Assembly (NCBI GenBank): GCA_964016885.1
Contig: OZ024743.1
Span: 173,104,001 to 173,168,000, forward strand
Length of the DNA: 64,000 bases
Direction of reading: 5' to 3'
DNA from: Eledone cirrhosa
Taxonomy: Eukaryota
In this document: positions 1-64,000 of the stretch, in pieces
Layout of the letters: each line of letters opens with the position of its first letter
Position numbering within the stretch: the first letter of the stretch is position 1
Notes under the pieces: generated by a model
Databases searched by the model: none
Told to the model about the DNA's origin: nothing
What the model saw: the letters and a program-made list of their open reading frames with translations, nothing else
Position numbers and translations under genes: made by a program

Positions 1-158
1 TCTTTCGCTGAAACAATGAACAAAAAACAAGATTTTATAAATCTTGACATCTCCAATGCAAGAGATATGTTCTAGCAAGGGAGAAAATTTGTAACTTTCG
101 AAGTGGGTTTAGAATTAACTCACCCCTCGAAATAAAAGAAGACGCAGTTCGAAGGACA

Positions 159-1555
159 GTGACCTTTAGGACTGTATCCAATACCACGAGAAAGCCGATA
201 TTTGTTAGTCAAGGAGATATAGAAGATAAATTGAAAGAAATTCTAGCAAATATCGACTTTCTCCAACGAGTAAAACAGTACGGGAGTGTTTCCGTACTGT
301 TTAAAAGCGAGGCACTCGCCCAAAAACATTCTGTGACACCAATGGTGTCAAAATCATTCACCTTTTTCCCTACATACATGGGAAAAAGGACACAAAAAAT
401 AAAAATAAAAAATATACCACCAAACATTAACATCTGGTGGATCTTGGCTGGCTTCGTAGAGCCAGAAACTGATATGATTCTTTCGATACGAAAGTCTATT
501 CGACAAAGGTGGGCGGGTACTGATTTGAAGATTCTGTTGCAAATGAGGCCGGAGAGAATCTCCAAAATACCCGAAAAAGTCGTCATCGACGACAACAACA
601 AAATAAACATTTCGGTAGAAGGACGAAAATTTCATTGCTTTCGCTGTGGTAGCACAGCACACCTAAAAGCCTCCAGTCCTTCACAAACACACCACAACAA
701 CATCATTAAAAAAACACTATTACCAACACCAACACCAAAACAACCACCACCACCACAAGTACAACAGACGAAACGAGCAACCACACCAAAACAAACAGCC
801 ACTCAACCAACAACAACAGAAAAAACACGGACAGCTCCCCTGAAGAACACAGTCCCACCCCATCCCACTCCATCCAACACTTCCACAAACACACACACAA
901 AAACACCATCACCACACAACATACCCCTATCGCACACGCCTGATGACGATTATTCATCAACAGACGAAGCTACTTCTCCATCCCCAAGCGAGGATGAAAG
1001 AGAGCCGCGGAAAAAAAAGAAAGAAACACGTAAAGCCACAAAAACACCAATCACCGACACAAACAACAACACAAACAACACCACAATCAAACCTCCCCCT
1101 ACCAGCAAAACAAACACCAACACCACCCCAAACACAAACACCCACCATAAAAAGAAAACTCCCGGACGAACAACAAACTAAAACAACACAACGAAAACAC
1201 AAACAACAATACGCATACATCAACACAAACAACAAGAGTTTGATGGAGGTCATCTCCCAAAACCCCAAGGTGGAGACGGAGGGGCAAAACTTTCGTCAAG
1301 GCAGAATCGTCTCCACACCTTAAACTTATAAGGGTTTCTATGGAAACCTATCATGACCTGAAAAATAAATTTTCACAGGAGGTGGGCAACCCCTGCCAGA
1401 AACCCATCAACCGCGTCCTGTTAAAATGTTTCCCAACCACACCCAACACCCCATCCAGCACCAAATGGAGATTGAACAACCCGATCTCCAGGAAACGAAA
1501 AGGTAAGTACACCGTTCGTCCTTTTTCTCCAACACTTCTACACCAACATGGCTAG
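159..1555 (+). pseudogene. Tx1 ORF1 (RNA-binding protein with degenerate CCHC knuckle and Thr/Pro-rich linker), disrupted
   Basis: HCFRCGSTAHLKASS resembles CX2CX4HX4C; continues through stops/frameshifts in ORFs 943..1323 and 1340..1555; the stop overlaps the ORF2 ATG at 1548. Confidence 0.8.
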
Positions 1556-4500
1556 TTTACGAGTTGGGAGCGTAAATGTACGTGGACTAGGGATGCCCTG
1601 GAAACAGGGCCAATTTTTAAACGACCTTAGGTCACACGGTATGGATGTGATAGCCATCACCGAGTCCAGGATCCACAACAGTCAGCAACTAACCCCCATC
1701 TTCGACGACTTTGAGATCTACGCATCTCTCTGTCAGCCAGGAGGTGGAGGGGGAGTGGCTGTCATGTTTCGGAAGAACCTGGACGTCGAAGTACAGCAAG
1801 TACACTTGGACCCGGGCGGTAGACTGGTAGTCCTAGACGTGAACAGTATTGGAGGAGGAGCCTTCAGACTGGTGGTCGTTTATGCCCCGACCGGGCAATC
1901 GCAATCACGGCCAGACTTTTTTAAGATTCTAGAGTCTTTTCTGGGAACGTCTCGCTCCTTACTTTTAGTGGGGGACTGGAATAGTATCATAGATGTACGA
2001 TGGGACTATGTGGGAGCATGTCCCAGTAGAGGGGGGTGCAACAGCCTCAAACTTTAATCGGCCAATTCCAACTAGGTATCGACTGGATTTACCGACTGCA
2101 CCACAGTGGACGTGGGCAAAATGCAGCGGGACATCTAGATCGTATTTAGATAGGTTCTTCATTAGAGAAAGGGACAAGGAGATGTTAAGCTGTCCACGAA
2201 TGCACATGGTTGCCTATTCAGATCACAAATTAGTCGTCTACTTAGTCAACCATGATAGAACACATAGGCAAGGACCCGGATATTGGAAGCTGAACGTGTC
2301 GTTGCCGGCACGTAAAGCTTACAGTGAACGGATAAGTAGACTAGTCAAGCAACAGTTAACGGGAGCCATCGTCAACAATAAATTGTGGTACTCTCTCAAG
2401 AAAGCAATTAGAATAGAATCGATAGGGTTTAGCAGAGAGTTACCCTTAGAGAAAAACAAAATAGAAAGAGAACTAGTAGCCAAGGTAGAGGAAGCACTTA
2501 GAAGTGGCTAGAGTGTTAGCGCCGAGAACGGCTCTGGACCAGTTCTTCGATGCGAAACACGAAGGCTGTGTGGTCAGAAACAAAACACGTTCTCTAGGAA
2601 ACGAAGGAGCGAAATCAGTCAGCTGGGCCGGAGTGGCGGAGGCGAAAAGTGGCAACAAGTCCACGATTCGGTCTTTGAAAGACCAAAACGGACGCGTGCT
2701 ACTTGACCCCAAGCAAATGTGCGAGGCCTTTCAGCAGCACTTTGCGTGACTGTTTGAGCAGAACGACGGTGAGCCGAACGGGGCAATGGACTTTAGTTCA
2801 TAACTCGACGGCCTGCCGCGTCTCTCGAACACGGACGCCGAGTTCTGCGAAATACCGATCACGGACACTGAGATACGGGACGCTCTGGGCCGCTGCGGGA
2901 AACGCAAGTCACCCTGTCTAGATAGTCTACCCTATGAGTTTTACATAGGCATGCCAGACTTGTTCTCTGGCGTCCTCGAAGCCGTCTACTGCAATTGGTA
3001 GCAGAATGGGAGAATTCCCAGTTCTGCAGGCAAGGGCGTAGTAACGCTGATCAGGAAAGACGAGAACAAGGGGGACGAAATTAACAACTTCAGGCCCATA
3101 ACTCTGCTCAACACAGAGTTAAAGATTTTGGCCAAGGTGCTAGCGACAAGGTTGGCGCTTGTCGTCGAGAACCTGGTAAGGAAAGCGCAAACGTGTGCAA
3201 TCCCGACCATGTCCCTACGCGACAACCTCCACCTCATGCGATACATCATAGAGAGGGTGGGTAGTAAACCCGGCTTTGGTGGGGCTCCGATCCATTTGGA
3301 TCAGTCTAAGGCATTCGGTAGGCTTGACCATCGATACTTGGAAGCGGTTCTCAAGGCGGCCGGTTTCGGTCCCGTTTTCAGACGCTGGATCGAGGCGATG
3401 CACACCAGCATATGCTCGAGGGTCAAGGTGAACGGCTACCTATCGGAGCCGTTCGCAATCACGCGTTCCATTCGACAGGGGTGCCCTCTTTCCTCCATTC
3501 TGTATGTATTGACTCTAGAGCCACTACTGCGGAAATTGGCGCTGTTGCAGGGCATCCCTCTAGAACCGGGACTGCGCAACGCGGCGTCGGCTTATGCCGA
3601 CGACGTGACGGTAATGGTGTCGAGCACCTCGAAAATCGGGGTGATTGGAAACTTACTGAAAGAATACGAAACACTGACGGGAGCAAAACTAAACCCGGAC
3701 AAGTCTGTCGGTTTTCAACTCGGTACGTGGAGAGGCAAACCGATGACGTCTGACAGCGTCGTTGGACGCTGGACGGACGGACCGGTGAAATTGCTGGGGG
3801 TCTGGTTCGGTCCAGACCTCCAGGTGGAGAAAAACTGGAACGAGTCACGGTCAAGGTGTTTGCGCTCACCCAGAAGTGGGCAGAGTGCAAACTGCCCTTG
3901 AAAGGTCGAGCGGAGGTGGCGAACACTTTCATAGCGTCCGTCATCTACTACCGCTTGACTGTCGTGCCCAAGATGGAACGCATGCTCTTCCAGTTTCTGT
4001 GGAAGAAGCAGGCTCCACTGGTGAGGATATCCGTCTGCTGTCAGCACCCTTCCAACGGAGGGCTGGGAATGCCATGGCTGATGATGCGCAAACATGCGCT
4101 GAGGCTGCGGCATCTCCAGGTATTCCTCACCGACCCCCAACCGGTGTGGGCACCGTTTGTGAGACAGGCTTTCCCATAGCTCGTCTCGCTGACGGAGCTG
4201 CAGTCCTGGGTCAAGAAAAGACCGAAAACGATGGGCGCCTGGCACATTGAATGCGCTCAGGTGCCTACTGTCCTCTGGAAACCGGGAGCAGCAATCAATG
4301 GAGACTCCACTTCGACATTCTATAGAGGGATTGTACGTTACAAGGGCGACGACGTGCTCGGAGAGACTCTGGGCGTCGAAGACGATGAACTCACCAGTCT
4401 GTTTGGTAGGACTTCTTGATGCGCGCAGGACATTGAAACAGTCCTGCACGCAATTGAACACTACCCAGGCGTAACCGACCTGTGGAACTATGCAGAACAA

Positions 4501-4815
4501 CTGCTGCCGCGTATGGGACAAATCCAATTGACTGCCGAGTCCATAATAAGGATCAAACCGCCAGCCTCTTTCAAAAACGAAAGAGAGGCGGTTTTCCTCT
4601 GTACGGTGGCTATGGTGAAAGAAGTTATATGATGGACTAGGTTGAGAGGACTGAGGACAGATGCCTTTCTCTCCGGACAACAATTGATTCCCTTCTTTAA
4701 GTATCACTTTAGAAGGAGAATCAGGGTGGAGAGAGAGGCACTACACCCCAGTAAATTTACTGAAAGGTGGGTGAATGAAGCGAAAATGACCCGAGTGATT
4801 GGGCCTCCTCTGTAG
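1548..4815 (+). pseudogene. Tx1 ORF2 (APE endonuclease + reverse transcriptase), frameshifted
   Basis: SVNVRG, AITES, VYAP, GDWN, YLDRFF, SDHK, GPGYWKLN, LDQSKAF, IRQGCPLS, YADD, GGLGMP motifs across ORFs 1548, 1993, 2504, 3128, 3856. Confidence 0.92.
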
Positions 4816-6177
4816 GTTAAAGAAGAGAGCAAAAGAAGAGAGCAAAAGGAAGAAAGGAGCACTTGCAAAACACGCTCCTGGAGTTGAGGGTTGTTCTATC
4901 GATTGGGTATTAAACAACCCATTTGTGCCCCCCCCCCCCCCTATTGGGGATTTCGATTGTTGTAATTGTTTGTTTTTATATTTTTTACACTTTTACACGA
5001 CTGTATGTAAAATCCCCGGCATGTCTTTGTATTGTCCCCTTTTCTTGTGCGCCCTTGTGGCTAATAAAGAAATATATCTATCTATCTATCTATCTATCTC
5101 AGATAGTCTGGACGTGTACTACTTTGCTGGTAAGTTTTTTGTTAATTTTGCATGCAAAAAACAGAAACTTTTTGTTAAAAAATACATTGTTTCGTAGATT
5201 AACCCTGAGGCTGAATTGTCAGCTGGGCGGTAAGCTCACTTTTCGCCCAACGAGGGCGGAAATTTTATTTGAAAACATTTTGAAAAGCTAAAATATAGAC
5301 GTCACTATGATGACAAGTAGTGAAAATAAAGATCTGTTTCGCAATAAAAGCGAAAAATGCAACTCACAAGTTGGACCACACAGCTCACAACAGACATAAA
5401 AAACCATAGAAAATGAAACAATTTACACAACTACAAACGAAAAAAGTGACAACCGCAACAACAACACCAAAAAACATAACATTTGCACAAACAGTCATAA
5501 ACAAACAAGACTTCAAGGATCTCGATATCTCCAATGCGAGACAGATGCTTTCTGAAGCAAAGGAATTTATTATTTTCGGAGAAAACGGTGGGTTTAAGCT
5601 AAACTCACCCCCAGAAATTCGTCTTGAAACACTTCGAACACTTCAGAACTGTTTCAAATGAAACAAGAAAGCCGGCATTCCTCAGTCAAGGGGAAATAGA
5701 AACAACCTTGAAGGAGGTTTTGCTGGATATAGACTTTATGCAGAGGGCCAGACAGTATGCTCCTCAAAAGCAAGGCCATCGCACAGAAATATTCAGTGGT
5801 ACCAATATTTTCGAAGAAATACACCTTTTTCCCTACTTACCTGGGAAAAAGGAGCCAAAAAACAAAATTTCCAACTTACCACCAAATATTAATATTTGGT
5901 GGATATTGGCAGGATTTTTAGAGGAGGAACAGAACACCATCCTCTCCATCAAGAAATCAACCAAACACACGTGCTCTTGTACAAATTTGGAGATTCTGGT
6001 TCAAATGAGGCCGGAGAGAATCTCCAAAATACCTGAAAAAGTGCTGGTGGACAACAACAGCCACATAAACATTTCAGTTGAAGGAGTGAGACCACACTGC
6101 TTTCGATGTAACAGTACATCGCATCTAAAGGCCTCCTTCACTTTACAGACACACTTTAAAAAAACAATCCAATTAAA

Positions 6178-6347
6178 ATAATTGTTTATACTTTTGGCAC
6201 AAGGCCAGCAATTATCCCAGTACATTACTGGTACTTAATTTTATCGACCCCGTAAGGATGAAAGGCAAAGTTAACCTCGGCGGAATTTGAACTCAGATCG
6301 TAAAGGGACGTAACTATGCTGGAAAGCATGTCCGACCCTCTACTGCT
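6178..6347 (-). mobile_element. tRNA-derived SINE (Meta-domain-like core), head partly deleted
   Basis: Same family as 27665-27845; B box GAGTTCAAATTC and core GCCTTTCATCCTTACGGGGTCGATAAAA on the minus strand. Confidence 0.85.
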
Positions 6348-6350
6348 AAA

Positions 6351-6539
6351 AATAATTGTTTCTACTTTAGGCACAAGGCCAGCAATTACCCAGTGCATTA
6401 CTGGTACTTTATTTTATCGACCCCGTAAGGATGAAAGGCAAAGTCAACCTCGGCGGGATTTGAACTCAGATCGTAAAGGGACGTAACTATGCTGGAAAGC
6501 ATGGCGTCCGACCCTCTACCGATACTGCCAATCCACCCT
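6351..6539 (-). mobile_element. tRNA-derived SINE, full length, subfamily A
   Basis: A box TGGCAGTATCGG, B box GAGTTCAAATCC, core domain, tail GGCCTTGTGCCTAAAGTAGAAACAATT. Confidence 0.9.
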
Positions 6540-8455
6540 CTACTGCTAAAAATAATGTTACCAACACCAACACCAGAACCACCACCACCACAACAACAAG
6601 AGCACCACACAAAACAAGCAAACACACCAAAACAAACAGCCACTCAACCAACAACAACAGAAAAAAAACGGACAGCTCCCCTGAAGAACACAGTCCCACC
6701 CCATCCCACTCCATCCAACACTTCCACAAACACACACACAAAAACACCATCACCACACAACATACCCCTATCGCACACGCCTGATGACGATTATTCATCA
6801 ACAGACGAAGCTACTTCTCCATCCCCAAGCGAGGATGAAAGAGAGCCGCGGAAAAAAAAAGAAACACGTAAAGCCACAAAAACACCAATCACCGACACAA
6901 ACAACAACACAAACAACACCACAATCAACCCCCCCCCCCTACCAGCAAAACAAACACCAACACCACCCTAAACACAAACACCCACCATAAAAAGAAAACT
7001 CCCAGATGAACAACAAACAAAAACAACACAACAAAAACACAAACCATAGTACGCATACATCAACACCACCAACAAAAACCTGATGGAGACCGAGGGGAAC
7101 ACTTTCGTGAAATCAGGATCAGCACCACACCTGAAATTGATAAGAGTTCCTATGGAAACTTATAACAACCTGAAATATGAATTTTCACAGGACGTCGGAA
7201 ACCCCTGCCAAAAACCCATAAACCGCGTCCTATTAAAATGTTCCCCACCCCACCCAACACCCCCACCAGCACCCAAATGGAGATTGAAAAACCCGATCTC
7301 CAGGAATCGAAAAAGTAAGTGCATCTTTTCGTCCTTTTTCGCCCTGGAAACAGGGCCAACTTTTAAACGACATTAGGTCACACGGTATGGATGTGATAGC
7401 CATCACCGAGTGCAGGATCCACAACAGGCAGCAACTAACCCCCATCTTCAATGACTTTGAGATCTACGCATCTCTCTGTCAGCCGGGGTGGAGGGGGAGT
7501 GACTGTCATGTACAGCAAGTACACTTGGACCCGGAGGGTAGACTGGTAGTCCTAGACGTGAACAGTGTTGGAGGTGGAGCCTTCAGACTGGTGGCCGTTT
7601 ATGCCCCGACTGGGAAATCACAGCCAGACTTCTTTAAGCGTCTAGAGTCTTTTCTGGGAACGTCTCGCTCCTTGCTTTTAGTGGGGGACTGGAATGGTAC
7701 CCTAGACGCACGATGGGACTATGTAGGAGCATGTCCCAGTAGAGGGGGGTGCAACAGCCTCAAACATTTAATCGGTCAATTCCAACTGGCCGATAGGTAT
7801 CGACTAGATTTACCGACTGCACCACAGTGGCCATGGACAAACCGCAGCGGGACATCTAGATGGTATTTAGAGATGTTCTTTATGAGAGAGAGAGACAAGA
7901 TGTTAAGCTGTCCAGAAATGTACAAAGTTGCCTATTCAGACCACAAACTAGTCATCTGCATAGTCAATCATGATAGAATATATAGACAAGGATCCGGATA
8001 CTGGAAGCTGAACATGTCGTTACCGACACGTAAAGCCTACAGTGAATGGATAAGTAGATTAGTTAAGCAACAGTTGACGTGAGCCATCGTCAACAATAGA
8101 TGGTGGTACTCTTTCAAGAGAACAATTAGAGTAAAATCGATAGAGTCGATAGCTTTTAGTAGAGAACTAGCCTCGAAGTAAATCACGTGCTCTAGGAAAC
8201 GAAGGAGCAAAAGCTGTTAGCTGGGCCCGAGTGGCAGAGGCGAAAAGTAGCAACAAGTCCATGATTCGGTCTTTGAAAGAGCAAAACGGATGCGTGCTAC
8301 TTGACTCCAAGCGGATGTGCGCGGCCTTTCAGCAGCACTTTGCGCAACTGCTCGAGCAGAGCGGCGGTGCGCTGAACGGGACAATGGACTTCGGTTCATA
8401 CCTCGAGAGCCTGCTGCGTCTCTCGAGCATGGACGCCGAGTTCTGCGAAAATACA

Positions 8456-8539
8456 CACAAATAGACACATTATATATATATATACATACACACACATATA
8501 TATACACACACATACACATATATACACAGATACATATAA

Positions 8540-8577
<38 letters not shown>

Positions 8578-8640
8578 CACATACACAAACACACACATAT
8601 ATATACACATGCATACACATACACAGAGACATATAACCTA
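8456..8640. repeat. Compound (TA)n/(CA)n microsatellite
   Basis: Directly visible. Confidence 0.95.
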
Positions 8641-9563
8641 TGTAGTTAACTATTTGTCTAGTCAATTTCTACGCGCTAAAAGAAATAATTAGATAAATTT
8701 AATATGACTGTATATCACAGAAGATAATCTGTATCAATTGTCTATTATTTCTCCATAGTTACATTTTAAACTTATAGCCTCGTTTAAATGATTTTTTATG
8801 TGGTAGATTTATACTGATTAGGAGAGGAAATACTGTATATATTTTATCTAATAGTTCTTCAGACTTACAATTTTACTGATTAATGATTATTTGCTTAATT
8901 AATTCTTCATTGAGCCACACAGTGAAAGGTTGCCAAACTCATATATGTATTTGTGACTATGTATTTGTGACTATATATACCCCTTTGAATTTAATATATA
9001 CTCCCGTAAGGTTGAGTAAAACTTTAGGCAGTATTTGGCTGCGTTTTCTAGCAACCAGCCTACTCGCCAACAAGTACCAATCACAAATTTTCTGCCTTGA
9101 CCGCAGGCCACGTGAGAGTTCTTAGCCATTTTGAATTCATTTCTGGCGGGGATCATGGTAGAAAAAACTTAGTCCAGTCTGAGGTATCTCCTGGGGAGTT
9201 CCAGGCCTCGTGGATATATCCAAGATCGGGTATATTCAAAAAGTGGAACGAAAGCACCGGTGGTCGAGACTAGAGGAATTTTGGTAAACTTTATGTGCAT
9301 TTTTTCTTCAAACTTCTATTTTGTACCTAACTCCGTGTAGTTAACTATTTTTCTAGTCAATTTCTACGCGCTAAAAGAAATAATTAGATAAATTTCATAT
9401 GACTGTACATCACGGAAGATAATCTGTATCATTTGTCTATTATTTCTTTATAATTACATTTTAAACTTATAGCCTCGTTTAAATGATTTTTTATGTGGTT
9501 GATTTATACTGATTAGGAAAGGAAATACTGTATATATTTTATCTAATAGTTCGTCAGACTTTC

Positions 9564-9570
<7 letters not shown>
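8641..9570 (+). mobile_element. Non-coding element with ~235-bp direct terminal repeats (695-bp period) and a hammerhead-like motif
   Basis: 8641-8875 is repeated at 9336-9570 with scattered substitutions; flanked by TA-rich microsatellites. Confidence 0.7.
9187..9269 (+). ncRNA. Degenerate type I hammerhead ribozyme-like motif
   Basis: TCTC-CTGGGGA-GTTCCA...TGGAAC-GAAA-G-CACCGGTG-G-TC-GAGA: stems I and II pair, stem III is palindromic, GUC site; two deviations from consensus. Confidence 0.6.
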
Positions 9571-9642
<72 letters not shown>

Positions 9643-9949
9643 TATATGCATACACGCACATATACGTACACATACACATACATACACACGCACATACACA
9701 CATATATAAAAACACACACATACATATATATAAAAAAATAAATCTATGCACGCAAAGCACACAAGCTTATCCACATACATATACATATATAGATACATAA
9801 AGTACATATATATACGCACACTTTCACACATAATATTCTATACATACACATTTTCACACACATGCACGTTCATGCATATAAAATAACTTCAAATTTAAAA
9901 CAAAATTTTCATTTATAAAAAAATGTCTTTACCTATGAAAAATGAATAC

Positions 9950-10018
<69 letters not shown>

Positions 10019-10165
10019 CATATACATACATACATATGTATATACATGCATATACACACACATACAAGTACATACATACACACACACATATACATATATA
10101 TATATACATATACACATACACACACTACACATGCACATATATACACATAGACACATACACATAAA
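9571..10165. repeat. Compound (TA)n/(CA)n/(TACA)n microsatellite region
   Basis: Directly visible. Confidence 0.95.
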
Positions 10166-10424
10166 GAAGAGTTGGATAGTTGATACCTCACATCTATAAA
10201 TAACATTAGTTTAAATACATTTACCCCTAAATGGGCAATTATTAGGAATTTTACAATTACAATTCATACCAATGGACCGATTATTATTATTGATTATACC
10301 TTTGTTATTATTCCCACCAACAAAAGTATCACTTGTACACTTAGTCTTACCATATTTCATCGTTAATATTAATTCCAGAAACTTTATTATTGAATTGGGT
10401 GTTTACATTAATATTATTATTATT

Positions 10425-10550
10425 AGTCCCTTTACGGTCTGAGTTCAAATCCCGCCGAGGTTAACTTTGCCTTTCATCCTTACGGGGTTGATAAAATAAA
10501 GTACCAGTAATGTACTGTGTAATTGATGGCCTTGTGCCAAAAGTAGAAAG
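10425..10550 (+). mobile_element. 5'-truncated SINE
   Basis: B box, core and tail; flanked on both sides by AATATTATTATTATTA. Confidence 0.85.
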
Positions 10551-10569
10551 AATATTATTATTATTACTA

Positions 10570-11290
10570 TCCTCTCATATCAGGAAACAGCTTTAAATTT
10601 ATCTAAAAGAAATAAGCCAACAAGATCAGTCACTGGACATAGTGACATCAAAATTATTTGGACGATCCTTTCTAGACCATAGACACCCATTAAACTCTAT
10701 GATAGTTCTTCTAGCCAGCAAAATTGTATCACTTTCAATTTGTGTAATGTCTGTAATGCTAGCAACAAAAAACAAAACTTTATCGAGGAGGGAGGGGGAG
10801 ATAGAGGCATAATAATTATTAGTGTCAAACTGCAAGAATTTGAGATTACTACAATTATTGAGGTTTTTAAACCAATAGTATTTCCTCAATTTATTCCCTT
10901 ATTTTTTAATTGCTGGGATTACTCTGTCAATTATCTTTTTACTTATTCTACCTATATCTGAAGTGGAAGGACAAATAAGTCTTATAGTAGGGTTATTTTG
11001 GAAATCTATTTCATGATCCTATAGATTAAATCTAGGTGTTCTAAGTGTAAACGGTTCAGTATATTTCTCTAAGTCAAAATGTTTAGCAATAAGTTTCCCT
11101 GTCTATTAATATCATCAAGGTTAGTAATATTAGTTTTCTGATCATTTTTAAAGAGGTTGTAATAAATAAATTGGTTGTACTGTTCATAATCTAAGTTATA
11201 GATATTCCCTATTTTATTGGCATGCACTTGGATCTTCATGCTTTTTAAAAAAAATTATAGTTTTATTTAGCTTTTTTAGGAACTTCTTGC
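10570..11290 (-). pseudogene. Naiad-type Penelope RT fragment (diverged second family)
   Basis: ORF 10626..10889 (-) FLQFDTNNYYASIS...LLARRTIIEF...FDVTM is homologous to the RT at 13770-13990. Confidence 0.75.
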
Positions 11291-11316
11291 AATTACTGGG
11301 GGGGGGGGGGGGGTCC

Positions 11317-11360
<44 letters not shown>

Positions 11361-11486
11361 GAAGGTGAGTAATATTGTAGAACAATAAAACTATGCATAT
11401 ATCAGAAAAGTTGCACTCAACAGTTTGTAGAACTGGAGTATATATAATAAAGAAGAAATTGAAAGATGGTTAAAAGAGTTCCATAT

Positions 11487-11554
11487 ATTTTATTATACGC
11501 ATTTCGAATACAAAATCATCCTGGGACAAAAATTGTGATCTCATCAGATAAAAC
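11487..11554 (-). ncRNA. Type I hammerhead ribozyme in the 3' pLTR
   Basis: GTTTTAT-CTGATGA-GATCACAA...TTGTATTC-GAAA-TGCGTA-TA-ATAAAAT; intact core, stem I 7 bp. Confidence 0.8.
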
Positions 11555-11747
11555 AAGGTAACATGATACGAGGCATAATAGCACTTGTTTACAGGAAAGT
11601 GACAAGTCAACATATGACAGAAATATAAGTGTTAAAACTATAGTAAAAAATAGATAGGAAAATAGAAGAAAGAAAAGAAGAGGAGAAAAAGGAAAAAGAA
11701 AGAGGAGAAAAGAAAGGGAAAAAAGAAGAAAAGGAAGAGAGAGAGAG

Positions 11748-11808
<61 letters not shown>

Positions 11809-12352
11809 CCTCTGATCAGGAACGCTGTCAAAATGAAAACAGCTGTAAATAACGGTTAAAAAATAAATATGTGCGAATATTATAGACGGTATTCAAATGT
11901 TAGAGGCCTAAATCTAGAAACTGGGTATATTATTTTATATTGGGTTTAAATACTGAAAATTGGATTAAGAAGTGTAAAAATGTATTAATAAAATAAAATA
12001 AAATAAAATAAATATTAAAAAAAGGATTTTTATAAAATAAAATAAAAATAAAAATAGATATGTCAAAATTAATAATTTCTAGTAAAAATCTATATATGTG
12101 GGGTATACTATTTAATTTTTATTTTATATCAACAAGTAAATAAAGGAAATTGCTAGAAAGATTTATAAATGTAGAAAAACATATGACGTCATAATTTGTT
12201 TACAAAATCTACGAAGGTTTGAGCGAAAATCTAAGGCTTAAGAAATAAGTATCAAAGGTTTAAATATGATGAGAAAACCAAATTAATACATTGTAGAATA
12301 TAATGAAAGATGCGTAAAGATGACCGTGACTCATGGAATATGTTATAGGACA

Positions 12353-14727
12353 TCAGCTATATACTTTGTGAAAGGTCTTGTGGGATTTATGATTACAAAG
12401 TCCAAATAAATCAGTTCTTCGATTTATTATTGTGTTGAAATTCGAGATAATGGTAAATTTTTCAACTAGACATAAATTACAAACACTAGATATGGAAGCA
12501 TTGGAGTATGGAGATGCGTTGTAGATTTTACGCCAAGAAATTTTGTAATTTATGTTTTTGTCTTTTAAGGACCAAATAAGTTCTGAGAGTGCGGTGCTGG
12601 TCCTTTTAAGTGGAGATTTAAATGTAGAAGAATGATTATAGAATCTTGCTTTAAAGGAGGTAGAAGTAGAGCCAATGTAGGTATAGGTGTTGGTACTAGT
12701 TACCACTTTACATTCGTATACTAGGTTTTTATCGAGACAGAAATTACCAAGAGGACAATTAGGGTAGTTGCATTTACGATTAAGATTATTTACAGAGTTA
12801 TTTGCAAGTGGCCCAGAATTAATTATATTAGGAACTGGAGTGGTGGAATTAACTAAAGGAGGTGCTAAAGTTTCCAGATTTACATTACTATTTGATGCAT
12901 TCCTCAAAGTTACGTTTGACGTCGTATTTATACTTGTGTTATTTTGCCTAGAGTTTACATTGACGTCGGGTCGTATAGTGTTATTATTATGACTCTCATG
13001 GTTGGATGCATATGAGTAATTATTTAATATTTTAGAATTATGTCTTGAGATAATTTTAGAAATGTTGGAAGTAGTAGAATACGAGAATTTAATAGTATGC
13101 CTATTGAAAATCTTGCTATATATATGTGAAGGAGGGAAGCTGTTATGTAATGCGCTAAAAAATAATTTAGGGATATTATTAATAACGGAAAGATCGAAGG
13201 GAGCGTTGTACCAAAGGATATTTTTATATCTAGATCTCCTCCTTTTGTTAGCAGTATGATTATATTACTAGCATTCCTAGAGTTATTATAAGCACTGCCA
13301 AGGTTAAGATCTTTAGTATACCTAATTTTGTCTAGATGTCCAGCCCTAGATAGGGCATTATTATAATAGTTGGCATTAGCTTCGAAGATATCTTTATTAG
13401 AGGATAAATTAGAAATTTTTTTTCTACACTTTTGACTATAGCAGTTTTAACATTATTAGGGTGATTAGTTTTAAAGTTAACGTAATTTAAGTTCTCCTTA
13501 TCCTTATGATATGGGTAATATAGGCCGGTATCTAGATTAAGGGATTTATCAAGGAAATTTGCTAGTTTAACATTATTCGAATTCAATTTTTAAGTTAAGA
13601 TGCTTAAATAGATCAAGTATATTTTTCTTAATTATATTAGAGTTTACATTGTTACAATTACAGACAGTAAAAAGAGCATCATCACGATAAATCCCACCGC
13701 GAAGCTGGGGAATTTTCCGGTTTAAAGAATTCAAGATGAAAATTCCAACTAAGTCGGTCAGTTGAGCTGAATCCGACGAACCCATGGTGATGTCGAAATT
13801 GTTGGAAGTATCCACTCTTGCCCAGTATTCATTGTTAAATTCCAAGATGGTTTTCCTAGCGGTGAGAATGATGTTTATTTCTTCACTAGTGATGTCCGTA
13901 TATTTTAACGCATATGAGAGAGACTTATTTAGGAGTGAAGGAGAAATAGAAGAGTAATAGCTAGCGATGTCTAACTGAATAAATTTCAGTTTGTTTTTAA
14001 TTTTTAGGTCGTTGAACCCAGTCTGTTACTTCAGATGAACCCAACCATAAATTTAGTTGAGATTCATACCTAACCTGTGGGATAATTCTATCCAAGATGG
14101 ATTTACTAATCACCCCTAGGTCAGATTTAGAAGGGGCAATTAGTCTTACAGGCAAGTCCCTTCGAAAATTTCTTTTATGATCCTTCAGACTAATCCTCGG
14201 AGTTCTTGGGAAGAACGGTTCTGTTTTTTTTCTCAATTCCGAGGTTGGTTACTATCTTAAATGATAGAATCCAGATTATCGTGCGTAGTTTTACGATAAT
14301 TTTTTAATTCTTTAAGGATAAGGATAGGTTATTATATTTATCCTTACTTATGCCGTATAAATTAGTAGTTTTGTCAGTATGAACTAAAACGTTTTTAGAA
14401 GAATTAAGGTCATTAATTTTATTCTTATGGTTGATAAGGTGTCCCTGGCCTCGATAAGGGTTTCTTTTGAATTTAAGTCCTCGTATAATTTTAGTTAATT
14501 CGTTTTCAAAATGTGCTAAGTTTTTATGAAAGGGAGGGTTTCTTCTGGAGTTAAATAATGAATCGAGGTTATTAGGTTCCTTTCCATAAAAATGTCCTTT
14601 TAAGCGCTGGTCATGGAAATGAACGATCCATCTGAGCCTCCGCACGAAAGAGTCCGTTTTTTCTATCAAAGGTTTTTCCCGGTATAGGTATGTCCTTAAG
14701 TGAAGTTGTGATGCTGTAGTAATCCAT
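12353..14727 (-). pseudogene. Penelope RT + C-terminal GIY-YIG endonuclease ORF, frameshifted
   Basis: SLKDIPIP, LIEKTDSFVRRLRW, DKTTNLY, LKDHK, FDITMGS, IYRDD, ILWYNAP, IFNRHTIKFSYS, CPLGNFCL..NLVY...YIG, CNLCLVEK, matching Naiad-type signatures as I recall them. Confidence 0.9.
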
Positions 14728-14929
14728 GTTTTAATAGAAGTAGAGACCATCAATAGTATCCGATATAAGAGTTAGCGCTCAAACAATCAAGGAGAAAGTT
14801 AATGTAGGTGAGTAATATTGTAGAACAATAAAACTATGGATAAAATAGATAAGTAGCACTCAACAGTTGGTAGAACTGGACTATATATAATAAAGAAGAA
14901 ATCAAAAGATGGTTAAAAGAGTCCCATAT

Positions 14930-14997
14930 ATTTGATTATGCGCATTCCGAATACAAAATCATCCTGGGATAAAAATTGTGTTCTCATCAGATAAAAC
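14930..14997 (-). ncRNA. Type I hammerhead ribozyme in the 5' pLTR (GAAA mutated to GGAA)
   Basis: GTTTTAT-CTGATGA-GAACACAA...TTGTATTC-GGAA-TGCGCA-TA-ATCAAAT. Confidence 0.75.
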
Positions 14998-16196
14998 AAG
15001 GTAACAGGATACGAGGCATAATAACACTTGTTTACAGGAAAGTGCCAAGTCTACATATGACAGAAATATAAGTGGTAAAACTATAGTAAGAAATAGATAG
15101 GAAAATAGAAGAAAGGAAAGAAGAGGAGAAAGAGGAAAAAGAAAGAGAAAAAAAGAAAGGAAAAAAAGAAGAAAAAAGGAAGAGAGAGATAGAGAGAGAC
15201 CTCTGACGAGGAACGCTGTCCAAAGGAAAACAGCTGTAAATAACGATTAAAAAGTAAATATGTGCGAATATTATAGACGGTATTCAAATGTTAGAGGCCT
15301 AAATATAGAAGCTGGGTATATTATTTTATACTGAAAAATGTAAAAATGTATTAATAAAATAAAATAAATTAAAAAAAAAGGATTTTTATAAAATAAAATA
15401 GAAATAAAATAGTCTATCTATGTCAAAATTTATAATTTCTAGTAAAAATCTATATATGTGGGGTATACTATTTAATTTTTATTTTATATCAACAAGTAAA
15501 TAAAGGAAATTGCTAGAAAGATTTATAAACGTAGAAAAACATATGACGCATAATTTGTTTACAAAATCTACGAAGGTTTGAGCGAAAATCTAAGGCTATA
15601 GAAAAAAAGATCAAAGGCTTAAATATGATGAGAAAACCAAATTAATACATTGTAGAATATAATGAAAGATGTGTAAAGATGACCGTGACTCATGGAATAT
15701 GTTATACGACATCAGCTATATACTTTGTGAAAGGTCTTGTAGGATTTATGATTACAAAGTCCAAATACATCAGTTTTTATTGTTGTGTTGAAATTCCCTT
15801 TTCTCCTCTTCTTTCCTTCTATTTTCCTATCTATTTCTTACTTTTAACACTTATATTTCTGTCATATGTGGACTTGGCACTTTCCTGTAAACAAGTGCTA
15901 TTATGCGTCGTATCCTGTTACATTGTTTTATCAGAATTTTTGTCCCAGGATGATTTTGTATTCGAAATGCGCATAATAAAATATATGGAACTCTTTTAAC
16001 CATCTTTTAATTTCTTTATTATATATACTCCAGTTCTACCAACTGTTGAGTGCTACTTATCTGGTATATGCATGTAAGGATAAATATAATAACCTTATCT
16101 TTAAAGAATTAAGAAAAAATTATCGTATAACTACGCACGATAATCTGGATTCGATCAATAGGGAAGCATTTGAGATAGTAACCAACCTCGGAGATA

Positions 16197-17383
16197 TCAT
16201 TCAGTGGGTCCTTGCTACTTATTGCACCTGAGCATTGTCCACATGTAAAATCTACATTCTTAGATAGCTTACCTGTGATCCCACTACATCTTTTATGTAC
16301 TCATAGTTTGCATTTGGGGCATAGAATGGAATTTCTACCTACTCCTTTCCAACACACTGAGCATGGCCATTTCCCAGAGGGCTCCTGTGCCCTATTTTCC
16401 TTTCTACATACAAGAACTTTAGTCTTAGACAAGTTAACTTTAAGGCCTTTTGATTCTAGGCCATGCTTCCATGTTTGGAATTTCTTCTCTAGTTCAGCCA
16501 TAGATTCAGCTATGAGAGTTAGATCATCTGTATATAGAAGTTCCCATGGGCACCCAGTCTGAAACCCTGTTATAGCCTGTAGGACAATAATAAGCAGGAG
16601 GGGACTAAGGACGGAGCCCTGGTGAACCCCTTCTCTTACGTTAAATTCTTCACTATATTCCTTGTTAATTCTAACCTTGCTGACTGTTCCTCTATACATG
16701 GCTTGTATAGCTCTCACAAGCCACTCATCTACTCCTAGTTTTCTAAGAGCCCACCAGATTAAGGTGTGTGGGACTCTGTCAAAGGCTTTCGCCAAGTCAA
16801 TAAAAGCCAAGTAGAGGGTTTTATTTTTGCTAGGTACTTCTCCTGTTGTTACCATACAAAGAAAAGAGCATCCGTGGTACTTTTACCTGGCACAAACCCA
16901 AACTATATTTCATCTAGATCAATTTGGTCTCTAATCAGTTAAGTAATAACTCTTTCTGTGACTTTCATGGCCTGGTCAACTAACTTAATGCCTCTATAGT
17001 TTCCTCTATCCCGGGCATCTCCTTTGCCCTTGTAACAGTTGACGATGCTGCTGCTGTGCCAGTCATTTGGTATGACCTCATTCTGTATTACTTGGTTTAC
17101 TATCCGGGTGACCATAGTATGTCCCACCATTCCAGATGCTTTCAACATTTCAGCAACTATCCCCAAAGGCCCAGCTGCTTTGCCTGTCTTCATATCTCTG
17201 ATTGCCTTACTTACTATACTACCTTTAACTTGCACAGCTGGTCCTTATGTTGGATCGATGTGGGGCAGACTATCTTTATTCCATTCATTCTCCACATTCA
17301 GTAGTCTCTCGTAGTGACACTTCCAAGCTACCTTCTTATCAGTATTAGTGACGGCAAGATTACCATCGTCATTACAGACACAC
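16197..17383 (-). mobile_element. RTE LINE internal fragment (RT with PHD-like finger)
   Basis: ORFs 16939..17235 and 16301..16855: YKGKGDA..NYRGIKL, FIDLAKAFDRV, GVHQGSVLSP, LYTDD, CSVC..NSILC. Confidence 0.9.
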
Positions 17384-17639
17384 GTACTTAAAACCACACT
17401 GTAAAACCACTGAGTTCTGATTGGATGAAATAACTATGGTGGTGAGTGGGGACGGGTGGGAGGTAAATGGGTGACTTCCGGAAAACCAACATGAGAGAGA
17501 CTGGAAAAACACAAAACAATAGGCAAACATAACAGATTTTCTAACGAGAAAACTTAACTCTAAATAGATGGAGAGTAGGAGCGAATACTGAAAGTTCTAC
17601 ATTACGGAATCCACCACAGTGCAAGGAAACCAGCTAGAA

Positions 17640-17864
17640 TCTACTATATATTTATATATTATAAATGAGAATGTATGTATATGAGTATGTCTCTCAAAGG
17701 CTCAAAACAGCCATCCTTGAGAAAAACAGTTTTCATTTTTGAAATCTGTGTCTCAATGAGAATGTTTTAGGTTTGTTATGTCTTCTGTGGTGGTAGCAGG
17801 GGTGGTTGTGGTGGTGAAGGTGGTAGTAGTAGTCGTAATGGTGGTGGTGGTAGTGGTGGTGGTG

Positions 17865-17932
<68 letters not shown>

Positions 17933-18984
17933 TGTGGTGATAGTAGTGTTGGTGGAGGTGGTGGTGGTGTTGGTAGTAGTAGTAGTAGTAGTAGGAGGCG
18001 GAGGAGATTTTAGACAAACTCTCCCAGTCATTCCAAAAAGCAATAGGATTGATCAAATCCGAGCCTGTTTGAAGAAAATCAACACTTTGGACTGCTATCA
18101 AAGTTTTGAAGCCCACAACAAATATGAGGCATATTTTGGTAGAGATGAACAATCAGAACAGTTCGTCCAGAATCTATTCATGCTTGGGGATGGAAAACTT
18201 CCTGTAGATAGCAAGGGGGCTATTGATATAAGTCCCATAGGCCCGATGGTGGAATCATTATTTCATCTCATAGAAAAAGTGTTCTCTAAACTTGATTATC
18301 AGTTAGCATGTCACAAGTGGTTCAGTGAAATGACTATATTCGCTCCAAAAAATGTAACTCTGAAATAAAGAGCTGTTAAAAAGAATTCCAAAGATTTTGA
18401 AGCTCTATCGATCTGTCAACATTGTGCTGGAACTGTTGGAAGCTGTCAATTACCTGGCAGAGTTCCTCAACTCTTTAAAACTATCAGGAATGCCTTCACA
18501 TGTCTTTCACCTGTTATTGAGGAATTTGGATCCACCAATGCTATGCAAGGCACTCAATTGGTTGTGAAAAATATGTATCCACACGTGATTCAAGCCACCA
18601 TTTTAACAGGATGTGTTCATTTCAAGAATTCTTCTTATCCCCACTGATATCTCGTTTCAATTCAAACTTAGTTTTGCCATGACTATCAACAAATCACAAG
18701 GACAAACATTTTCGGTTGCGGGTTTACATATTGAAGAACCCTGCTTCACCTTTGGTCAGCTTTACGTTGGATGTTCAAGAGTAGGAAGTCAGAAAAATCT
18801 TTACATCTACACATCAGATGGAAAAACAACAAACATTGTTTATACAAACATTATAAATTGACACAATTAATAAAGAAATCCGTCCTCATCAAGGGGAAGA
18901 CATGGTCTGACAAGGAGTAAAAAAAATTGAAATAAACGCATACTATTGTGATTATTGCCCGGCAACGATGGGCTACTCAGCTAG
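17640..18984 (+). mobile_element. Internally deleted Helitron retaining a PIF1-helicase C-terminal fragment
   Basis: A|TC 5' end; GGDFRQTLPV, FAMTINKSQGQT, GQLYVGCSRV; 3' hairpin GCCCG-GCAACGA-TGGGC then CTAG|T. Confidence 0.85.
17785..17995. repeat. (GTG)n/(GTA)n trinucleotide tract
   Basis: Directly visible. Confidence 0.95.
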
Positions 18985-19101
<117 letters not shown>

Positions 19102-19213
19102 TTCCAGTAAAATGTGCTTATCTGTGTGAGCTGGGTTGTCACTTTGGTAAAAACAGGAGTAAGCAGGAGAAAGCTCTCTACACTCGCAGTGTGTAGTTAC
19201 GATGGAGATTCAG

Positions 19214-19463
19214 TATAAGAGTAACATTACGAAAGCGTTTATTCATTATAATTATTTCTATGGCCTCCCGTGTGCTTATCAAGAAGACCAACACGTTTTA
19301 CCTGCATCATATCACATAAACATAAATTCATCTGAATACATCGCACCCATACCAGCAACAAATGCAACTACTGCACCTTGACTGCACACAGGAGGCCATA
19401 GAAGTAATTATAATGAATAAACGCTTTATGTAAACAGCATCTTTCTTAATGTTATTCTTTATA
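19214..19463. mobile_element. MITE-like foldback element
   Basis: Inverted repeats 19232-19275/19384-19427, extended by 19214-19235/19441-19463. Confidence 0.7.
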
Positions 19464-19466
19464 TAA

Positions 19467-19821
19467 CTAGCAGAATGGCTCGGCGTTGCTCGGGATTTGC
19501 TCTAGGGTTCTTATATATTTGATATATATTTATCCTTATCGAGCCTCATGAAATAAATACGTTTGTTTATATTTTTATTGTGTATGCAAAAGTATCTGTA
19601 CACGAATATATAATTATATATATATATATATATATATAACAGTACAGAGAAGTACGGAATACCTCGGCCTCGGGATGGTGTCTACATTTTGTGCTTATAA
19701 AAAAATATTGTTGTACATTACCAGGGGTTTTTTCCGTGCGAAGAAAATCAATACTTTATCGCGAAATAAATACTTTTGTTTATATTTTGTTATTGTGTAT
19801 GCACAACTATCTGTACACGAA

Positions 19822-19894
<73 letters not shown>

Positions 19895-19901
19895 TAATCT
19901 G

Positions 19902-19954
<53 letters not shown>

Positions 19955-20150
19955 TAACAGATTAACTTTTAAGCAAAGAATCGCTGCTTTCACCCTTAAC
20001 GGGATCTTCTGAAACTAAAATAAAAAAAATCAATCCGTGAACGCAGATGTAAATATTTCGAAAAACGTTGCAACCAAAGGAAAACAGGAAGACGATACTT
20101 TGTTTCGTGAAGATGTTCCCTGGCATAAGAATATATATACACACACACAC

Positions 20151-20183
<33 letters not shown>

Positions 20184-20482
20184 TGATCACGTCATAATGA
20201 CGTAATGCAGACTGTCAGGCATACAGACATATATTATAAAGGCGCGACGTCATATCTATCTATCTATCTAAAAAGAGAAAGACTAAGAGAGAGAGATCGC
20301 TAAATCGCATAGTGCGGTTCCTAGGGCATTGGAAATTTGAAATTCTTTTTGCTCAGAACACTCAATAGGACCATAAGTATTACATGTGTAAAGTTTGAAA
20401 ACAATCGGTTAAATGGTTCTCGAGTTTTAGTGATTGTACAGACAGGCAGACAAACAGATATTTTCTGTTTTAGTAATATAGA
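19467..20482 (-). mobile_element. Non-autonomous Helitron (may be composite)
   Basis: Minus strand begins A|TCTATATTACTAAAA...(GTCT)n and ends CCCGAGCAACGCCGAGCC..CTGCTAG|T. Confidence 0.7.
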
Positions 20483-20899
20483 TGGTGGTTGTGGACATAA
20501 TGCAGTGAGGGCATTTCCTTGATTCCTAAAGTAATAATAGTAGTAGTGGTGGTGGTGGTGGTGGTGGTGGTGGTGGCAGCAGCAGTAGTTGTGGTGAAGG
20601 CAGTAGTAGTAATGAGGTCACTATATTCTCTCACACTGATTTCTATAAAAATAGGAAATTCCAATCATATTATGTCAAATTTCACTTCATATTACACACT
20701 CCTCTCTCTCTCTCTCTCTCTCTCTCAATGCATGATAGGTATGGTGGCATAACAAGTATGTAGTAGGTGTGGCTGTTGGCATGGTAGTTTGACATAAGTG
20801 CTGATATTTTCCCTGTTTTAATCTGGAAGGTTTGCTCACACACACACACTCACACACGTGTGTTAGCATGTGCATTTGCATATGTGTGTATATGTGGGA

Positions 20900-21365
20900 A
20901 TGTATAGTCCTTACCACCCTCGTATATGGCTCAGTCATGGGTCACTTAATGCCACCACCTTTGATTCCTAGAGCACTTTCACCAGTACTGCATCCACACA
21001 ATATCCACTAGAGAGATTTTGTCACAAATGTCGAAGTCCTTGAATGGGCAGAGGTCACCAGCATCAAGGCCATGTTGCTGAAGTCCCAACTATGCTGGGC
21101 AGGGCACGTCTCCAGGATTAAGGATTATCACCTGTCCAGTGACAATAATTATGCTGTATCATGAACTCTCCATTGGTTATCGCAACCAGAGATCACCAAA
21201 GAAGTGATACAAGGACTGTTTGAAAAAGTCCCTTGATGCCTCTCTCATCACCCACCATCGATGTGCCTGCCTGTCCTGCATTGGCCTGGATAACCATGAG
21301 CATACCTGCAGACAACGTGGACCACTCACTTCATAATCTTCATTCGCAAAGCCAAGTCATGAAGA
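20900..21365 (+). mobile_element. BovB-like RTE 3' fragment, decayed
   Basis: Remnants LTTLVYGS.SW, EHFHQ.C, QL.WAGHVSR. Confidence 0.65.
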
Positions 21366-21503
21366 AAGAAAAAATATATATATAGCTCCTAACAGTTGAG
21401 CGTTTTATGATGATTGGCGTGTTGTATACGCAATCCCAATTAGTCAACATATTTACCATAAGTATATATATGGTCCTCAGTCCACTTTTATCCATTATAG
21501 TTC

Positions 21504-21788
21504 GCCAAGCCATAACAGAGGAGTTTAAGATTGGCTGCCCATGCTGACGATCTGGTACTTATAGCAGAATCAGTTGAGAAGCTAGAGAATAAATTCTGGC
21601 TGTGGAAACAGCAGTCGGAATGAAGATGACTGAAAAACATGGGCAGAGGTGGTGAGAGCTGACCTCAGATCGCTGAAGCTCACAGAGGAGATGGCAAAGG
21701 ACCGTGACAAATGGAGAGATGCTGTGTTGAAGAGGACCCATCCCACCTTTGAAGCAGGGAAAAGCGGACGTAAAATGATGATGATGAT
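21504..21788 (+). mobile_element. Internally deleted RTE 3' fragment (family of 33540-36637)
   Basis: Matches ~35580-35710, then jumps to ~36472-36630; (GAT)n tail. Confidence 0.8.
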
Positions 21789-22099
21789 GGTATCATCACT
21801 GCCATTTTACGCTTATTTTCCATGCTGGAATGGGTTAGATAGGTTGTCACATTTTGAGATTTGACAGGTCAGTTGACTACACCTTGCTCATATGTTTCCA
21901 TTTTGGCATGGTTTCTATGGTTGAGTACCCTTCCTAATGCCAACGACTTTACAGGATAGACTAGGTGTTATTTATCAAGGCACTAATATTTTACAGAATG
22001 GGCTGGGTGCATTTTATCATGGCACCAGTGATTTGTAAATTACTCCACAGACTGGACATAAGAGAATAATGTTATAAAAAGTGACAGGCATGTTAGATC

Positions 22100-23210
22100 G
22101 AGACTTTGCCTTTGCTCTTAATTCTTTATGATGATTCAGATAGCTTATTTCATAATTTTTTATGGCTTTATAACAAGTTTAATTTCCATCCTCTGCAATT
22201 CAGAGCTGTTATTTCAAATATTTTTGAAGGAAAGTTTGAGCTTGCCATGTACCTCAGCCATGGTCTGCCTATATTTTTCCTTCCATTGTAAAACTGGTTA
22301 TACATGATGACTTTTGGAATTCTATTGTCACTCATTCTGACAACATGACCAATCCATCTTAATTGGAATTGCAAAAGAAAGGATTCAATCTCCCCAATCT
22401 TACATGTATATTTATGTATGTCTCTGTGCTGGAAGAAGGTGTTCATAATAGAGAGTCCATTACTAGAACAGAAGTCTAATAAGGCCTCACTATTCATATT
22501 TAGATTGGGTCGTCATTCCTTCCAGTCACTCCTTTCCATGTCAGATGATCAGTGCCAACATGTGCATTGAAGTCTCCCATCTGAATATATGACTCAGTCA
22601 TAATTACATTTAATGCAGCTGTGACTTCATCAAGGAAGGACCTGTATTCAGACTCCTTGTTTGGTGCATAAACTTACACTACCCACAGAGAACTATCTTG
22701 ATAGATTTGATGCCAAGTGCTGCATAGCTGGAATGAAAATCAGTGTTGCAGAAACTGAGACATTTGTCCTCTCAAGGAAGCCTGTGCAATGCACTCTACA
22801 TGTAAATGGAGTTCCACTAAAGCAGGTGGAGAAGTTCAAGTATCTCGGGACTGTGTTAATGGGTAATGGAAGGTAGGAGGCCGAATTAAGTGCAACAATT
22901 GCAGGAGCTAGTGCAATAATGCACCAGCTTCAGCATTCAGTAATCACAGCTTCGATACTATGGGCATGCATTTAGAATGTCTTGGGGAAAGAGTCACTGG
23001 ACAGATTTTACAAAACCAGCCAGCAGGAGACCCAGGGGTAGACCGTGAACAAGATGGTTTGATAACATCCGTGAGCTTGGCTAGTCTCGGTTGGGAATCC
23101 AGCAGGATCAGTTGGAGATGGTTGCCTCTGAAAGGACCTGCAGGAAGGAGTGTTTGAGGATTCTGCCCCCATGACCCTCTCAAGAATAAGTGGGTGAAGA
23201 AGAGAATAGG
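22100..23210. mobile_element. Cluster of RTE fragments: BovB-like (-), Expander-like APE (-, 22400-22675), Expander-like 3' end (+, 22690-23205)
   Basis: QLRWIGHVVRM; LLDFCSSNGLSIMNTFFQHRDIHKYT matches 61165..61521; LKQVEKFKYLG matches 59521..59919. Confidence 0.75.
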
Positions 23211-23249
23211 TAAATAATTTACCTTCTTTTATTTAAGCTGTATCTACAA

Positions 23250-24735
23250 AGGATCCGAAGACATCATGAATTGTGTTAATCTGGTGGGCATTCAGAAGCT
23301 AGGAATAGAAGAATAGTTTGTGCGAGCAGTATAAGCCATGTACAGGAATATCATCAGTAAAGCGAAAATTAACAATGAGTACAGTGATGAATTTAGCATA
23401 CAGATAAGCATCCCCCAAGGATCAATTCTCAGCCCCCTCCTGTTCATTATAGTCAGTCACGGAAAATTCTGTATGCTGATGACTATCTAGTCCTCATAAT
23501 AGAAACTCTAGAAATAGACCAAAAGTTCCAGACATGGAAACAATCTGGAATCAAGGGGTGTCAAAGAAAACCTAGTAAAGACTAAAGTTTTAGTAAGCAG
23601 GAAAGAGGATAAGATATCATCATGTTTATGGACATGGTCACTATGTAAAAAAAAGAGTGGGTACAAACTCTATACAGTATGGACAGGGACACACAAGAGA
23701 TGTAGCATGATCATGGGTAGGTTAGCAGAGTAGGTAGACTGCATATGTGACAAGTGCACACAGGGCTGGATTTAGACATCGGAGGACCTGGGGTACAAGT
23801 ATATTCTAACAATTTACAGGATGTACTGAGTGCATTTTATCATGGCACTAGTACTAAAGAGGTTGTCACATGCTTGGCCAGACTAAAGTGTTCCCTTAAA
23901 CACTATATTGTCTCCATTCGATTGCCGTATATTGTAGCCTCCGATGTTTCTACACACTTAATTTTAGTGTCTCACTGCTTATACTGGTGGGCATGTCTTT
24001 TGTATTATGGCATATCCTCGATCAGCTCTGTTTTGTGCCATCTTCTTTGTTGGGATCAGTTTCTCGTTGTCATTCTTTACAACTTCGTCCCATGTTTTCC
24101 TTGATCTTCCTCTTCAAGCATTTGGCACTTTTTTTTATACAACTCTCACTCGCCTTTTGTCCATATCAGTGCAATCATAATTCTTACACAGTATATTTAA
24201 CTAAAATTTCCTCTCAGATCATTTGTGCTCTGTTGTTCACATACACTAATATTGCCCAGTGGCAAATTGCCTATATAGTTTTCATTGTCAAAGGGATAAA
24301 ACTAAAAAGCCCCAGCAGAGAGCACAACAAAATTCCTATGGTCCCCAGCTACAGGAGGCCTGGGACAATTGCCCTCATTAAATCTGGCCCTCAGTGCACA
24401 GAAGTAGTCAATAGTAAGAGTACTCACGAAATCAACTCCCCCATATGCCCAGAAGACTCACTAGAAATAGTAGATAACTAGTAAAAGCTATCTTTGGGAC
24501 CTTATGAACAGTGAAGGTGGATATACTGAAAGTGTTGATATCAGAGTGAGAACAAAGTGAAAGAGATTTAAGGAGCTGTTACCTCTGCTGCTAATAAAAG
24601 GCTTCACTCTCAAAGTGAAGGGTGATGCTTGTGTTTGAACTGTGAAGCTGAATGGTCCATGAGTGCAGATCTACAGAGGCTAATAAGAAATGAAGCATGC
24701 ATGCTTTGCTGGATGTGTGATGTTAATTTATATGA
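23250..24735 (+). mobile_element. Highly decayed RTE RT fragment interrupted by a MITE
   Basis: DNA similarity to 24760-25640 (QGSILSPLLFII, LYADD, KFQTWK remnants). Confidence 0.7.
23761..24392. mobile_element. hAT-type MITE
   Basis: TIRs CAGGGCTGGATTTA / TAAATCTGGCCCTC; perfect 8-bp TSD AGTGCACA at 23753-23760 and 24393-24400. Confidence 0.85.
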
Positions 24736-24736
24736 A

Positions 24737-26333
24737 TGAGAGTCCCCCGTTCCATTATCTGGTGGGCCCTTAGAAAACTAGGTGTCGACGAATGGCTTGT
24801 GAGAGCTATACAAGCCATGTATAAAGAAACAGTCAGCAAGGTTAGAATTAACAACGAATATAGTGAAGAGTTTAGCGTAAAAGCTGGCGTCCATCAGGGC
24901 TCTGTTCTCAGCCCCCTACTATTTATTATTGCCCTTCAGGCTATAACAGAGGAGTTCAAGACCGGCTGCCCATGGGAACTCCTATACGCAGACGACCTAA
25001 CACTCATAGCTGAATCAATGGCCGAGCTAGAGAAGAAATTCCAAACATGGAAGCACGGCCTAGAATCAAAAGGCCTTAAAATTAACCTGGCTAAGACTAA
25101 AGTTCTAGTTTGTAGGAAAGAAAATAAGGCGGCAGTCCCTTCCGGGAAATGGCCATACTCAGTGTGTAGGAAAGGCGTAGGTAGAAACTCCATTTTATGT
25201 CCCAAATGCAAAGTATGGGTGCATAAAAGATGTAGTGGGATCACAGGTAAGCTAACTAAGAACATAGATTTTACATGTGGCCGGTGCTCTGGTGCAATAA
25301 GTAGCAGCAAGTGCCCACAAAATACTAGCTCTTACAACTGCGCAGAGGGCTCTATAGAAATAGTGGACAGCTTCTGTTACCTGGGTGACAAAATCAGCAG
25401 TGGGGGAGGGTGCTCTGAAAGTACAGTAGCTAGAGTCAGAACTGGATGGAAAAAGTTCAGAGAGCTTATACCACTATTAGCCGCTAATGGGTTCTCCCTA
25501 AAAATGAAAGGCAGGTTGTATGATGCCTGCATACGAACAGCAATGTTGCATGGCAGTGAGACCTGGGCATTGTGTGCAGAGGATATACGCAGACTAGAGA
25601 GGAACGAAGCTTGCATGCTCCGTTGGATGTGTAATAGTAATATACGTGAACGGCAAAGCATAAACGAACTAAGGAAAAAATTAGAAATAAGAGGGATCAG
25701 ATGTTGTTTACTCGAGAGAAGGCTACGTTGGTATGGACACGTGATGCACATGAAAGTCGATAGCTGTATAACAAAGTGCAGGGCAATAAAGATAGACGGT
25801 AGCCACGGAATAGGCAGACCTAGAAAAACCTGGGACGAGCTGATAAACTCCGACCTCACACACTTACACCTCTCCAAGACAATGTCACTGGACCGAGACC
25901 TTTGGTGGTACTCAGTAATAGAGAAGACCCGCCTTACCTAAATACATAGTAAAACATACTACAGTCAGTAGGCATCTCTAACAAAATACACCCCCGTCCC
26001 ACCACCCCCACCCCATCCACACCACCCCCTTCTATGTAAAGTTATGTTGGTGCCACACCATCCAGGCCGAAACAAATGAGATTGTGTAGGTGTCACGACA
26101 AAAAAACACACAGTCCATGCTGTAATGTGGCCGTGTAGGCAACACGGTAAAAACCTCCCAGACCCACACTGTAAATGTGGTTGGTGTTAGGAAGGGCATC
26201 CAGCTGTAGAAAACCTGCCAGACAGTCCTATGCGAGCAAGACAATCACTCTTGCCTCAAGTGGGAAAACCCCCGTCCAAACCCATGCAAGCGTGGAACAC
26301 GGACGTTAAACGTTGATGATGATGATGATGATG
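24737..26333 (+). mobile_element. 5'-truncated RTE LINE, young (uninterrupted 401-codon RT C-terminal frame), 3' UTR and (GAT)n tail
   Basis: ORF 24736..25941: GVHQGSVLSP, LYADD, PHD-like finger, FCYLG, LHGSETW, RLRWYGHV, GRPRKTW. Confidence 0.92.
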
Positions 26334-26512
26334 ACAGAGCATGTGTGAGATGAGAATAAGAGAAATTGAATAGAGTATGCAATACTCTGTATATTCTAGT
26401 AGGGGATCTATACTATAATAAAGGGAGGCGTGCATGCGAGTGTGTATGAGTATATACCCGGTATAAACATTTTGTGTATTAACACAGCGAGTATTGTTGT
26501 ATGTATAATAAT

Positions 26513-26616
26513 TGTTTCTAGTTTTGGCACAAGGCCAGCAATTACCCAGTACATTATTGGTACTTTATTTTATCGACCCCGTAAGGATGAAAGGCAAAGT
26601 TAACCTTGGCGGGATT
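26513..26616 (-). mobile_element. 5'-truncated SINE with 15-bp TSD
   Basis: TSD TGTATGTATAATAAT at 26498-26512 and 26617-26631. Confidence 0.9.
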
Positions 26617-26625
26617 TGTATGTAT

Positions 26626-27237
26626 AATAATGCTTTCTTTATTAACCACAAGGGTTTACACAAAGTAAGACATTAAGGACAGTACAGGACAATACAGGAT
26701 GATACAAATGGGCATTTCTACGTGTAAAAAAAACGAAAACAGAGGATGTAACAAAAAAAGAACAATGAAAAATTCCCCAATAGGGGGGAGACTTCCGAGG
26801 GCCATCGTGGAGAAAGCCCATTAAAAAAAGCCACGGTGACCCTGACCACCAGGGCAAGTGCCCTCTCCCAGTTTTCCACCTTCAATTTACAGGCACATAC
26901 TCAGAGTAGGCCCATTCACTCGGGCCATTCTTGCCTCTCTCACCCATCTTTCAACAAAATGCTGGGAAGAGAGCACTTCCCTCTCTACCCTGATTTTCCT
27001 TTTCAAATGAAATTTGAAAAAGTTAATCAGGGCATCACCGAAGAAGTAAGTGCTCATCTTCAGCCCTTTCAGATGCGTCCACCATACTATCTCTTTTGCC
27101 ATGGCCACCAGACAGATAAAAACTGCCTGCCCTTCCCGGTTAAAGGAAGAGGGCGGGGCAATCCTCACGATGGACTCAGCTGATAGTCGGATCTGTTCTA
27201 CACGCAACAGCAGGTGTTCGACATAAACCCACAAGTC
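26626..27237 (-). mobile_element. L1-Tx1 3' fragment (related subfamily)
   Basis: ORF 26887..27234 (QIRLSAESIVRI..VFICLVAMAKEIVWWT) is homologous to 4520-4800; ends ACCCTTGTGGTTAATAAAGAAAGCATTATT. Confidence 0.85.
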
Positions 27238-27664
27238 AGCAATGCTCGGACACTGGATGAGTGCGTGCAGGAATAATGAAAATTATTGCATTATAACTGT
27301 TGTTCTTTGATTTTATAAAATCGCTATCAACTAACATATATGTAGACATAGATAGAGTGACAATGTGACAGATATATATATATATACTAGAACTTTTGTT
27401 TTCATACACTTCAGCCGCGCATTGTGCTCCAACCACTGTTGTCATGACTACCTCATACTTATTGCTCTCTCAGCTTATCCCTCAGCTTATTGCTCTCTCC
27501 CTATATCTGATGTATGAAATAGCAGATGATCATACATTTATATGTATAAATATAATCACGCAAAACAGACACACTTACAGACATGCATTCAAACATTCTT
27601 AACTGGTAATAGGTATTTTTATCGCTATATCACATCGATTATATATCATTATATATATAAAGGT

Positions 27665-27845
27665 CGGTGGATTGGCAGTATCGGTAGAGGGTCGGACGCC
27701 ATGCTTTCCAGCATAGTTACGTCCCTTTACCATCTGAGTTCAAATCCCGCCGAGGTTGACTTTGCCTTTCATCCTTACGGGGTCGATAAAATAAAGTACC
27801 AGTAATGCACTGGTAATTGCTGGCCTTGTGCCTAAAGTAGAAACA
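27665..27845 (+). mobile_element. SINE subfamily A, full length, 17-bp TSD
   Basis: A and B boxes; TSD ATTATATATATAAAGGT at 27648-27664 and 27846-27862. Confidence 0.92.
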
Positions 27846-28049
27846 ATTATATATATAAAGGTTCATATATTTCCATCGTTCTTTCATAACGTTTATAATA
27901 ATCTGTCTCTCATTTATTTCAAACACATTTATTTCAAAGATTTCTTTTCTTTGTGACAGCTATATATATATTTTTTTTCGTTTTAACATATATTTATTTC
28001 TAAGATTTCACCATAGAAATAGCATATATTTATACATACATGACAGAAA

Positions 28050-31000
28050 GTGAACATGGGACGCAGAAAACATTTCTCATCTAAATCTCAACGCATGGCA
28101 GCAGACGCACAACGACAAAGAGAGACAAGGGCAATTCAATCAAACAATAATCGCACAACAAATTTCTACAAATGTAGTTCAGTTAACACACCAACAACGA
28201 CTTGCAACAAATACACCAAATGTTCAGAGAGGAAGGAACAGGTCAATTGAAGGTCTGGCAAAGAATCCTACAGATGAACCTTTCCAGAAGCAAAATGTTC
28301 TTTCCATAATGCCACAACATAATGCAGGGAGTCTCTTTGCCTCTGTTTGTCTGCACTGCAAAGCTTATTGCTGGCCACATGAACCCAAATCTCTGTGCTG
28401 CTTCCAAGGAAAAGTGAAATTTTAAACCAAATATACTGAAATATTTCAATATCACTCAAGCAGGAAATTCTTTTCTCCATAAGATACGTGCATATAACAA
28501 TGTGCTTGCCTTAGCTGCAATTGGTCGCAAAGAGATTAGAGACCCAGGATTTAGTCCCCTATTTAAGATCCAAGGTAAGGTTTATCATATTATTGGATCA
28601 CTACTTCCAAGTGATGCTTCACCCAAGTTTACGCAGCTTTACTTCTATGATACAGATCATGAGCTTCAGAATCGCTTGCATCATGCTAATTTAGATGCTG
28701 CTGTCCTGCAGGATCTACAAGAAGACTTGCACTACTGCAACACCTCTATAAGAAGCTTCAAGGCAGTCATTGAAATGCCAGTCTCTGAAAATGTGAATAT
28801 TGTCCTACATGCTGACAAAGTAAACCCCACTGATTTTCATTGTCGCACATATAATCTTCCCATGGCATCTGAGATTGCTGTTATTCAACCTGATACAGCA
28901 TTAGGTCTCTTGGATGTCATCATTCATAAAAGAGATGGTCGGCTACTGTTTCCTTGGGGGAATGATGGGTTTCAGGTTGGTTTGAAAAGGATTGACAACA
29001 ACCACACACTCAGACCCACTGATTTCTACTGTTATCGGTTTCAGGTTAGGCAAGGTGGCTGTAACATTATCATGAAGAGCAGGCGGCTGATGCAGCAATA
29101 TGCTGTAGTTGCCCAGGCAAAAATAGAACATTGTCGCCTCAAATGGGCCCACAACAATCAAACCATGATACAAGCTGAAAAGTATGAGGGTTTGTATGAT
29201 GCTGTGGCTGAAGGAGATTCAGTAAATGCAGGCCGGAGAATGGTTCTTCTTCCTTTAATCTATGGTTCCCCTCGCTTCTACAGTGAGTGTTTCCAGAATT
29301 CGATGACTGTGGTTCGACACATAGGAAAGCCACCTTATTTCATCACAGTAACACCTAACCCTAACTGGATGAAATAAGAAACAGTCGGCACCCTGATGAA
29401 GAACCTAGGGACATTCCCAATATTTGTGCAAGAATTTTCAAGATTAAGTATGACAGCCTCATGGATGACATACTGAAAAAAAATGTCTGAGGAAAAGTTG
29501 TGGCTCATTCTGCTACAATAGAGTGGCAGAAACGAGGCCTTACTCATGCTCATATTCAGCTGAAAATGGCAGAAGATAACAAGCCCAAAACTGCAGATTC
29601 CATTGATCAGGTAGTGTACTGTGAAATTCCTGATAAAGAGACCAATCCAGTTCTGCATAAGATCATCACATCCTACAACATTTAATTTATGACCCATGTG
29701 GACAAGCTAATATGATGTGCTCATGTATGGAAGGGCTAGGACAACAACACCATTGCTCAAAAAGTTATCCCAAGGCATTCAGACAAACCACATTTGTTGC
29801 CAAAAATTCCTTTCCAGAGTATAGAAGAAGAGATAGACAGCATGGTGGTCACACCCATACAATCCAACTTAGAGGTCAAGAATTTACTGTTGATAACTGT
29901 TGGATTGTTCCATACAACCATTTCCTCTCATTGAGATCTCAGCGCCACATCAATTGTGAGGTTGTACACAGTGTCAAGGCTGTTAAGTATTTATATAAGT
30001 ACATTACAAAAGGATCAGACAAGATCACTTTCACTATTAAGGATGATCAAGGAAATTGTGTCCATGCCCAAAATGCGATTGAGACCTATATCAATGCACG
30101 GTACATATCAGCCGGTGAAGCATTCTGTAGAATCTATAAATTTCCGTTACATCATCGGAAACCGCCAGTTGAAAAGTTGCCTTGCCATTTACCTGGGGAA
30201 CAAATGGTCGTGTATGAGCGAGGGCAGGAACAAAGTGTTGTTTCAAGGGGACAGCCAATGACTAACTTGATAGAATATTTTCAACTGAATATTAGAGACC
30301 CACTGGCATAAAACATATTGTATATTGATATTCCTAAATATTTCACTTGGACAAACAAAAAGTGGCAAAGAAGAAAAAAGGTACATCTGGATTGTGATCA
30401 ACAATTTATGAGTGAATCTCTTGGACGCATTCCAACAGTATTTCTCAGTAGACATCAATCAGGATAATCCTACATCACAAGGCTGGGTCAACTTCATACA
30501 AAGATTTGAGGACAATTGAAGAAATTGAATTTCCAACATTCCAAGAAGCATGCAGGAAACTTGGTCTGTTAGATGAAGATGGAGAGAAAGAAAGACAAAG
30601 CTATGGAAGAGGCCTCATCCATTGCGCTTGGTCCTCAGCTACGAGAGATCTTCTGCACCATTTTATTGTACTGCATGCCAAATGACCCTCTGCAGTTCTG
30701 GGAGAAATGGAAGAATTGTCTTGCAGAGGATATCAAGCATGAACGTCATGAGCAAGTCATGTCCAAGCAAACTGTGCAGATTGTTCTACAGAAGATCCAA
30801 CAAAGACTTTAGCATGATGGCTTGGACATTCATGTCAACTATGGACTTCCTCGGCCAGACCCAACTATTGTTGCCATACCAGAAATCAATAGGGTTCTTA
30901 TGGCAGAAGCTGATTTCAATACCTGCCTAGTGCAAGCAAACATAAATGAACTTCTGCCAACATTGAATCCTGAGCAACTGGTTATATTTCACAAAGTAAT

Positions 31001-32280
31001 CACCTCTGTAAATGAAAATGAAGGTAGAACTTTCAGCTTGAATGCAAGTACAGGCACAGGAAAGACCTATGTCATAAACATCCTATTAGATTACCTCCAA
31101 TCTAAAAAAGAAAAATTGCACTTGCCACTGCCATATCTGGAATAGCAGCCACTTTACAATGGTAGAACTCTTCATTCCAAGTGGAAGATTCCTCTCAATG
31201 TGACTGCTGAATCAACTTGCTTCTTCACAAAGAGGGATGCCACAGGTAAACTTATGCAGCAAGATGACCTGCTAATCATTGATGAGATAGGTATGGGACA
31301 TAAGCATATCTTTGAATGCCTTGACAGGAGCTTCAAAGATGTTCGAGACTGCAAAAAGCCATTTGGTAATCTAACAGTACTACTATCTGGTGACTGGAAG
31401 CAAATTCTTCCAGTTGTACATCATGGTGCTAGACCACAAATAGTTGAGGCAACCATCAAGAGATCTTATCTCTGGGTATGTGGAAACCATGGAGATGACA
31501 ACCAATCAACGGTTACTTAATGCAGAGGATTCTGATGAAAGACAGTTTGCAAACTACCTTCTTGATGTGGGAAATGGTAACATTCCAACTGTACTGACTT
31601 TAGGTGCATTCACAATTCCTCTGCCAAATGAACTTTGTCTGGAATATGGTAATGTGTCTGGACTGTGTGATTTTGTGTATACAAATCTTCCAGGAAATTA
31701 CACAAACCCACTATGGCTTGTAAATAGAGCCATTATCATTCCAACAAATGATGCAGCAAGATTGGTGAAGTTCCCTGGTCATGAAATAATCTACAGAAGC
31801 TCCAACGGCAATATTCAATTGAGTTCTTCAACAAACTTACCCCACAGGATTCCCAACACACATACTTAAACTGAAGAAAGGCTGTTGCATCATGCTTCTG
31901 AAAAATCTGGATCCTCTAAATGGGCATTGCAATGGTGCATGCTACATCATTACCAGTTTACATAATCATGTAATTGAAGGTGAAGTGGCATTGGGTCCCA
32001 ATGCTGGAACCAGGTTGCTAATCCCAAGGATACCTCATGTATCTCGAGCTTGAGTTCACTTTCACCTTTACTCGCAAGCAATTTCCTGTCAATCCAGCCT
32101 TTGCCCTTACATGCAACAAGGCACAAGGGCAGGCATTTGAAAAGATAGAATTCTTCTCACATGGTCAGATGTATGTTGCATTATCAAGAGTTACAAACAA
32201 AGAAAATATTAAAATATTAAATGAAAGGGTCTGTTTGCTGACAACTGTGTCTACAAAGGAATTCTACAGTGATATGAAAC
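28050..32280 (+). pseudogene. Helitron Rep (HUH-Y2) / PIF1 helicase
   Basis: [74 protein letters not shown]; many stops and frameshifts. Confidence 0.92.
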
Positions 32281-33236
32281 AGCTATCACTTTCTTTTAGT
32301 TGAAATGCATTTCAGTTTCTTTTTAATTACTACAAAAGGGACACTACAAAAACTTAAGAAGATGACGATATGTGAATACAGTAAAACAACAATATAGCAA
32401 AGGTCAACTCTTCATATTGGTAAATGTAATTCATTCATTTCCACAAGCAGCATCTATTTTCAAATTCACTGCTTCAAGCTTCCCATCGACATTCTCAAGT
32501 GAAGATTCATGAACATTTTCTGTCAACAGATTCATCGCTTTTCCATCTTCGTTATCACCTTTTTTAAATGTATCATGGATTACTTTACTGATTAACAGAA
32601 GTAAGTGTAACACAGTCTTTGTTCAGTTTATGTGCATATTGTCAATTTACTTTTCAATTTACGTATCATATCTATATGCTTATATATTTGTGTATATCAA
32701 TATGCACACTATATATGCCAGCAGTAAACTACCCGAAGGGCTGTTTTCTGCTAGTTGTAATAATTACCGTTATCTAAGTGTATCGTAAAAAAATTTATAA
32801 TTCTACATCAACCAATCATAATTGAATAAAGTAATAAAACATTAATCTTTATGCAGTACATATTTCCATAAAACACTGAACTAAGTAAACTACTCATATT
32901 TTGAGCTGACCGTGTGTCCTCACTTTCTCTCTGTATATATATATTTGATTGAAATTTCTATAAATTGTTTACAATTATTGAAATATATACGGAATTAACT
33001 CCTAATAGTATTATAACATAGGGTTTATTTTTTCTATACACTTTTACTTTTATTGCATTTTTTTTAAATTTTACATTTTTACTTTTTACCATTATATTCA
33101 CAAAAAAGTTGAAATATTATAACATATTCATGTAAAGGTCACCCCTGGGAAGGTGTAATAGAAAAACTATGGAAAATCAGATTTTCACTTTTTACCTACA
33201 AATGCAGATATCAAAGATATATAGAGTAGAAATAAT

Positions 33237-33423
33237 TGTTTCTACTTTAGGCACAAGGCCAGCAATCACCCAGTGCATTACTGGTACTTTATTTTATCGA
33301 CCCCGTAAGGATGAAAGGCAAAGTCAACCTCGGCGGGATTTGAACTCAGATCGTAAAGGGACGTAACTATGCTGGAAAGCATGGCGTCCGACCCTCTACC
33401 GATACTACCAATCCACCGCCCTT
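33237..33423 (-). mobile_element. SINE subfamily A, full length, 13-bp TSD
   Basis: TSD GAGTAGAAATAAT at 33224-33236 and 33424-33436. Confidence 0.92.
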
Positions 33424-33539
33424 GAGTAGAAATAATGCAGACACCAAAGGGTTAAAATATTTGGTTTTAAGAATTATTGCTCGTATCTAGGAAGTGCATC
33501 ATCCAACCAGTGTACCAATGCCAAAACGATTATAAGCAC

Positions 33540-36500
33540 AGAAACAAATAGAGAGGAACAACAAAAATGAAGACGTCGCATCTCAAAGGTGCAACACTTA
33601 ATGTTGGCACTCTCAGAGGTAGATCTGCTGAAATAGCGGAGATGCTGGAGAGAAGGCATGTGGATGTGTGCTGTGTGCAAGAGGTGAGATGGAGAGGTGC
33701 CTCTGCGAGACTAGTCACAGGCAAACATCTTAGCTATAAGCTTTTCTGGGTAGGTAAGGATGATGGGTTAGGGGGGAGTAGGCATTTTCCTGGCTGAGAG
33801 ATGGATCAATAAGACAATAGAGGTAGTTCGAGTTAGTAATTGAATAATTAAACTTAGATTAGTTGTAGGCAGGAGACTACTGACAATCATCTCTGCCTAT
33901 GCTCCCCAAGAAGGCCTAGGCAAAGAAGAGAAAGACTGCTTTTACGAGCAACTTTTACAAACAACCGCAATGACAGAGAACGGAGACATCGTTATGCTAG
34001 CAGGGGACTTCAATGGTCATGTTGGACAGCTCCAGGACGGTTACACTGGGGTACATGGTGGGCATGGTTACGGCTCAAGAAATGAAGAAGGAGTGAGACT
34101 TCTTGTATTTTGTGATGCAAGTACACTGACTATTTGCAGCACTAACTTCCAGAAACCTGCCAACCACCTAATAACCTACAAATCAGGTGAGCACATAAGC
34201 CAGATTGACTTCTTACTAGTTAGGCAGCAGGACAGGCAGATGGTGTCAAATACCAAGGCATACCCTGGGGAAGAATGTACCCCACAGCATAGGTTAGTCG
34301 TTAGTGATATCTCAGTAAGCAAGAGATGGAATGAGACATACAGGAAGGTGTGGAGAAGAAAGGTCTGGAAGCTAAAAGACCTTTCACTAAAATACAAATT
34401 TAGGAAAGCCCTTCAAGATGTGTATGACGAAAAAAGAAGACGATTTAGAGACGTATGACATAGATAATAACTGGAATTTCTTACGTGACAACTTACTGCA
34501 GGCTACTGATGAAACTTGTGGTTGGAGCAGAGCTCCAACCAGACAGAGAGTGACCTGGTGGTGGAACAGCACAGTAGATAAGGCTATTAGAGACAAAAGA
34601 TTAGCATGCAAGGCTTGGAAAAAGGGTGGGAGTAGAGTAGGATATACAGCCGCTAAGAGAGAAGCTAGATGTCAGGTGTACTTAGCACACAGGGAGGCTG
34701 AGAGTAGGAGGTTTGCCAATGTTCTGCGACGGGAAGATCAGAGGTGTGCGGTGTTCCACATTGCAAGGCAGTGTGTCAATGCAGATCAGGATGTTGTTGG
34801 AGATAAATGTGTCCGGAATGATGCCGGTGTACTTAGTGTCACGAATGATCAGAAAAAGGAGGCCTGAAAATGTCATTATGAGAGACTGATGAATTTGGAG
34901 AACGAATGGGAGAGAGAGAAATTACCCTCAGTAGATTGGGACCGGCTATTGAGATTGATGAATATAGGGTCCAAGAGGCGATTAAGGAAATGAAAAATGG
35001 CTGCTGGACCATTGGGGATAGTTGCTGAGATGCTGAAAGCATCAGGGGACGTAGTCACTAAACTGGTTGCACGCATCATCAATCAATATGGTGGTGTCAT
35101 ACCCAAAGACTGGTGCAGCAGTATTCTCATTAATTGCTACAAAGATAAAGGGGATGCTCTGGAGAAGAGCAATTATAGGGGTATAAAACTGATGGATCAG
35201 GTTATGAAAGTGGGAGAAAGGATATTAGCACAACTAATTAGAGAAAGGGTCAAACTAGATGAGAATCAGTTTGGTTTTGTGCCTGGGAAAGGTACAACAG
35301 ATGCCCACTTCTTGGTGAGACAGTTACAAGAGAGGTTCTTAGAGAAGAATAAGCCACTATACTTAGCCTTTATTGACCTAGAGAAGGCCTTTGATAGGGT
35401 ACCCCGATCTGTCATCTGGTGGTCCCTAAGGAAACTAGGTGTTGAGGAATGGCTCGTGAGGACAGTGCAACCTTTGTACAGAGGTACTGTCAGTAAAGTC
35501 AGGGTAGGAATGGAGTTTAGTGAGGAATTCCAGTACATCAAGGTTTGGTCCTCAGCCTGCTCTTGTTCATTATAGTCCTCCAAGCCATAACAGAGGAGTT
35601 TAAGACTGGCTGCCCATGGGAACTTCTCTATGCTGACGATCTGGTTCTTATAGCAGAATCAGTAGAGGAGCTAGAGAATAAATTCTGGCTATGGAAACAG
35701 CAGTTGGAAGCAAGAGGACTGAGAGTGAACCTAGCTAAGACAAAAGTGTTGGTGAGTAGAAAAGAGGACAAAACTCTGATTCCGTCAGGGAAATGGTCAT
35801 GTTCGGTATGCAGAAAAGGAACTGGCATAAATTCTATAAAATGCACACAATGCAGATCCTGGGTACACAAGAGATATAATGGGATAGCAGGCAAACTAAC
35901 AGGTAGGGAGAAATACGTATGCAGTAGATGTACAGGGAAATTAGACAGTAGAAGTCGCATTGATAGACACATTTTTCAAATGCAGGCGGGTGCTATAGAA
36001 GTGGTGGATAGCTTCCGGTACCTAGGAGATCAGATTAGCATGGGAGGGGGGGGGGGTTTCCGAGGCCATAGTATCTAGAATAAGGATGGGTTGGAAGAAG
36101 TTTAGGGAGCTGCTTCCTCTGCTGACGAAGAAGGGTTTCTCCCTGCGTACAAAAGGCCGGTTATATGATGCCTGTGTGAGGAGCACGATGCTGCATGGTA
36201 GTGAGACATGGGCAGCAACTGCAGAGGATATGCGACGGCTGGAGAGAAATGAGGTAAGCATGCTCCGTTGGATGTGCAGTGTCAATGTGCGTGAACGACC
36301 CAGCATGAATGTGTTGAGAGAGAAACTGTGTCTGAGAGGGATAGAATGTAATGTGCGAGAGAGGAGACTGAGGTGGTATGGACATGTGATGCGCATGGAT
36401 GATGACCGATGGGTCATGACCAAGTGCCAGGAAATGCCAGTTGAAGGAAGACGTGGTAGAGGTAGACCACGAAAAACATGGGCAGAGTTGATGAGAACAG

Positions 36501-36637
36501 ACCTCAGATCGCTGAAGCTCACGGTGGAGATGACGAAGGACCGTGACAAGTGGAGAAATGCTGTGCTGAATAAGACCCGTCCCACCCTTGCAAGCAGGGA
36601 AAAGCGGACGTAAATTGATGATGATGATGATGATGAT
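33540..36637 (+). mobile_element. Near full-length RTE LINE (APE + RT with PHD-like finger), frameshifted
   Basis: TLNVGTL, CVQE, AYAPQ, GDFNGHVG, QIDF, QHRLV, DLEKAFDRV, LYADD, RLRWYGHV; (GAT)n tail. Confidence 0.92.
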
Positions 36638-36964
36638 CTAAGCCATTTCTTGAAGAAAAAAGTCAAAGGAGATAATGTTCCAAATTTTGTTTTTGGATAT
36701 TACTTGCATAACAAATGATAATATAAGGTTATGAGGATGAATATTAATATTTGTCTGGTTTAATTTATATCAACCATTCAACCATCATGGTTAAACAGTA
36801 ACTAAAATATTATTTGTAAAATATATAATAGTAGTATATTTATCCGAGTAATCCTAGTAATGTATTAGTAATTATATATTGAAAAATTGTATATGTTCAT
36901 TTTTCCCAATGTGGGGTATTTTTAATTAAGTTTTATCCTTGAATATCAGGAATATTACCCCTAC

Positions 36965-39532
36965 CAAGATGGAAAATACAAAGCATAAATCTGGATCACT
37001 GAAATGCAAAGTGTGAGAAGAAGCAGAAAAGCAGGAGTCAGCCAAACGGTGCAGGTCTATTACAGATTTTATAATACCGCAACCACCATCCACATCAATG
37101 TCCAGTTCTGCAACAAATAATCGAGAAACAAGAAAACAAGACCCATGGTGATGATGCAGTGACATGTGAGTTGCAAGATCAGGGAAGAGTTACTTTGGAT
37201 GTAAAGACAAATACAAGTACATCCTTTTTTTAATCAACCCAGGCCCAGTACTATTTCTGACTTCATTGTTTCGGTATCTGTATAGCCTGTAGTTGCAACA
37301 TCTGAGTACATAGCTTTAACTAGTGACGGGCAATCAGATATTACTTCAGACATAAATGACTTGGTTTCTGAAGCACATTCTGTAAATGAACCTTTACAAG
37401 AAAATGAAAGATCAGCTACTGGAATTTTCCAATATCCATCATGATCAAATCTGAAACAGTTTTTTTGCTGAAGATCCATGTCAGCCACTTGATGGCCTAC
37501 TGTTTGGTGCTCGTTGTATGAGAGGAAAATTATGAATGACTCAGTACCAAGAAAATGGCTAACATATCAGAAAGAAAATATATGCTTATATTCTTCATAC
37601 TTAGCCTTTGAGTCTTCCAACACTTGTAATCTATTACCCTTTGTATGTGGCTTTAATGATTACAGGCGTGTTAACCAGAGCTTGGCTTTACATGAATCTA
37701 CAACAACACATGACAAATGCTCAATATATCAGTTTAGTTAATGATGGCACCTTAGATAATTGTTTTGCAGCATCACTAATTAAAAGGAAAGAAGTATTGA
37801 AGCAGAGAAGTATTGTCATAAGGATTATAGACATCATAAACATGTTAAGCAAGCACTTCCTTTTCGAGGTCACAGAAATGAGTCAGCCTACACACTGGAT
37901 AATGAGGTTCTGAATCATGGCAATTTTTTAGCTACAGTACAGTTGATGGCAAAATATGACACCATTATGGCAGCTCACGTTTCTGCAGTGCAAAACAAGT
38001 CTGGACAAAAAATCAAATGATTAGAACAACAAGGGAAGGCTCAAAGTAGAGGCTGTGGTGAATTTGTTACATACCTAAGCAAAACAACTATTAACGTGTT
38101 AATCAAAATTCTGAAGAATACGATACAACAAAGAATTGGTCTTGAAGTTTCTCAAGCAATATATTATTCTATTCAGGTTGATTCAACACAAGATAATTCA
38201 TCCATCGATCAGTTTAGCATTGTTATTCGGTATGTGCTTAAAGGTGTTATCTGTGAGCGACTACTTTCAGTTGTGCCAAGTAATGATTGTACAGAACAGG
38301 GACTTTGTGATCTGTTGACTGGAACGCTACAGCATTTTAAAATTGACCCCCAAAAATGTTTATCTGATAGCACAGATGGCACTGCAAGCTACCATGGGCA
38401 GTATAATGGTTTACAAAGTAAAATCGCTGACGTGGCAGATCAACATGTTCATATATGGTGTTATGCCCATGTTTTGAATATGGTGCTAACCGAAACAACA
38501 AAATGTTGTGTACCTGCAGTTTCTTTTTTCAATTTGCTCCAGAATTTAGCAACTTTTGTAAAGAGAATGGCTGTATAGATAGAAGTTGTTGGCAAACATC
38601 TAGGACAAGAAAAAATGAAACAATTAAAACTAATTTGTGAAACCAGATAGTCAGGAAAATCCAATGCAGCAAAAACTATATTTGGACGTTTTGATGATGC
38701 CACTGTCAGTATTCTATTGACATGCTTATCAATGATGCAAAAACAAAAAAGGAAGCAAATATTTTACTTCAAAGTTTTTTAAAGTTTGAAACCATATTGA
38801 CAGCATTTACTTATTTGTGTATATTTGAAACCACAGCCCCATTATCAAGTTATCTACAAACAAGTGGTTTAGATATGTTTACTGTATGGAGTTTGGTAGA
38901 TTCAGCTACAACAAAGTTGAAGTCACAGACAAGAATATTTGATAACGTTCACAGCAAGGCTTTAGAATTTGTAAATAAATGTAATGACAAGATTGCACAG
39001 ATGAATATGGATGAAAATCAAATACTGGAAATTGATACTTTGGAAACAGCATTGCCAGTTAAAAGACAGAGGAAGAAGAAGAGAATGGCAGATGAGCTTG
39101 TTAATGATGAAGGAAATTCCTCAGATTCTCTAACTCATTTTCACACTTTGTACAACATAAATAGTTGTATAAAGAGTTATCCTCAACAAAGATCAAGTAA
39201 AATTAGAATTGTATTTATTATATGGTGAGAATATGGGTTCCAGTTACAACTGTTAAATTTGCACCACTTGCTAAAGGTTATAGCATCCAACAAACTTCAT
39301 GACAAGGCATATGATAATCTTTATGAACTTTATAAAGTTATCTGCACACTACCAGTTATCCAAGTCCAATGTGAGAGGACATTTTCAAAACTAAAGATCA
39401 TAAAGACAAGGTTAAGAAATTCGCTGTCTGGGGAGAACTTGGAATCCTACATGTTGCTATCCATTGAAAATGAATTGCTAGATAAATTGGATGCAGAAGC
39501 AATTATTGACACATTTGCACAATCATCTAGTG
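36965..39532 (+). pseudogene. hAT transposase relic (ZMYM1/Tip100-like: TTF finger, DUF4371-like, dimerization domain); last codons continue at 46307
   Basis: RKWLTY, YYSIQVDSTQD, IRYV..ERLL, WCYAHVLN, CERTFSKLKIIKTRLRNSL. Confidence 0.85.
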
Positions 39533-40155
39533 CAAAGGTTCTCAACGGGGAGGGGGGGCATATGCCCCCAGGGTGGGGGCTGGGGCGTTTTTGAGCAAGG
39601 GGGAGTTAGGGTGGGCGTTTGAAGCTGGGGGGGGGGCTAAGGGGGCACCGGAAGGCTATTTACGTAGGTAAGTTTTATAAGCCATATTTGTACGTCTCTG
39701 AGACAGCCAGTGTGAATGCATTTGAATGAAGAAAACAAAGAAAATAAATAAAAGAAGCTTGTCAACGAATTCCCTAGGGCGATAAAAGAAAAACAAAAGA
39801 AATCAAAGAAAATGAAAATAAGGAAAACATCAACTATGACAATAGTTACAAGAACAACAGAAACGACAAGAAAAAGAAGCAATCATACACACACATGCAT
39901 ACGTACATACATACATACCTATATATATACACACACAGGCTGGCGTTGGTGTTTGATGAGGTTGAGAATCTGGTCAGCTTTTAGCCAGAGTTGTGGTATT
40001 TACTCTCCCTGGGTAATAAAATCTGGACTCAAAATTCTCGCCTTACCAAAAAACATCACTTATGTCAACATCCTTACACACTTAAATATAAATGCATGTG
40101 TATATACAAATGTATAAATGCATAGCTACATACATAGGTAAATGTATGTATGTAG

Positions 40156-40233
<78 letters not shown>

Positions 40234-40640
40234 CTTTTCGATTTGTGATGTTTTTGCATTCTTACAAAAATATACACAACTGAATTCATTCGCCTGATAT
40301 AGGGGTTGCCTCCCTTGCCGATCCCCACGTGGGGTCAGCAATAGTCAGTCCTTGTATTAACATTGAACTAAAACCTGTTGAGAAAGTGGCTTCCTTGTTC
40401 AATCATCTTACCAGAAGCCTGACATTATTTATGTAAGCGGACGGTACTTGATTTAGGAGCCGCAGAAACGCATATACTGGATTTTACCAACCTTCCAGGG
40501 GTCCGGGTAAATTTTCAATACCCGAATTACTTGATCGTTGTTTTTCGTTATTTCGTGGGCCGAAATGCGAATTTCGATGATTTATGTTTTTATATATATA
40601 TGCAGAAAAGGAACATAGGTAAATGTATGTATGTATGTAG

Positions 40641-40702
<62 letters not shown>

Positions 40703-40707
<5 letters not shown>

Positions 40708-41520
40708 GAAAAGGAACTGGCATAATTTCTGTAAAATACACACAGATCCTGGGTACACAAGAGATGTAGTGGGATAGTAGGCAAACTAACAGGTAGGGAG
40801 AAATACGTATGCAGTAGATGTACAGGGAAATTAGACAGTAGAAGTCGCATTGACAGACACATTTTTCAAATGCAGGCGGGTGCTATAGAAGTGGTTGATA
40901 GCTTCCGGTACCTAGGAGATCAGATTAGCATGGGAGGGGGGGGGGGGTTTCCAAGGCCATAGTATCTAGAGTAAGGACGCGTTGGAAGAAGTTTAGGGAG
41001 CTGCTTCCTCTGTTGACGAAGAAGGGTTTCTCTCTGCGTACGAAATGGCCGGTTGTATGATGCCTGTGTGAGGAGCGCGATGCTGCATGGTAGTGAGACA
41101 TGGGCAGCAACTGCAGAGGATATGCGACGGCTGGAGAGAAATGAGGCAAGCATGCTCCGTTGGATGTGCAATGTCAATGTGCGTGAACGACTCAGCATGG
41201 ATGTGTTGAGAGAGAAACTGTGTCTGAGAGGGATAGAATGTAGTGTGCGAGAGAGGAGACTGAGGTGGTATGGAGATGTGATGCGCATGGAGGATAACCG
41301 ATGGGTGAAGAAGTGCCAGGAAATGCCAGTTGAAGGAAGACGTGGTAGAGGTAGACCACGAAAAACATGGGCGGAGGTGGTGAGAACAGACCTCAGATCG
41401 CTGAAGCTCACGGTGGAGATGACGGAGGGCTATGACAAGTGGAGAGATGTTGTGCTGAATAAGACCCGTCCCACCCTTGCAAGCAGGGAAAAGCGGGCGT
41501 AAAATGATGATGATGATGAT
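40703..41520 (+). mobile_element. 5'-truncated RTE, close relative of 35808-36637
   Basis: High DNA identity including the shared G-run; (GAT)n tail. Confidence 0.92.
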
Positions 41521-41610
41521 ATATATATAATATATATATGTGTGTGTTTGATGGTAGCTATGATGCTTACATAGGCGGTACGGAGGTTTGTGTGTGTATG
41601 TGAGTCTGTG

Positions 41611-41664
<54 letters not shown>

Positions 41665-41992
41665 TATATGTGTATGTGTGTATGTATGTATATTTGTGTG
41701 TATGTGTGTATGTCTATATGTGTGCGTATATGTGTGCGCGCGTGGACTTGTGAAATACCAAACCCAGCATGAATTTATTGAAGTGTGTCAGCCAGATGGT
41801 AGCTGATGGACAGCCTGACTGCAACTATTGGCCAGAATTTATGATGACGTAGAAAAACAACAGCCAACAGCAGGACAAACGAGGAAGATGTTTTTTGACG
41901 CTAACACCCCAGTGAGAAATTTTGATCCGGAATTATTGCCAGTGTCCGGAGAACCTGCAGTTTCCAGAATCAGACAGATCCATACAATGATC

Positions 41993-42032
41993 GTGTGTCG
42001 AGCTGTCGGCCGGCGAAACAATTGTAACACAC
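41993..42032 (+). ncRNA. Hammerhead remnant with a 4-nt core deletion
   Basis: GTGTGT-[CTGA missing]CGA-GCTG..CGGC-GAAA-CAATTG-TA-ACACAC. Confidence 0.55.
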
Positions 42033-42937
42033 AATAAACTGAGTCCAGATGCATCACTGGTTTTTCATTTTATCTAATATATATTTGTGAAATGAGTGGT
42101 GGTTGAAATTCAGATGTGCACCGTTAAATGGTAGTAGACGTGCTCGGACTGATATGAAAATTTACACACCTATGTAAAAAGTGCCAAGGAAGCAAATAGA
42201 CGAGGTTTCAAATCTCTAACTTGAGAAATGTGGTCCCTGGGGCCCCAAAACTATTGCGTTCGGTGAGTTATTTCCCCCTGTTCAATACTTTTGTCTTATT
42301 TACAATTTCATACAAATAAAGCAGTAAATAAAGGATTATGAGTTCATGCAATTGACTTATGTTTCGTCACTATATATATATAATATGAAAACGCTTTAAT
42401 AAAAAAAAAAATCAACTGTAATGTATGTATGCATGTATTTATGTGTTTATATGAGCGGGGATATGTAAGTAAATCTTACTTTGTGGACAGCTTATCCTTA
42501 GCATAATATTCATGCTAGAACAGCATATATTTGAAAGTTTTCAGGGAGTTGAATTACTGATTTGGGATCGGCAGCTTTAGCTTTGAAAAAATGAAATGTG
42601 CAGTGTAAACATTTTTTATTATTCCTCCGGGGATGAATCTTCTCTGCATTTTTCCATCTCTTTCTTTCTCTCTGGAAGAAATCAGCCGTAGTAAGACCTA
42701 AAAAAATGGTTAGATACACCATGACGCACCGTGCATCACGGTGGAGTTGAAAAGCAGACTCAGAACATGGCGTTGTGTGGGGGTGGCTCGCAGCCCAATG
42801 TTCCAGGGGGAGCAAAAGAAGAAGAAGTGAGCTGGAGTCCTATCAAATATGTAGGTTGTGTCTTAAATTGAAGGTTTAGTAGAAACAATTCATGTATAGT
42901 TTTGTACTTTTCTTTTTGTCATTCATATATAAACAAA

Positions 42938-44033
42938 TCTACTATATAAATTGGAAGTGGTCGGACGTTGTATATGTAGGTGTAGTCGGATAAACGTCGA
43001 AACGGCTTGGTGGAATGCAGCGAAAATTTACAGTTATGCAGAATGACCCGAGGAGGCGTTGGGTCGACTGTAAAGCTACAATCTTCCATGGTTACGGAGA
43101 AAATCGATGAAACAGGAATTTCCCATTCAAATTGAACTGAGAGTAATCTGTGAACGCAGAAGTAATTATTTCGAGAAACGTTGCAACCGAACGACAACAG
43201 GAAGACAATATTTTGGTTCGTGAAGACGTTCCCTGGCAATGAACGGGAAAAAAGCGAGGATAATACGTCGTTATGTGGTGCATGAAGAACAATTTCATGC
43301 AAAGACAAGACCAAGTTTATGGTATAAATGGAGTCGTTAGACTAATATTCTATTTAAAATAACAGAATGATTTCCAGCCCAGAAGTTTAAGAATGATGTA
43401 AATAAAATTGTAAACGAAAATGACAGAGGTTATTAAAATAGTAAAAGTAAATAGTGAAGATTTAGGCCAGTACATACGTATGCCCCGACGGACATACACA
43501 TACATACGCACACACAAATACATACACACACCCACACACACACACGCGCGCGCGCGCACACACACGAACGCACGCGCGTATGTATAAACCTTATGCATTT
43601 CTACTATATTTTCACCAAACTTAAGACATAGGTTACTTATGTACTCCGGATGGTCATGGGCACTGTCATATTTCCAGATATTGATTATAGGCCCCCCCCC
43701 CCCCCCCGACAGATAACCCCTTTAACCACTTTAACCACTTCCTTGGAGTCGACTGAAGCACTGCAGAGCAATGCAACAAAACGTCATAACTTCTGGAGTT
43801 CTCAACCGATTTTCACAAAACTTGACACATGGGCTACGTTTGTCCTACAGATGGATGTGAACTCTCAGAATTGGCACATATTGGGTAGGGGACCCCTAGC
43901 GGCAGGAACCCCTTTTTGGAAAAAGCCGATGATTTTGTAAAAGTATAGTTTTAGAAGCAGCACTGAAGTATTGACATAAATGGTGTTCACAATTGCTATT
44001 TAATATCCGAGCAACGCCGGGTACCTCTGCTAG
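42938..44033 (+). mobile_element. Non-autonomous Helitron
   Basis: A|TCTACTATATAAA start; CCGAGCAACGCCGGG..CTGCTAG|T end. Confidence 0.8.
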
Positions 44034-44045
44034 TATTATATATTA

Positions 44046-44218
44046 TGGATTTGGTAAAGGGGCGGACGCCATGCTTTGACGTATAGAGTTACGGCCCTTG
44101 CCATTCTGAGTTCAAATCCCGCCAAGGTTAACTTTGCCTTTCATCCTTACGGGGTCGATAAAATAAAGTACCAGTAATGCACTGGGTAATTGCTGGCCTT
44201 GGGCCTAACGTAGAAACA
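44046..44218 (+). mobile_element. SINE subfamily B, 11-bp TSD
   Basis: TSD ATTATATATTA at 44035-44045 and 44219-44229. Confidence 0.88.
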
Positions 44219-44227
44219 ATTATATAT

Positions 44228-44278
<51 letters not shown>

Positions 44279-44550
44279 CACACACACATATATTTTTTTT
44301 CTTTTTTCAGTCTGGTCTACCTCTGGTGGTAAGGTCGGTACCTTAGTTAGAACTCAATTTAATCTTGTAAAATCCATAGAGAAGTTCTGTGTTTCGCTGA
44401 ATTAATTCTTTAGATACAGTCAGATATTAGGTATTAAATTAACAATTAAAATAAAAACAACAAAATAAAAACAAAGTTATAAAGTAACTTGACTTTTTTC
44501 TTTTTCTTTTCATTGTTAATTTGATAACACTTACACACATATATATATAT

Positions 44551-44790
44551 GCGCAGTGTGACAAGAAGCTTGCTTCCCAACCACATGATTCCGGGTTCAG
44601 TCCTACTGCCCGAGCCGACCAAAGCCCTGTGAGTGGATTTGATAGACCAAACCTAAAAGAAGCGCCTTGTATATATGTATATATGTTTGTGTGTATCTTT
44701 GCGTTTGTGTTTGCCCTCCCACCAATGCTTGTTGGTTTGTTGACATCCCCATAACTTACCAAGGTGATGCTCTAGCATGGGCGTAGTCCA
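44551..44790 (+). mobile_element. Second tRNA-derived SINE family, decayed
   Basis: A-box-like start, B-box-like GGGTTCAGTCC; body similar to 63590-63740. Confidence 0.6.
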
Positions 44791-44841
44791 GAGACAGAAA
44801 AAAATTAAAGTGTATATATATATATCTGTGTGTGTGTAGAA

Positions 44842-45217
44842 AATGGGTCTCAAACTCAAGGACATAAAAGAGCCATTACGTCCTGGAGGAGAGGCACAGT
44901 GGGCCAAACGTGGTGGTGAGTGATGGTTTTCACAAGTTATAATCATTTCTACTATAGGCACAAGGCATGGAATTTAGGGTTTAGAGTCCCGTCGATTACA
45001 TCGATCCCAGTTCACAACTGTTACTTAATTTATCGACCCCAAAAGGATGAAAGACAAAGTTGAGATCAGCGGAATTTGAACTCGGAACATAAAAACGGAA
45101 GAAGTACCGCTAAGCATTTCGCCAGCTCACCGCCTTATTTTCACCAGATAATGGAATCTGAAATTCTACCACGGGCCATAGAAAAGTAGTTCACGGGCCG
45201 CATGTTTGAGCCCTCTG
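44842..45217. mobile_element. Charlie-like hAT MITE containing an older SINE copy (44943-45135, minus)
   Basis: Ends GGGTCTCAAAC / GCGGCCCG-type subterminal plus GTTTGAGCCCTCTG; SINE core TTATCGACCCC..GGATGAAAG inside. Confidence 0.6.
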
Positions 45218-45283
45218 TTGGAGAGATAGATAGATAGACGTGTACCAAACACACACACATTTCTTACTCTCTCTGTCTCTCCC

Positions 45284-45321
<38 letters not shown>

Positions 45322-45323
45322 CC

Positions 45324-45404
<81 letters not shown>

Positions 45405-45458
45405 GAGGCTTTTTTTAACAAAATGAAAAATAACCGAGGTGTCCTACACGAGTGAAAG

Positions 45459-45550
45459 TATAAAAAAAAAAGATGAAATCGAAAATGCAACTGGAGTCTT
45501 ATTTTTTTTTAAATAAGACCCCAGTTGCATTTTCGATTTCATCTTTTTTT

Positions 45551-45557
<7 letters not shown>
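45459..45557. repeat. Near-perfect palindrome (40-bp arms or longer, 6-nt loop)
   Basis: 45465-45504 is the reverse complement of 45511-45550 with one mismatch. Confidence 0.95.
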
Positions 45558-45617
<60 letters not shown>

Positions 45618-46399
45618 GTTGTTATTTGACGTTGTTGAAAAGAGTAGTGAACTTTGACCTGGCAATAAAAATTGGAGACAAAATTCTTTCTGTACCAAAA
45701 ACAAGGCACACATAAGTTTGTTTGAGTGTGTTAGTGTGTGCGTGTGTGTATCTATCTATGTATATATATATATAAGGGATACAGATATTGTTTGCTCACT
45801 GTCACTAAGCATCTCAATTCATTCGTTGCAACTAAGTTTGTGATCGAGGCACTTTATTTTGCAAGGGACTATTTTTCCCTGGAGTTTGTGATTCAAGAGA
45901 AAGGTAAGAAATTCTTCATATTTTGCATCTTTTGTATTTTGACTTTACAGTTGTGAATTGAGAATTGTTCAGCCACTCAAAATATTACAACAGCTAACAG
46001 TGAAATATAAAATTTAAAAAAAATAGCTTTTTCGACTGAGATCAAATCTTTGAGAACATTCACGTCTATTTTTCAAAAATATATAATTTGAAATAGCTTG
46101 CTTTTGTTTTGGACTGAAACTTTTTTGTATTTAATTCGTACGAGTATTTTTTAAAGATTTTTTTTAAAGATTCTAACATAACTTGATTCAGCCCAGTAAT
46201 CTACTGATATTAAAATCAGTAGTATATTGAAAAATAGAAAAATAGGGTAGGGGGGCGTTTTGTGATTTTGAGGGGGCAAAATGGGTTGAGAACCTTTGAT
46301 CTAATGAACTCAAATGATTGTTCTTAATAGAGTGGATGGCAAGTAATACACTTTTATACTTTCAAAATATCTGTTAATGTGTAAAGTGTGAAGTATAAG

Positions 46400-46975
46400 T
46401 ATTCAATTCAATTCAATTCAATTCAATATATTTGGCAGAAATTAAAACATAGATGCTTCAGATGCCATGTAAGGAGGGGAGGGGGGCAACATTTACACAG
46501 TCCGAAAAACAGTGGTCCAACACCGGTCCAATTTCGCCTTGAATTGTTGCGTGGTTGACGCGTTGACTACTTCTTCTGGAAGCCGATTCCAGGGTCCAGA
46601 GATGCGGATCGAGAAAGCAGCTTTCCGTCTATTTAGGTGAAAGCGGCGGTGAAACAGCTTTTTGTCATGTCCACGTAGACCCCTTTCAAGTGCCGGAGTG
46701 AATAGGAAATCTTGATGGAGATCGTAATGGCCATTGAAGAGATTGTAAGCCAAAATGAGGTCGCCTCTTAGCCGTCGACGCTCCAAGGAGAAGAGATTCT
46801 GCTTCTGCAGCCGGCTTTCGTAGGGCAGCTCACGAAGACCCTGTACCATTCGAGTGGCTAGTCGTTGAACTCTCTCCAAGTGATGGATATCCCGGATGAG
46901 ATATGGGTTTGATGCTTGGTGCGGTCTCACGAAGGCGACATAGAGAGGCCTGAAAAGATAGTACACTCTTACCTT
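46400..46975 (-). mobile_element. CR1-clade LINE 3' fragment with (ATTGA)n tail
   Basis: LYVAFVRPH, LERVQRLATRMV, SLERRRLRGDLI, WNRLP in ORF 46493..47092. Confidence 0.88.
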
Positions 46976-47143
46976 TGGGCGGCCCCAATAACGATATCCA
47001 AAGACTCCAAACTTCCCTGGCAGAACAAACAGCCATCTCAGATGAGAAGGTGTGCAAGTTCTGGTTTTTAATTTCGAGAGAGAAATTAGCAAAATATTTA
47101 ATTTAAATTATGAATAAGCAACTATTTGCAAATAAAAATCAAT

Positions 47144-48674
47144 TTATGATTGATTGAAAATCGTAGACACCAATTCTTCATCCCAGTAAGAGCGATTAGC
47201 CTTTAGAAACAATTGCATTTCTAAATTCAAAGGTGATAAGCTTTGGCGAAAATCATTAAAAGCGTATCCCGCTGAACTAAAGAAACGCTCTATTATATTT
47301 GACGTCGGTAGAATAAATCTACAATCTGGATGTTTCTTAGATAAATTTGCATTTACTCTGCGCTTCTTCAGACAAATTAAAGCGAAATCATCGTTTCCCA
47401 CTAAAGAGTCTGAATTTTTCGATATTTCAGTGAATTCCAATCTGTGTAAAGCATGTATTTCTAGCGCATCAAGCTTTTCTTCTGATTTTTGAAGTATTTT
47501 AACAATACCACTCTCGAAAACAGAGCAACGAACGATATCTGCCGAAGGCAGCAAGTATTTTTTGAATTCTTCATATGGATAAAAGACGAGTATTTCATTG
47601 AAGAGAACTCGAACATCCCACAAATCAATTTCTTCTCGTAAAGCGTCTGTAACTGAACGCAGTTTTCTCAAATTCTCTTCCAAGTTTCTGAGATCTTTGC
47701 GTTCCCAAGGTGTCAAACGATAATCAATGAGTTTAGCGTCGTCCTTAAAAGATTCCAAAAAAATTTCAATTTGAATAAACCTTTCAATCATATCAAATGT
47801 ACTCGACCAACGAGTTATATTTCTTTGAAGGGGTTTTAGTGTTGTCTGTTCTCTTAATTTGCCCGCAAGTTTGAAAGAATTCAATTTTCCCATCAGCTCG
47901 TTGATTTTATTGAGTAAAATTTTCTCCTTTTCTAAATAAGCAGAAACTACTAAGTTAAATTTATGGGAAGCACAACCAACCAAAGAGGTACCAGGCAGTT
48001 TCGCTATTGATTTATTGACTTCAGCGTTATCACCAATAATCGCAATGATATTTTCTAAGCTTTTTTCGTATAGTCTTAACATGTAGTCAATAAAATCCAT
48101 GTGGTCGGAAGCAGTGAATGAGGTTCCGTTCATCAGTGGTGAAAATGATAACAAAGCTGACCGGTATCCCTTTTTATCATTCCAAGGGTAGGAGGCAAAA
48201 AGCCCAACAAAATGTGTTGACCCCTTACTCCAGCCATCGATAACTTGGACGAATTTTCCTGGGAGTTCTTTCGATATTTTTTTTTCTACTTCTAAAGTGA
48301 GTTTACTCATATATTTTTTCAGAGTAACATTGGTCATAGAAGCCCAAATTGGTATATTTTCGAGTTAATGGGTCTTCGACAAAAGAAAACGGTTTTAAAC
48401 TAACGCATACCCATTCAATCCAGCCATACACGTTTAATGCAGAACGACTCACTATACCACTTTTAGAAGAATTTTCTGTGACAAATTTCGATAATGTTTG
48501 TTGTTTGTTTTCCTGTAAATTTGAGTGCTCTGGATGTTGGCTTTTGACATGATTCGTCAAATTACTCCAACCAGTTCCTTTCTCTTTTCCGCATTTGCAT
48601 TTCCAAAAGCCAGTGTCATCGTTTATTCTATTGAAATACCTTTTTACGATTCGTTCATTTGAAGACATGGTCAT
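47144..48674 (-). pseudogene. hAT transposase with BED finger, near-intact (one frameshift near 48335)
   Basis: CKC..SNL..HVKSQH; VIDGWS (D), GDN (D), CASH, TRWSST, TSNIIERFFS (E). Confidence 0.88.
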
Positions 48675-49180
48675 TTATATAATCATAAAAATATTTCTCA
48701 GTACTTAAAATCTAGATTAGTGATCGTGATTACATAAGAAAATTAAAAAAGAAGTTGTTTTGGAATTCTTCTGTGAACGAGGCGTGCGAATGAGTAGTTA
48801 TCACCGGAGAGATCGAACGCAGAAGCCTACACGCGAAGGTAGTGGATCGACAGTGTTGAGAAGCAAATAATTTTAGGTGCACGCAGAGAAGGACTTTAAA
48901 CTAGTGATTTTAGAAAATGAACGACAAGAATATAATCAGAATAACGCCGGGGAATTAGTAACCAGATGCTATTAAGATCGGAATAAGAGTGCCATTAAAA
49001 GGGTACCGTGGGTTTATGGAGGTATAATCGTTAACCGGATAAATAACAAAAATAATTTCTTTCTCTCAATAAAAGACGTTTAGAGCTATGATGTTCAACC
49101 ATGTTCCAATTAATTGCAATACATTTTTCCCGAAACAATCAATTGCATTTAATTTTTAACCAATTAATTTTAATTATAAT

Positions 49181-49419
49181 TGTTTCTACTTTTTGGCACA
49201 AGGCCAGCAATTACCCAGTACATTACTGGTACTTTATTTTATCGACCCTGTAAGGATGAAAGGCAAAGTTTACCTCGGCGGGATTTGAACTCAGAATGGC
49301 AAGGGCCGTAACTCTAGGCGTCAAAGCATGGCGTCCGACCCTCTACCGATACTGCTAATTCACCGCCCATAATTCGGAATTATAATTGTTTCTACTTTTG
49401 GCACAAGGCCAGCAATTAC
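49181..49419 (-). mobile_element. SINE subfamily B (49181-49368) plus an adjacent tail-only fragment (49386-49419)
   Basis: A and B boxes, core, tail; second tail repeat directly visible. Confidence 0.88.
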
Positions 49420-50589
49420 GTGGAATATAGGCGGGGAAATATATTTTGTTTTCTTTGAAATTTTAAGAGAGAGAGAAAATAGACAGGCAGTGAAGAAATG
49501 AGAAAGAAATATAGACAGACAGAGAGAAGATGAGCCGGTAGGTAGGTATGCTTCTTGATAAGTAGATACATAGATAGTTACCTCGATTGCTATAGAGAGA
49601 TGGATATGTACGAGAGAAAATGAAAGAGATAGAAAGACAGTAAGGAAATGACCTGAACTATAGAAAGACAAACAAAGATATATATATACGAGAGATAGAG
49701 AGAGAAAGAGAGAGAGAGCATTAAGTATTATAGACATGCGGAAGTAAAGCGACGGTTTATTTCTCTTTAAAACCAAAGTGTCTCGTAAGGAGAGGCTTCA
49801 GAAAACCTATTTCCGACAGTTTGTTACACGTCAGGTGTGTAATTGTATGTTGACTGACAGCAACCCATCTGAACAGGAGGTACAAAGAGGAATGTGGGAT
49901 GGCGTGTCCATATGAGCCCTAACATATTTAGTGGGCACAAGGAAATCGGAAGTTATCACTTCCATACATTTTCTAGGAAGACAAACAGTCTCCAACCTCG
50001 AACATGTTATTGCTGTTGTTGTTCAACCTCAGATCAAGTGATCGATGAGCAGCTGCATAATTAATTCGAATGCATTCCATCCGTGACTATCCCATGTTTC
50101 TAAATATGTGCAGGGAACCCAGCACTACTTTACCCAACGTTTCCATTTTTTTATTCCTTTTATGACACAGTGAAATTTAAGGGAGATTTGGTTGCAAGTC
50201 AAGCGACCACGTAAAAGCTCCCTACTTTACTCCCGCGACAGTAAGAGCAGTGCCTTAAGTAGTTCGATAGAACTTGTCTATGCCTTAGATTCGCAAAGAC
50301 CCTGTATTTTTTTTTTTTTTTTTAGCGGGTGGGGAATTAAAGCCCAATCCATCAAACCAGCCATTAACTTCCCCATTGCTAAATAAAAGACATGGTTGTT
50401 AACTAACTTGAATGGAAATGCTGGAAAAACTTTGCTAAATGCTATAAAAATGCTGGAAAAAAATTAGCATAGATTACCATAGGTTTTTTTAAATATAGTT
50501 TTTAGTTAATTTTGAGTAAGTTGTTTATTACCATATATATTCGTGTAGCATTAGAGTATGGAATTACAACTAAAACCACTACAAATACT

Positions 50590-50790
50590 GAGGATTGTCT
50601 GGCCGCTTCTTCTTCGCACTGGACCCCATACTGCCGAGCTCCTCCGCAATACCAGAACATCAGCAGCCTGTCTGAGGAAGGAGCCCCGCAACGTGGGGTG
50701 GCTGTTGCAGCGGGTGTCACTAACCATTGTCAGCAGAAATGCTTTTGCGGTCTTGTCCATGGGGTGCAACCCCAACACCGCCATGCCCTA
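50590..50790 (+). mobile_element. CRE-like (restriction-like endonuclease) non-LTR retrotransposon 3' fragment
   Basis: GPHTAELL...EPRNVGWLLQRVSLTIVSRNAFAVL resembles the QRxSxAxxRGNA terminal motif. Confidence 0.6.
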
Positions 50791-50854
50791 GGCCCAGAGT
50801 CCATCACAAAAAATTTAGTTACCTGGTAATCTTTGTTTTGTTTTGTTTTTGTAG

Positions 50855-51620
50855 TTTCTTTCATCCTAATATTTCAGGACTTAAAATTCCCTTCTTCAGA
50901 GTATAAGGAACTCTCAGAGAAAAAGGTTCCAGTTTCTTCTCTTTGGAATTAAATTTAGATTTAAATTTTATAACTGCTTTCAAGCATTGTTTGATGTTTG
51001 ATGTATTATTCAGAAGAAGGTGGAGGATCACGTCAATTGCTGATGTAATATTTCATTGTATCAATTTCCTTGTATGAGATGTTGTATGAGATGTTTAGGT
51101 TGCATGTGTGTGCTGTAAGCTGGATTGTACCCATAAAGCCATGTATCATCACTAGCAATAATTCTTGTAAAACATTATTTGAGGATCAGATTGGCAGTAT
51201 TGGTAGAGGGTCGGACGCCATGCTTTCCAGCATAGTTACGTCCCTTTACGATCTGAGTTCAAATCCCGCCGAGGTTGACTTTGCCTTTCATCCTTACAGG
51301 GTAGTTAAAATAAAGTACCAGTAATATACTGGGTAATTTCTGGCCTTGTGCCTAAAGTAGAAACAATTATTTGAGGATCACTATTAAAAACATTAATGAA
51401 AGTGTTAAACACTTAACAAAAGAAAAGGTACACTTATAGAATGGCTGACTGAATATGCATGTGTTTTTTTTTCTCTCCCTTTTTTCACATTCCTTCCTCT
51501 TCTCATTCTATATCTTTTTATTTTATCTTTTATTTTTAATTCTATCTCCTGATGAAGGACTAGTGACTGAAACATTATGACTCTTTTCCTGTTATTTCAA
51601 GCGTTAAACTAATATATTTC
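50855..51620. mobile_element. Penelope-like remnant with inverted hammerhead-like motifs
   Basis: CTGAAGA..GAAA (-, 50861-50906), CTGATGA..GAAAC (+, ~51550-51580); weak ILK.NV..HG.MGT..PAY RT trace on the minus strand. Confidence 0.5.
51189..51365 (+). mobile_element. SINE subfamily A, 15-bp TSD
   Basis: TSD ATTATTTGAGGATCA at 51174-51188 and 51366-51380. Confidence 0.9.
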
Positions 51621-51649
51621 TTCAATGTATTGCGTCGCTTGCTTTGTTA

Positions 51650-52667
51650 TTTCTGTTTACTTTATATAAGACATTGTATGCTGTGTGTATACAAAAAAGG
51701 TTCCTTAGCAGCAGACATAGCAAGGAATATTCATTCTGCCTATAAACTGTTCAAACATGCCAATGGTGGTTTAAACAATATTGATCAGGAAACTTTTCCC
51801 TCTGTGATTCCCCTCAACCAGGGCGACAAAGTTCTCTTGATCTTGAGCTTTTACAGAATGTGGTAGAAGAAAATCCTAAGCAAACTGCATGAGAATTAGT
51901 AAAAGTGTTCAATACATTTCACAGAACTGGGAAAGGTGTCTAAACTTGGCCAGTGGATGCCACATAATCTGACTTGTCCTTTACTCTTCATTAAAAAGTA
52001 GACTTGCTGATGATCCCTTTCTGGGCAGAATAATAACCATTAACAAAAAATAGGTTTAATACAGTAATATACAAAGAAAACAACAATGGTTAGCACCCAA
52101 TGAAAAGAGGGAAACCACATCCAAACCAGGACAACACCCAGAAAAGTTTATGCGCTGTGTCTGGTGGGATATGAAGGGTGTCAAGCAAGACAATTAATAC
52201 TAATAAGTATTGTCACCAACTGGAATCATTACATCAAAATTTGCAGAAAAAGGGCCAGTACTGGCAAATCATAAAGGTATGTTGCTCCTACATGACAATG
52301 CAAGATCACATATTGCCTGAATTACACAGAACAAAATTCTTACACTTAATATGGAAGTTTTACCTCATCCTTCTTATTCACTTGACCTTTTTCTATCAGA
52401 TTATCATCTTTTGAAATCATTGCAACATTTTCTAAATGGAAAACTGTTTACCAATCAAGAAGAGGTAAAAATGGACATTGAATCCTTCTTTGCTTCACAA
52501 CCTGAAGAATCTTATACGAGAAGGATCAACAACTTACCAAACAGATGGGATTATGTGATTAAAAATGAGGGAAATATTATCTGGATTGAATATATCCATC
52601 ATAACCAAATAAGCGTATTTTCCTTTCCTTGTCCAAAATGCGACAGGACTTTGTATCCAACTTAATA
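51650..52667 (+). mobile_element. Mariner transposon relic
   Basis: IRHCML, WMPH.L, HDNAR.H, LPHPSYSLDLFLSDYHL (YSPDL motif); right TIR-like ACTTTGTATCCAACTTAATA. Confidence 0.85.
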
Positions 52668-53273
52668 AATTTGCTGAACTGAACCTTGGCTTATGTCTAA
52701 TTCAAATGTAATGTTTCTACTTATCTTTGCATCCATTTCAAACTGGTGGATTTAGGTTCTAAGTCATATAAATCTTGGTGTTTCCTTAATAAAAATATTA
52801 ACAGTAGAAGGTCTCACAAAAATTGAAAACATATGCTTTTCAATTTTTTGAGGTCCTTGCTGATTGTGAGACCCTAAGCTGTAGTTTATTTATGCTTAAA
52901 TTTGGCACTGACTTTAAGTAAGCCTTTTACTAACACAATGAAGTCTTTAGTGGTTAAAATATCTTTGTTGCATTCTAATTCTTGATCTCATATCTAAAGC
53001 AATTTGTCTATTTCTAAATAGTTTTTATAGTTGTCAGACACATGCAAATCTAGTAGTAGGCCTAGGTTGTTCAGTATGTTTATTATCAGTACTAATTACA
53101 AATGATATTTGTATGAGTTATGAATATATACATGTACATGTAGTCCACATGAGTAAAATACCAGTTCAATACTGTAGTTGGTTCTTCTACTATCTCTTAC
53201 TCTCTTTCTCTGGAAAGTACCCCCAACTCCACCAGTTTCCAACCTAGAGAGGAATGAGCTCCACCTGGTTTAA

Positions 53274-53824
53274 CCCTTTATCATCTACATTACTCTACAT
53301 ATCATCATCATCATCGATTAATGTCCATCTTCCTTGCTAGCATGGGTTAGACAGGTCCTATTTTGAGGCAAGTTGTGTCGGGTTACTATGTCTCACTCAT
53401 ATAGCTGGTTTTCTACAGCTGGATGCTCTTCCTAATGCCAACCACATTTACAGTGTGGGCTGGGTGCTTTTTGCCATGTCTTTTACACATCCACTTTACA
53501 GTTGGGTGCTTTTTGCTGTCTTTTACACGTCCACTTTACAGTGTGGGCTCTGTGTGGGCTGGGTGCTTTTTGCTGTGTCTTTTAGATGTCTACTTTACAG
53601 TGTGGGCTGGGTGCTTTTTGCCGTGTCTTTTACACGTCCACTTTACAGTTATATTTTCATGGTAAAGGCTTTACCTCACATAATTATCTCATCTATGAGA
53701 TTTTGATATTATTTATTTTGAGAACAATACCTTAACATCAGTATGAGTGGTCAGTTACAATCAGTTTGAACAGAAAGAGGTGAGAAAATTCTGGTCTGAT
53801 GTGACCGGTTTAAATGCTAAAGGG
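53274..53824. mobile_element. piggyBac-like MITE (TTAA TSD) containing an RTE-tail-derived fragment with a minisatellite
   Basis: TTAA|CCCTTTA ... TAAAGGG|TTAA; 53300-53460 is similar to the reverse complement of the RTE 3' UTR 26160-26330. Confidence 0.7.
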
Positions 53825-54373
53825 TTAAAATACCAGTGTCAGGAGAGTACCCCTACGACTCCATCAAGACCCTTTACCTTCCTGACTGTTGGCGACTACT
53901 TACTGCTCGAAGCACCAAACAGCACAGAAGAAACTAACAACTAAGGACCTTTCTATCTAAGTGTGTTCACTAGAGAATAACAGGTTCACTAATAAATTCT
54001 TTCAAGACTAGCAAAAATTGAGAGAAATACTGAGAACAGTGTGTATATTTTGCTCAACTACGAGATATACAACTTGTAACCAAGAGAAAATAGCCAGAAG
54101 GGATGGGGATGGGGGGGGGGGTTGTAAACAGAATATAATGTGCTATCTGTTAACTTATCCAGCTTATCATAAAACTTGATAATGAATCTTTTGAAAAAAT
54201 ATTTATTATATGAGAATAATAGTATAGCCTTTATACTATTATAGTAATCATTTTGTTATCTTCGTATGTGTTTTAGTCTACTTAATTACCATTGTCTACA
54301 TTTACCATTGTACATTGTGCTTAAATTAATGTTTGAAGCACACCCTGTGTGTGTATGTGTGTCTGTGTGTGTA

Positions 54374-54555
54374 TCATCATCATCATCATCACCATTGTTA
54401 AATGTCTATTTTTCATGCTTGCATGGGTTAGATGGGCTGTAATGTGATGAGGCCAGACACGTCCGGTGACCATATTTTGCTTATACACTCTGTTTTGAGC
54501 TTGGTTTTCTCCAACTGAATGCCCTCCCTAATGCCAACCACTTCATAAGGTGAAT
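54374..54555 (-). mobile_element. RTE-tail-derived non-autonomous fragment
   Basis: (CAT)n, CATGCTTGCATGGG, CCTAATGCCAACCAC, as at 21790-21950 and 53300-53450. Confidence 0.65.
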
Positions 54556-54587
54556 TGAATGATGTGTGTGTATATATATTTATATAT

Positions 54588-54853
54588 TCTCTTTTACTCT
54601 TTTACTCTTTTACTCTTTTATCTGAGGCCATGCTGGGGCACCGCCCTTGTTGCTACATGTTCTATCGCCAGCCAGTGTTGGCTGGTAATTGGTGTAAGAG
54701 GGAGTTCGGTGCTGCTGCCCTTAGGTTACCTTTGTACCGTGCTGTGGACTCATCCGGGATCCTGGATAGCAGAGTGTCAAGATGTTTCTTGAAAACATCC
54801 ACGTCCACACCATGCAGATCTCTCAAATTTTTTGGCAGTTTGTTGAAGAGTTG
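54588..54853 (-). mobile_element. CR1-group LINE 3' end with (GAGTAAAA)n tail
   Basis: LFNKLPKNLR..FKKHLDTLLSRIPDE..AAAPNSL. Confidence 0.75.
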
Positions 54854-54973
54854 ATATACATATTTATATATATATACCATCATCATCATCATTATTGTTT
54901 TTACATTCACCTCTTTATGCATTAGACATATGATGAGAAAGAGGAGGAATTAAATCCATATGATATAGAGGAC

Positions 54974-57900
54974 TGTGGAGCTGCCATGGGGGAGGCTGCC
55001 GGAAGTTGGGGGACGCCTTACAGGATGTGAAAGGATGAGTGACAGGGTTCAGGGCCTATTGACTGTCTCTTTGCCCTCAGGACGTGGTTGAGTGTGAAGT
55101 GAGACTGAGAGAGGTTCTGGTACCCTAAAGTCGGATGTAAAGTCATGTGGATGGTGGACGACTCTGTCCGAAGTAAATTGAAGACGCAAGGTAAGTCCAA
55201 CTGCTACTGGATATAAGCTAATTTCGGCTTTTTTTTATTTCACCCATTTTTCAGCATTCTTACTCTCAGCAGTGTTTTTTTTTTCTTTTCTTGGGTTATT
55301 ATTGACTTTTATGATCTCACAGACGATATGGCAGTGAAGGAGATGTCATTACTTGGTTGAGAAAAGTCAGATTGGTCGCCACGCTGCAAGGTATCGAGAA
55401 TGTGGTTAGCCTAATTGCTCTCTATCTTGATGGAAATGCTCTAGCATTATACCTCGAGATGGATGTGTCAGACCAACTGAATGCGGAGAAGATAGAGCAA
55501 TGTCTTAAGGAAGCGTTCACTGAGAAGTCTTATGTTGCTTTCGCCAAGCTAGGCAAAGTGAGATGGATGGGAGAGCAAGTGGATGTATTTGCAGTGGAAA
55601 TACGGCAGTTGGTTATGCTGGATTAGTTCACAGGAGAGAACTGCTAAAGGGCCGTGCAGATGGCATTCATGAACGGGTTCCCTGATGAGATTTCAGTGAG
55701 ATTCCAACAGTTGCTGGGCAAAATGAGCATGAGCGAGCTAATCGCACAGGCCCACATAGTAACACAAGGAGCTGATTAGAATGTTGCAGTGATGGAAGCC
55801 CATGGCAGTCAACAGTGATCAACGAATGACAAAAGGGGAACCAGCCACTGTAAATATTCGACCATGGGCATTCAGAGGCCAATACTTCAGGTGTCAGGGT
55901 CTGCACATGGCAAGGGACTGCAGAGAGCCAAAGCTAGACATAATTTGCTACTGATGCAAGTGGGTAGGCCTCATCATCAACAATTGTGACCAGTTACTGC
56001 ACCAGTAGCTACCCCTGGAAATGAGTAGAGGCACTCTTATAGTCGCTGCCTGTAGTGGAAGTTCTGGTGGGGGAAAGCCATCACAAACCCTCGTGGACAC
56101 AGGCTGCACAACAACATTAGTGACTCTGGAGGTGGTTAAAAAGTGGAGTGGGATGAGTAGTGTAAGGGCAGTCGACAGCAAAGAGATTAGATGCAGAGGT
56201 AGCAGTGAGGTGGAGATGGCGGTACGAGGAAGAAAAATAAAGCCGTGGGCGATCGTGATTGACCACATGGTGGATGGAATCGATATAGTAATTGGCATGG
56301 ATGCAATTGGCTGCTTAGGAGGTGTTACAGTGTGTGAGCTGCTATCAGCATACGTTGAAAGAAGATGACAGAAGCGAGTTTGAGGGAGAGGTACAAAGAT
56401 GGATCGAGGAGGGTTTATTGATCTCTTGGAAGGAGGAGGTAAAGAGTGGAGTGTTGCCGTTAATAGCAGTAGAAGTTAATAGCAGGAAGAACAAGGTCAG
56501 ACTGGTGTTGAACTTTCGTGAACTGAACGAACACGTGTCTTGTCACACAGGTGGGTGAGGTCATGGATGTTTGCAAGGAGACCTTGAGAAAGTAGAGACA
56601 AATGACGGGGGTGGGGTGGGGGGTGGGGGGGCTCCATGATTGTTCACTTACAGTCGGCATATCTACAGCTACAGGTAGATGAGAAACTGGAAGTATCAGC
56701 AGGTCAGGTATAAGGGCCAGACATACTGCCTGATCAGGCATGGTTTCAGCGGGAATTCCGTACCAAAGATCATGGTGACGGTTCTCAAGACCATTTTGGG
56801 GAAAGCAGATAAGGTGAAGAGGGCCACCAACTCCTACATCGACGTCATCTTGGTAGATGAGACTGTGGTATCAGCAGCAGAGGTCTCAAGCCACTTAGAA
56901 AGGTTTGGGCTGACCGCAAAACTGCCAGAGGTGATGGAAGGAGGAGCTGCACTGGAACTCAGGCTGCAAAGAGACAAGACAGAGACACTGGTGTTTTGGA
57001 GGGGAAATTAAGTCCCAGAACAGGAACCTGACATGGATAGATGAGAACTCTTCTCAATGTGTGGTACATTGGTAGGCCACTATCCAGGTTGGCTCAAAAC
57101 AGCATGCAGCTATGTCAAGAGATAAGCGAATGGATTGAGCTGGGGAGACAGAGAAGGAGAGAGGACGGTGGCCATGATGCGGGAGATTGTGGAGAGGGTA
57201 AAGGTGGATGACCCAGTAAGAGGAAGCTGGTATGTACCCAAATCAGAGAATGGGACCGTATGGTGTGATGTCAGCAGCATAGTGCTAGAGGTCACTCTGG
57301 AGATAGGGAGTGTCGAGGTCAAGGATGCAGCCTGGCTCAAGATGGAGGACTGTAACCATATCAATGTGGTTGAACTGGATGTCGTACTGAGAGGAGTGAA
57401 TCTTGCCTTGAGCTGGGGGCTGTACACCATAGAGATTCGCACTGACTCGGCCACTGTACTTGGATGGGTGAGATCAGTGGTCACCAGTGAGAAGAGGGTG
57501 CAAATGAGAAGGGCGGCAGAAATGTTAAGAAAGCGTCACCTGTGAACTCTGGGAAAGCTGGTTTGGTGTGAAGTTGAGTGTGGTCTTTATACCCCCTGAG
57601 AAAAATAGGGTGGACATCTTAACCAAGGTGAATAAAGCCTGGCTGGAAGCGCCAGAGGATGCACAAAAGGGGATAGCTGTAGTGTGTCGGTTGAGTGACG
57701 TGGAGTTGAGGGGGTTGCATACCATACATCATATGGGAGTGAATAGGACCCTGTTCCTAGCCAAAAAAAATCAACTCTGATGTTAGCAGACAGAATGTCC
57801 AGAAAGTGGTGGGGAGTTGCGACAGATGCGAGTCTATTGACCCTACCCCGGGCATGCATGAGATGGGTAATATCCCGGTGGAACACAACTAGAAGTGATT

Positions 57901-58793
57901 GGTGGTGGATGTGACACACTACCGACAAGGGAAGTATCTCTCAATGGTCGATTGTGGGCCAGGACTGATGGTGATATGGAAGGAAATGAAGACGGGGACT
58001 GCGGAGGAAATCGTGCGGACACTAAAAGAGATATTCTTGGAGCAGGGCCCTGCGGATGAACAGCTGATGGACAACAGCATAGCATTTCGCTTGGAGATGC
58101 TGAACGAGATGCTGAACAAGTGGAATGTGAACTGTTTCTTCCAAGTGGTGTACAAGCCAAGTGGAAATGGGATCATGGAGAGACAGCATCGCACAATCAA
58201 GACCATGGTGGAAAGGGGGAACATTTCACCAATGGAGGTGGTATTCTGGTACAACATGTCTCCTTGGGTGGGACAGGCTGAGGAGTCGGTTCTACATAGA
58301 GCAATATATCGATATGAATGGCGACATTTGTTTACGGTACTACAACTGGTGGAGGAGAGAGAGAATCTGTTTGTACGAGTGCGCAAGGTGGTCTGGGTGA
58401 AGCCCTTGAATGCGCGTTACACATCTCAATGGGGAAAGGGAACAGTAATGGCCATAATTTCCCAAAACAACGTGTCTGTGGACGGAATGCCACATCACAT
58501 CTTGGATGTTCGTAGAGTTGTTGATTTGATGGATTCCAAGGTCCGAGGAAGAGGAAAATGAAAGCACCGCCCCAACAGTGTGGAGATTGCAATGCGAGTG
58601 CTGACCACCCAGGTGGATGGTGGACTTTGATATAGAGTAATGTGATGGGGTGATTAATCCTTGAGATCAGGGGGGCATGTGGGGCTGCCGAGAGGGAGAG
58701 TGCCGGAAGTTGGATGTAAGTCACATGGACGGTGGATGACTCGGTCTGGAGTAAATCGAAGATACAAGGTAAGTTCAACTGCTTCTGATCACA
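54974..58793 (+). mobile_element. Compact Gypsy-like LTR retrotransposon, decayed
   Basis: LTRs ~54974-55215 and 58678-58793 (TG..CA), purine tract before the 3' LTR, TSD AGGAC/AGGGC; protease LVDTG, RT YID, RNase H WCD..ELD..TDS, then integrase. Confidence 0.88.
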
Positions 58794-59159
58794 AGGGCAA
58801 TTAGAAGTTGCTATGCAAAAAGCCTTCTGCAAACTATTTATGAGGCCTGTGGCTGGAACAAAGCACCAGCCAGTCAAGGTAACATTGTGGTGGAACAGAA
58901 CCCATGGATAGAGCTGTTAAAGCCAGGAGACAGGCGCAAAGAGACTGGGAAAATGGGAGCAACAAAGATCAATATCAAGTAATTAAAAGAGAAGCTAGAT
59001 GAAAGGTATAGCATGCAAAGAAGCTGAAAGAAGGAAGTTTGTCAATATTTTGTGACATAAGAATCAGAGATGTGAGGTGTTACACATTGCTGTGTGAATC
59101 AAGTTGTTTTTGGGGGAAAGTGTGTTTGAAATTACACTGGTGATTCTAGCATCATCACT

Positions 59160-62100
59160 TCTCCTTCTCCTCGTCCTCCTTGGCCCACTTATTTCTGACA
59201 GGATCTTGGGGGTAGAGTCCTCAAACAATCTTTCCAGCGGGTCTTGTTAGAAGCATCCATCTTAAACTGAGCCAACTGGATCCCCAAGCAAGACCAGACA
59301 AGTTCTTGGATGCTATCCAACCATCATGCTTGAGGTCTACCCATGGGTCTCCTGCTGGTTGGTTTTGCCCGTAAAATCTGTTGAGCTATTCTTTCCTGAG
59401 ATATTCTGACCATAGTATTGGAGTTGGGATCTCTCAATTCAGAGAAGTATCAGCTCTATTGAGTAATGTTACTCCAAAGATCCTTTGGTGGAACCCCATT
59501 TCAACAGCTTGTATTCGCGATCATATTCTTTCAGTCATTACCCAAGAGTCATGACCATAGGTAAGGGTTGACACAGCTACCAAATTGAAGATAGCAAGTT
59601 TGGCTTGTATGCCTACCTCTCTTCTGATTACCGAATCCTGAAGCTGGCACATTACTGCACCAGCTTTTGCAATTCTTGCACTTAATTCAGCCTCCTGCCT
59701 TCCATCATTCATGAACACGCCCCCAAGGTACTTGAACTTCTCTACCTGCTTCAGTGGGACTCCATTCATGTGTAGAGTGCATTGCACAGGTTTCCTTGCA
59801 AGGATGAGTGTCTCAGTTTTCGTAGCACTGATTTTCTTTCCAGAACATGGCATCAAACCTATCAAGTGCAAGTTGGAGATCAATTTCTGTCGAATTAAGT
59901 AACACCATGTCATCTGCAAATTTCAACCGACTGACTTTACACCAGCCAATTGTGATATATCTTCCTAACTCAGCTGCTCATGACAATTCTGTTCATGTAA
60001 ATAAGGAACAGGAGAGGTGACAGTATACACCCTTAGCAGAGTTCAACTCCCACATTGAATGGTTTCAATTTAGCACCATTTATCCAAACACAAATACTCT
60101 GGCATTTATATAGAGACTTCAGGGCAGCAAGAAGTTGACCATTGATCACATACTCCTGCAGAACCTTCCTAAGCAGGTCCCAGGTCAACAAAATAATAAT
60201 ATACTTCTTGGCAATACTCCCACGATTTCTTGAATACCTGCTGCAGTGTGAATATTTGGTTGTCTGTGCTGCATCTGGGGCGAAAACCACACTGTTCATC
60301 AGCTAGCTTTGACTCAACAATCTCCCTGCATCTCTTTGCCAGACATTTAGCATAGACTTTACTAGGGAGGCTTAACAAGGAGACCCCTCAGCAATTGGAA
60401 CAATCTCTCTTGTCTCCTTTTTTGAAAATTGGGATTATCACTCCCAATTGTCTTTGCTTCAGTACCTTTCCAGGGATCCAGAGAATACCTACTCTATTTA
60501 AGGTTTTTAACATCTTAGGCCGGATTTCATTTTCCCCAGCAGCCTTTGAACTCTTTAATTGTTCGTGACCTCACCACTCCCAGATGCACTTTGTGTACAT
60601 CTGAAGATGCTGTTGTGATCGAGTTTAGGAGATCAGTAAAGTATTCTGTCCACCTCACGAGGATGCATCCCTCTGAAGAGAGGAGAACCCCAACACATTC
60701 TTGATAGCAGGTGTGGATGAGCGCTTCTTATTATGAAGTCAAAAGATGGTCTGCCAGAACAGTTTATTTGCTGAGCTGAAATCGAATTCCAGCTTAACCC
60801 CAAGGTCCTCCTACATGTTAACTTTGGACTCCTTTACTGTCTCTGCTGCGATTCTTTGTGCCTGCTTGTCCCGCAAATGCAAGAAGGAGGACTTATTTCC
60901 AAGCCAAGCTTTGTAAGCTTCCTTCTTTGCTTGGATGGCATCTTTGACTGCTTGATTATTGAACCAAGGGGTCCTCCTGCCATCCAGCACCACACCAAGC
61001 TTCTTTCGTCTACAGCATTTAACACAGCTAAAGCAGAAACTGCTGCCCTGACAATCTCCACTCTGTCTTAACATCCTCAGTTTGCTCAGGGAGTTCTCTG
61101 AATTTGGATGCAATAGTACCTGCCTACCTGGTCCTGACTTCCTTATCTACCAATGCTTCCCACTTTATCTTGTCAGTTTTGTAGCTTCTTTGGCTTTAGG
61201 TAGTCTCAAGTTGCAGATAACTAGATGGTGATCAGTTGTCAGCTCAACCCCTCTCTTAACACTAACATCCAGCACAGAATCAAAGAGATCAGAGACAATA
61301 ACAAAATCAATTATTGATTTCTGTACCTTCTTCCCCTTATACCATGTATATTTATGGATGTCTCTGTGCTGGAAGAAGGTGTTCATAACAGAGAGTCCAC
61401 TGCTAGAACAGAAATCTAGTAATGCCTTTCCATTTGTATTTAGATTAGGGTCGCCATTCCTTCCAATCACTCCTTTCCACATCAGGTCATCAGTGCAAAC
61501 ATGTGCATTGAAGTCTCCCATCAGGATTTATGACTCAGTTTTAACTACATCTAACACTGCAGTGACTTCATCAAGGAAGGACTTATATTCAGACTTCTTG
61601 TTTGGTGCAATAAACTTGCGCCACCCACAGAGACCTTTACTTCAAGAGGCAAATCCTCCCTCATAATGGTATCTACTCCATAACACATTCTGACAGTTAG
61701 GGGCTTGTGAGTATCCCACTCCTGCCTATGCAGTTATTTCTGGTGCCTCACCTGAATAATGGAGTTTCCATCCTCCATCAAATCTACAATATCAGAACCA
61801 TGGAATTTTGTTGAGGAAATCCCGACTATATCAAGCCAGTAACATCTCGCCTCCTCTACTACTCTACTAGTTCCTGCTCCTTACTTGTAAGGGTTGTGAT
61901 GTTCCAGATTCCAACTGTTACAGTTTGCTCCCTTCTGAACCCTCTTTGGGGTCTTGGGATACACAACCTTTGTGAGTCCATCCCACGCCTCCCAGGACAG
62001 GTCGTAGGTCCATCGCCAGTATTTGAGGCATGAAATGGAGACTGCAATATATTTTTCGAACAGGCCCTTCCACCTAAGGCCTGAACACATCCCTTGTTAA

Positions 62101-62470
62101 CCTGCACGAAGGACAGTGTGGTATGGTTCTTTTTGTTTTCCTCATCAAATTGCAGTTTTGTTTTGGCGGTCTTATTCGCGCCAGTCAGCAATCTGGTATT
62201 TTGTCAAACCCACAAAGACTAGGCTCTTGTAGAAGCGGCCATTACTCACCTTCTTGTAAGTATATCACAGGGTTGTAAGCATTTTCATGCGAGCTACGGA
62301 TGTCACCCATTGTTCCATCTCTTCTAGTAGTTTACTGCTGTTAGTATGGGGTTGCTTATTCATCTGACAGTTGCCTGCTTATACTGCAACAAGCCATCAT
62401 ATTTGGTGGCCGTATCACTATCTGCCACTTATGCCTTGTTCTCTAGCAGAACAGCTCTGCTGAGGTTTAA
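59160..62470 (-). mobile_element. Near full-length Expander/Rex3-like RTE LINE, decayed
   Basis: GIWNITTL, GDFNAHV, TDHHLV, SLPSKVYAK, EQCGFRP, FADD, KFKYLG; purine-repeat tail; flanked by ATCACT. Confidence 0.85.
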
Positions 62471-63313
62471 TATCACTGATGTTCAAAAGAAAGAGGCCTG
62501 GAAATGTTATTACAAGAGGTGAATGGCAAATGTGTGGGAAGAAGAGAAACTACCCCTAGTTGACCCAACAGAGGGATCAGCTATGGAAATTGACAGTTAT
62601 AGGATCAAAGAAGCAAACAAGAAGATGAAAAATAGTAAATCTGCTGGTCTGTCAGAGATAATTGCTGAGATGTTGAAATCTTCTGGGGAAGTAGGAGTCA
62701 AACTAGTCACCCACATGGTCAGGTAATATAGGATGGGGCCATACCCAATGACTGGTGCAGCAGTATACTCATTAACTGTTACATGGGAAAATGTGATGAG
62801 TAGAAAAGAGCAAATATAGGGGCATAAACTGATGGACCAAGTTTTGAATCTGACAAAGAGTTTTAGAATAGCTAATTAGTGAAAGAATTAAATTAGATCA
62901 GATGCAGTTTGGTTTTGTGTCAGGAAGGAGGACCACAGATACCCTCTAATTAGTGAGACAACTACAAAAGAAGTTCCTAGCTAAGTGTCACTATATCTAA
63001 CTCTCGTTGATCTGGAGAAAGCCTTTGATAGAGTACCACAAACTGTCACCTGGTGGTTCTTAAAGAAAGTAACTGTAGAAGAATAGCTTGTGAGAGCAGT
63101 GCAAGCCATGTACAGAGGAACTGTCAGTAAAGTGAGAGTAGAAAATGAGTTTAGTGAAGAATTAAGTGTGCAGATAGGTGTTTAATACTGGCTGTCCATG
63201 AGTGATGGCCTGGTTCATATAGCTGAATCTGTGGAAGAGCTTAAGAAGAAATTCCAGTTGTGAAAACAGAACTTAGAATCAAAAGGGACCATAGTAAATT
63301 TCACTTTAATAAT

Positions 63314-63500
63314 TGTTTCTACTTTTGGCACAAGGCCAGCAATTACCCAGTGTATTACTGGTACTTTATTTTATCGACCCCGTAAGGATGAAAGGCAAAG
63401 TTAACCTCGGCGGGATTTGAACTCAGAATGGCAAGGGCCGTAACTCTACGCGTCAAAGCATGGCGTCCGACCCTCTACCGATACTGCCAATCCATCGCCC
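63314..63500 (-). mobile_element. SINE subfamily B, full length, 18-bp TSD
   Basis: TSD AAATTTCACTTTAATAAT at 63296-63313 and 63504-63521. Confidence 0.92.
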
Positions 63501-63584
63501 TACAAATTTCACTTTAATAATAAAATGTTATACACTTTAATACAATCCATGGTTAACTAAAGTTGTGTACTAATGCTGTGGATG

Positions 63585-63930
63585 CAACATGGCCAAATAG
63601 TTAAGAAGTTTGGGATCACAGAGAGGAGTATAAGTGTAATAAGACAAGGTTCTATCCCACTAAGTGACATTTTGGGCAAGTGTCATTGACCTATGATTTG
63701 TGAATGAATTTGGGTAGTCAGAAACTGTTAAGAACCCCTTCATACCTATAATTCAAAGGGTCAGCCTGGTTATACACTGTGTTACACTGAATCTCCCAGA
63801 GAACTACATTAAGAGTACATGTGTTTGTAGAATGCTCAATCACTTACATATTAATTTCATGAGCAGGTTGTTTCATTGATTGGACAATTGGAACACTCAT
63901 CATCTAAACTAACATGATAGGGTTCCAATA
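63585..63930 (+). mobile_element. Decayed SINE of the second family
   Basis: GGTTCTATCCC B-box-like, TTGGGCAAGTG core-like; similar to 44551-44790. Confidence 0.55.
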
Positions 63931-64000
63931 CCTTCTATGGTAGTTGGTGGGCTATGGTGCAATTAGAACTCCACATGAATAGACCCAGATCATATAGCAT

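Follow-up and report, generated by a model that had tools for sequence, protein, structure and literature searches.

The window analysed here is a 64,000-nucleotide stretch of the Eledone cirrhosa genome (GenBank assembly GCA_964016885.1, contig OZ024743.1, positions 173,104,001 to 173,168,000, forward strand). It carries at 8641-9570 an insertion made of 1.34 units of a 695-bp non-coding repeat, which we number from q1 = window position 8641. A sequence-only reading of this DNA had described about 1.3 copies of a 695-bp unit lying between microsatellites and devoid of a credible open reading frame (ORF), and both statements were confirmed. The direct repeat 8641-8875 / 9336-9570 is identical at 223 of 235 bases with a period of 695, TA and CA microsatellites flank the insertion, and the longest stop-free stretch of this copy in six frames is 81 codons. 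The parts of the insertion, and a separate Penelope element nearby, are as follows.

8641..9570, plus strand: whole insertion, a 5'-truncated partial tandem of the 695-bp non-coding element (q1-q695, then q1-q235)
8641..8875, plus strand: upstream partial unit, 95% identical to 9336-9570, with 9 changes common to both relative to the subfamily majority
8876..8915, plus strand: start hairpin A (family form GCUC-stem-UU-GAGC), directly 3' of fixed end A
8876..9000, plus strand: 125-nt "tail" between fixed ends A and B
9000..9017, plus strand: start hairpin B (ACUC-CC-GUAA-GG-UU-GAGU), directly 3' of fixed end B
9025..9165, plus strand: conserved GC-richer block with two predicted hairpins (fold z -3.28)
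9187..9269, plus strand: type I hammerhead whose stem II is extended; cleavage is predicted between 9265 and 9266
9187-9190/9266-9269, plus strand: hammerhead stem I
9191-9197, plus strand: hammerhead core
9198-9203/9244-9249, plus strand: hammerhead stem II, with an inner hairpin at 9212-9237
9250-9253, plus strand: hammerhead GAAA
9253-9264, plus strand: hammerhead stem III
9265, plus strand: last base of the hammerhead GUC site
9318..9520, plus strand: long imperfect rod-like hairpin (fold z -3.31), with a sense-strand A>G excess
9560..9622, plus strand: fixed 3' end A joined to its (TA)n target
11357..15400, minus strand: Hy1, a separate Hydra-type Penelope element about 2 kb from the unit

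The boundaries of the 930-bp insertion correspond to a fixed 3' end and a chance 5' truncation, and thus the repeated 235 bp do not form a terminal repeat. Because the repeated portion differs between copies, it is not an LTR either. Target-site duplications of unit insertions are unreadable within (TA)n. The window copy diverges by 5.6% from the majority of its own subfamily, its two repeats are 5.1% apart as compared to a subfamily average of 9.5%, and a deletion of about 9 nt at 8875/8876 has removed the 5' arm of start hairpin A. Judged from its sequence, this copy is likely dead and, on its own, an ordinary fossil. The block at 9025-9165 contains what we take to be CCAAT-, E-box-, YY1- and GC-box-like motifs and is a possible internal promoter. 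The insertion sits in the microsatellite that terminates the second of two decayed LINE copies (5603-8450). The remaining elements of the window are the following.

48-4740 and 5603-8450: decayed AP-endonuclease/RT LINE in two neighbouring copies
6175-6519: dispersed short repeat in two tandem copies of 173 bp; another copy lies near 10430-10530
24736-25941 and 33844-36078: LINE reading frames, RT then PHD finger
28418-31869: Helitron pieces
38021-39594: hAT pieces
47144-48674: second hAT-like transposase, identified by eye
57899-58561: integrase-like frame, identified by eye

All parts of the hammerhead were found at the positions that the earlier reading had given. Its palindromic stem III is likewise present; in the family the palindrome measures 12 nt, as compared to the 8 nt of that reading. 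A scan of the window against Rfam returned no hammerhead family among 42 matches at E≤10, and the single-sequence fold of the window hammerhead was not significant (z -1.32). Thus, the window motif alone is statistically indistinct, and the reality of the hammerhead rests on the family. The earlier reading had also flagged two odd bases as probably inactivating. Among 29 other copies, position 9194 (core A6) was A in all 29, while 9254 (stem III 15.2) was C in 21, T in 6, A in 1, gapped in 1, and G in none. Both changes are therefore specific to this copy, and by the core consensus they probably inactivate its hammerhead. The adjacent position 9195 (T in 15, A in 12, G in 2) is free. Three contig sets of one sample, possibly the assembly's own and hence not independent, show the family letters at 9194, 9195, and 9254. 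The intact type I core that is absent from the window copy at 9194 and 9254 is held by the family, whose majority carries both this core and the C-G pair at the base of stem III, as the earlier reading had expected of a consensus. When 165 hammerhead regions were compared with a strict core pattern of two parts, 89 passed both, 63 passed one, and 13 passed none.

We then aligned the window hammerhead with 73 regions drawn from the 99 that satisfied a somewhat looser core pattern; because the rows were chosen by that pattern, core conservation in this alignment is due to selection of the rows. The named hammerhead structure paired in 86.3% of alignment cells. Its covariation score was 0.149 as compared to 0.114 ± 0.004 for shuffled alignments (0 of 500) and at most 0.059 when the structure was slid, while the number of covarying pairs was not above that of the shuffles (86 of 500). 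Clear pair swaps were G-C/A-U and C-G/U-A for stem I and, with preservation of the palindrome, C-G/U-A for stem III; stem II has a C-G/G-C swap whose alignment column is gapped and which is visible only in the subfamily rows. One pair of stem I was unpaired in 32 of the 74 aligned sequences. RNAalifold on the same alignment recovered stem III only and not the hammerhead. In energy terms, the hammerhead fold lay within 2 kcal/mol of the minimum in two of seven tested sequences and 4.9-10.8 kcal/mol above it in four, and one constraint failed. Since stem III has 4 bp and a tetraloop, dimerisation is perhaps not required. Three subfamilies have a U-U mismatch at the base of helix II. In the subfamily of L104, L122, and L259, U replaces C at core position 3 and G8 is kept. 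The conservation of a short reading frame through the hammerhead is explained by stem covariation. We also considered tRNA-type A and B boxes over the hammerhead and rejected them, as the look-alike letters vary in three subfamilies.

The family was surveyed in the assembly from which the window derives (3.0 Gb, 1796 contigs). A similarity search with the unit gave 2709 candidates, 40 of which were scored, with full-length matches at 89-94% identity. Exact patterns, whose counts are lower bounds on copy number, gave at least 958 matches genome-wide for a 25-mer upstream of the hammerhead and at least 265 for the site-B hairpin (reversed-pattern controls 0 for both), and at least 2716 for a motif common to the unit and its sister families (control 1). 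Seven subfamilies of 5-41 members took in 142 of the 152 segments of at least 400 nt; members lie about 5% from their own majority and 5-18% from other subfamilies, and compensatory stem changes occur between the seven. The sister families have units of about 650 nt with about 70% identity to the unit and keep its layout. At the sister loci L311/L312, L318/L319, and L071, hairpins A and B and the upstream block are common, and the stem II inserts differ. One of these, L312, retains the core, and its stems II and III differ yet pair. Seven copies of one two-armed insertion, spaced 130-280 kb apart at C3:89.3-90.3 Mb (L107, L112, L113, and L116-L119), mark a large tandem segmental duplication.

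To describe the ends of the insertions, we merged 164 unit loci, which came from similarity and pattern searches and not from a random draw, and removed 4 segmental duplicates, leaving 160 insertions with 242 arms. The 3' ends of the arms fell at q210-238 (end A) in 128 cases, at q335-375 (end B) in 44, and elsewhere in 70, whereas the 5' ends were scattered. A distance of 125 nt separates the two fixed ends. With wider end windows, (TA)4 followed 119 of 133 A ends as compared to 8 of 46 other ends, and (TA)n followed 45 of 63 B ends. End A precedes a GCUC-long stem-UU-GAGC hairpin, and end B precedes ACUC-CC-GUAA-GG-UU-GAGU. Both fixed ends lie inside an internal UAUAUA, and thus microhomology to the target may contribute. 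The 160 insertions contained 54 head-to-head junctions, 33 with both ends classed and 21 with an unclassed end. Among the classed junctions, 26 of 33 joined A to B as compared to 16.5 expected (p 6e-4), while 4 were B+B and 3 were A+A.

Most copies are dispersed, truncated, or two-armed insertions and not arrays. The tandem copies that the earlier reading had proposed looking for do occur: two to three hammerhead sites were present in 5 of the 242 arms (L042, L061, L100, L212, and L232). The window copy has a single hammerhead, and in L061 both cores read as intact. Within single insertions, the repeats differed from each other by less than the subfamily average in 54 of 66 comparisons of tandem repeats and in 64 of 84 comparisons of two arms, a likeness that fits one source per insertion and is compatible with both a circle and a multimer. 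A strong stop at the hammerhead cut site was rejected, because only 3 of 242 5' ends fell at q620-632 as compared to 4.5 expected and 129 arms crossed the site, in a sample that favoured long arms. Without a pile-up of 5' ends there, the template would be continuous across the site, as in an uncut multimer or a ligated circle. Together, unit copies show truncation at the 5' end and partly tandem repeats, may lie next to an inverted truncated copy or include a tail, and target microsatellites. The first four are Penelope traits according to PMC8557442, and the accessible text of that paper also reports that Hydra-clade Penelopes target (TA)n.

Substitutions among copies were compared for signs of an RNA stage. 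Sense-strand A>G changes amounted to 1.49% (348/23302) as compared to 0.91% for T>C (278/30571). The excess lies mainly in the long rod (singletons 0.80% versus 0.49%, p 0.016), with p>0.05 in four other regions. G>A likewise exceeds C>T, and the copies are not independent. The A>G excess is a weak hint of an RNA stage with A-to-I editing of the template, as selection on G-U pairs could equally produce it. No hyper-edited copy was found, the maximum being 7 A>G among the copies listed. Two regions of the unit outside the hammerhead fold with z -3.3. Compensation in the long rod was weak, with 1 double change, 4-11 one-sided changes, and 3-12 broken pairs per subfamily. The L061 monomer has a GC content of 32.6%, and its circular fold gave z -3.7, a value inflated by a TA tract.

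Two autonomous Penelope families show a comparable arrangement of ends. The window copy of Hy1, a near-complete element, has a broken ORF at 14771-12353 (minus strand) encoding RT plus GIY-YIG at the C terminus, with RW and DKT present and the CxCX5C linker altered. It has two pseudo-LTRs, hammerhead cores near 14990 and 11547, and a start hairpin at 11439. Pseudo-LTRs of Hy1 measure about 600-700 bp and present the hammerhead and then two start hairpins, in the same order as the unit. A search with the Hy1 endonuclease gave 60,306 first-look candidates, of which 150 were scored, at 78-100% identity. We found that 39 of 48 Hy1 ends fall at two sites about 80 nt apart, each followed by the hairpin motif, and that five loci have one end of each kind. 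Hy1 copies in (CA)n targets stop about 7 nt before the hairpin (L072 and L075). In Hy2, which targets (TA)n, 71 of 74 ends fall at two sites, the loci being partly redundant; a long GCUC...UC-GAGC and then a short GCUC-C...G-UU-GAGC hairpin follow, with the order and shape seen in the unit. Translations of L304, read by eye, contain RWK-type, DKT, CxCX5C linker, C-terminal GIY-YIG, CxxC, and CxH motifs, which, matched to the description in the accessible text of PMC8557442, suggest that Hy2 is a Hydra-clade Penelope. A hammerhead-like motif with the variant core CAGAAGA and a short stem II was seen by eye in Hy2 (L274 minus strand ~2812-2870; L304 2289-4426 minus strand), and the MFE fold did not give it. 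Both Hy1 and Hy2 begin their ORF about 30-40 nt downstream of the second hairpin.

Across the six fixed-end sites of the unit, Hy1, and Hy2, from which the hairpin motif was defined and on which it is also scored, RCUC...UU-GAGY follows five, and a UC variant follows Hy2 site 1. The window gives a motif background of 9 per 128 kb, including two real sites. Comparison by blastn of the unit with the Hy1 and Hy2 pseudo-LTRs revealed no similarity, the short hairpin motif being all that is common. Thus, the link between the unit and the Hydra families rests on this motif and on one clean chimera. In this chimera (L154/L039), an arm of the unit meets, seamlessly and head to head, a Hy2 endonuclease arm truncated at its 5' end, with a few bases in common and both outer ends in (TA)n, an arrangement most simply explained by one integration event. 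The chimera pairs end A with the first end of Hy2, not A with B. Another locus (L203) resembles it, but a TA tract separates the arms. Hy2 neighbours were found at 12 and Hy1 neighbours at 6 of 60 unit loci; proximity to Hydra elements is not evidence, because shared (TA)n targeting explains the neighbours. Hy2 is the leading candidate donor for the unit. The Penelope connection drawn in the sequence-only reading is strengthened by the end structure and by the hairpin common to the Hydra families.

The same reading had left it possible that the unit is a mere UTR fragment; among the copies read, none continued into an ORF or emerged from one. An explanation of this kind, in which the unit is the pseudo-LTR or UTR of a longer autonomous Penelope and its copies are 5'-truncated debris, draws on the layout and length of the Hy1 pseudo-LTRs and on the derivation of retrozymes from pLTRs in the accessible part of 10.64898/2026.07.22.740005. 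A further point in its favour is that the reading covered no more than 120 of the 265 exact matches to site B and, for the other patterns with 958 and 2716 matches, a few dozen. In those 120 contexts, however, 106 continue through the hammerhead, at a place where Hy1 and Hy2 would have begun their ORF, and the 14 that break off do so at a deletion, an interruption, or a microsatellite, none entering an ORF start. Hits of tblastn with six Penelope pieces lay at least 800 nt downstream, past the unit, and 60 further loci gave only adjacent or nested Penelope pieces and never an ORF continuous with the unit. The sequence upstream of end A is the preceding unit, in arms holding up to three hammerheads. 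We therefore regard an ORF-bearing parent as very unlikely. As individual candidates, the neighbouring Hy1 was rejected for want of sequence similarity, and the ORF pieces near L028, L173, L191, L235, and L347 were rejected as adjacent or nested insertions.

The unit could instead be non-autonomous and moved by the Neptune or Poseidon clade, with ends set only by microhomology between UAUAUA and the target. At L053 the unit 5' end abuts a Neptune-type end, at L028 its 3' end lies inside a Poseidon/Neptune-type EN gene, and both fixed ends are TA-rich. However, few ends fall in the longest internal TA tract (~q330-345), with 12 at q320-339 as compared to 35 in the bin of q360, A and B are paired non-randomly, and the hairpin occurs after Hydra ends; this explanation is unlikely. 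The L053/L302 locus (C14:12.17 Mb) is a two-armed insertion, whose clade we take to be Neptune, with a hammerhead-bearing end fused to the unit 5' end, by either a template switch or a nested insertion. Spread by DNA-level duplication of a satellite-like repeat derived from Penelope terminal sequence, with the hammerhead as a relic, would agree with the local-amplification scenario found in the accessible text of 10.64898/2026.07.22.740005, with the seven near-identical C3 copies that ride a segmental duplication, and with the L061 units, which are 1.3% apart. The end structure largely refutes it: the 3' ends are fixed and the 5' ends scatter, arms occur inverted, and the copies are spread among flanks unrelated to one another. 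The stems moreover covary, the core is kept across families about 30% diverged, and the A>G excess is strand-biased, which makes a satellite origin highly improbable.

We consider it probable that the insertion at this locus, itself likely dead, belongs to an animal non-LTR retrozyme, a mobile unit that has a hammerhead, encodes no protein, and is likely copied into (TA)n by the RT and endonuclease of a Hydra-clade Penelope. According to this model, rare multi-unit source loci would be transcribed from the block upstream of the hammerhead, and the RNA, either as an uncut multimer or as a hammerhead-cut and re-ligated circle, would be bound at hairpins A and B. The enzyme would cut (TA)n and start cDNA about 7 nt 5' of a hairpin, and both sides of the break could be primed, giving one arm from A and the other from B. 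The truncated arms would then be joined head to head, and copying that passes the hammerhead site without a stop would yield arms of 1.3 to 3 units. A broader proposal, to which we give slightly less than an even chance, is that the UU-bulged hairpin pair is a cis-signal for the start of Hydra-clade reverse transcription, with one hairpin per side of the (TA)n break. A clan of 650-700-nt ribozyme RNAs would have kept this signal and lost any other likeness to its donor, would be copied as a circle, and could share an integration event with the autonomous RNA.

Retrozymes and their proposed link to Penelope have been published (PMC7229834; 10.64898/2026.07.22.740005), as have palindromic stem III and dimeric cleavage of hammerheads (PMC4209133). 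As far as the accessible text of these sources goes, the proposals of a link rest on co-occurrence and pLTR phylogeny, and an RNA signal and an insertion footprint are not given there. Outside subscription journals and supplements, a literature search found no description of the two-hairpin signal or of the A+B rule. The unit has no coding capacity and a GC content below 45-50%. In its sequence the family fits the definition of a metazoan non-LTR retrozyme, and in its structure it bears the marks of a non-autonomous Penelope passenger. Like the metazoan non-LTR retrozymes described in the available parts of PMC7229834 and 10.64898/2026.07.22.740005, it is non-coding and low in GC, with one type I hammerhead per unit, a palindromic stem III, a highly self-paired predicted RNA, multi-unit copies, and co-occurrence with Penelope. 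The U-U mismatch of the three subfamilies parallels HHR_Amex2. Its length of 695 nt is above the 150-450 nt of PMC7229834 and inside the 51-972 bp of 10.64898/2026.07.22.740005. In contrast to these elements, stem II contains one more hairpin as well as an internal loop, and stem III is 4 bp long. Dispersed, truncated, or two-armed copies predominate, with only 5 of 242 arms holding at least two hammerheads, and no homology to the pLTRs of the autonomous Hy1 and Hy2 was found.

The unit resembles the Hydra-clade Penelopes of PMC8557442, as described in its accessible part, in truncation, tandems, inverted copy, tail, (TA)n, and hammerhead, and it shares the layout of two fixed ends plus hairpins with Hy1 and Hy2. 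It differs from them in having no ORF and in a tail of 125 nt instead of 30-40. The Chlamys MRC1-type elements in the same source are likewise ORF-less Penelope passengers with pLTRs and head-to-tail copies; in contrast to the unit, they match an autonomous partner at their 3' end and mostly have no hammerheads. For the Poseidon element PAc of Anolis, the accessible text of PMC11167929 explains the tail by two internal start sites and describes insertion without need of hammerhead cleavage. The unit is similar in that two internal start sites would define its tail and its target is AT-rich, and its absence of 5' ends at the cut site fits copying that is independent of cleavage. Initiation had previously been mapped for this one Poseidon element only, according to the same text; the unit family adds a naturally covarying candidate for the start signal, a clade as candidate donor, and a testable rule of one arm per hairpin.
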